Positions 1-64,000 of a stretch of 64,000 bases of DNA are shown in pieces. The notes under the pieces were generated by a model. The model worked only from the letters and a program-made list of their open reading frames with translations, did no database searches and was not told the origin of the DNA. A program made the translations under genes and the position numbers. This DNA is from Macrostomum lignano (lineage: Eukaryota): assembly GCA_002269645.1 (NCBI GenBank), contig NIVC01001604.1, positions 1-64,000 on the forward strand. Direction: 5' to 3'. The first letter of the stretch is position 1; every line of letters starts with the position of its first letter.

Positions 1-10384: not shown

Positions 10385-10904
10385 GCCCTTCTCTTTTCCT
10401 GCTTTAATAGGAAAATAAAGATGGCAAAACATCTTTTGAACTATGTTCTGCTGGCCTCCAACATAAAGAACATCCTTTTGTTTGTTGGAGTCAAAACATA
10501 TACTATTGATAAGTCTTTTTTTACTTTGTGACATAATTACTATAAAAAGCTAGCATGATCTTACTAAAAACCACTACTTAACTACCTCTGTTATGCTCTG
10601 ATGGGGTGGGTGTTGATTTCAACGGTGAAGAGTTTGTATTGACGTTGATCATTGAGAGAATGTGAGAAAATGCGTTCCCCTTTTAAGTATGCTTGCCGAG
10701 AATAGAGTGGTATGAAAAAATGCGCGCATGTGTACTCAAAATCTCTTACCCCATTCTGGTAGTATGAGGGCGTGGGCCTCGCGTGCGTGGGAGAGAGGGG
10801 AGTGTATGTGTGTGGGCGCAGCACGCGTGGGGGAGAGAGATTTTCACTTTAACTGAGCCCAGCCGAGGAAGAATTCCGTCTCGAGGGAAGGCCAGAATGC
10901 AAAG

Positions 10905-11050
10905 GATTTCGGCCTCGCGCGAGGCCAAAATGAAAACGATTTCGGCCTCGGGCGAGGCCAGAATGCAAACGATTTTGGCCTCGGGCGAGGCCAAAATGAA
11001 AAGGATTTTGGCCTCGGGCGAGGCCAGAATGAAAACGATTTTGGCCTTTC
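10905..11050. repeat. 33-bp tandem repeat x~4.5, each unit containing the palindrome GGCCTCG(C/G)GCGAGGCC
   Basis: Directly visible, e.g. units starting near 10908 and 10941; the first palindrome GGCCTCGCGCGAGGCC is perfect. Confidence 0.9.
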
Positions 11051-11056
11051 AGTTTT

Positions 11057-11299
11057 TTAACGCAATTGTCTAATGATTTCTGCAAAGTTATAGTAGCTGT
11101 CATAATCTTTTACATAGGTTACTCCATACTTATGAAACCAGTGTCTTTGGAGAGCTAGATTAATATTAGGGACATTGATATCAACGTCGGGCCAATATTT
11201 TCTCATGTACTCGCTGCATTCTAGTTTGCATCGGTACTTGGATTTGTACAATGGATGAGGCTGAGTATAATAGGAACCTGGAGAGACAACTGGAAACAT
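11057..11299 (-). CDS. Small orphan Tyr-rich Polinton protein (80 aa)
   Basis: ATG in the same ATAAAAAATG context as other element genes; intact in both copies; no recognisable motif. Confidence 0.55.
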   Translation of the reverse strand: MFPVVSPGSYYTQPHPLYKSKYRCKLECSEYMRKYWPDVDINVPNINLALQRHWFHKYGVTYVKDYDSYYNFAEIIRQLR

Positions 11300-11499
11300 T
11301 TTTTATTGAGAATTTAATTTTTTCAAAGGGTAAGGACCCTGGGTTAGGGGATTTAAAGTTTTAGGGATGTGGTAGCACGTTGCAAATTGAATGTGGGGAG
11401 AAGAATACAGATTATTTTCTGATTGTTTCTGGGTGGATGTTAGTGGATTATGTCAGTGTCAGTGAGTATAACAGGTGTTAGTGGACACTTGTTATGCTC

Positions 11500-11720
11500 T
11501 GATTCTGTCAGGGATAATATGGATGGATTTAATACGATTATGTTCGAAGTTTTCGGAGCAAGTGCGACCCCTCCCCTTTTTCATGATTCTGTCGGGGATA
11601 ATATGGATGGATTTAATGGGATTATAGAGGAGGTTTTGTGAGCGAGTGCGACCCCCCTTTTTTTCTGATTCTGTCAGGGATAATATGGATGGATTTAGGT
11701 GGATTATGGAGGAGGTGAAA
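11500..11720. repeat. ~83-bp subterminal repeat x~2.6 (TGATTCTGTCAGGGATAATATGGATGGATTTA...)
   Basis: Unit starts at 11500, 11584 and 11666, just inside the probable terminus. Confidence 0.85.
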
Positions 11721-12359
11721 AATTTTGTCCCAGAAGCCCCCTCATGCCTTCTACTCGACAATAATGCAAATTGTACGTTAATTGCCGAGTTTTTCCGCTT
11801 TAATAATGATTTCAGCTATATTTTTGCAGTTATTAATTTTTAAGACCTAGAAGCATTGAAATATAAACATCAGTTTTTCAACATGCATGCTTTCACTCCG
11901 AAGTGCATCGCATCGCGGCATGAATGCCAAGATAAAACATCTCTATATATGGTCTGTAAATCCATTCTAACACAAATATTGTTTCTAGCAATAAAGCATG
12001 CTTGAACCTTGGCTTTTGATGCGCTGTTCGAGATCGTGACAATTTTAGCTTCGATATGAAGCTCTGCCAGACATCCGAATTCTACATGTATGGTTGCGAT
12101 TTCAGGGGCCGGTTTTAACCTGCTCTGTAATCGTGTTTAGCCGACGGGGCCGCCCCCTCCGCCCGTCTGTGCGTGCGGCCCGCGCGTGTGCATCCCTGCC
12201 GCAAGGTGGGGTGCTGGGTGCCGGCCGGCAGGCGGGGGTGTTGGGTTGGGGGTGGGCGGCGTCGGCCCCCTTTTATTTGTGCGCTCACGCTCTCTCGTGC
12301 GCGCTGCGAGAGCGCTTTGGCTCGTAAAATTTTTTTGCGACTATCTGGCTCTGGCTATC

Positions 12360-13381
12360 ATGCATCGCGTCGTGTGGACCGACTAACAGTCAAACAACTC
12401 AAGAGTGAGCTGGGTAGCCGAGGCCTCTCAACCGCAGGCAATAAGTCGGCCTTGCAAGCCAGACTGAGACAACACGAGGGGCAGTCACAGCTTCAAGACG
12501 GCGGGACATCGGCATTGACATCGGCATCGGCATCGCCCTGTGCGCAGGAGGAGCTCCAAGACCAAGGCCGGTACCCACGGGAGGCGGACCTGGACGGCGA
12601 GATTCGGCGGGCGCAGAAACGGCTGCAGCTCCTAGAGCTTCAAACACGCGAGCGAGAGCTTCGTGAACGCGCCGTCGTGACTGCTCGTACAGAATCAGGT
12701 GAGCAGCAGAATCTTTTCGCTGAACTTATCAACCCAACAGGCCCCGTCAGCGCTAGAGCCAACCCCCGGCCGGTCGGGCAGCCGTGTCTACTCGTCAGAG
12801 ACTTTGTCGATGATCTGTCAGGCCAGGCTGACGAGCTGCTCACCAGGGGCAGCTCTGGCGGCCTCGTGCTCAAGAAGTCGACGACCAAGCTGGACGGCAT
12901 GACAATTGGGCAGTGGTTCGCCGGCAGTATGAAGGTCCTGCTTCAGATACTTGAAGACACAGCGCCGCAGCTGACCAGCAAGGGCCAAGTGTACAGCACA
13001 ACTGAGCAAGTCAAAGATTACGCCCAGTACAATGTCCAGGTGGCCGAGCTATTCGACAGATTCCCAGCGCACCGGGTGATCAGATTCGACCATGACTACC
13101 GCCAGCACCGCGCAGCCAACAGCCTTCGCTGGGGCAAAGACTGCGCCCAGATGTCGATCAGGCACCTGCTCAGCATTAAGACGGACCAGTACAATCAGAC
13201 AGCCAAGCGAAACCAGCCTAGCAACAAGAGCCGCGTCATGGGTCCGCGGACATCCTCAGGCCGCGAGCTGTGCTTGTCCTTCAACAGCACCAACGGCTGC
13301 ATGAGGAGCAACTGCCGATTCCTCCATGCCTGCCGAATCTGTGAGGGCAGCCACTCCGAGCAAAATCACGCAAAAAACTGA
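12360..13381 (+). CDS. gag: Gag-like ORF1 with an N-terminal SAP domain and C-terminal CCCH-type zinc finger
   Basis: LTVKQLKSELGSRGLSTAGNKSALQARL (SAP) and CLSFNSTNGCMRSNCRFLHACRICEGSH. The ATG at 12360 is one base out of frame (ATGCATCG vs expected ATGGCATCG = MASRR). Confidence 0.8.
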
Positions 13382-13455
13382 GCAAGCGCGCCGACACGGC
13401 GCGCGAAACCGATTTTACCCCTCCTGCTTTTAACTGCCTCGCTCAGCCCGCTCCC

Positions 13456-16017
13456 GTGCCCTGCATCGTCAAGCCTCCAGTGCGGATGTCCGATCTGACG
13501 CAGCCAGTGGGCGATCTCTGCATCGACGCCTGGCGCTCCGAGCTTGTGGGCGACCCCGACGCTGATTTTATTCTCGACGGCATCGAGAGCGGCTTCTCCA
13601 TTGTCGATGACTTCGACTTTACGCCGTGTCTCTGCAGCAACTACCAGTCCGTCAACCGGAATCGCGACCAAGTCCAAGCTGTTATCGGTGAAGAAATCCG
13701 GCTCGGGAGGTACGTCCCAGTCGTGGACAAGCCTGCGATGGTCTGTCCGCTGGGAGCCATTCCGAAAGACAGCTCCGGCATCCGGCTAATCCATGATTGC
13801 TCCGTCCCTCGCGGCTGCAGCCTGAACGATCACTATGCCCAACAACGGCGTCTCCGCTTCACCTCCGTCGACGAGGCCGTCAGGATGATGCAGCCCGGCT
13901 GGTTTATGGCAAAGGTGGACATCGCGTCAGCCTACCGCAGCGTGCCAATTTCTCCGCAGTGCTACCAAGCCACCGGCATCCACTGGGACTTCGGCAATGG
14001 CTGCTCAACCTTCCTGGTGGATACGCGGTTACCATTCGGCAGCAGAGCCTCCGTCAGCATTTTCCATCGCCTCACGCAAGCGGCCCGGCGAATGATGTGT
14101 CGCAAGGGGTTCCTGGCAACCGTCGTTTTCATCGATGACTTCCTCGTCATGGCCAGGACGAAAGCCGAGTGTGACAGGGCCTACCACGAGCTGCGCAACC
14201 TGCTCACCAGGCTTGGCTTCACCATCAACGAGAAAAAGTCGGTGCCGCCGACGACAAAGCTGCGATTCCTCGGCATTGACATCGACACCGTGCAAGCCAG
14301 TCTTTCCTTCCCAGCCGACAAAGCCGAAAAGCTTCAGCTTCTCCTTGACACCTGCCTCTCGCGGAGGAGCCTGTGCAAGGCGGAACTGCAGAAGCTGCTC
14401 GGGCACCTCAGCCACTTGTGCACTGCCGCCCAGCACGGGCGAACTTTCCTGCGGCCGCTGATCGAGCTGGTCAACAGCCTGGCGCATCCGTCCGACAGGG
14501 TCGGCGTCACGGAGGAGCTCCAGTCGCAGCTGAGGTGGTGGATGACCGCGTTGAGCACGCTGCCGCCTAGAGCTGCCTGGCCCTCGCGTCGGCCGGCTGG
14601 TGCGATTGAGTCTGACGCCTGTGACATTGGAGGCGGTGCTGTGCTGCATTTCGTCGACAGAGAACCGGTTTGGCTCTACATCGACTGGCAGTCCGACTGT
14701 GATGGCGCGTTCAAGGAGCTGCACATCAACTTCAAGGAGTGCGCCGCCCCGCTGGTTGCGATTCTGCAGCACCAAGAAGCCTTCAGCGGCTGCTCGGTTG
14801 CAGTCTACACTGACAGCACCGCCGCCTGCGGCATCATTAACTCGGGTTCCGCCAAGCACCAAGGTATTGCCGACCTGCAGAAGCGCGTCGCCCTGACCTG
14901 CATTCAACGCGACATCATCGTCCGCGCGCACCATGTGCCTGGCCGCTTCCAGCTGCTCGCAGACCCGCTGTCCAGAGCGCATGACCCCAGCCAGCTTGCC
15001 AACTTTCTGTTTCGCTTCTATGGCACCTGCTATGTGCCAACCAGCTTGCTTGCCTCCGCTTGCTTGAGCTCTGCCGCTGCCTCCCACCTTCTGTTTCAGG
15101 TCCGCCTCCTGTGGTCCCGGGTCCCGGCCTCTCCGCACCGGCACGTCGACTGCTCAGCCAAGGCTTCGCCAGCTCAACTCGCTCCGCCTACGCCAGCCAG
15201 TGCGCGTCCTGGATGCGATTCTGCGCCGCCCACAGACTTCAACCGCTGTCAGCGCAGCCCGCCGACGTGTGCAACTACCTGGCGGAGCTGGCGAACAACC
15301 GGCTGTTCTCAGTCAGCAGCCTATCCTGCCACCTCGCCGCCGTGTCTTGGCTCTACAAATCAAACAGCGTGGCTGACCCGACGAGGCAGCCACTGGTTCA
15401 GCTTGCCCTGCGCGGCGCCCGCCGGCTCCTCGGCGCCGCCCCAAGGAGCAAACGAGCGTTGCGGCCGGCCGACCTGCAGCGGCTGCACGGCGTGCTGCGA
15501 CCTGAAGAGCCCAGGGACTGCGCATTCTGGTGCGCCTGCATCGTGGGCTGGTGGGCCATGCTACGGCGAGCCAACCTGTGCGTATCCGGCCGGTTCGATC
15601 CGCAGCGAGACCTCAGTGCGAGCTGCATCCGGCCGTCAAGGGCGGGCGTCATCCTCGTCATTCCGAGGTCGAAGACCAACCAGTTCGGGGCGCGCCAGCA
15701 CCGAGTTTTCTTGCCGCAGCTCCCAGACGGACATCCACTCTGCCCGGTCACCGCGCTCCAGAAGCAGCTGCGCATTAACCGACCGCAGGACGCCCAGCAT
15801 CACTTGTTCAGTACCCGAACCAGACGGTCCACCGCACCGCTCACCGCGCGCACCTTCGCGAGGCGCCTGTCCGCGGCACTTCGACAGGCCGGGTTCGCCG
15901 AGCCAGCCAGGTTCTCTGGGCACTCGTTGCGTCGAGGTGGCGCTACATCCGCGGCGGAGGCCGGCATCCCCATCGATTCAATCATGCGAGTCGGTGACTG
16001 GGCAAGCAGCGCTGTAG
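13456..16017 (+). CDS. Reverse transcriptase-RNase H (ORF2); C-terminal part overlaps the YR ORF
   Basis: RLIHDCS, KVDIASAY, LPFGSRAS, FIDDFL, RFLGIDID; RNase H ESDACDIGGGA, YTDST, HVPG...ADPLSR. Confidence 0.93.
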   Translation: MPCIVKPPVRMSDLTQPVGDLCIDAWRSELVGDPDADFILDGIESGFSIVDDFDFTPCLCSNYQSVNRNRDQVQAVIGEEIRLGRYVPVVDKPAMVCPLGAIPKDSSGIRLIHDCSVPRGCSLNDHYAQQRRLRFTSVDEAVRMMQPGWFMAKVDIASAYRSVPISPQCYQATGIHWDFGNGCSTFLVDTRLPFGSRASVSIFHRLTQAARRMMCRKGFLATVVFIDDFLVMARTKAECDRAYHELRNLLTRLGFTINEKKSVPPTTKLRFLGIDIDTVQASLSFPADKAEKLQLLLDTCLSRRSLCKAELQKLLGHLSHLCTAAQHGRTFLRPLIELVNSLAHPSDRVGVTEELQSQLRWWMTALSTLPPRAAWPSRRPAGAIESDACDIGGGAVLHFVDREPVWLYIDWQSDCDGAFKELHINFKECAAPLVAILQHQEAFSGCSVAVYTDSTAACGIINSGSAKHQGIADLQKRVALTCIQRDIIVRAHHVPGRFQLLADPLSRAHDPSQLANFLFRFYGTCYVPTSLLASACLSSAAASHLLFQVRLLWSRVPASPHRHVDCSAKASPAQLAPPTPASARPGCDSAPPTDFNRCQRSPPTCATTWRSWRTTGCSQSAAYPATSPPCLGSTNQTAWLTRRGSHWFSLPCAAPAGSSAPPQGANERCGRPTCSGCTACCDLKSPGTAHSGAPASWAGGPCYGEPTCAYPAGSIRSETSVRAASGRQGRASSSSFRGRRPTSSGRASTEFSCRSSQTDIHSARSPRSRSSCALTDRRTPSITCSVPEPDGPPHRSPRAPSRGACPRHFDRPGSPSQPGSLGTRCVEVALHPRRRPASPSIQSCESVTGQAAL

Positions 16018-16088
16018 AGCGGTACCTACCGCCTTCGGTTGAGCGCGGTGCGCCGCTGCGCCTGGCTTCACTCCTCCCCTCAGCGTGA
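15060..16088 (+). CDS. Tyrosine recombinase (ORF3)
   Basis: SAM-like N-domain STRSAY; catalytic residues LRRANL (R), RSKTNQ (K), HSLRRGG (HxxR), GDW...ERY (W/Y). Confidence 0.95.
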   Translation: MLELCRCLPPSVSGPPPVVPGPGLSAPARRLLSQGFASSTRSAYASQCASWMRFCAAHRLQPLSAQPADVCNYLAELANNRLFSVSSLSCHLAAVSWLYKSNSVADPTRQPLVQLALRGARRLLGAAPRSKRALRPADLQRLHGVLRPEEPRDCAFWCACIVGWWAMLRRANLCVSGRFDPQRDLSASCIRPSRAGVILVIPRSKTNQFGARQHRVFLPQLPDGHPLCPVTALQKQLRINRPQDAQHHLFSTRTRRSTAPLTARTFARRLSAALRQAGFAEPARFSGHSLRRGGATSAAEAGIPIDSIMRVGDWASSAVERYLPPSVERGAPLRLASLLPSA

Positions 16089-16176
16089 CCTCCTCCCTGG
16101 TTTGGGTTTTTTGGACTCGTTTCGTCCGCTGCCTTTGTCGCCACGCCTGTGCCTTCCCTCTTGCTGCTTTTGGCAG

Positions 16177-16858
16177 ACTGAATAAAAACAGACTGAAAGC
16201 CCTAGAGCGCTCCATGCACCAGTTGCAAATAAACATGGAAGATCTCAGGCTTAAAGTAGCTAGGCAGAAGTTTGAAAGTGATAAGCTTTATGTGCCGTTG
16301 TTAAACGCAACTAATGAACTTAGGTCAGAAATAACTTCGGCAGTCTCGCAAATCAACAGCTTAAGATCGACAGTTAATCTTCTGGGAAATTCCACTGATA
16401 GACGGATGCGTATTCTTGAAGGAGGAGTTTTCACAAACACAGCTAAAGTGAATAATTTAGAAGAGTTCATGAACCAGTCAACAGCGTTGCATGATAGAAT
16501 TAAAGAAAACGTCGCAACCAACACAGGTAAAGTGAGGAATTTAGAAGAGTTCATGACTCAGTCAACAGCGTTGCATGATCGAATCAAAGAAAGACTTGAA
16601 GCATTAAAGAGAAAGGATGTATCACACAGTAGCTATCTAAACGGAATGTATAGCGCTTGGGGTAAAATAATAAGGAGGCTTGATCGTCTGGAGAGAACAC
16701 TCAATCTTCGTGATATTGCTATTGATGAAGCAGAATCTACTGCTCGTCCGGTCATGTCTATTAATGAAATTATCGAATTTCATGAAAATCAAATCAAATC
16801 AAAAGAAAACAGATCTTTTTTTCAAAACAATAGATCTTCAAACCGGATAGTTTTGTAA
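16177..16858 (+). pseudogene. 5'-truncated copy of the coiled-coil gene, fused in frame to the Ngaro 3' end
   Basis: ORF 16085..16858 starts in Ngaro sequence and becomes identical to the 1579-2251 protein; an extra T in a homopolymer alters the C-terminus. Confidence 0.7.
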
Positions 16859-16882
16859 TTTTTTTATTTTTTCTAGGGAAAA

Positions 16883-17611
16883 ATGGCCCAACAAAATTCT
16901 CTATACGATCAGTCTCAATACGTTGAACCTAAAATACCGACAGCACCAAACCCAATGGCACCGAATTCGAACACACAAAGCCTGAATGCACCGAATCTGA
17001 ATGCACCTCAATATGAGCAACAAAAACTCTACCCCGTCATTACTTGTAACTCTCAGCAGTTTCGATTGGTGGAGATTCAAAAAATGCGAGATGATCTTGA
17101 AAAAAATATTTTCCACAACACAAAGAAAATTAAGCGCTATGACAGCCACTGTAAATTTTTCGACTACAGCAATATGATTCTAGGAACTGTGTCTGTTCTA
17201 TCTGGATCTGCTGCAGCTGTCTCAACGTTGCCAGTCATCACAGCCCCAATCGCAATCCCACTCGGCTCTGTGGGTGCTGCATGTGGACTTATTTCAGCAA
17301 TTACTGGAGCATTAGCGCGAAACAGGCGAAAAAAACTAAAACAGCTACAGGAGAAGCAAGTAAAAGAGAAAGGGGTGCACACTTCAATCATAGGGTACAT
17401 TTCAAGGGCAATCGAGGATAAGTTCATTTCAGAGGATGAGTTCAAAACCATTCAGGATCTTTATGAACAATCAATTCGAATGAACTTGAACATGGTCGGT
17501 ACTGATGACATGAGTCAGCTGAGAAATGAACTCGAGAAAGTTCTTCAACATTATGCGGAAAGAAGGACAACGAGAAATTCGGTAAGAAGGACGACGAGAA
17601 ATGCACAATGA
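16883..17611 (+). CDS. GasderminX-like membrane protein, copy 2
   Basis: Translation identical to 2284..3012. Confidence 0.65.
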   Translation: MAQQNSLYDQSQYVEPKIPTAPNPMAPNSNTQSLNAPNLNAPQYEQQKLYPVITCNSQQFRLVEIQKMRDDLEKNIFHNTKKIKRYDSHCKFFDYSNMILGTVSVLSGSAAAVSTLPVITAPIAIPLGSVGAACGLISAITGALARNRRKKLKQLQEKQVKEKGVHTSIIGYISRAIEDKFISEDEFKTIQDLYEQSIRMNLNMVGTDDMSQLRNELEKVLQHYAERRTTRNSVRRTTRNAQ

Positions 17612-17615
17612 ACCC

Positions 17616-18017
17616 CTATGAAACACAGGTACGAATAATTTCCTTGTAGGTCTTTCGTGTTTTGGTCATTGCATACAAAACAGTCGTGCACAGCTCACCG
17701 CAAATATCACTGCTAAGACCTTGGAGAATAAAGTCTGAGCGATAAATTTTTTTATTCTTTTTTCCCTTCATATAATTTCTAAGCTCTTCTGGTACTGCCG
17801 TCCCATAGCTATCGAAGTAATAACACTTGTGCTTGCGATCGGGATCAATCACCCAGCAAACCCAATGAGATCCTGGCTTATCGGCGGTGTCAAAGTTCAT
17901 GATGCCGCATTCCTTTCTTAGAGGAAAATCAGGCAGAGTGTCCCTCATAAATATTCCTCTAAAGTTTGGGATTTCCAGTTCGTTAGCCAAATCTTCAAGA
18001 AAGTTATTTGTTGTCAT
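17616..18017 (-). CDS. Adenain-like cysteine protease, copy 2 (intact, 133 aa from ATG 18017)
   Basis: HWV, FDSYG and QGLSSDICGELC in one frame. Confidence 0.93.
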   Translation of the reverse strand: MTTNNFLEDLANELEIPNFRGIFMRDTLPDFPLRKECGIMNFDTADKPGSHWVCWVIDPDRKHKCYYFDSYGTAVPEELRNYMKGKKNKKIYRSDFILQGLSSDICGELCTTVLYAMTKTRKTYKEIIRTCVS

Positions 18018-18101
18018 TTTTATGTCATTTTTTATGAGGTTTATTAAACTTTCTCTCAAACCTAAACCCAATCTCAACCTCCTAAACCTAAACTCCACCT
18101 C

Positions 18102-21100
18102 CTAAACCCAATATCCACCTCCCAAACCTAACCTCCAGTGCCCGAACGGTAGACTGTTGATATTGTCATCAAAAATGAATCTCTTGTTATCTGCACCTGA
18201 CAGTCCAATCTTCTTTTGCTGAATTGTGTGAATAATATGGTTTTTAGATTGTAGCTTTGAGAACTCATGTGATGTCTTTTTGTTGCAATTCAATGCGTCT
18301 CTGTATTCAGCTTCATTAATTTCCTTCCTAACTACACGTTTCGGAATTCCCTTTGATTTTTTTATTGGGTCTGACGACTCACATTTTATAAAATAGGACT
18401 TTGCTCTCAACCCAATGAATTCAGTGATTATATCACCAGCAATCTCGTCCTTCATTTTCCCAATCACTTTCTTGTTAGTGGCGTCAAACACTTGATCACC
18501 ATTCAGCGTCCTGCAAGATTCGTCATACTCAGACAAGTCAAACAACTCTTTTTGCTGCAGCATGTCCTGATAAATGTCCTCTGTTTGAATGTCCATAATA
18601 AAACTGTCTGTGTCAGTGTACAAGAGTTTCATTTTATCCTTGTACTGCTGCTTCATGCCATAGAAGAACTGGTACATCAAACGTTTTGATTCGTCGAGAA
18701 CAGTGACACCTGTATAGATCGGCTTGCGCAACGTCACCTTGGTTTTGTAAAATATGATCACACCTAAGTAGCTATTAAAGATATGGAGTTCTTTGAATGT
18801 TGGCTTTGACATATTTGCCTGAATAACAGCAGGCTCTGATGAGGTAACAAGTTTCAGGTTTGTTCTTTTCCGCTCATTCTCAAGAGTCTTGCCATAGACG
18901 GAGTTGTTGGCTAACTTAAAGAGGTTCTTGTCAAAGTCGTTGGTTGCTTTGGTCCTAAACTGGGTGTTCTTATCAATGTAGGGTTTCATCCACGCTTCCT
19001 CTGTAAATGTAAGAGCCCTGTGAACTTTGGTGACCCTGCAACCAAGTGAGATAAAATATTGAAGCAGTTTGTAATGGATTTTGTAACGTGTCTTGTTGTT
19101 TAGATTCTGTGTTAGTTTCTCTGTATGTTCTTTTTCTGTTCCTGACAGGTGCCAAGTTCCATTATTATCATTGGGAGTTTCGATTATTTTCGGGCACTTG
19201 ATGTTCTCTGGGAAGGGTGGAAAGTCAGAGAAATAGTCGTGAAGCTCTCGTGGAATGTAAACATCAACCTCATAAATGGCAGCCAATGAAAAGTCCCACT
19301 TTAGTTCTGATGAGGGTAGCCATCGAAAATCTCTAACTGGAAGATCTTGACTCATCGCCCACCCGTAGAGATTATTAGCGTCCAAGTAAGTAATGTAGTT
19401 TGAGGGTTGCTCCTTATTGTAAGATCCAATGTAGGGATTGTTTGCTTTTGCATACCTGTTAACGCAAATTGAGATCCCCCCTCGTTTTGACGATTCGACA
19501 AAATTTTACATGTCAATGTCTGTAAGAAGTTCAATGTACCAATCTGGATCTTGATCCCATTTCATTTTAAGCAAAGATTCCCAGCTAATGGCAGGCAGAG
19601 ACACATAATGTGCTGGATCGAGGCCATATGCTGTGTACCAGGTGTCTCTGAAGGTTTCAAACACATCGGCCAGCAGAAACACATCTGTGAAGAGGTAAAG
19701 CAGGTGATACTGGAAGAAGTTTTGACAATTAAAGTAATTATAGACATGCTTCGCGTGCTCATAGTCTTTGTCAGAGATTCCAGAGTCTGTTAGCTTTGAA
19801 AAGAACTTTTCTTGTGGTGGTAAACCTTCTTCAAATACGTGATACCCAGTAATATTTTCATAGGGGTAGAAGCCTTTGGTTCTCAGGAGTTTAAATGATT
19901 CATCACTGTTGTAATTTTTACTTGCAAACATCTTTGTATATGTACATTGTTCATCTTTTAGATTCTTGCTTAGTTCGTCTAGACTGGCAGCTAGAAATTG
20001 ATATGAATCCTTCAGTCTTATTTTACCTGTACCCGAATTATCCTGTTTAATATCAACACACTTAAACTTCTCCTTGTTCTCTGCGATGCAGTCAAGGTGT
20101 ATGTCTGGAATCATGCCGATTTTTTCAACTATTAAATGCATGTCATAGTTCTTTGCGTTGTGACAAAATATCGTTAGATCATGAATGTTCGATTTTAGCT
20201 TTAGATTACAGGTGTTATGCGCTGCACCTCTAAATTTCCCAGTATAGTGGCAGTGGTCCCTAACGGTGGGGTTTTTAAAATCAGTGCAAGTTAACTGTTT
20301 CCTGCAGATGTGGCAATGAGTTGCTGATAGGAAATTACTTTCATCCTCCTCAGTCATCATTATTGGAACAGGTTGAAGGGTGCTAATCACTTTTTGCAGC
20401 TCTAACATTCTGGCAATAAACTGCTCCACACACTGCTCTCCAAAGAAATAATTATACTCAACAAGTCCTTTTGTATTAATAAAGGCATATGCTACTGAAT
20501 TGGGGACATGTTTTTGAGTTTGAGTTTGTTTTTGTTTTTGAGTTTGTTTTTGTGTTTGAGTTTGTTTTTGTGTTTGAGTTTGTTTTTGAGTTTCTGGCAT
20601 GATTGAGCATTCGAAATCAGCATATACAACAAATGGGAGCTTCTCCATCTTGTGATAGTTCTTAAACCGGAGATACTTCTCTTCAGCTGAAGGAAGAGAG
20701 CAGTTTGTTGGGTGATCCTCGCATGATAATTCATTCTCTGTTAGCTTTTCAAAGCGTTCAGGTCCACTGTAATGCTTAAGGCACAAGCGGCAGATGGCAA
20801 CAGCCTCGTGATGATTATTCAACTGCTTGTGAATGAGTCTTGAAAGATCTTTAACCCAAACATAGTGAGCCTCCTCTAGTAAATTACCAATCACTAGAAG
20901 ATCCACTTCAATCCGCCTTTTCCCCTCAGGATCTAAAACGTCTTTGCTACATCTGACCGGTTGAACTTTCTCAGTTTTTTCACTCCACTCAAAGACTGTG
21001 ATTCTAATTTTGTTATTAAACACTTCTTCTAGCTTTGGGATCTGAGAGATCGCCAAGCCTCCTTTGTCAAACCTGATTCCCTTCTTTTCGCATTCGATGA

Positions 21101-22035
21101 GATAGTAGTTGAAATAATTTTGATAATTTGAGGTTCTTTCGGGGTGGTGAGGTACACTAAAAAGTGCAGAAAGAACTGCCCATAGAGCACAGCAATTGTC
21201 TTTATTTTTAACATTTATGCAAGCTTTTTTGCCGGCTAGCTTGTGTGGGAGCTCTATATAAGAGGAGGCTTTAAGTGGGTCATATTTCATGACCATGACA
21301 GTCGCTCTTTGAATCCCCCTACGACCCATCCGGAACCTCTGGATGTAAACGCTTCAATTTTCTTAGTGACATCTTGAAGGAAAGGATCCAGTGTGTCTGT
21401 AGGGGTGAATGGCTTTGCCTTTGTTGTCATGTAATACTCGAGATGCTCAGTGGGTTTTGCAGGCATATAAAACGCAATCTTGAATGATATCTGTAGTTTA
21501 AAAGTCTTGCGTGTTTTGAGTGTGTGATCAACAACTGATTGAATGCTGTCTTTATAGTCGTAGATGTTTGCGGTGGTATCCTTAATTGGGATCGTGTACT
21601 CTATGTAATGTTCTGTAAACTTCCTCTGTGCAAAATTAATCTCTTCAATGGCAAGCTCCGACTCTTTTAAATGGATTAATTGCTCTAATTTCTCTTGTTC
21701 CTGCTTATTTTGTGGGTACTTTGCTTTTTCACCAGTGAGAGTTTCGTATTTGTTAACTAAGTTGCGACTCCTCTCTTGGTGTTCCTTTGCAGGATTTTGT
21801 ATAGGCGCATACTGGTTGGATTCTAATTGATTGATGATTTCCAACTGTTTTTCATAGCTTCCCAGGTGACCAGGGTCTGTGTTAAACGTTTGTTTACATG
21901 CTTCTCTTAGTAAATTACTTTTTTCTTGAAATGAGACGCCTTTTAAGGTTGTAGGGTAGGGTAAATGAGACGAAAAATATTTGTTGACTAAATCTTTTGC
22001 TGGATTAGCTTTTGGCGTTATTTTCTCTAAAATAA
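18102..22035 (-). pseudogene. polB: Protein-primed PolB, copy 2 (one frameshift near 21315 and in-frame TAA at 19506-19508)
   Basis: ORFs 19506..21329 and 18102..19385 are in the same frame, separated only by TAA; all Exo and Pol motifs present. Confidence 0.95.
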
Positions 22036-22142
22036 AAAAAAATTTTGAGGGTTACTACCCTGATAGAAAAGTTGAACTGTTTCTACATCCTATAAGTAGC
22101 GTTAGGTTTATGAAGCTGGATAAAGTGGGGTTTTAAACCTCA

Positions 22143-22589
22143 TCACATACGCATTATTGTAAACCCAGCATTGTGCAATGTCATGATGGCTTTGACAATG
22201 TCAGACTTGCTTACAGAATTTTCATGCTCACAATCATCACGATCGGGGCAGCCCTCTCCTGCCTTAATTGTTATACCTTTGTCTCTTGCAATCTTTTGCA
22301 ATTCTAGCTGGTGGGCTCTATCATTCCCAGCTTTAACGGCAGTTGCTACACCTCCAGCTACACCACCTGCGGCACTTACAGCGCCTGCAATGATCGGAAT
22401 AAGAGCTGCTAATGGTAGGATTCCTCCTAACTTTTCATCTGTGATGCTGTGTCTTTGTTCATTACACTGAACTATTTGCTGCGTGGGATCGATTTTTACT
22501 TTGATACCTTTAATTGATATAAGACCTGGTTTCTTTGATTCAATGATTTTATTGAGTTTATTGATGGTTCTGGTTTCAATCTTTGTCAT
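22143..22589 (-). CDS. Diglycine/hydrophobic-peptide core protein, copy 2
   Basis: Translation identical to 7532..7978. Confidence 0.7.
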   Translation of the reverse strand: MTKIETRTINKLNKIIESKKPGLISIKGIKVKIDPTQQIVQCNEQRHSITDEKLGGILPLAALIPIIAGAVSAAGGVAGGVATAVKAGNDRAHQLELQKIARDKGITIKAGEGCPDRDDCEHENSVSKSDIVKAIMTLHNAGFTIMRM

Positions 22590-22605
22590 TTTTTATTTTA
22601 ATATT

Positions 22606-23601
22606 TTAATTAATTTCTGTGTCAGCTGGTATCACTAGGAGTTCAGCTCTAGTGAATGACCGTGTGGGGGATTTAGGGTTAAAAGCCTGAGATAAAAAGT
22701 AATAGTCACCAGAGTCGGAGGTAAAATGTCTGTCTATTTTATGTACATCAAGGCTGAAGTATGGATCTGTAGCTCTTCTTTTGGTGTCCTTCTCTAGCTC
22801 TCCAGGTAGATATAAAAAGCGTAGAAACTCAGAGTTTGTCAGTATGTATGGTGATTCAACTCCTGGAAGCTTAGGGTAGTTTGAGGTGTCTGTTCTATGA
22901 GATGACTTAAGATCGACAGTGTCTTGTTTAATTGCATGGGACGGTTTCAATCCAGTCATGCGCGTGACTTCATTGTTCAGTTGCTCTATAACAGTGGGGA
23001 GCCGGTCTGTCCACTTGGTATAGTATTGGCCACCTTTTAGTTTCAGCTCCTCTGCTGTCTGCTTAGTGAATAGCCTCTTGGCTAGAGTTAGATTGAATCT
23101 TTCCACAAAAGCCTGGTCTCTGTGGAGCTCAGTTCTTCCATAGCGAATTTTTGTGTCATACTTATGTAGAAGTGATATCACTGCACCCATGAATTCTTTA
23201 CCCGGGTCCGTCATAAAGATTTCAGGGTAACTAAGGGGTGAGTTTTTATAAATATCTTGGAGGGCGGCTGCAACTGCTTCTGACTTCTTCGTCTTGAGTG
23301 GGCGAGCTTCCTTATATCTGGAAGCAATGTCAATAATTGTAAGAGCATACTTGTAACCTGAGTCATTGGGGAGAAACAATAAGTCTGCTTGGTGCGCTTC
23401 ATTAGGTTTATAGATGCTAAAGTGAGGTCTCGTAAATTGAACAGGTGGGAAATAGACTTGAAAGACAGCCTGCTTAGAGAGCCACTTTTCTACTTTAGCT
23501 TTTGGTTCCTTACTTAGTTCTGCGAGTTTGGTGACTGCATTTTTTCCTACAAAGAATCCTTTGTCACTGTAGTAGAGTTTTTTAAGTTTCTGATCTGTCA
23601 T
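22606..23601 (-). CDS. int: rve integrase, copy 2 (intact, 331 aa)
   Basis: DDE triad plus the C-terminal RSFTRAELLVIPADTE. Confidence 0.95.
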   Translation of the reverse strand: MTDQKLKKLYYSDKGFFVGKNAVTKLAELSKEPKAKVEKWLSKQAVFQVYFPPVQFTRPHFSIYKPNEAHQADLLFLPNDSGYKYALTIIDIASRYKEARPLKTKKSEAVAAALQDIYKNSPLSYPEIFMTDPGKEFMGAVISLLHKYDTKIRYGRTELHRDQAFVERFNLTLAKRLFTKQTAEELKLKGGQYYTKWTDRLPTVIEQLNNEVTRMTGLKPSHAIKQDTVDLKSSHRTDTSNYPKLPGVESPYILTNSEFLRFLYLPGELEKDTKRRATDPYFSLDVHKIDRHFTSDSGDYYFLSQAFNPKSPTRSFTRAELLVIPADTEIN

Positions 23602-23630
23602 TTTTTAAAAATAAAATTTTAAATAAAATA

Positions 23631-24131
23631 ATGCAGCACTCTGGTGGTAAGTTAGATTCACATGGACTGATAGAAAAGCTTCCTCATCCAAACAAAGGCT
23701 GGACACTTCCCGGCTATAAATATTGCGGGCCTTTGAATCCACTTGAAATACAGCTGGATGGAAACAACAACCCAAATCCTGGGCATGAGCCTGTAAACGA
23801 GCTAGACTCTGTCTGCATGTGGCATGACGTTAAATATAGAGATTTTCCTGAGGAGAAGAATCGCTGGGACAAAGAAATGCTTAGGAGACTAGACAATATA
23901 GGGGCTTCAAGCGGATTTCGTGAGTCGATTGTTTGGAAGCTAGTTAAAGCTGTTATTTTTGGTAAAACAAAGTTGGGGTTGGGGGTTGAAGGCGAGGGCG
24001 GGTGCACAGGGAGAGAGGGCTGGTGCACGAGGAGAGAGGGCGGAGGCTCAGGAGCGGGGTTTATTTTGTGCGCTCCTAACAATGAATTGGGAAGACTTTT
24101 GAAAGATATGGGGGTAGAGAGAGACGCTTGA
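23631..24131 (+). CDS. Parvovirus-type PLA2, copy 2
   Basis: YCGP and HD motifs; differs from copy 1 at IVWK vs IARK. Confidence 0.88.
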   Translation: MQHSGGKLDSHGLIEKLPHPNKGWTLPGYKYCGPLNPLEIQLDGNNNPNPGHEPVNELDSVCMWHDVKYRDFPEEKNRWDKEMLRRLDNIGASSGFRESIVWKLVKAVIFGKTKLGLGVEGEGGCTGREGWCTRREGGGSGAGFILCAPNNELGRLLKDMGVERDA

Positions 24132-24433
24132 GTCGGGAAGGGTTTAACTATTATTATTCTCAGCCCTGACCAAATGCGACAGCTGCATTTGAAAAGTCGA
24201 GACCAAAATCCTCTTCGATCTAGCCTCGGGTAAGGCCAAAATCCTAAAATCCTTTAGCCGAAGCCTCTCTCCCCCCCACGCCCACAGCCCAACCCCCCAC
24301 TTTATCTAAACTCGTTGCTCTTGTTGATTAAACTGGCTTCGGCTAAATCTCTCTCCCCACCGAACAAACCCTCACCCCAGCTGGTTATATTAAACCAGAA
24401 GCATAAACCGCCCAGACCTCTTCACTAACATAT

Positions 24434-24997
24434 ATGCCCTCGCCAGCTACAGAAGAGAAACGGTTAAAAGAACTTGAATCCAAATTGAAGCAAGGAAAAA
24501 GAAAGGCTCAACTACTTCTTCGAGAGAGTAATTTTAAAAACATCACTTTAGAGGACATTTTACAACATTGGAACGGATCGGCGTTGAAGAGAAACACTGA
24601 TTTCTTTAAGTCAGTAGAGGTAAGACTCAAGTCTGTGTACCTTTATCTGTGCATTTGTCTGGTACTTTTTTATTTATAGCATTATTTCATTTCTTACATT
24701 TTAAAGGCTGTGTATCAACTGGAAGAAAAAAAGCGTGTGAAACAAAAAGAGTTGGACAGAACAAGATCAGAGAATATCCCAGATGGACTCGAGTGTGGCG
24801 TTTGCCTCGACTGGCTCGCCGACTCCCGACTGCTAGTCTGCGGCCACTCTTTCTGTCGCAACTGTCTCTATCGCTTATACGATGCGGCGGAAAATAACAT
24901 TATCTGCCCTATGTGTCGGATTGCGACGATTGGACAAGTGGATCAACTGAATAGGAACTATTCGGTTGAAGCAGCGATTCAAAGCTGTAGAAAATGA
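24434..24997 (+). CDS. Spliced RING-finger gene, copy 2 (exons 24434-24619 and 24707-24997)
   Basis: Same GT-AG phase-0 intron, 24620-24706. Confidence 0.8.
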
Positions 24998-25517
24998 GCC
25001 CTTCTCTTTTCCTGCTTTAATAGGAAAATAAAGATGGCAAAACATCTTTTGAACTATGTTCTGCTGGCCTCCAACATAAAGAACATCCTTTTGTTTGTTG
25101 GAGTCAAAACATATACTATTGATAAGTCTTTTTTTACTTTGTGACATAATTACTATAAAAAGCTAGCATGATCTTACTAAAAACCACTACTTAACTACCT
25201 CTGTTATGCTCTGATGGGGTGGGTGTTGATTTCAACGGTGAAGAGTTTGTATTGACGTTGATCATTGAGAGAATGTGAGAAAATGCGTTCCCCTTTTAAG
25301 TATGCTTGCCGAGAATAGAGTGGTATGAAAAAATGCGCGCATGTGTACTCAAAATCTCTTACCCCATTCTGGTAGTATGAGGGCGTGGGCCTCGCGTGCG
25401 TGGGAGAGAGGGGAGTGTATGTGTGTGGGCGCAGCACGCGTGGGGGAGAGAGATTTTCACTTTAACTGAGCCCAGCCGAGGAAGAATTCCGTCTCGAGGG
25501 AAGGCCAGAATGCAAAG

Positions 25518-25663
25518 GATTTCGGCCTCGCGCGAGGCCAAAATGAAAACGATTTCGGCCTCGGGCGAGGCCAGAATGCAAACGATTTTGGCCTCGGGCG
25601 AGGCCAAAATGAAAAGGATTTTGGCCTCGGGCGAGGCCAGAATGAAAACGATTTTGGCCTTTC
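25518..25663. repeat. 33-bp palindromic repeat array, copy 2
   Basis: Same as 10905-11050. Confidence 0.9.
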
Positions 25664-25669
25664 AGTTTT

Positions 25670-25912
25670 TTAACGCAATTGTCTAATGATTTCTGCAAAG
25701 TTATAGTAGCTGTCATAATCTTTTACATAGGTTACTCCATACTTATGAAACCAGTGTCTTTGGAGAGCTAGATTAATATTAGGGACATTGATATCAACGT
25801 CGGGCCAATATTTTCTCATGTACTCGCTGCATTCTAGTTTGCATCGGTACTTGGATTTGTACAATGGATGAGGCTGAGTATAATAGGAACCTGGAGAGAC
25901 AACTGGAAACAT
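25670..25912 (-). CDS. Small orphan 80-aa protein, copy 2
   Basis: Identical to 11057..11299. Confidence 0.55.
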   Translation of the reverse strand: MFPVVSPGSYYTQPHPLYKSKYRCKLECSEYMRKYWPDVDINVPNINLALQRHWFHKYGVTYVKDYDSYYNFAEIIRQLR

Positions 25913-27064
25913 TTTTTATTGAGAATTTAATTTTTTCAAAGGGTAAGGACCCTGGGTTAGGGGATTTAAAGTTTTAGGGATGTGGTAGCACGTTGCAAAT
26001 TGAATGTGGGGAGAAGAATACAGATTATTTTCTGATTGTTTCTGGGTGGATGTTAGTGGATTATGTCAGTGTCAGTGAGTATAACAGGTGTTAGTGGACA
26101 CTTGTTATGCTCTGATTCTGTCAGGGATAATATGGATGGATTTAATACGATTATGTTCGAAGTTTTCGGAGCAAGTGCGACCCCTCCCCTTTTTCATGAT
26201 TCTGTCGGGGATAATATGGATGGATTTAATGGGATTATAGAGGAGGTTTTGTGAGCGAGTGCGACCCCCTTTTTTTCTGATTCTGTCAGGGATAATATGG
26301 ATGGATTTAGGTGGATTATGGAGGAGGTGAAAAATTTTGTCCCAGAAGCCCCCTCATGCCTTCTACTCGACAATAATGCAAATTGTACGTTAATTGCCGA
26401 GTTTTTCCGCTTTAATAATGATTTCAGCTATATTTTTGCAGTTATTAATTTTTAAGACCTAGAAGCATTGAAATATAAACATCAGTTTTTCAACATGCAT
26501 GCTTTCACTCCGAAGTGCATCGCATCGCGGCATGAATGCCAAGATAAAACATCTCTATATATGGTCTGTAAATCCATTCTAACACAAATATTGTTTCTAG
26601 CAATAAAGCATGCTTGAACCTTGGCTTTTGATGCGCTGTTCGAGATCGTGACAATTTTAGCTTCGATATGAAGCTCTGCCAGACATCCGAATTCTACATG
26701 TATGTCCTATATGCATGCATGTTAGATAAAGAACACGAGAGCACCTTTCATTCAACGGACTGGTTAACTTTTGCAGCATAAAACGCGGCCTTTGCGACGC
26801 CCGTTTACTCTCTGTCAGAAAAGAAAATTTAAAACTGCAACTCTATTGAGAGAAGCGGCATTGCATTTTTATCGACGCCATGACCGATTTTAAACTGCGC
26901 ACCTGGCGCCGCGCCGCATTGAGAAGCTGGGAAAGAATTTCAAGACAAAATGCGCCGCAACTGCGTGTGCAGTTCGAATTCCTCTTGCTTCGGCAGCTTT
27001 AAAGGTACTTGTGGGTCACCTGCCGCTTTCCGGGTGTGCAGCTGTAGCGGTGTGCTCGCACCGA

Positions 27065-27133
27065 TGGCTGGCATCGGAGATTCGAACTGGCAGCTGCTGC
27101 CATTCCATTAAGCTTAACGGATACACAACCAGC
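27065..27133 (-). mobile_element. tRNA-like head (degenerate tRNA pseudogene or SINE 5' end)
   Basis: Minus strand GCTGG...GTTCGAATCTCC...CCAGCCA: B-box/T-loop and acceptor-like stem; D-arm degenerate. Confidence 0.35.
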
Positions 27134-28349
27134 GTTTTATTCCGTAATGTTCAAACAAAACTACAAATTTTACTTTTTGTGTAGATGCTGCAGAGGGTCC
27201 ATACTTGGCTGATGACAACTGAGAAATTCATCGGATTTTATACAGAACCCGCTTGATATCATTGCATTGATTTCAGTAGCAGCCTTGCGAAGATCCAGAA
27301 AGCCGCTATGATTTCTTACAAAGTTAATGACCAACGACAGCTACGAGGACGACAACAACAAAAACACTATTATCAAAAAACATGATCAACAACAACTATA
27401 CAACAAAAGTATCAACTTCCACTGCAAGTACTGCTCGTTCGTCACCACAACATTTAAAAAAAATTAGTCCTTTGTCTTTGCTATTTAGAAAACCCAAAAT
27501 CAATGATCTAGGGCCTCACTACCAAATCGCCCAGGCTCCATCATCTCGGGGCCAGTCGGGCACCCAGTTTAAAGTGAGGCTGGCTGGAATGCAATGAACA
27601 TGGGCGAGTAGCAAAATCAATCAGAACACAAAAGGCTGCTTGCTTTTGAGCTGGAATTTACGAGACACTGGAGACAGAGTACTTTGCAAAGCTGAGTCGC
27701 TTAGTGCAGCTTCTAGGACATAGTGTCGCTTCTGTCCTAGAAATTTCCAATCCACAGTTCAAGCGCACCCAGACCCAGTCAAATTTAGATCAGCAGACTA
27801 TAAACTGAGACCAAAGATCCCTAACGAGAACAGAGCCCAGTGAAGACACGAAGAACCCGTGACGGCATTGGTCCATGCCGCTTACAAGTTGCAGATTCAA
27901 TCAGAATTACAACTGCACTCACGGCTACGAGCGCGGCTGTACCACTGCGCCAGAAATGGCCGCTTTCGCAAAGAAAAATACAACGGCCCAGCGCACTGCC
28001 GCGCAGCAATAATTGAAGCCGCGACTGAGTCATCAATTATTATTTCCAGAAGAGAAAGATTGCCCGGCGGAGGTTAGAAGAAAGCCAAGAAACAAAATGA
28101 TTTCTTGCACAAGCCTTCGCAAAAAAGCAATAATGAAGGGAGAGCCTCGGATGCGCAGCGGGCCTGACTGAGTGCCGCAGGCTCGGCATGGATGCGAAGA
28201 AATGGGGAGATGCGAAGCCGCTTAGAGGAAGTCTTCGCTGCAGCAATTACTGACTGTAGCACTGCCGCCTCCACCCGCCTGGTTCAGAGGTTTCCAGCCT
28301 GCTAATTTTCTTCGCGTGCCAAGCATTTCTCCATGCCAATACCGATTGC

Positions 28350-28855
28350 CCAGCAACTGACGGATCCACCGGGGTGCAGGACTCAGCAACTGACAGATCC
28401 ATCGGGGTGCAGGACTCAGCAACTGACAGATCCATCGGGGTGCAGGACTCAGCAACTGGCAGACCCACTGGGTTGCAGGACTCAGCAACTGACAGACCCA
28501 CCGGGGTACAGGACTCAGCAACTGACAGACCCACTGGGTTGCAGGACTCAGCAACTGACAGATCCACCGGGGTGCAGGACTCAGCAACTGACAGATCCAC
28601 CGGGGTGCAGGACTCAGCAACTGACAGACCCACCGGGGTGCAGGACTCAGCAACTGACAGACCCACCGGGGTGCAGGATTCAGCAACTGACAGATCCACA
28701 AGGGTACAGGACTCAGCAATTGACAGACCCACCGGGGTGCAGGACTCAGCAACTGACAGACCCACCGGGTTGCAGGACTCAGCAATTGACAGACCCACCG
28801 GGGTGCAGGACTCAGCAACTGACAGACCCACCGGGGTGCAGGACTCAGCAACTCA
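28350..28855. repeat. 33-bp minisatellite (GACTCAGCAACTGACAGACCCACCGGGGTGCAG) x~15
   Basis: Directly visible; period 33 (28380, 28413, ...). Confidence 0.95.
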
Positions 28856-30297
28856 CGTAGCGTTGTCACAACTTTAAAAAATAAATAGACATTTGCAGGA
28901 GAGCTGTTGGGCATACAGAAAAAGGTTAGACTGGTCATTCCGCTGACTCCTACGTGTGGATAGTGTACGCAGGCACGATCAGGCACACGCTCACACAGGG
29001 TGCACAGCGGCGGCATGTACAATCTCTGCGCCTTGGAGGTTGGTCCTCATTAGTGTGAATCGAACCAGAGAGTCAAACGTGTTTACCGCTGAGCTGCTGC
29101 CCCCCCCCCCGCCTTTTTGTTTGTAGCACATGCATCAGCCTCGGCTTGAAACTTGTTACGAGGTAGCCAGGGTCCATCTGTGGGTCTCAGCTTCGTCTGC
29201 CCTACTTTTATTAATCGCTCGTCCCGTGCCAGCGCTGCCGATGGCGGAGCTGTTCAGCCCGTTCGTCTCGTTGCCTGTCAGCACCGCGTAGTCGCCAATT
29301 GAACCCTGCCGAACCAAGCAGTGCAATATAAAGTTGTATATCAGAGCGTCTAAACTCTCAAGCGCCTCCACCACAGTCAATCCCTATCGCTGCGAAATCC
29401 CCCAGTCTGCAGTGCAGGAACCGCATTGGGAGTCAGGATGGGGAGAGGTTAGGAGGCTGCAAGCCCGTAAAAGTGTATAGTTGTCCGGAGAAAGTGAAAC
29501 TTGCAGCATTCAGAGATTCTTGCCTGGCCCCCGCCTGAGAGGGTGGGAGAGTGCCATGGCGCGGCTGACCTGACGGGCTGCAGGAGCCTGGAAATGCGGG
29601 GGGATGGGGCAATGGGAATCACAGACTGCGGGCACCAGTTGCCGTTTGCATTTGCTGATGTCGAACTATATATTCCCGAATCGCTGCAGGCTCGCGGGAT
29701 GGAACTTGGGGAGGGAGGCTCTCCCAGTGTTTCACCCCGAAAACTGCATGCTGCCATCGCTGTGTGTTTGTTGCGAGTGCCTGCCCCGCCAGCCCCATTC
29801 ATGCAGCAGCGGTGGCGGCAGCACACGTGTTCGAGCCGGGCCAGAATGGCCGCACCGAAATCCCCGGGCTGGGAGCGTCCGCTGGTAATCTCGATATCTC
29901 CCAGCACCGGCGCTCTCCCTCCCATTCATTGGCCTGCGCAGCGCGCGGCAATGAAGCTATCGATACGCGCCCGTGTCCCGCCTTATTGCCTGTCAGGTGC
30001 TACAACTTATGAGAGGGGAGTCTGGCTCGAGCCTGACAGCTGGATTCGCTTTGCCCTGCCTTCTTCCATTTCGTGTTTTTTGCAACTTCGCTCTCTCGGC
30101 ATCTCCGCTCTGTAAATCTGCCTCGGCGCTGGAGATGCCCCCTTCCTCCTGCGTCTTCCTGCGTTCTTTAAATCTTTTTTGCTGCGAGGGCGGGCAAATA
30201 ATTACTGGTTGCCCCCGCGTTCTGACCGCTTCCCACGTCCCATACATATGTCCTTGCTTAGTGAAGCGGAAAGTCTGTTTGAGTGTCCTAGTGCCTA

Positions 30298-32217
<1,920 letters not shown>

Positions 32218-32796
32218 TTTTTAATTGGAATTTTTACTTTTCCGAAGCTAAGCTAAGCGAACCAAAATTTTCATTTTTCGTCTTAACATTCAGCATTGAA
32301 GTAAAATTTTCTGGAGTCCGCCCTGAACACAGCAGAGATCCCGCAGAGATGCAGCCGCCCTGCAGGGGGAATATCAATCAAGACTGCGCGCTCGCTACAG
32401 CTGAGCGAATGTGCACAATGGCTGCAGGCTTGAAACAAATTGCCCACTTTGTGGTCTGCGGGCCAGGCGCTTCACCCGAACCAGAGCGGCAGAACACCGC
32501 AGATCCGCGCTGCTTCCCCTCGCTGCTTCCTGGCTCCAAAAATCTTTTTCCCACCTAAGACGGCATCAAGGAAGGAACACCGGGAGGAATTCCCGGTTGG
32601 GATCGGACCCGAAATCCGCACAGTTGCAGCGGCCCGAATTCCCAAGATTCTCCTAGAGATGCTCCAATACACACACGACCTTGTCGCCGGCCCCCTGCGC
32701 CCTCGGAGGCCTTGAATAACCGGGGAGGGGGAGCTTGCCGGATTTGCGAACCGTCAGCTGGAGGGGAAGTGGTCTCGCTCCCCCAATCACCGGCCG

Positions 32797-34125
32797 ATGC
32801 CTTCCTGCCCCAGCTGCCGAGGCTTTGTGGCTTCTTCTGCATCATCCCGGGTCCCCGCCTTCCCTGCGAATCCCTCGACGCAACAGGCGCGCGCCCAACT
32901 CCGCTCTCTCTGCCTCTCGCTGGCGGTTGATCTAACTGGCACCCGCCTGCCAGCATCTCCGGCTCGGCTCTCTTTCCAGGAAGAGGCGAGGCAGCTCCAG
33001 GCGCAACAGGAAATGCTGCTGCACGACCAGGTGAGGCTCTGAGCATCTGTCAGCTTGTCGGACTTCTGGAAATTTATGTCACAACTGTTTCTCAGCGTTT
33101 AAGTGCTTCTTACCTTGCATTGTCTCTAGCTTAGGGGTCTAGCTCAGGTCCCTGACCCCTGCCTCAGTTCCAGCTCCGCCAGTCTCTCACCCTGACCCCT
33201 GCCTCAGTTCCAGCTCCGCCAGTCTCTCACCCTGACCCCTGCCTCAGTTCCAGCTCCGCCAGTCTCTCACCCTGACCCCTGCCTCAGTTCCAGCTCCGCC
33301 AGTCTCTCACCCTGACCCCTGCCTCAGGTCCAGCTCCGCCAGTCTCTCACCCTGACCCCTGCCTCAGTTCCAGCTCCGCCAGTCTCTCACCCTGACCCTG
33401 CCTCAGTTCCAGCTCCGCCAGTCTCTCACCCTGACCCCTGCCTCAGTTCCAGCTCCGCCAGTCTCTCACCCTGACCCCTGCCTCAGTTCCAGCTCCGCCA
33501 GTCTCCACCGGCTCCATCACCGCTGCACGCGGTGGACGGCGCTTTGGCCGATTTCGACTTCGCCTCGAGCGTCGAGTCGGCCTTCGCATTTCCTCCAGCC
33601 GGAGTTCTGGCCCAGCAGCAGCAGCAGCAGCAGCAGCAGTTCCAGCAGTTTCAGCATCCTCAGCATCCTCAGCATCTTCAGCCGCTTCTGACTTCGCATA
33701 GCGGATTGTTCTTTGGTGCCAACGACAGCCAGCAGCAGCTTCTGCTGATGCGCAGGCAGCAGCCGCAGATCCACGACGAAAATCAGCACCAGCAGCATCA
33801 GCAGCACCAGCAGCATCAGCAGCACCAGCAGCATCAGCAGCACCAGCAGCACCAGCAAAACCTTCAGCAGCACCAGCACAGTCCTAGCGACGTCCTTCTG
33901 TCGTCAACCACATGCGACAGCCATCAGCACCAGCACCAGCTGCTCCTTGGCTTCGGGGACGCCGAACTGCAGCATCAACCGCTGCAGCTGCAGCAGTCCT
34001 CATCTTCACTGCTGCTGAAGATGGAGCCAACGGATGCGCTGATGGAGGAGAAGCCGTCAGTTGCGACCCAATTCTGTCTCTCCCACAGCCAAATATCGGA
34101 GTTCGCCATGCAACAGCAGCAACAA

Positions 34126-34158
<33 letters not shown>

Positions 34159-37100
34159 CAACAACAGTCACAAGAGCAGCAGCCAGGGTTTGTCTGCCAG
34201 CAGTCGCAGCTGGACTTCAGTAGCTACCCCCAGCCGCTGCCCGGCTTCACCCTGCCGCCTGTGACGAGCCTCACGGGGCTGCAGTCGCGGTCAGCAGCGT
34301 TCAGCGAGGCAGCCACCTCGCCTGCGCAGCCGATCCTGGCGCCGCTGACCTCCGCTGCTGTGGCAGCAGCTGCAGGCTCCGGGCGCAGCTCGCCGGCCGA
34401 CACCCTGGAATCATCGTCCGCTGACGAGGCCGCTTCGAAAGGCCTGGCGTGTCTGGTGTGCGGGGACCACGCCTCCTGCCAGCACTACGGCGTGCGCACC
34501 TGCGAGGGCTGCAAAGGATTCTTCAAGGTAAAGCTGGTCGTGTTTTTCCGTAGTGCGGCATGGCGGGGCTTGGTGTAAACAAGGAGGGCTGCGGGAACCG
34601 TGGCACAACGCATTCGGCGACATCGTGCCATAACTAGCGATGAGACACTCCTGCCCACTCCACTGACTCCTGAGCACAATACATACTGGCACGCACTCAT
34701 GCACATGCTCAAACAGGGATCGTCAGGCATTGGTGTGAATCAGAAGACAATCCTCAGGCATTGGTGAATCGTTTGGCATTGGTGAATCGTCAGGCATTGG
34801 TGAATCGTCAGGAATTGGTGAATCGTCAGGAATTGGTGAATCGTCAGGAATTGGTGAATCGTCAGGAATTCGTGAATCGTCAGGAATTCGTGAATCGTCA
34901 GGAATTGGTGAATCGTAAGGAATTGGTGAATCGTAAGGAATTGGTGAATCGTCAGGCATTGGTGAATCGTCAGGCATTGGTGAATCGTCAGGCATTGGTG
35001 AATCGTCAGGAATTGGTGAATCATCAGGAATTGGTGAATCGTCAGGCATTGGTGAATCGTCAGGCATTGGTGAATCGTCAGGAATTGGTGTGAATCAAAA
35101 GCAAAATTAATGTGGCTGTGCGATGAATCGAACCCAGAGAGTAACAGACGCGTTTGCCTCGAGGCAACTCTTGCCCCCCATAGTGTGGTGTGGTGACGTG
35201 AAGTTTTTAGTGGACCACGGAATGTGTGTAGCCAAATATTTTTTCTAGCTGCCCTACCCTCACTGAATTTCCCTAATCGCATTTGCAGCGAACAATCCAG
35301 AAGAACGCTCAGTACACCTGCCAGCACAACAACGATTGCGTAATCGATAAAAAACGGAGAAACCGTTGCCAGCATTGCCGCTTTCGCAAGTGCCTGAAAG
35401 TTGGAATGGTCAAAGAGGGTGAGTGAGCAGTTCTCGTAGGTTATCAATTTTTCACAACCTGCCAGCTAAATCATCAGTCACCAGTGCAATTAATCCACCA
35501 AACTACTCAAAGCGTCAGTCACATCTCTGACCGACTCCCCATCACTAAAAGTCTTGACCCACTACTCAAATCACCAGTCCCAAACCTGACCCACTACTCA
35601 AACCACCAGTTTCAAACATGACCCACTACTCAAACCACCAGTCCCGACCCTGACCCACTACTCAAACCACCAGTTTCAAACATGACCCACTACTCAAACC
35701 AACAACTCTCGAAATCCCCCCAGTTGTCCGCTCGGACAGCCTCAAAGGCCGCCGCGGCCGCCTGTCATCCAAGGCGACACCGCCGGGCTACGCGACGCCG
35801 ACTACCGACGTGTCGGTCAACTGCGCCGGCAATGGAGCGTCGTTAGCCGTCTCGACAAGCGGCGTCGCAGCCATGGCAACCACAGCGGCTGCAGCGGCGG
35901 CTGTGGTGGCTACGACGGCTGTCTCAGCGGCAGGTTCAACTGCCGGACCACCACTGCAAAACGGCGCCGCCATCTCGTCGGCGAACTCCCAGACGGCGAT
36001 GACGGCGACGATGCTCTGCGTGATCAGCAGCGCCAACCTCAGCTGCGAGCCCGTGCTGCTGCTGTCGGCGCAGCCTGACGCCAGCGGCAGCGGCCTCGGC
36101 TGCGACTTGCTGGCCGCGGAGTTCGGCTCGGCGCTGGCGGCGAGTCTCGACGTAGCCGAGCAGTTCGCCGGCCAGGTGCCCGGCTTCGGCGACCTGCCGC
36201 TGGCCGACCAGTCCGCCCTGATTGTCTGCCACGGCCTGGATGTGGTGGTTGCCAGGGCGGCGTACAGGTGAGGAAGGGAAGGGCTGAGAGGGCTGCAGTC
36301 CCTTTCATTCACATGGTCCTCATCCCATAAGCCTTCAACAGGTGCATGGGCACCTTCCCGTAATCTGTCAGATTTGAAAGATCCGTTAAGAACATGCAGT
36401 TGCATTTTATTTAAAACCTCAGAGCTACGCAGCTGTCAGATCAAGAATTCGTGCTGGACAGTGGCTATCCCCTGTTGCCATGGAAACTGAGCTCGCTGCG
36501 CCTGCTAGACTGGCTGGAGTCGCTGCGAGGCTTGAGCAGCCTGATGGCGAATGTGATTCGAGACGACAAGCAGGCGTTCGGGGGCCTGGCAGCCAGCCTG
36601 TTGCTGTTTTTCAACCCGCAGGAAGGTGAGAGACACGGTCACCTGTATGTTCACAGTCCGCTGTTTGTTCACTGTGTTCAAGGTCACCTGTATGTTCACA
36701 GTCCGCTGTTTGCTCACTGTGTTCACGGTCACCTGTATGTTCACAGTCCGCTGTTTGTTCACGGTCACCTGTATGTTCACAGTCCGCTGCTTGTTCATGG
36801 TCACCTGTATGTTCACAGTCCGCTGTTTGTTCACTGGTTTCATGGTCACCTGTATGTTCACAGTCCGCTGTTTGTTCACTGTGTTTACGGTCACCTGTAT
36901 GTTCACAGTCCGCTGTTTGTTCACTGTGTTCATGGTCACCTGTATGTTCACAGTCCGCTGTTTGTTCACTGTGTTTACGGTCACCTGTATGTTCACAGTC
37001 CGCTGTTTGTTCACTGTGTTCATGGTCACCTGTATGTTCACAGTCCGCTGTTTGTTCACTGTGTTTACGGTCACCTGTATGTTCACAGTTTGCTGTTTGT

Positions 37101-39466
37101 TCACTGTGTTTACGGTCACCTGTATGTTCACAGTCCGCTGTTTGTTCACTGTGTTCACGGTCACCTGTATGTTCACAGTCCGCTGTTTGTTCACTGTGTT
37201 CACGGTCACCTGTATGTTCACAGTCCGCTGTTTGTTCACGGTCACCTGTATGTTCACAGTCCGCTGCTTGTTCATGGTCACCTGTATGTTCACAGTCCGC
37301 TGTTTGTTCACTGGTTTCATGGTCACCTGTATGTTCACAGTCCGCTGTTTGTTCACTGTGTTTACGGTCACCTGTATGTTCACAGTCCGCTGTTTGTTCA
37401 CTGTGTTCATGGTCACCTGTATGTTCACAGTCCGCTGTTTGTTCACTGTGTTCATGGTCACCTGTATGTTCACAGTCCGCTGTTTGTTCACTGTGTTTAC
37501 GGTCACCTGTATGTTCACAGTCCGCTGTTTGTTCACTGTGTTCAAGGTCACCTGTATGTTCACAGTCCGCTGTTTGTTCACTGTGTTTACGGTCACCTGT
37601 ATGTTCACAGTCCGCTGTTTGTTCACTGTGTTCATGGTCACCTGTATGTTCACAGTCCGCTGTTTGTTCACTGTGTTTACGGTCACCTGTATGTTCACAG
37701 TTTGCTGTTTGTTCACTGTGTTTACGGTCACCTGTATGTTCACAGTCCGCTGTTTGTTCACGGTCACCTGTATGTTCACAGTCCGCTGTTTGTTCACGGT
37801 CACCTGTATGTTCACAGTCCGCTGTTTGTTCACTGTCACCTGACTGTTCACGATCACCTATCTGTTCACTGTCACCTGACTGTTCACGATCACCTATCTG
37901 TTCACTGTCACCTGTATGTTCACGGTCACCTGACTGCTCAAGGTATTTTTGTCTGTTCAAGTGGTAGTCTGCCTGTTCACGGTAGACTGGCTGTTCACTG
38001 TTGTCTGCCTGTTCACTGTAGTCTGTCTGTTCACTGTAGTCTGTCTGTTCACAGTAGTATTCTGTCTGTTCACAGTAGTAGTCTGTCTGTTCACAGTAGT
38101 CTGTCTGTTAATTCACTGTAGTCTGCCTGTCCACTGTAGACTGGCTGTTTATGTGGTAGTTTGTTTTGTCACACCACACTAAGGGCTGGTCGCAGCGGTT
38201 CATGCGCCAGTTGCATCGCACGCAATTTCAGAGAGATTCCTCATTCGGAATCCCCGCCCCGAAAATACCTCTCAAATATTCGAGGCCACGCGTTCATACA
38301 TTTGCCGGGATGTTCGATAAAAAGCTCGCAGCTGCAGAGCGACTTCAGGAATTTGCCGGCGGAGGGCTGGCTGGCTGGCCTGACTGGGCCTGCAGCCCGG
38401 GCCCGTTACGCATGCGCCAGCACCTCTTTTTTCTTCACAGTGCGTTCGGAACTGGGCCGCTGCGCTCCCAGTACTTCGTTTCTAATTACAGTATATCCTC
38501 TCCGTAAACAGTGAGGAATAAGCGAGGAAAAAATCCCAATAGTAGTTTATGAAGAGCGAAATCCTCTGTCTGCAACTGAAAGTCTGCAGTGAATCAGAGG
38601 GATTGGTCAGCGCTGTCAGATGGGCGCTCGGTCATGCAAAGCTCCCATCCGCCCCTTCCAGATCCACCCAAAACTCCCTCCAGATCCTCCCAATAATCCC
38701 ACCGCCCTTCCACATCCTCCCAAAACTCCCATCCGCCCCTCCAGATCCTCCCAATATTCTCATCCGCCCCTCCAGATCCTCCCAATATTCTCATCCGCCC
38801 CTCCAGATCCTCCCAATATTCTCATCCGCCCCTCCAGATCCTCCCAATATTCTCATCCGCCCCTCCAGATCCTCCCAATATTCTCATCCGCCCCTCCAGA
38901 TCCTCCCAATATTCTCATCCGCCCCTCCAGATCCTCCCAATATTCTCATCCGCCCCTCCAGATCCTCCCAATATTCTCATCCGCCCCTCCAGATCCTCCC
39001 AATATTCTCATCCGCCCCTCCAGATCCTCCCAAAACTCCCATCCGCCATCAACACCAATCCACGCGCATCAGCATCCTTTCCCCTTAGTGAAAGCCCCAT
39101 AGCCAAACTCCATATTTCGATGCTCAAGACATGCGCCCGTCTGAACTGCACCACACCGCAGAGCGGCTCATTCTGGATGACAGCGGCCAGCTGTACAGCC
39201 TGCAGCACAAGCTGATCGAAGTGCTGAAGGTCCACTGCTGCAGCGGGTGCGTCGCCCAGACTAGACGGGACTCGACCTACTTGAGCAGTCTGCTCAAACT
39301 GCGCCACGCTGTGCGCAGCAGCGTCCGCCAGTCGCTCCTACCAGCCATGACGGCCGACCCGTCCTCTGTGCTGCTGCGCAACGCGCCGCCGAAACTGCGG
39401 GACGCCCTCGGCTGCGCAGCGGACGCTGCGGTGGCATTTGGCAACTTCAACAAGCCATCCAGCTGA
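32797..39466 (+). CDS. NR4A: Nuclear receptor NR4A/HR38-like. Exons ~32797-33030, 33502-34527, 35289-35418, 35724-36267, 36423-36625, 39129-39466
   Basis: [29 protein letters not shown]|RTIQKNAQY...[12 protein letters not shown] and the NR4A-specific A-box [17 protein letters not shown] blocks FAGQVPGF..L...[24 protein letters not shown]. All five introns are GT-AG and phase-compatible. First exon start uncertain. Confidence 0.92.
33150..33501. repeat. 40-bp minisatellite x~9 in NR4A intron 1, ending at the acceptor
   Basis: CCTGACCCCTGCCTCAGTTCCAGCTCCGCCAGTCTCTCAC units. Confidence 0.95.
34755..35090. repeat. 18-bp minisatellite (GGTGAATCGTCAGGMATT) x~18 in NR4A intron 2
   Basis: Directly visible. 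Confidence 0.95.
35548..35700. repeat. ~32-bp repeat (GACCCACTACTCAAACCACCAGT...) x~4-5 in NR4A intron 3
   Basis: Directly visible. Confidence 0.8.
36631..37930. repeat. 45/36-bp compound minisatellite (GGTCACCTGTATGTTCACAGTCCGCTGTTTGTTCACTGTGTT..) in NR4A intron 5
   Basis: Directly visible; starts a few bases after the donor at 36626. Confidence 0.95.
38645..39045. repeat. 31-bp minisatellite (CTCATCCGCCCCTCCAGATCCTCCCAATATT) x~10 in NR4A intron 5
   Basis: Period 31 (38761, 38792, ...). Confidence 0.95.
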
Positions 39467-40190
39467 ATGCGAAGGAATCAAAGAGGCGCTTGATGGGGAG
39501 ATGAGCCTCTTTGATACCCCGGATTACCCCGGAGAAACAGGCGGAGCTATCGGATGGCATTGACAGAGACATACCCCATAAGCACGCGTCTTGGGTCTCA
39601 ATTAGACCTGTTGAAAATAGCCGATTTCGAATTCTATTTTTAGAAGCCAGGGGATTCCCCCGAGAAACATAGGACTACCCCATTGACTGGGTGGCGTCAT
39701 AGACAGCACTATATTTTTCCAAGCCCCAGAGGAGATTTTGTGGCCGAAAGTAACGGGAAAGGTTCCTCTAAAAAATCGATACGGAAAGCTTTAGGAAAAG
39801 TCACTTGAAGGAGGAATTTCATTCTTATCTCCCGCCGCTTTGTCCGCTTTGAAGAGTCTGAAGCGATGCTGTCACACCCTTAACCTGCTTTCAGCCCTTG
39901 CAGAGCCTTGAAACTGACCCCCTGCTTGCTTGATCAAGTGTCAAAAGCTGACAGCTTAGTTACTATTTCATATTATTTTTCCACTCCAAATAACTGCTTT
40001 TTTGCGCTTTTTACCCAACTGTCTATGTGTAGGCCTTTTGTCAGCGCTCGCCGGAGGAGCCGCTTGCCTTCCACCTGCGACCTGAGCGGTTTGCCCGCTT
40101 TAACGCATTCTCACCAAGCCAGCCAGCCAGCATGCTTTTCTGCGACTTTGCCACTTTTTCTACACTGCGCGTTCAACTCAACTTGTTTTT

Positions 40191-40520
40191 GGGGTGTCGA
40201 AATGCGTGTGTAGCGCTGCGAACACAGCGATTTGTACATGCGCAGGGGGTGTCGAAATGCGTGTGTAGCGCTGCGAACACAGCGATTTGTACATGCGCAG
40301 GGGTGTCGAAATGCGTGTGTAGCGCTGCGAACACAGCGATTTGTACATGCGCAGGGGGTGTCGAAATGCGTGTGTAGCGCTGCGAACACAGCGATTTGTA
40401 CATGCGCAGGGGGTGTCGAAATGCGTGTGTAGCGCTGCGAACACAGCGATTTGTACATGCGCAGGGGGTGTCGAAATGCGTGTGTAGCGCTGCAAACACA
40501 GCGATTTGTACATGCGCAGG
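40191..40520. repeat. 55-bp minisatellite x6
   Basis: GTCGAAATGCG at 40196, 40251, 40305, 40360, 40415, 40470. Confidence 0.95.
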
Positions 40521-41924
40521 CAAAATCCTCAGTTCAATAGAGAAATAGTTGCATCGGTAAATTGGATTTTACGGGCACCTCTGAATGCATAGTGAACCAG
40601 CTCCATGCTCCAGGACCATTGCTGTTTTAGCTTTTTCCTTCCTTACCTTTTGACTATGATTTCTTACTATTAGAGCGAATTCCTACGGTTTTTATGTTTA
40701 CAGTACATAATATTTAAAATTTGCTGAGCATTAGCACTGGAACCATACCAAAGCCAACCCTGTACGCCTAATAACACACCTAGTTTCTGTTTGTTTTGCC
40801 CTGCACTCCAGTTCCAAACCCATGCCTGCACAATGCCATTCTTTGTCGACATTCGCGCGTCCCACTCTCTCCTGTGCGCCGGTCAGCGGCCCCCGCTGCA
40901 CTCCGCATGCTTTTTTATTTTCACGTCCACGCGGTGCCTCGGCCTCTGCCTTCTCTTTCCTTTGCAGCGCGACAGGCTTGGAATTGTGGAATAAAAACTG
41001 ACAAACCATCTAGCTGTGAAGATTTATTGTAATTAATTACTGGCCGTCTGTTGCGAATGAGTGGCATCGCTGAGAAATTCTGCAACGGCTGTCACTTTTG
41101 ACCCTTCTGTGCTTGGGTTAATTCTTTGCGACTTCTTTCAGCCGGGGCCAACCCGTCAGGACTGGCATATGAACGTGTATTTTCAAAAGTATCATAAATC
41201 ATAAAAGTATGCATCAGTCAAGAGAGGGGCGAGGGTTGCTGAGCATTCGATGGCAATAGCAACGTACATGATTGGGGTGCAGGTGAGAAAACCATAAAAT
41301 ACAATTACAAGTATTTTTATTGTATGAAATTCACGAATTTAACGAGTATTTAACGAATTATCGCTGACATATCTCTTTCTCTCTCTAAAAAAGAAACATA
41401 GGGCGGAATTAAAATCAATTGCTGGAACGAATTATCGCTTTGCGGCCCAACCAGTCAGGCTATTTTAGTCTGTGTGTCTAAAGGATGGAGAAAAATAAAT
41501 TTTATCAATACTTGTAGATCCCAAAAGGTCAGAATGAACTTTCCCCCGTCCAGGCTTTCATTGGATTACTTTGTTACCGAATTCTCCCAGAAGAAGTTGA
41601 CTAAACGTGTATTGTCAAAATTGAATCAGAGTTTGTCAAAATTGAAGCTTGATCTGTCAATATTGATTGTAGATTTTGAGTGCCCGACCATAGAGTGTCA
41701 ATATTGAAGAGGAGTTTGCCGGTTTCGAAGTTCTCCTTGTTCAAAATCGAGGGTAAAATGGTGTATTTCAACAAGGAATACTAAACATTTAGAATTTTTT
41801 TCTCAGCAACAAATTCAGCGGATTAACCTTAATCTTTGCTTTGAAAATCCATGTAACAGTCCTTGAAAACAAACAAAAGTCACCGTCCGCTTTACTCACA
41901 CGTCATATCTGTAGCGGAGAGGCG

Positions 41925-42516
41925 GAATGCCCTTTGTGGCCCTAGCAGAGCGGCGCAGTGGCTCTTCAGGCTCCGCAAGATCTGATACCGCCAACTCATC
42001 GCCGGTCAGAGTGTCGCGACTTTCCTAGTCATTTCTTAGTTCACCTTCACTTGTTGCTGTAATAGCAGCTGGTAACGACTAGCCACTTGTCGCCATTGAA
42101 GTCCAGCAGATCACAACCAACCTTGGTCCATGGTGCATTCGGAATCTCATGGTTCAACAGTGGTTTCTTTGGGTTGGCCGGCTGAAACGTCTGACACGCG
42201 CCGCAGTGCTTCACGAAGTTCTTAATGCCCTCTGACATGCCTGGCCAGTACAGAATTTGACGAGCTCGGGTCTCCGTCTTGCCCGCGCCAGCATGACCGT
42301 GGTATAAAATTTGCAGAATCTTCTGCCGCAACGATGCTGGAACAATAACGCGATCCAACTTCATCAGCACGCCATCATTGTAGGCCAAGTCCTCCTTGAA
42401 GCTCCAATACGGACGGACAGAGTGGCAAATGTTCCGAAAGTTGCTTGGCCAACCCACCTGAACCAACCGGGCTACAGCCCTCAAGTCCGAATAGTAGTAG
42501 GAAAATGGTACAGTCT
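41925..42516 (-). pseudogene. Ty3/gypsy pol fragment (integrase H2C2 zinc domain, start of rve, C-terminal LRRSAR remnant)
   Basis: HGHAG...ILYWPGM...CGACQ and PWTKVGCDLLDF; EPLRRSAR near 41930; the catalytic core is deleted. Confidence 0.85.
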
Positions 42517-42780
42517 GGCCAATCAGCGAGGAGGAGCCAATCAGCGAGGAGGAGCCAATCAGCGAGGAGGAGCCAATCAGCGAGGAGGAGCCAATCAGCG
42601 AGGAGGAGCCAATCAGCGAGGAGGAGCCAATCAGCGAGGAGGAGCCAATCAGCGAGGAGGAGCCAATCAGCGAGGAGGAGCCAATCAGCGAGGAGGAGCC
42701 AATCAGCGAGGAGGAGCCAATCAGCGAGGAGGAGCCAATCAGCGAGGAGGAGCCAATCAGCGAGGAGGAGCCAATCAACG
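42517..42780 (+). repeat. 18-bp tandem repeat AGCCAATCAGCGAGGAGG x15, each unit with a consensus CCAAT box
   Basis: Units at 42517, 42535, ... 42769; AGCCAATCAG matches the NF-Y consensus. Confidence 0.95.
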
Positions 42781-43080
42781 ATGAGGAGGCCCCTGGATGT
42801 GGTTGAGTGCCCATTGGTTAAGTGTCCTCTACTCATGCGTTTCAAGAACGATGTGATTGATCAAAAGGCCCGTTCCAGCAAAGGGTCCGATTGCTTGGAG
42901 TTTCCGAGTGGAAGAGATATTATTGGTCGAGAAAGCATTTAGAAGTAATTTCCTCGGAATTTCCTGGCAATGCAAGGAAGGGATTCTATTGGTCGAGGGG
43001 CCCCTGGTGGTCCCAGTACTGGGATTTGTTTGGTCAACACACCCAGCGTCAGAAGGGGTCCAGGACCCTTTATAAACATA
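42781..43080 (+). promoter_or_regulatory. Putative Pol II promoter (reverse CCAAT boxes, GGAATTTCC, TATAAA near 43071)
   Basis: Three ATTGG motifs, GGAATTTCC near 42956 and TATAAA about 60-80 nt before the PC4-like ORF. Confidence 0.45.
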
Positions 43081-43129
43081 GCACCTTGCGCTCGCTATGC
43101 TTCATGCCATTTTTAAAAAAATGAATTTA

Positions 43130-43402
43130 TGATGGCTTTCAGAGAACTACTATATGGTTATCGCTATCAGCCTGGTACCGGACACACGGACCATCAGTAT
43201 TCGAAAGTGGTTCAAGTCTGGCGAGGATCATCGGCCCGATGTGCCCGGCATGGAGCTCACCATCCATCAATTCCGACACCTGGCCAGCTTGAAACAGCGC
43301 TTGGAGGAGTTCGCTGACAGGAAACTCGATGCGCAATGCCTTCTGGGTGGCAACAGGCAAGTGCATGGTGGTCCAAGGTGCAAACGCCAATGCAGAAAGT
43401 GA
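43130..43402 (+). pseudogene. PC4/Sub1-like ssDNA-binding domain ORF (5' frameshift; second repeat truncated)
   Basis: YMVIAISLVPDTRTISIRKWFKSGEDHRPDVPGMELTIHQFRHL aligns by eye to PC4 [43 protein letters not shown]. Confidence 0.5.
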
Positions 43403-45000
43403 AAAGAAGAAATGTTTTAATGTGACATTTACGCAGGAGATGGTGAGCGCCTCTTGATATTGTTTGCTGCACCACAGTAAGACGGATGAGAGTAACATGA
43501 CCCACTGCTTCTCCGCTTAAAATATACTACAGTTAGGCAGGAACTCTAACCTTATGGTTATGCAGAGTTTAAGGTACGTAGATATCATCGTGACTGCATT
43601 GGCATCACCGAGTCAAATGCTTGAGCGTGTGTGCAATATACCAGTAGCTTGTCAGAAGCACTCAAAGATTGATTAAAAGATTTTAACAAAGGGATACAGT
43701 CATACATTGGCCATAAGAAGTTAATATCAGACATTGAACCTAAGTATGGAAACATTGTACAATAACGGTAAACGAAAAACATCTAATTTTTTTTTCGTTT
43801 CAAAATTACTGGTAACAAACGCAGGAGTAAATAAGACTCTTTTTTTGCTTTCCTAACACATCAACAGAGTTATCATCTGCAGTGACATTTTGCAAGCAAC
43901 TGACTGAGTATTGATAAAAATCAATATTCAAAACAATTTTGCTATAGCTCCTACTACGACCACTACTACTACTACTACTACTACTGGCGAGGTGGCGAGC
44001 TGAGCGAGGCGGTTGATCGGCGAAGGCAGCCAGCGGGTGCATGCCTGGGCCGGAGGCCGCCGGCGTGGAGGAGCATCGGGCGCACCCGAATCTGGAGACG
44101 AGGGGTGAACTTGCGACCTGACTGGAAACCTGAACTCCCAGAATAACTCTAACACAACCAAGGCAAAACATTTGAGTCTGAGCTAACCTCCCCCAGCCGG
44201 AGCAACCAGCTGCCTGTATAATGCTAAAGACCGAAAAAATCCTCCTCAAGTGTTGCTATAAACCCTTGCCGTTGCTAATCCCCGACAGACCCCGACAGAG
44301 GCGAAGGGAATAACCAAATATTATAAATAAAGGCTGCCTCAGCCCCCGAGCGGTGTTAGCTCGGATTTCAGTGAGATGAGGTTCAGCAATTGTTAACTCG
44401 AGTTTACCATTTATTTGAGTTACAAAGCAAAATGATGAGCCGTGATATCGTGTGTAAGCCCTCAGAAATAAACACGCGCCTCGGCGTTATAGCTCGTTTC
44501 TGCCCTCTGCAGCCCATCAATATTGGTATATTATATTTTATGTCCGCAAATTAGCGGGCAGAAAATGACATTAACTGCCCGGTAATTTGCGGGAAGTTTA
44601 ATAAGAGTTTCACATACGAGCTCTAATTGTGAAAAGCTTCGTTTTCATCAAATGAAAGTGTCTTGTAGTGATCCGCTAGTTTTGTGTTAGGCGTCGCACT
44701 ATTGTCAGCAGCTTCCCTCGCCCTCACCCTCGCCCTGGGTTGCTAGCTGTCTGCCGCTGGGCAGCTTCCTCCCTTTTTGCTGCCTGTTCTCTGTCGCCCC
44801 CCTCTCTTCTCTGCGCTCTTGCTTGCTACCATGAGCTGCTCTGCTGTGGCCTGCTCTGCGTTTCGTTCCTGTCCTGAGGTCAAGCTGGCGGCCTGTTTCC
44901 CTTGTCTTGTTTTCTCGGAGTTCTTAAGTGTTTACATGTTTACTGCACTCGTTGGCCCGTGTTTACGGGAGAAATCACGTGCCTTCTCTAAGGTAATAGG

Positions 45001-45163
45001 TGACTCATGTTTCTAAAAATAGATACTGAGTCATGCGGCCCAGTGCACTTTACCCGCAGACCCTGCCTTCTCCAAGGCGGGGGGTGACGTCAGTCCTAAA
45101 AATAGAACAGAGTCACGAGGTCCGGCGCATACTGGCGCACCGGGGATTTCCTGCCTATAAATA
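45001..45163 (+). promoter_or_regulatory. Dense inducible enhancer/promoter: AP-1 x2, MEF2 x2, CRE, GC box, kappaB, TATA
   Basis: TGACTCA 45001, CTAAAAATAG 45013, TGAGTCA 45027, GGCGGG 45076, TGACGTCA 45085, CTAAAAATAG 45096, GGGGATTTCC 45142, TATAAATA 45156. Confidence 0.75.
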
Positions 45164-45189
45164 CGTGCCCCTCACCCTTGGTTCAGTCA

Positions 45190-46295
45190 AGGATCGTTCT
45201 TCTTTAGTCTAGTTTTCCAGACTTCGTTCAGTTGCGCATTTAAGCTATCTGTAATTGCCCTGACCAAACTTAGACGCCAAAGCCTAAGGGAGGCTAACAC
45301 TGCCTTTTCAGCCACCCCCTGAGCCCGGCGGGATCTGCTGACCAGGATGCCTTGTTCATTAATCTGCGAATCTGCACGCTGTGCTGAGTTCGTTGACTTG
45401 TTTATTTCGTTCCGACGGGAAGCTCTCCTCACCGAAGGCCGAGACCTAAAGGAACTGGTGGCAGCACTACCGACGCTACTAAGAGCTAGTAAGAAGCTTT
45501 CGAGAGAAGAGGCTCGAGACTTAAGGTAAAGCTCGTAGGCCAATGGCGTCGTAGTTCACGAGACCATCTCCAAGCCGAGCAGAGACGGTTTCACGGCTAT
45601 TCTTGGACTGTCGGATAGCTGGATGCTCCGCTATCCGGACATGTCCCTCATCTCTATCGGGCTGATGCAGATTCAGCTCTTTAGCTTTGAGTCTGACGCC
45701 ACCCGTCCACCGCCCCCGGAGAAGCGTAAGCGGGCAAGCGGGGGCTCTGCCGGGCGGAAACACCCAAAAAAGAAGCTCCTGTTCGTCACGACCCTCCTTA
45801 CGAGGACGTGGGCCCTGACAGAAGGAAAGCCGCGAAAGCTTCAGCAACAGGTGGACGTGAAAAGGGCCGGAAACCCGCCCGGAACACTATCCGATCTGGT
45901 CTGACTCAGCGCGCAAAGCAGCTGCTAGTACCGCCAAGGCCAACAACCACAGCAACCCCCAGCCCAGTGTAAACACTGCGCCCCCCCCCCCCGGAAAACC
46001 GGGCCGAGAGCGAGAATGCCGCCCAGGTGGCGGCCCCGCCCTCGACCATGGAGACCATCCGGGAGGAGCCCATGGAACTGGAGACTGGAACTATCGGCGA
46101 GGCAGAAGAGACAGCTCTCCTGCACAACTCGCCTTGGGCCGGCAGGAAGCTGCGCGGACCACTCGTGGAATGCCCAGAAGACTTGGTCTCGAAGCTTTCG
46201 TTACAAAGAAAGACTGCTCAGGTTAACCCAATATATTCTGAGAGAGAATTCCAATCAGAACTCGACAAACTTGATAGGATTCCCCGGATTCCCAA
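45190..46295 (+). pseudogene. Decayed ORFs of unknown mobile-element or viral origin downstream of the TATA box
   Basis: One frame runs 45190-45904 with three internal stops and a basic NLS-like PEKRKR...RKHPKKK. A second Pro/Glu-rich frame runs ~45905-46295 and is cut by a minisatellite. Confidence 0.4.
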
Positions 46296-46296
46296 A

Positions 46297-46950
46297 CTGC
46301 CTGCTGTTTTGCATCACTGCCTGTTGTTTTGCATCACTGCCTGTTGTTTTGCATCACTGCCTGTTGTTTTGCATCACTGCCTGTTGTTTTGCATCACTGC
46401 CTGTTGTTTTGCATCACTGCCTGTTGTTTTGCATCACTGCCTGTTGTTTTGCATCACTGCCTGTTGTTTTGCATCACTGCCTGTTGTTTTGCATCACTGC
46501 CTGTTGTTTTGCATCACTGCCTGTTGTTTTGCATCACTGCCTGTTGTTTTGCATCACTGCCTGTTGTTTTGCATAACTGCCTGTTGTTTTGCATCACTGC
46601 CTGTTGTTTTGCATCACTGCCTGTTGTTTTGCATCACTGCCTGTTGTTTTGCATCACTGCCTGTTGTTTTGCATCACTGCCTGTTGTTTTGCATCACTGC
46701 CTGTTGTTTTGCATCACTGCCTGTTGTTTTGCATCACTGCCTGTTGTTTTGCATAACTGCCTGTTGTTTTGCATATCTGCCTGTTGTTTTGCATCACTGC
46801 CTGTTGTTTTGCATCACTGCTTGTTGTTTTGCATAACTGCCTGTTGTTTTGCATAACTGCCTGTTGTTTTGCATCACTGCCTGTTGTTTTGCATCACTGC
46901 CTGTTGTTTTGCATCACTGCCTGTTGTTTTGCATCACTGCCTGTTGTTTC
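46297..46950. repeat. 20-bp minisatellite (GCCTGTTGTTTTGCATCACT) x~32
   Basis: Directly visible. Confidence 0.97.
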
Positions 46951-47128
46951 ATAGAACAAACACTTTCCCAGCCTCTTGACACGCCAAGAATAGACAATAG
47001 TAAAAAAGCTGGAAGCTGAGGATTTGCCAAGTCAGTCAGTTGGCTGCATCACTAGAGGGTGTATTTCCACTTCTGTGCTTCGATGCGTTTAAACAAAACG
47101 AGCCGACGCTCTCAGCAGGCCGCCCGCG

Positions 47129-47905
47129 TCACGGCGTGTCGGACCGCTTGCCGAACCTGCAAATTGCAGCGGTGCGAGATCGTTGCTGAGGACCTCGGGA
47201 TCATCCATAGCTCGGCGCATTCGAGTTCTCCAGCTCTTCCCACCCACACCGCCACTGAGGCGTCAAGCTACAGAGGCGGAGGCTGAATGGTGTGCTGAGC
47301 ACAGGCAAAGCAGCAGAGTCTGCTATTGTTTCTGGTGCAGCTAAACAGCATTGACGAGCGCGTCTGGTCGTGTCCTGGCTTTTTTGTCTCAATCCTTTTC
47401 TCAAATATCCTCTTTCTAGCTGACTCAGTCGTGAAAATCTCCCTGCCGACTCATGGGTAAAATGAGAGTTTTAGGGCCGGGGAACCTACTGCTAAATCTC
47501 CCAAATACAGCCCTCAAAGACCAGGGCCGCTGGGCTTTTTTCCCTGCTCCAACTGGCCAAAGCAGCACCCTAAGCATCAAGAGCGCCGCTATCAAGACAC
47601 ATCCAATTCACCTCTAGATAACTCAAAAACACTTCAACTCAAAGTAACATCTTTAAATTTCCGAACAAACCAGTGGCTCACCTGGGCCGAGCGATGAGGC
47701 TCATGTAGCTGCGCAGGTTCTTCAGGTATTCCTTAAACTCCAGCTCCCGCGGGCCCGGCTTCTGCACGCGGTCGCTGGGGTCGCTCAGCTGCTCGCGTTT
47801 GTCCCAGGCCGGGCTGGCCCCACCGCCCGAGGCCTGCAGCAGCACCAGCAGGTACACGAGTCCCAGCAGGATGAGGGCCCTGGAACCGGTTGTCAATGCC
47901 GACAT
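47129..47905 (-). CDS. NPF: Neuropeptide Y/F precursor, 83 aa (exons 47905-47682 and 47156-47129)
   Basis: Signal peptide; KR site; 39-aa EQLSDPSDRVQKPGPRELEFKEYLKNLRSYMSLIARPRF followed by GKR. Tyr at positions 10 and 17 from the C-terminus. GT-AG intron splits the Arg codon (AG|G) of RF, the conserved NPY/NPF intron position. Confidence 0.95.
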
Positions 47906-48012
47906 TGCTCAGAAGGTTCTTAACGAATTAGGAGAGAAGGTTCCGGACTTCCGAATCTCTGTTGCGTGGCTGTAGTTTGGAGGGCTGCAGGGCGGTAACG
48001 GGTCGCACCAGC

Positions 48013-48020
48013 TTTAAATA
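48013..48020 (-). promoter_or_regulatory. TATA-like box (TATTTAAA) upstream of NPF
   Basis: About 108 nt upstream of the ATG; a CCAAT motif lies near 48052. Confidence 0.5.
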
Positions 48021-48169
48021 CCTGTGCACTTCCCCGCCCCGTGCTTGTGCGTAGCCAATCGGAAATTCTCGTTAAATGTTTAATAATGGGAAAAGCATTT
48101 TCAGCCTCGCTCGCTTCCTTAATTTTCCAATCTGGAAGCCGTTTGCGACATTGCGATGCCATTGCTACA

Positions 48170-48435
48170 CCAGACTCAGCTAATTGCTGGACCAGACTTA
48201 ACTAATGGTTGAACCAGACTTAACTATAATGGCTGGACCAGACTTAACTAATGGTTGAACCAGACTTAACTATAATGGCTGGACCAGACTTAACTAATGG
48301 TTGAACCAGACTTAACTATAATGGCTGGACCAGACTTAACTAATGGCTGGACCAGACTTAACTAATGGCTGGACCAGTCTTATAGTTAATTGCTGGTCCA
48401 GTCTTATAGCTAATTGCTGGTCGAGACTTGGCTAA
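48170..48435. repeat. 21/24-bp compound minisatellite (GACCAGACTTAACTAATGG / ...ACTATAATGG)
   Basis: Directly visible just upstream of the NPF promoter. Confidence 0.9.
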
Positions 48436-51400
48436 ATTGCTGAAATTTGAGTATCACGGACTCGCAGCGTTGAACTCATCTGGACTGCTATGCAACACCA
48501 GCAACACAATAATATAAGTTGTAAGCCAGTCACGCGAGTCATGAGAGGCAGACAACGGACTGCTATTGGCAAGCCGGGAAGCCTTTAGCGAGAGTGATCG
48601 AGCAGTGCATTTTTGCCTTTGCAGGATGAGATGTGTGATGATTAACCGGCAGACTCGAAATTAACTGACGAAGACAAATACAGCAGAGGCAAAATTTGTA
48701 GTGGTAGCATTTGATGATTGTAGCGAATGATGCGGGCGGTGGCCGCAGTTCTTATTTATTGTAACCGTATGAGAGGATATAGTTAGGGCTCGTTATTATC
48801 AATTCCGTCTGGGTAGTTAATAGAGATGGGCCGGAGTATTTGCTGAATCCGTAAGGAATGCACTGGGCGGCTACACAACAATAAGATAGATGATAGATAG
48901 AGCGAGTCGATGAGCCTGAGGCAATGGCGACGATGTGATGGCAGTGATCGTGTGGTACTCGTAGCGAGAACCATTTACAGACGGTAGTGGTGGCGTGGTC
49001 GAGAATTGACGGTGGCGGTGGCGCGACTGAGACAATTGGCAGAGGCGTGGTTTAGAATTGTGGCGGAGCGAGGCGGAGAGAGAAGACGGGTAAACAAGCA
49101 AAAGAGGGTGTGAAAAACAAGGGTGAAAAACAAGGGTCTGACCACAGGCGCCCCAGCCAGACAGAACTGAAAAAGAGCGGGCTGGGGGTGGGTGCGCGAG
49201 GAGAGCTTAATTTCAGGCTAGCATAATTTAGGCGCGGCTTTTCTATTGGCCGGCGAGAAAAACCAACTTGAAAACAGAAATTATCGATCGCATCGTATAG
49301 GCTTTACAAACGCACGCAATGTTATTTAAAATTCTTTGGGCATTACTTTAAGCAGACGTTGGAGTACGAGACCATTAAATTAACAATATTATACTGCTTT
49401 CGCTAAAACGGCCCTTGTCGGGGCTACCTCAACTGACAACGTCACAAGATGAACTGAAAATGTGAGCGCGCAATGTCCTATAAAGCATTGAAAATACAAT
49501 ATAGTTTTGGGCGAGTCCAGGACTTGCATGGTCGGGTTCCTTTCATAAGTTCGGAATTTGACATGACCGAAATGAAGAAGATTTGAGCTGTGGAAATGGT
49601 TGGCTCGGGAGTATTTGGTGATTTCGAGCCTGTGAAATTTTGAGGTGGTTATCAAAAGATTAAACGTTCTGTTTTCGACAGTGTACGTGAGATACAGCCA
49701 GTTTAAGGAGAATTAGTTCAATACTGAAGTACAACACATCTACAGTGTACTGTACTTCAGCTGTACATGCATTTCCTTTCCCGTGCATCGCGAACGCCTC
49801 TACATCGCGAAGCTCGCACTACTACAGATATTCAAGTTAATGCCAAGGAACTACGAGCTTTTGCTAAATGAAATTAATAGGCCGCAAAATGTGCATAGTG
49901 TAACGTACAAAGTGCAGTTGGAAAACTCATTATTTGTGGCTTTAAAATGAGACTGAGCAAGAATAATGCCGGGTCTTTGCGTTAAGGATTTTGATGAATA
50001 TAATTACATAGATTATTTGGCCTTTTACATAGCTTCTTAATCTCGCTTAGAGTCTTTATGAAGGTCTCTGAAGAAAATATGGCTCACAGCTTCATCTCGG
50101 CTATATGTACATTTCGGCTATTTTTGGTGCAATAGCTATCATTAAGCTGTCATTTAAAAAAAACAGATATGCAAATTTATCTTTGTCATGATCCCTTTGG
50201 AATCGAGCATTTTCGGGAATAAAATAGCTGCTGACAAATACCCAAACCATGTTCACGATATTTTACTGCGTTTGATCAACCAAGATTATATACATGTAGT
50301 AACGAGCACATGTAATATGTATATGCTTATAAGAGCATTTGAGCAGTGCACTGATCAAAGACGCCAATTGGCGCAACTGCAGACAATGACCACTTGTCTC
50401 ACGGAGCTAGCTGCTATGTGGTCACATTAGACTCAGTGTCTCATGCAACTACCATTCCATCAATATGCGCGCAGTCAAGAGACACACATGCCATACATGT
50501 ACATGTACATATCATGATGTAGTAGGAGTACCATATTCCATATCTGCTTGCGACGACGTTTTATCAAGGACAACTGAAGTTACTACTTAAGTTGTCCTTG
50601 CGTTTTATGTCGCGTTCTCGCGCAGCAGCTCTGCAAGATCTCTCCCGAATAAAAATTATTGACTAAAAGTCATCTTCGAAGCTTGCACAAGATGACTTTT
50701 AGTCAACTTTTAGTCGAAAATTAATTTTTATTAGGGCTTCATATTATCGTTGCTTTTTATAGTAAATTGATTTTTTGGAGTCCGCACATGTAGATGGCAG
50801 TTGTGGTGAACAACAGCGCTTACATTGAGAATAGTAAGAATTAAAACTCTGGATGTAATAAGAAGCTAAAGTCCACGAAAAATAAGCAAACTTTGGCGGC
50901 TTGCGAAAACAAAGTAAAGTTGCAAGCGAGAAAAGTAAAAGTTTATTAGCTTTACGCATCGGGTATAAATAAGCACGCGATCACATAGGGAGGTGCGTCA
51001 AAAAGGTGGTACGATTGAAGGCCATTTAACCCCCGAGTTAGAATATTGGCTGTCTGTCCGAGTACACCCACCCCCAGCCTGGCGGGCAGCAGGGGGTTTC
51101 AGTGCAGATGTACTCGCAATCGCTGGCTGCGTGCTGATTGGGCCGCCCCAAAACTGAAAATTTCTTTTTGCCCGACGTTGATCGTCCCTACAAGACAATC
51201 TGCTAAAAACACTAACAAAAAAAGTTCCTGTTCTGACTGATGCACATAAATACAAGCAATTTAATTTGAAAATGAAATATTAATTTTTTTAACCAAGCCG
51301 GACTGACTTGATGTTTAAATAAATGCTAAGATACAGTGCAAAGTATCGGATAAAGTTTAATAATATCAAAAGTACAAATTTGCTTTATGTAACATCTAAT

Positions 51401-51701
51401 ACCCCACTAGCATCAACTAAGTCGCTTTTGTTCTTCCCGGCGTAAAATATATCAGGCGCACTTTTTTAAAACCGTGCTCATTGGCCGTTGAACTTGAAGA
51501 GAAACATCTCTAACTAACTTTTTTAATTTTTTGTCAATCCAAACTGCGGTGAATCACTCACTGAAATGTCAATATTGTCTGCATAAATTTCCATTCAAGC
51601 AAAATCTACACATTGATATATAACAAATCTAAGCTTTCAATAGTCTAAACCGTGTAGCTATTTAAAGTTTTAAATCAAGTGAAGTGCCTCAAATTTCCAA
51701 A

Positions 51702-54700
51702 ATGGAAACAGATGCTGATGAAGTTTTAAAGGAACTCTACAATATAATGACTAAAATTTCAGAGAACAAGAAGAACAGTGATAATGCAGAGGTAAGTGAC
51801 AACAGTTTAAGTTAGAATTCAGTATTGACCACCACAGGTTAGGCCTATGACTATGTATGTTTAATGAAGTTTTGTATGCATATATCATGTATACATTAAT
51901 TTTTTTATGTTCTGAATAGAACATGTTATTTGTTTTTGGATGCTTTCCACCATGATATGCAATGGGAATGCTATATGAAAGTTTTTGTGATTAAGAGCTT
52001 TGATAGGCCCTAGACTGGTTTTCAATTCAAGATTTATATAATCTGGGTTAGAATTAATTAATCTAATCTTGAACAGGTCTTAATGCCTCTATTCAAGTTT
52101 AAGTTATTAAAATCAGTCCCTATGAAATAAAAAATCTTAAACTTAAAATTCCTCATTTATTATATATCATACATGCACAACCTTGGGAATCACTTGGCCA
52201 TTTCAAGGAGGCCGTAGCCTAGCAGCCATAGTCAGGAAGGTGGCCTTTGCCATGGAAAATTCCGGTGCACACAAGGGGTCCTTGGTGCACCTGGCACACA
52301 ATCATGGTGCACACTAAGGTCCTTAGCGTATGTGGTACATAATTGTTGCGCATGCGGCGCATAAAGTCCTTGATATATGTGGTGCTATACACAACTTTGG
52401 TGCATAAAGAATCAGAATAGAATCTTTATTAGCATAAAACTAGTGTAGCATATTGAGTCTGCATGAATTCTAAGAATTTTGTAAATTTGTCGTAAAATAT
52501 GGTGGCACACAAATTGTCCCAAAAAATTATTCTGGCGCACACTATGCCACCTTCCTGACTATGGCGCAGCAGTAGTATAGCTGCCCTTGGTGTGCCAGCA
52601 ACCCAGGTTCAATTCCAAGTGCAGTCACATTAATTTGGGGCTGAATTGGAATCACGGCTTGGCTCTGCTTATGCAATTAACAGCCTTGAGAGCCAACCCC
52701 CCCAAGGCGCAGTGAAGTGTACATGCCAATGATAATATAAAGTTAGGGCTGCTATACACTCCTGTGTGAGTGTGTGCCTGTGTATGTATCTGCGCGCTTG
52801 TATGCCTGCTCAGGGGAGTTGGCAGAATGGGCAGTAATGCCTCTCGCCGGTTGTGTGTCTATGTCACTTAAAGTGCACCAGGGTGCATACAACCCCCTTG
52901 CCTCTTATAATAAAAAACTTGACCATTCTATTGGCAATACATACATGTAAGTTGCTATTACCTGAGAGTAGTCACATGACTACTATTTTGTCCAATAGCA
53001 ACTTACATATGTGTGTTGCCAATAGAAATGGCTAGGTGAATCCCTAGGTTGTGCCCAAGCATGATATATATCCCAGTAGTTGGTTATTGACCTTTTTGTT
53101 AGGTCATCTTGACATCTTCCAAATCCTAGATCTAGGATTTATTAATATAATCCATTTCAGTAATAGCCACTTTGGTAATTGCTGCTTTAATAACTGCCAC
53201 TTTGGTAACAAAACAGATTTACAACTACTAATGCTATATCTTTATGGTAAAAGACTTTGGCAACTATTAGTTTAATAATTAATATTTCATTTCAACTACT
53301 TTATTGCCAAGTTTGGTTCAATTTTCTAACTACACAAAATTATAATTTGTTTAAATTTATGGAATTATGTATAAACTTTTATAAATAATTTAAAGGTGGC
53401 AATGAACATTATGAAAGTTGAAAATTACAAATTTTGAAGTAAATAATTTATAATATAAATGAATAAAAAGTAGTTTCTATAAATGAAGTTGCTAACTCAA
53501 AGATTCTAATCTACACAATATTTTGTCAACAGGATGTCTTAGCTTGTATATACATTTGGCGCTTCCAAAAATTAAAATAAAAATATATCTAGATTAAAAA
53601 TACATATAGTTTTCTGCTTCAATCCAAAGAAGTTTGCAAGAATGTATCTCAAATTTCAATTATTTTTCATCATGTTTTCTTTAAAGTTGGCTTGCAAAAT
53701 CTTTTTGAGCATATCAATCAATACATATTATTATTTTCACTTGTTACCAAAGTGGCTGTTACCAAATTAGACTATTACCCAATTTATGCACCTAATCTTG
53801 AAAAGGTCTCTATGCTTTAATCCAAGTTTAGGTTGATAATTTCAATCCCCGTGAATAATCTCCCTACCTTAAAACCCTTCCATTCCCTATGCTTGGCTGG
53901 TTGGCTTTAAGCCATAAATAAGTTAGGTTGAAATTGAAGTTGAAATTGGGGTTGGTCTTGAATCATTCATATTTGTTTCTTTGCTAACACTGGAACCAGA
54001 TCAATGGAAAGAATAATTCAGTATGAATATAGCCTTGAACTGCCTCCATGGGTAGAGGTCTTATGAGAATAAGGATTAAAACAAAATGAGGTTCAGTTCA
54101 TGATCATCAGGTATTGAGATGAGACAAATTGGGACTAAAGTTTTTAGTGAAATACAAGAGGCTTGCTTATTATCACTTTAATTTTGTTGAAAGCTGTCTG
54201 TATTTGTAAGGAATTTGAGATAAAGTTTAATATATGCTTAAAAATAAATGATATTGATTAGGTGTAGGTTTACCATACCTAAATCTTCCCCATTTTCAAT
54301 TCATGAAAATTTGGGTTCCAGGTTGGGTTTGATCTAAAAAATTAATGAAATTACCCGAAATTTGGCACTTGGTTTGGGTACCCGAAACAGCACTAGCTGG
54401 GCATGCCTAGGTGCTCTCATGCATGATGCTGACACCCTATTAAACTCAATACTCCATCCAATCACTGCGCCAGCAGAACGCGGCCCTGTTCAGGAAGATC
54501 TTGGAGCTTCCACGCAGTCAGAGCGCCGATTCCCGATCGAAGCGACTCGCTTCCCAGTTTGTCGGCCGGCTGTTCAAGGATTTCCCGGAGGACCAGCCGG
54601 CAGCATTCGAAGCCATTGTTGACCTTGTTGAGGATGACGACTTGAATGTTCGGAAGCAGGCGATTAGTGACTTGCCTAAGCTGTGCAAGGATGTGCCAGT

Positions 54701-57700
54701 GTACGTTGCCAAGGTTACTGACCTGCTCGTCCAGATGCTGCAGTCTGACGATCCACAGGTTGGTTTGAGTTTCTGTTGCTGATCAATGCAGCGGTTGATG
54801 CAGAATCCAGCCTGGGAGCAGCGGTTGATGCATAACTCGGGGCTGGTAGCACCAGTTGATGCAGAATCCAGCCTGGGAGCAGCGGTTGATGCAGAATCCA
54901 GGGCTGGGAGCAGCGGTTGATGCAGAATCCAGGGCTGGGAGCAGCAGTTGATGCAGAATCCAGGGCTGGGAGCAGCAGTTGATGCAGAATCCAGGGCTGG
55001 GAGCAGCAGTTGATGCAGAATCCAGGGCTGGGAGCAGCAGTTGATGCAGAATCCAGAGCTGGGAGCAGCAGTTGATGCAGAATCCAGGGCTGGGAGCAGC
55101 AGTTGATGCAGAATCCAGGGCTGGGAGCAGCAGTTGATGCAGAATCCAGGGCTGGGAGCAGCAGTTGATGCAGAATCCAGGGCTGGGAGCAGCAGTTGAT
55201 GCAGAATCCAGGGCTGGGAGCAGCAGTTGATGCAGAATCCAGGGCTGGGAGCAGCGGTTGATGCAGAATCCAGGGCTGGGAGCAGCAGTTGATGCAGAAT
55301 CCAAGGCTGGGAGCAGCAGTTGATGCAGAATCCAGGGCTGGGAGCAGCAGTTGATGCATAATCCAGGGCTGGGAGCAGCTGCAACATCTTCCAAATCCCC
55401 AACCCCGCTGAAAAACTCGCCAGGAGCAGCCCCTGGTGAACAACGCTCTGTCGCAGACTTTGACTGGACACCCGGCCGAGGCCCTCACCGGGCTGTTCAA
55501 CCAGCTGACTCACGAGGAGGCCTCCGATCTGACCAGGGAGCGAGCGCTGCGCTTTCTAACCACCAAGTTGGCACACCTGGCGCTGACGCCGCCACAGGAG
55601 GAGCTGCTGGCTCGCCTGCTGATCGATGAGCTGCTGTACGACGTGAGCGAGGACGAGTTCACCACGGCCGTCAACCTGCTGGCCGGGCTTGGCTGCATGC
55701 GCGGAGCAGCGGGCCGGCAGCGCCTGGTTGACGCCGTCTGCCAGCAGGCCGACCTGGCGGCCCCCTTTGATCCGGCCAGCCCAGCCGATGTGGCCCGCCT
55801 GAGCGAATGCGCCAGGATGGCTGCCAAGCATATGGGGGTGAGGATCCACCCATGCCTTTGGGGTTCCTGCTTTTGCTGCTTGTTCAGACCTGTATCACAT
55901 TTATATTCCTGTGTTTTACCTGTGTCTTCACTTGTCATTTCCTGTGTCTTCACTTGTGTCATTTCCTGTGTCTTCACTTGTCATTTCCTGTGTCTTCACT
56001 TGTGTCATTTCCTGTGTCTTCACTTGTCATTTCCTGTGTCTTCACTTGTGTCATTTCCTGTGTCTTCACTTGTCATTTCCTGTGTCTTCACTTGTGTCAT
56101 TTCCTGTGTCTTCACTTGTCATTTCCTGTGTCTTCACTTGTGTCATTTCCTGTGTCTTCACTTGTCATTTCCTGTGTCTTCACTTGTGTCATTTCCTGTG
56201 TCTTCACTTGTGTCATTTCCTGTGTCTTCACTTGTGTCATTTCCTGTGTCTTCACTTGTGTCATTTCCTGTGTCTTCACTTGTGTCATTTCCTGTGTCTT
56301 CACTTGTGTCATTTCCTGTGTCTTCACTTGTGTCATTTCCTGTGTTTTCACTTGTCATTTACTGTGTCTTCACTTGTGTCATTTCCTGTGTCTTCACTTG
56401 TGTCATTTCCTGTGTCTTCACTTGTCATTTCCTGTGTCTTCACCTGTGTCATCCCCGTTTCTTTCAATCTTTCCTTGTGTCCTCATCCATGTCTTTCCTG
56501 TGTTTTTACCTTATATTTGCCTGTGTATTTCCATCTCGCTGTCTTTCTCTTTACTGGATTTTCTCCTGCGTATTTCAGGGAAAACAGGTAAGCTCGTCAC
56601 CCCTTATCCGTGTTTTTATTTTGTTCTTCAGTATTTTTACCCGTATCTTAGAAACTCGACACTTGTTTATCTGTCCCATATGTTTTCAATGGTATTTACG
56701 TCCTTACCTATCTCTGGCTGTCTTTACATGTAACACTGGTGTGTCTGTTCCTCTTTTCCATTAATATCAGCCTGATGCATCCCTTCCCAACTCAGTCACA
56801 CACCCATTTCCTTGCACAGCGCAACGTCAGCGCCAAGGCTCTGCTGGTGTACTACCTGGACCGGGTGGTGCCCAGCATCGACCTGGTGGACGACTCGGCT
56901 TCCGGGCCTGGCCTGGCCGACTCGCCCCGCCTCGGCCTGCTGCGTCGCCTGGCGGAACTGAGCTCTGCTGCCGGTGAGGATTTGGGATCAGTAATGGCTG
57001 TATTGGGATCAGTGTTCAGTGCTAATTAGCTCTCATTTCACCTGTCAGGCTCGTCATTCGCGGTCACTGACAAGCAGCTTTCGGCACTGCTTGACCGCCT
57101 GCTCGACCGCCTGCCGCTGCCGCCGACGCCGCCGCCAACGCCAATGGCAACTTCGTCAAACGATAACGAGGAGGCCGAGACTGACAAGGTGCCGGAGGAG
57201 GGCGAGATTGCGCCAGCAGTCGGCGAGCCCGAGCTGAACTTCTCCCAGATCGAGTGCCTGTTGTTCGCCTTCCATCGCCTGGCCAAGACCAACCCAGACT
57301 TCCTGACCGCATGTCCCGACCGGCTAGCCGACTTTGCCAAGCGGATCGGCTATCTGAGCCAGTGAGGCTTCTGTTTCAGTCTGCATCACTGCTAAGAGTC
57401 CTATCTCAAATCCTCAATCTTTCTGAGATCCTCAACTTGACCTCGCAATCTTGATTCTCACTAGTTATTCAGCCTTATTTGTCCTAAATTTTACTGCATT
57501 TCTTCATCTCGTTACTTCGCCAAACGCCTCACCAAACTCAGAGCCAACCAAGTGTACCTGCGATCGCTGCGGTCAGCAGTTCGAGCTCCACCACGTGCGG
57601 ATGACGCCGTCCCCACCCCTGCTGCAGCCGTTGAAGCCGCCGCCCCATCGACTCAGCCGGATGCGAGCGACGACGCCGAGAAGGCGGAGAAAGCTGAGGA

Positions 57701-58067
57701 ACCCGAAGCTGCTGAGCCGCCGATCGCAGACCCCGCCCGCCTTCGCGAGGTCGCCCTGGCCACCGCCGAGAACATCGCCTTGCTGGCTCGCGACCTGTCC
57801 AGATCGCCGCCCTCCTACCGGGCTGAGCTGGCCGTCTCCTGTCTGTCCTGGCGCCAGTTGGCCGCCTCCGGCGCCGACCGGCTCGGCAAGCAGCGCGGCG
57901 AAGTCAGCGACGACGAGGAAGAGGATCGCGGCGGAGCCCGCCGACGCTTTGCGGGGGATCAGCGGAGCTCTGATCGGAGGGCGCGGGACCGATTTGGCGG
58001 CGGTGGCGGCGGGATGCGAAGCCGTCGCGGTGGCGGCGGTGGCGGATGGCGAAGCAACCGGTGGTAG
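51702..58067 (+). CDS. API5: Apoptosis inhibitor 5, ~592 aa. Exons 51702-51791, 54477-54758, 55424-55837, 56820-56973, 57049-57361, 57542-58067
   Basis: KRLASQF...FKDFPE, DLVEDDDLNVRKQAI.DLP, LVNNAL, LNFSQIECLLFAFH, QVYLRSL and LSW motifs match API5. All introns are GT-AG and phase-compatible; alternative NAGNAG acceptor at 54473/54476. Confidence 0.92.
52205..52916 (+). mobile_element. tRNA-derived SINE with A-rich tail and ~12-13 bp TSD
   Basis: A-box-like TAGCCTAGCAG, B-box GGTTCAATTCC near 52605, tail ATAATAAAAA; flanks ACTTGGCCATTTC / ACTTGACCATTC. Confidence 0.6.
52225..52565. mobile_element. MITE family B: perfect 20-bp TIRs and 3-bp TSD (GCA)
   Basis: GCCATAGTCAGGAAGGTGGC ... GCCACCTTCCTGACTATGGC, flanked by GCA on both sides. 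Confidence 0.88.
54783..55380. repeat. 31-bp minisatellite (GCAGTTGATGCAGAATCCAGGGCTGGGAGCA) x~19 in API5 intron 2
   Basis: Period 31 (54961, 54992, ...). Confidence 0.95.
55915..56450. repeat. 24/22-bp minisatellite (TCATTTCCTGTGTCTTCACTTG[TG]) in API5 intron 3
   Basis: Directly visible. Confidence 0.95.
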
Positions 58068-59401
58068 ATGATAGGCTCCGAGCTTGACGATCTCGAAGTT
58101 GGTTTTATATAACCGACTAAAAGCATAGGTTTTTACTTAGTCGATTTGTTTTTTGTCCGTTTCTCTGTATTTATTACCAAAATTTAATAAGTCCATGCGT
58201 TCATCAAGCTGTCCGGTCTGTCGCAATCGCTAGTTTCAACAGGCTTGTTATAAACAGATGCGTTAGTAAATTGGTACCCGTCCAAACCATCTATATCTTA
58301 ATTTTATCCTTGTGTCACTGTTTTATGTATTAAAGTTATAAACGACTTGCTCTGTTTTATGTTCAAGCCATAGGATAGTCACCCACGAGTCGTTCCGTTC
58401 CCATCCCATACATCTCGTTGCAGCAATACCTGTATTCTGTATTTCCCAGTGTTCTGGTGTAGCTAAACTTGCAGACAGCTTTTCTGACTAGGCTGCAGTT
58501 TGCAGACAGCATTTAGCTCTGAATTTGTCCCTTGCTGTTGAGGCGGAAATTACTACGTGCACTATACATTTATTAGTTAACTAAGCGAATTAAAAATTGA
58601 TAACAATTAAGTAACAATGCCTACATCTAAGTTTACTTCCTTGCTCACCTAAAAAGAATTCTGTTGCAGTCTTGTTAATTTGGGGAAAGGTAGCTTTTTG
58701 GTAATATTTACTGATTTACTGAAGAAAAAACAAATAGTTTTTTTATTGCTTAGCTATCATGCATTTTGGGGGTTAAAGCAGATAAAAATATTTGTGTTCG
58801 TTTAACGCACAAATGGGACGATAAAGTATGGTCTAATTCAGTTAATTAAAGCAGTATTTAAATGATACGTATTAACTTCTTAAATATTTCAACATATTGG
58901 CTAATTTTTATCAATTGGCCAGGCAAGCCAGTCGAAGCAAATAACGGTACAATACCGACCGTATTTAGTCTAAGTAATTAGTAAGGCTTTTAAACTGTAG
59001 AATAAAATACAAAGTAAAAAATAATTATGTAATAAAATAATTCAAAACTCTTGTTGAATGAAATGCAGTAAAGTAAAGTAAACTTTGTTTTAAAAATATG
59101 TTTACACGTAATTTTTCGTATTTCGTGTGGCGAATCTGGCGATAGATTTATGGAGCCTTGCCTTGCATAGTCCATTTTGGTTTAAATACTGATTCATAAT
59201 TTCAAAACTTTTATTCTTTACCAGTTTTTTGCACGAACCTGTAGGCCTACGAAAAATTTATGTAGTTTTAAAACTAATGAGACTTGGGAGTTGACATTAA
59301 GAGTAAGTAAGATAAGTAAGAGTAAGACTAGGGCTGGGGCCTAAGACTTAGACTTATTTATGATGAAAACTAAGGCAGTAGGTCTACTATAACTAGGCCT
59401 A

Positions 59402-59970
59402 GCCACCTGTATAACTTTCGCCGACACATTTTCAGACAGATCTTCCAACACTTTTTTACGACACTTAAAATGTTGAAGAAACAGTTCTTGTATCTTGCTC
59501 CCATGAAGGGATCTTTTAAACAGGGAAACAGGGAAATGTTTCTCAAATCACAAACTTACATTTAATGGTTTGATCTACTGTATTTATCTGACTGAAGAAT
59601 AATTTGAATGAATCTGTCATGTACTGCAGGCTGCTGTGTAGTGTGTACTTAACAAACATACATGTAAGCTAAAAAAATTAAATGCAGTAAAGTAAAAGAT
59701 TGCCGCTTACATGGATAGTACGAGCTACATGTACATCACCTAGCTCTAAGAAGTGACATTTTAAGTGTCGGAAGATGTGTTGGCAGAATTTAACCATATG
59801 ACACTTTTTCAGACACTTTTTGCAGCATTAATTTAAGTGTCAGAAAATATGTGTTGGCAAATGTCAACTGTTACAACACTTTTTTGGACATTTTTTGCAA
59901 CATTTTAAGTGTCATAAAAAGTGTCGGAAGATCTGTCTGAAAATATGTTGGCAAAAGTTATACAGGTGGC
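59402..59970. mobile_element. MITE with ~72-bp imperfect TIRs starting GCCACCTGTATAAC and 3-bp TSD (CTA)
   Basis: 59402-59473 is the inverse of 59899-59970; CTA on both sides. Confidence 0.85.
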
Positions 59971-61815
59971 CTAGCCTAGTCAAACATTTTAAAGCAATAA
60001 ACTATGTCTAGCAGTTAGGTTAGGACTGAATAGCATTGTGACTATTTTAAAATTCGTGTAGTCCTATTGGCATTGCGTAGGCCTAATGCACACTGCTAGG
60101 CTAGGCCTCCTCATGCATTAGACTATTGATTGCTAGGGGGCCTACAGTCTGGGTTTTTTGGGCCATATGCAGTTTTTTGGCCCCTTAAAAATCTCATTGG
60201 CAACTGGATGTTTTTGGCATCAGAGGCCAATCTAGAAACTTAATTTTCCCTATGCCAGTTGCCAATTTCAAAAAAATGATTTTGTAGGGCCTAAGTATAA
60301 TATAACTATAACTATAATATAAAATATACACATAAATACTAACATCATATTTAATATTTTGTTGGCAGACAAAATGACTAAATTGTATTTTTGCAGAGTA
60401 GCAAACAGTATGGCAGCAGACAAAACAACTGTCAACCATTTTATTTTCTCAGTCTTAGGCATTCCTAGTATTAGAAAGTCACGGCTTCTAAATGTTATAT
60501 TGCCCTGAAAGAGACAATTTACTGCTCTGAGGTGTTTTACTACTTTGTGGTGATCTATTTCTCTGGGCAATCTTTTGCTCTCAGGCAATTTACTACTCTA
60601 AGATGGATGTTTTATTGCTCTGAGGCAATCTATTGCCCTAAGGTGATCTATTGGTCTGACTCTCCCTTTGAGGTAATTTTTGCTTTCTAATGGATCTTAA
60701 TTTTCCCAGTTGGGGCTTTTAATTCTTAATAAATAAATAAGTCAAAAAACTTCTTATAGATTAGATTTAGTGAGTAATAAATTTTGCTTGCAAGTTTGCA
60801 GGTTTGTAGATCTCTGCAAGTTAGCAAGTTGCTTTCCTTGGCCTACTCAGGGCTACTATTTATATTAGTTGAGCAGTCTATTTAAAAGAAATTTATTTGC
60901 AAAGTATTATTTTATATCACAACATATGCTAATAATAATAGGCCTATTCATTCCTTATTTATATTATAAGTTACTATGCAAATAAACAAGGTATTATTGG
61001 CATGGTGCTATATAGATAAGGCCCTAATATTGTTGTTATTGGCATTGGATTATAGGAATAAATATTGCCTGTTTTCTATATCTATATCTATAGCCACATC
61101 TCAATTTTTTCTTATAGACTAGGCCTAGCCTATTTGTATCCATACAGCTATATATCTATATCCCTATCCATAGCTAGTAAACTTCTTATAACTTTTTTGC
61201 TATTGTTGTAATATACTATTTGCATTAAGTGTTAGGACTTAAGGTTGGATAATATCATATTTTCAATTTTTAAGACTTGAGATCTATTCTTTTGAGACAA
61301 CCAAGATTTGATTGATATTTGTGATTAATCCTAATTAGCATCTAGTAATAGTAGGCCTATTGACACTATTCTCTTTATCAATGCTAATAATAAAAGGAGA
61401 ACTAATTATTATATAATTAAGCTTGTTAGTAACTTGATATATATTAAATATAAATATGATAATATCATAGTCACCAATAGTCAGAGTCATAAATCTTGAC
61501 TTTTTTGAAATATCAAAACTGATATCAAGATTTCAAAAAGTGCCAAGATCTTAATGGTTAAGATTGAGATCAAGATCTTGTCTAATTCCTAATTAGGACA
61601 TCTAACTATTGGCTATTATAGCTATAAAAATAAAACCTTAAATAGTATTCTGCAAAATGTATTTGTGGCATTCAACATAGATCAATTTAATTGCCTTTTT
61701 GACTATTATCTTTCCTCTCTTCTTTTCCCTTTTTCTTTTTTATTTCATTTCTTTGCCCTCTTTTGTTCTCCTTTCTCCCCTCTCCTATTGCAGCTAATGA
61801 CCATTATTTATACAT

Positions 61816-61969
61816 GCGCAACCTTGGGATTCACCCGGCTGTTTCTATTGGCAACACACATGTAAGTTGCTATTGGCTGAGAGTAGTCACATGACTACTA
61901 TTCTGTCCAATAGCAACTTACATGTGTGTGTTGCCAATAGAAATGGCCAGGTGAATCCCTAGGTTGCGC
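61816..61969. mobile_element. Palindromic MITE family A, intact 154-bp hairpin
   Basis: GCGCAACCTTGGGATTCACC...GGTGAATCCCTAGGTTGCGC; arms pair over about 60 bp. Confidence 0.85.
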
Positions 61970-63430
61970 CCAAGCATGCCATTATTGCAGATAGAATTTG
62001 GTACAAATTGGCCTCTGGCAGTGTAAGTACAGTCTGACAGACTGGTACAGTTTGGCATAGGAAAATGGGGTCATCTGGTGCAGTTTAGACCTTGGCTATA
62101 ATAGGGTCTCTTCCCCTCTCCCCTTTCTTCTCTCTTCTCCCCTTCTCTCTCCTTTTTTTCTTTCTCTTCTCCCCTTCTTTCCCTCCCCTTGCTCCTCATA
62201 TCTTTCTTATAATGTTTAAGTAACTAAAGTAATAGTCTCCTATTCTTATTGAGATCTTCTATGAGAGAGACAGCCTGCTTATCAGTTCTTAAGAAGCCTC
62301 ATTTGCAATCTAGCCTTTTTAATTATGGCAAATACTAGTCAGCTTCCCCATTGACTTCATTTATCTTAACTTTAGCCCCCAACAACCAACTAAAACATGC
62401 ATGTGGGATTAAAACTCTCTTGTTGAAGTCCCCAACCCCAAGGACCCCATTGAGCTCCCCTCCCTGAAAGTGAAAATATTCATCTTACATTATTTCCTTA
62501 CCTTCCCAACCCCATCCTAGTCCTTGATCCCAGAGACTTAAGGGCTCCCTCTACATTGAAAGTGAAAATATTCATTTTAACTTTAGCCCCCACTACCCAA
62601 CTACAATATGTGCTCATAAAAATGGTATTGAAAATCTATTGCTTAAGTCCTAAATTCTAGAGACTATAATATTTATACTAGAATTAAATTTTTAACATAA
62701 ATATACAATACTGTTAGCCTCATATAAGAATCATATAGTTGGTATAGGAGCTATAATAATAAGTAAGAATATCAATACTAGTAAAAATATGAAGATTCTA
62801 AATATAATTATATATTTAAACAAGTAGTCTATAGCAATAGGTCTTTAAAAAGAAAGGTACTAGGCCTAATTCAGTGACAATGCTATTGATTAAAGAATGT
62901 GTTCTTTGTATAAAAATACACCTTATTTTACCTTATTTTGTTATTAATATAATAAACACTTTGACACTTTTTTTGCTACCATTGAACATTGAAATTAAGA
63001 AATAGTTTTGCTTAAGTGACCTATAATAAGGCCTCTATAGATTAACACGAGTAGAAGCGAACTGAATGCATCTACCAATGCTCTTAGAACTCAACTCCAT
63101 TGCAGACATAACACTATTCTCATTGCAGGGAACCTTGGCTAACCAAATTTACATTAGAATAGCCTATAAGGCTTCTATATAGACTATAGAGTATCTTTAA
63201 AAAAGACAAAAATATACATCAACTTAATAGAATCATTTAAAATCCCATCTTGTTTGTTGTGCTAAACCCTGGTGGTATAAATATGAGTTAAATTCCTCAA
63301 TTTACCCTAATTTTTATATTTTAAATTAGGGTTGCAGAGTTGACCATGAAAATAACATAGTATTTATTTTTTACAATTTTATTATTTTTACTCTGGTAAT
63401 CCTGCATTTGCAGCTGTTTGAGCTGTCCAG

Positions 63431-63601
63431 CAGTTGCAACTCATCGTCAGATTTGCTCAGAGATTTCTAATTAACCAAAGCGCTGCAATGTCTGCCATAT
63501 TGTTTCCCAACGAGCCGCGGGCGCAGTTCCCCAATGCCAGCCGCGACGAACAGGAGTACATCAAGTACTTGTGCGGAGTCAAACTGACCGATGCCGGCTC
63601 T
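63431..63601 (+). CDS. Putative internal exon of an unidentified host gene
   Basis: Open, relatively GC-rich frame (QLQLIVRFAQRF...QEYIKYLCGVKLTDAGS) in AT-rich DNA with CAG acceptors and a GTGAGT donor at 63602; product not recognised. Confidence 0.4.
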
Positions 63602-63789
63602 GTGAGTCTCGCGCTGTTTGTGGGTTGCTCAACTTGCATTTGGGCTTCTGTGATTTCTATTCGATAGCTGGCAAATATTAATTCAATCGGCTTGCCCTGT
63701 TTCTTAAATCACTTGTGCAATGAGTCAAATATAGAGGAGAAAAAACTTTTCAAAAGACACTAGGTTAGGCTTAGTGGGCCACCGCCGCA

Positions 63790-63960
63790 GCGCCAGCCTC
63801 CCAGATCCTCAGTTGCTGTACCAGCCTCCCAGATCCTGAGTTGCTAGGCCAGCCTCCCAGATCCTCAGTTGCTGGGCCAGCCTCCCAGATCCTCAGTTGC
63901 TAGGCCAGCCTTCCAGATCCGGAGTTGCTGGGCCAGCCTTCCAGGTCCGGAGTCGCTGGG
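63790..63960. repeat. ~28-bp minisatellite (CCAGCCTCCCAGATCCTCAGTTGCT...) x~6
   Basis: Directly visible. Confidence 0.85.
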
Positions 63961-64000
63961 CCGCTGTCACCCTCTGGGATCTGCTTCAGATTGTGGAATT

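Follow-up and report, generated by a model that had tools for sequence, protein, structure and literature searches.

A stretch of about 260 bp in the genome of Macrostomum lignano (44929-45188 of the window, that is, of the whole 64-kb stretch of DNA analyzed) is probably a well-formed stimulus-type promoter of a familiar kind and of transposon origin. Clustered CRE, AP-1 and MEF2 sites together with a TATA box place it, at the level of sequence, in the immediate-early or stimulus-inducible class. It is located between an NR4A gene and a neuropeptide F (NPF) gene, amid transposon debris (Table 1). At roughly even odds (a probability of about 0.5), we consider it to be a one-directional, U3-like and inducible RNA polymerase II promoter, the 5' control region of a dispersed repeat or retroelement that is truncated here and has lost its body.

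Table 1. Features of the promoter region and its surroundings (positions in the window).
Feature	Position	Strand	Remarks
NR4A-type nuclear receptor gene	33475..39466	+	DNA-binding-domain exons to 34527 and 35289-35417
Strict MEF2 plus kB-type site	39634..39661	.	about 170 bp past the presumed NR4A stop
Retroelement-type integrase zinc-finger fragment	42050-42499		upstream of the cluster, in the NR4A-NPF interval
Hairpin, 24-nt arms, 88% complementary	44544..44592	.	z -8.45; 0/200 shuffles
Forkhead-type sites (TGTTTAC), three	44929, 44937, 44960 (44929..44966)		extend the cluster upstream
E-box CACGTG	44976..44981		one of three in the window
Enhancer unit 1	44985..45068	+	AP-1, MEF2, AP-1
AP-1	45001-45007 and 45027-45033
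MEF2	45013-45022 and 45096-45105
Enhancer unit 2	45069..45152	+	GC-box-like, CRE, MEF2, AP-1-like, kB-type
GC-box-like	45076-45082
CRE	45085-45092
AP-1-like	45109-45115		6/7 match
kB-type	45142-45151		overlaps an NFAT-type core at 45147
TATA box	45156..45163	+
Initiator (Inr) consensus TCAGTC	45183..45188	+	predicted +1 at 45185; distance from the TATA start, 29 nt
Multicopy segment, predicted leader	45332..45514	+	frame matches exons of two unrelated gene models
Donor-like AG/GTAAAG	45526	+
Internal non-LTR retrotransposon (LINE) fragment	45535..46175	+	3' portion of ORF1, as far as its junction with the endonuclease/RT ORF2
20-bp minisatellite	46296..46949	.	32.7 copies
Neuropeptide F/Y precursor gene	47129..47905	-	two coding exons: 47682-47905, 47129-47156

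Employing textbook consensus strings, we found all eight motifs of the original prediction where it had placed them; the three forkhead-type sites were absent from its list. The motifs differ greatly in how rare they are. No other perfect CRE occurs in the 64 kb, and the cluster holds two of the three strict MEF2 sites and one of the five kB matches of the window. The forkhead 7-mer occurs 23 times, nine of them inside a 45-bp tandem array at 36.6-37.8 kb. Matches to AP-1 (15), the GC box (81) and TATA (69) are common across the window, and because of this they are weak evidence taken alone. No SRF or EGR consensus is present within the cluster.

A suspected duplication of the MEF2 and AP-1 unit turned out to be real. 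The segments 44985-45068 and 45069-45152 form an 84-bp diverged tandem repeat with 51 of 86 columns identical, which 0 of 5000 shuffles equalled. Both units follow the plan [AP-1/CRE]-MEF2-[AP-1 or near AP-1], with the CRE at 45085 pairing with the AP-1 site at 45001; the GC box and the kB site occur in unit 2 only. Because one unit was duplicated, the eight sites do not represent eight independent events. In an alignment whose anchoring on the motifs biases the comparison, identical columns made up 20/24 within motifs versus 31/62 elsewhere (Fisher p 0.004; p 0.017 on the better-aligned part), a difference which hints that selection may have kept motif columns better than spacers.

Six AP-1, MEF2, CRE and kB sites of four classes fall within 165 bp, and the second-richest spot of the window contains three, of which two overlap. 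Block dinucleotide shuffles of the window never gave more than four sites or three classes (0/1000), nor did local shuffles give more than three sites (0/20,000). Because the motifs had been picked after the sequence was read, we used letter-permuted motif libraries as a control, run on the real window with tandem repeats masked. No permuted set of four motifs reached six sites or four classes (0/1000). By raw count with the loose MEF2 pattern, at least six sites were reached by 64 of 150 libraries of 20 motifs and by 148 of 150 libraries of 40. For libraries of 4, 20, 40 and 100 motifs, the information-weighted all-site score (strict MEF2) was reached by 0/400, 0/150, 0/100 and 5/40, and the information-weighted distinct-class score by 0/400, 0/150, 6/100 and 40/40, the latter score being not significant against the 100-motif library. 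The cluster exceeds chance, yet less overwhelmingly than "eight sites" implies. We consider it extremely unlikely that the cluster is functionless, with short consensus words aggregated by chance and amplified by local duplication. The choice of motifs after the sequence was seen, the ease with which larger libraries equal raw site counts and a duplication that roughly halves the number of independent sites would all be in keeping with such an origin; however, the weighted scores hold against libraries of 20 to 40 motifs, and the sites are near-optimal, functionally coherent and positioned just upstream of a TATA-Inr pair.

That pair is the only one formed by any of the 69 TATA matches, and an Inr occurs at that spacing at 1.2% of positions. 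An Inr at this spacing points the promoter to the plus strand, with transcription predicted to start at 45185. The original prediction had proposed the promoter of a mobile element, bidirectional because decayed ORFs diverge from it. Its reading as a mobile-element promoter is supported in part by the plus-strand TATA/initiator anatomy, the stimulus-response sites and the position amid transposon fragments, but bidirectionality is not: there is no minus-strand TATA in 44601-45200. Nor do decayed ORFs diverge. The longest upstream minus frame (72 aa) was equalled by 1055 of 2000 shuffles, a chance length probably because the strand is purine-rich, and had no Pfam match above the cut-off; the longest minus ORFs with an ATG start measure 29 and 37 aa; the downstream "ORF" comes from the interior of a LINE ORF1. 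It is very improbable that a single unknown element or endogenous virus had a bidirectional promoter here, with two divergent decayed genes. Such a version would accommodate the A/G-rich open frames on the upstream minus strand, the hairpin at 44544 and a 23-nt, 74% inverted repeat (44704-44726 / 45320-45342) that brackets the cluster, but the one minus frame of unusual length (116 aa) heads towards the promoter. A polyomavirus-like divergent unit was rejected on the same downstream LINE ORF1 and chance-length upstream frames.

The 116-aa frame just mentioned belongs to a minus open frame at 45187-45537 (to 45555; 116-122 aa) in the multicopy segment, which ends at the predicted start of the promoter. 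Only 8 of 2000 shuffles gave a frame as long (one of three frames tested), and searches of the ESM Atlas and Pfam found no recognizable relative. Best ESM Atlas scores of 0.77 for this frame and 0.80 for a 60-aa plus frame were uninformative.

Downstream of the promoter, sequence with copies elsewhere starts about 150 bp past the predicted start site. Relatives of 45332-45514 were found in 2 of 253 candidates, with 71% and 85% identity; these are P0011, an ankyrin/sulfotransferase model, and P0012, an RGS model named as M. lignano. Both gene models are apparently chimeric. On the evidence of these two protein models, the segment appears to be a dispersed repeat that gene predictors have picked up. 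The ATG at 45347, which opens the 60-aa plus frame, corresponds to a Thr position in both related copies, so this ORF is probably no conserved gene; its length is unremarkable (424/2000 shuffles). In P0012 (UniRef A0A1I8H467), the part related to 45332-45460 is the first exon of the RGS model; this is either an artefact of gene prediction or a chimeric transcript driven by the repeat.

The LINE fragment that follows matches five M. lignano gene models with up to 88% identity; its frames are broken and it is truncated on both sides. A sixth match, P0010 (repetitive, E 1.8e-4), was dropped as noise. Homology starts in the middle of ORF1 at about 45539. In P0009, similarity stops at residue 981, and an endonuclease domain begins at 988, followed by a reverse transcriptase and later an RNase H domain. 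Since the LINE ORF1 starts within the protein here and breaks off where ORF1 meets ORF2, it is not the promoter's own gene. The arrangement also differs from an intact LINE 5' end with an internal promoter: ORF1 does not begin just after the start site, and nucleotides +28 to +32 read GTTTT, unlike the DPE consensus. An intron 45526-45685 of a small spliced gene was rejected because the stretch is LINE ORF1 coding sequence. Further searches gave no matches: none of 327 protein candidates of 101-324 aa matched 45347-45901 (read with X at two stops), exact protein look-up found 0 of 8 window ORFs, and none of 11 local frames scored above the Pfam cut-off. Rfam returned one sub-threshold match and no ribozyme in 38-50 kb, no tRNA genes were found, and blastn of 44500-45540 against plasmids and phages gave no match.

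To what extent does the region resemble an LTR? A U3 with enhancer sites, a TATA box and a predicted start is present at the sequence level, and the cluster and the downstream multicopy segment may be parts of the same repeat. Self-BLAST found no second copy of the cluster in 64 kb, an absence compatible with a solo LTR, which would have no partner. Among 1113 TG/CA pairs, flanking duplications of 4, 5 and 6 bp numbered 4, 1 and 0 versus 5.1, 1.3 and 0.3 expected, so termini with target site duplications are at chance level. There is no AATAAA or ATTAAA on the plus strand from 45156 to 47300; a poly(A) signal could have been lost by truncation. Neither of the two TGG in 45185-45540 follows a CA within 3 nt, as a primer-binding site would; a tRNA primer site at 45456 was rejected, with no preceding CA and with homologous copies running across the position. 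No gag or pol was found downstream, the protein found there being LINE ORF1. Because the cluster lacks a partner repeat, a poly(A) signal and a primer site, and its termini are at chance level, we did not file it as an LTR.

Debris makes up most of the 7.7 kb that separate NR4A from NPF: an integrase zinc-finger fragment, tandem arrays, a hairpin, a LINE piece and the multicopy segment. The NR4A gene, whose identity rests on NR4A1/NR4A2 being the top four PDB matches in both searches, ends 5.5 kb upstream of the cluster; its final coding exon was assigned by eye, without a Pfam match, and the end at 39466 is presumed. The NPF gene, 2.7 kb from the cluster, converges on the predicted transcript of the promoter. 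Its exon 1 shows 100% identity with M. lignano A0A1I8JDA1, which establishes the host species, and exon 2 was read from the sequence. Inspected by eye, 47980-48070 (minus strand) looks like a compact promoter of NPF itself, with a TATA-like sequence, a GC box and CCAAT. The first host coding gene on the plus strand downstream of the cluster is API5, whose start was placed by eye near 51.7 kb. The strong hairpin precedes the forkhead sites by about 340 bp; a Helitron end there was rejected, as no CTRR was seen near either side by eye. A promoter-like stretch at 42800-43402, with several CCAAT boxes and a TATA-like sequence at about 43071, is positioned ahead of an 82-aa ORF (PC4-like by eye, without a Pfam match) and preceded by a 15-copy, 18-bp array with CCAAT in each unit. 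By eye, a short triplet tail and the frame before it at 43951-44110 (minus strand) look like an RTE-type LINE 3' end.

The original prediction did not mention the neighboring NR4A and NPF genes, from which the main competing explanation arises: the cluster may be a host-born, stimulus-responsive enhancer of NR4A or NPF, with the TATA-Inr pair giving an enhancer RNA or non-coding transcript and the transposons inserted later. We regard this as possible though unlikely. The location of NR4A is in its favor, as is the distribution of sites: the stretch from the NR4A stop to NPF contains every strict MEF2 site of the window (three, thus all 3' of NR4A), the only CRE and three of the five kB sites (two overlapping), and the second MEF2 and kB pair, at 39634-39661, is of a kind found within 50 bp in 1 of 300 window shuffles. 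According to the accessible part of PMC12103072, mammalian NR4A genes are immediate-early genes under a CREB/MEF2/AP-1 programme, and c-Jun and CBP are reported at the Nur77 promoter in the part of PMC11904867 available to us. However, the canonical TATA-Inr geometry and the compact tandem duplication suit a promoter, multicopy DNA begins right after the cluster, and the 12.8 kb containing NR4A and its upstream region has no strict MEF2, CRE or kB site. In planarians, nr4A is a muscle gene that is up at wounds only by 48 h, as far as the accessible text of PMC6534381 goes, and the adjacency itself is possibly a coincidence. By eye, the 39500-39800 module also contains a CRE-like variant and further kB-like words, and has a 30-nt, 70% internal repeat at 130-bp spacing.

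Instead, a stimulus-induced host gene, non-coding or lineage-specific, could have its promoter and first exon here (the exon running from 45185 to the donor at 45526), with the LINE fragment and the minisatellite in its intron; such a gene may be antisense to the 3' end of NPF, or its next exon may lie far away. The TATA-Inr pair, the single donor-like site and the related first exon of the RGS model P0012 fit this arrangement, but it appears improbable considering that the "exon" is multicopy with a non-conserved ATG, that the related gene models seem chimeric, perhaps as artefacts of prediction, and that no poly(A) signal occurs up to 47300. The mobile-element and host-enhancer readings can both hold if the host took over a transposon promoter. 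A bolder combination is about as doubtful as the host first exon: a Macrostomum element family carrying a vertebrate-style immediate-early module (MEF2 + CRE/AP-1 + kB/NFAT + forkhead) fired by wounding or calcium, with the present copy co-opted as an enhancer of NR4A and/or NPF and a divergent Rel-domain protein reading the kB sites.

For the U3-like promoter that we favor, the course of events may be pictured as follows. One [AP-1/CRE]-MEF2-[AP-1] unit was duplicated in tandem, after which the spacers drifted, the sites were retained, and one AP-1/CRE site came to differ between the two units. Stimulus-activated bZIP factors (Jun/Fos, CREB/ATF) and MEF2 would act on the duplicated unit, helped by forkhead and bHLH factors and by a Rel-domain protein at the kB/NFAT-type site. 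With factor binding and inducibility as predicted, wounding, calcium or cAMP signals would trigger plus-strand transcription from about 45185. The transcript would cross the multicopy leader, the LINE ORF1 fragment and the minisatellite, and by this route would encode no intact protein.

U3 regions and viral enhancers can contain tandem enhancer repeats (about 75 bp in MLV, 72 bp in SV40), and the kB/Sp1/TATA array of HIV and the CRE repeats of HTLV-1 are U3 enhancer-promoters. The cluster resembles them in its tandem enhancer unit of about 80 bp and in the compact order of GC box, kB site and TATA, but differs in that the R-U5 poly(A) signal, the primer-binding site and the termini were not found. 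In vertebrate immediate-early promoters and enhancers (Nur77/NR4A1, c-jun, Arc SARE), MEF2 adjoins CRE/AP-1. The same juxtaposition is seen here, and an NR4A gene is the neighbor of the cluster; however, the cluster lies 3' of NR4A, in transposon debris, and in a phylum in which classical NF-kB is hard to identify. The closest analogue in design that we can cite is the BZLF1 promoter Zp of EBV, which, as described in the accessible part of PMC2134958, is stimulus-inducible and combines a CRE/AP-1 element with repeated MEF2D/Sp1 elements in about 230 bp. The gene under Zp encodes an intact viral transactivator, whereas no intact gene is present at the cluster, and the analogy is one of design only, with no sequence kinship expected.

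The closest precedent within the species comes from LTRs of M. lignano (Mlig-id115 and others) that have acquired host heat-shock elements, a finding validated with reporters according to the accessible part of PMC12801592. In both cases stress-response sites lie upstream of TATA in a transposon promoter, but the cluster has bZIP, MEF2, kB and forkhead sites and no paired LTR or pol. A canonical heat-shock element occurs nowhere in the window, which sets the cluster apart from the heat-shock LTR family. None of three strings containing the motifs was found, on either strand, in the five supplementary files of the same paper, in which long cells are cut and alignments may split strings. A literature search that covered few subscription journals found no paper describing the cluster.

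The kB label is doubtful in a flatworm, and flatworms may lack classical NF-kB. In planarians, direct NF-kB homologues are hard to identify, and seven divergent Rel-domain factors and a conserved NFAT5 are described (PMC13563047, accessible part). One survey found no p50/p105 in Platyhelminthes (PMC11432056, in the portion available), and M. lignano has no TLRs according to the accessible text of PMC8609888. In the literature search, no statement on Macrostomum Rel proteins was found.

Other mobile elements are present in the window. Positions 1-26704 contain two tandem copies of a Maverick/Polinton-type endogenous element, with domains of DNA polymerase B, rve integrase, an adenain-type protease, an A32-type ATPase, a PLA2-like domain and an adenovirus pX-like protein. 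The copies are 99.7% identical over 10.5 kb, and the excess of gap openings (16) over mismatches (9) between them suggests long-read indel errors in the assembly. A tyrosine-recombinase retrotransposon at 12093-16173 (SAP-domain ORF1, RT/RNase H and a phage-integrase-type ORF), which we take to be of the Ngaro/DIRS type, seems to have integrated into the Maverick array. Small palindromic or MITE-like repeats are located at 52917-53063, 61816-61978 and 59392-59980; among them are a 138-bp element present twice and another whose inverted arms measure 65 bp.

Direct tests of the 260-bp fragment are feasible because M. lignano has working transgenesis and published ATAC data. According to the accessible part of PMC11398382, the single-nucleus ATAC data include samples taken 3 hours after amputation; its main text does not mention MEF2, AP-1, CREB or NF-kB. 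The fragment could serve as a compact reporter of injury or activity. If NR4A or NPF were controlled by the cluster, this would show that control of NR4A by MEF2/CREB/AP-1 reaches flatworms. Stress-responsive transposon promoters are already known, and heat-shock versions have been proven in M. lignano. A version responsive to wounding or calcium, if true, would extend this theme to the regeneration signal itself, and a wound-responsive element could reach neoblasts and the regenerated germ line.
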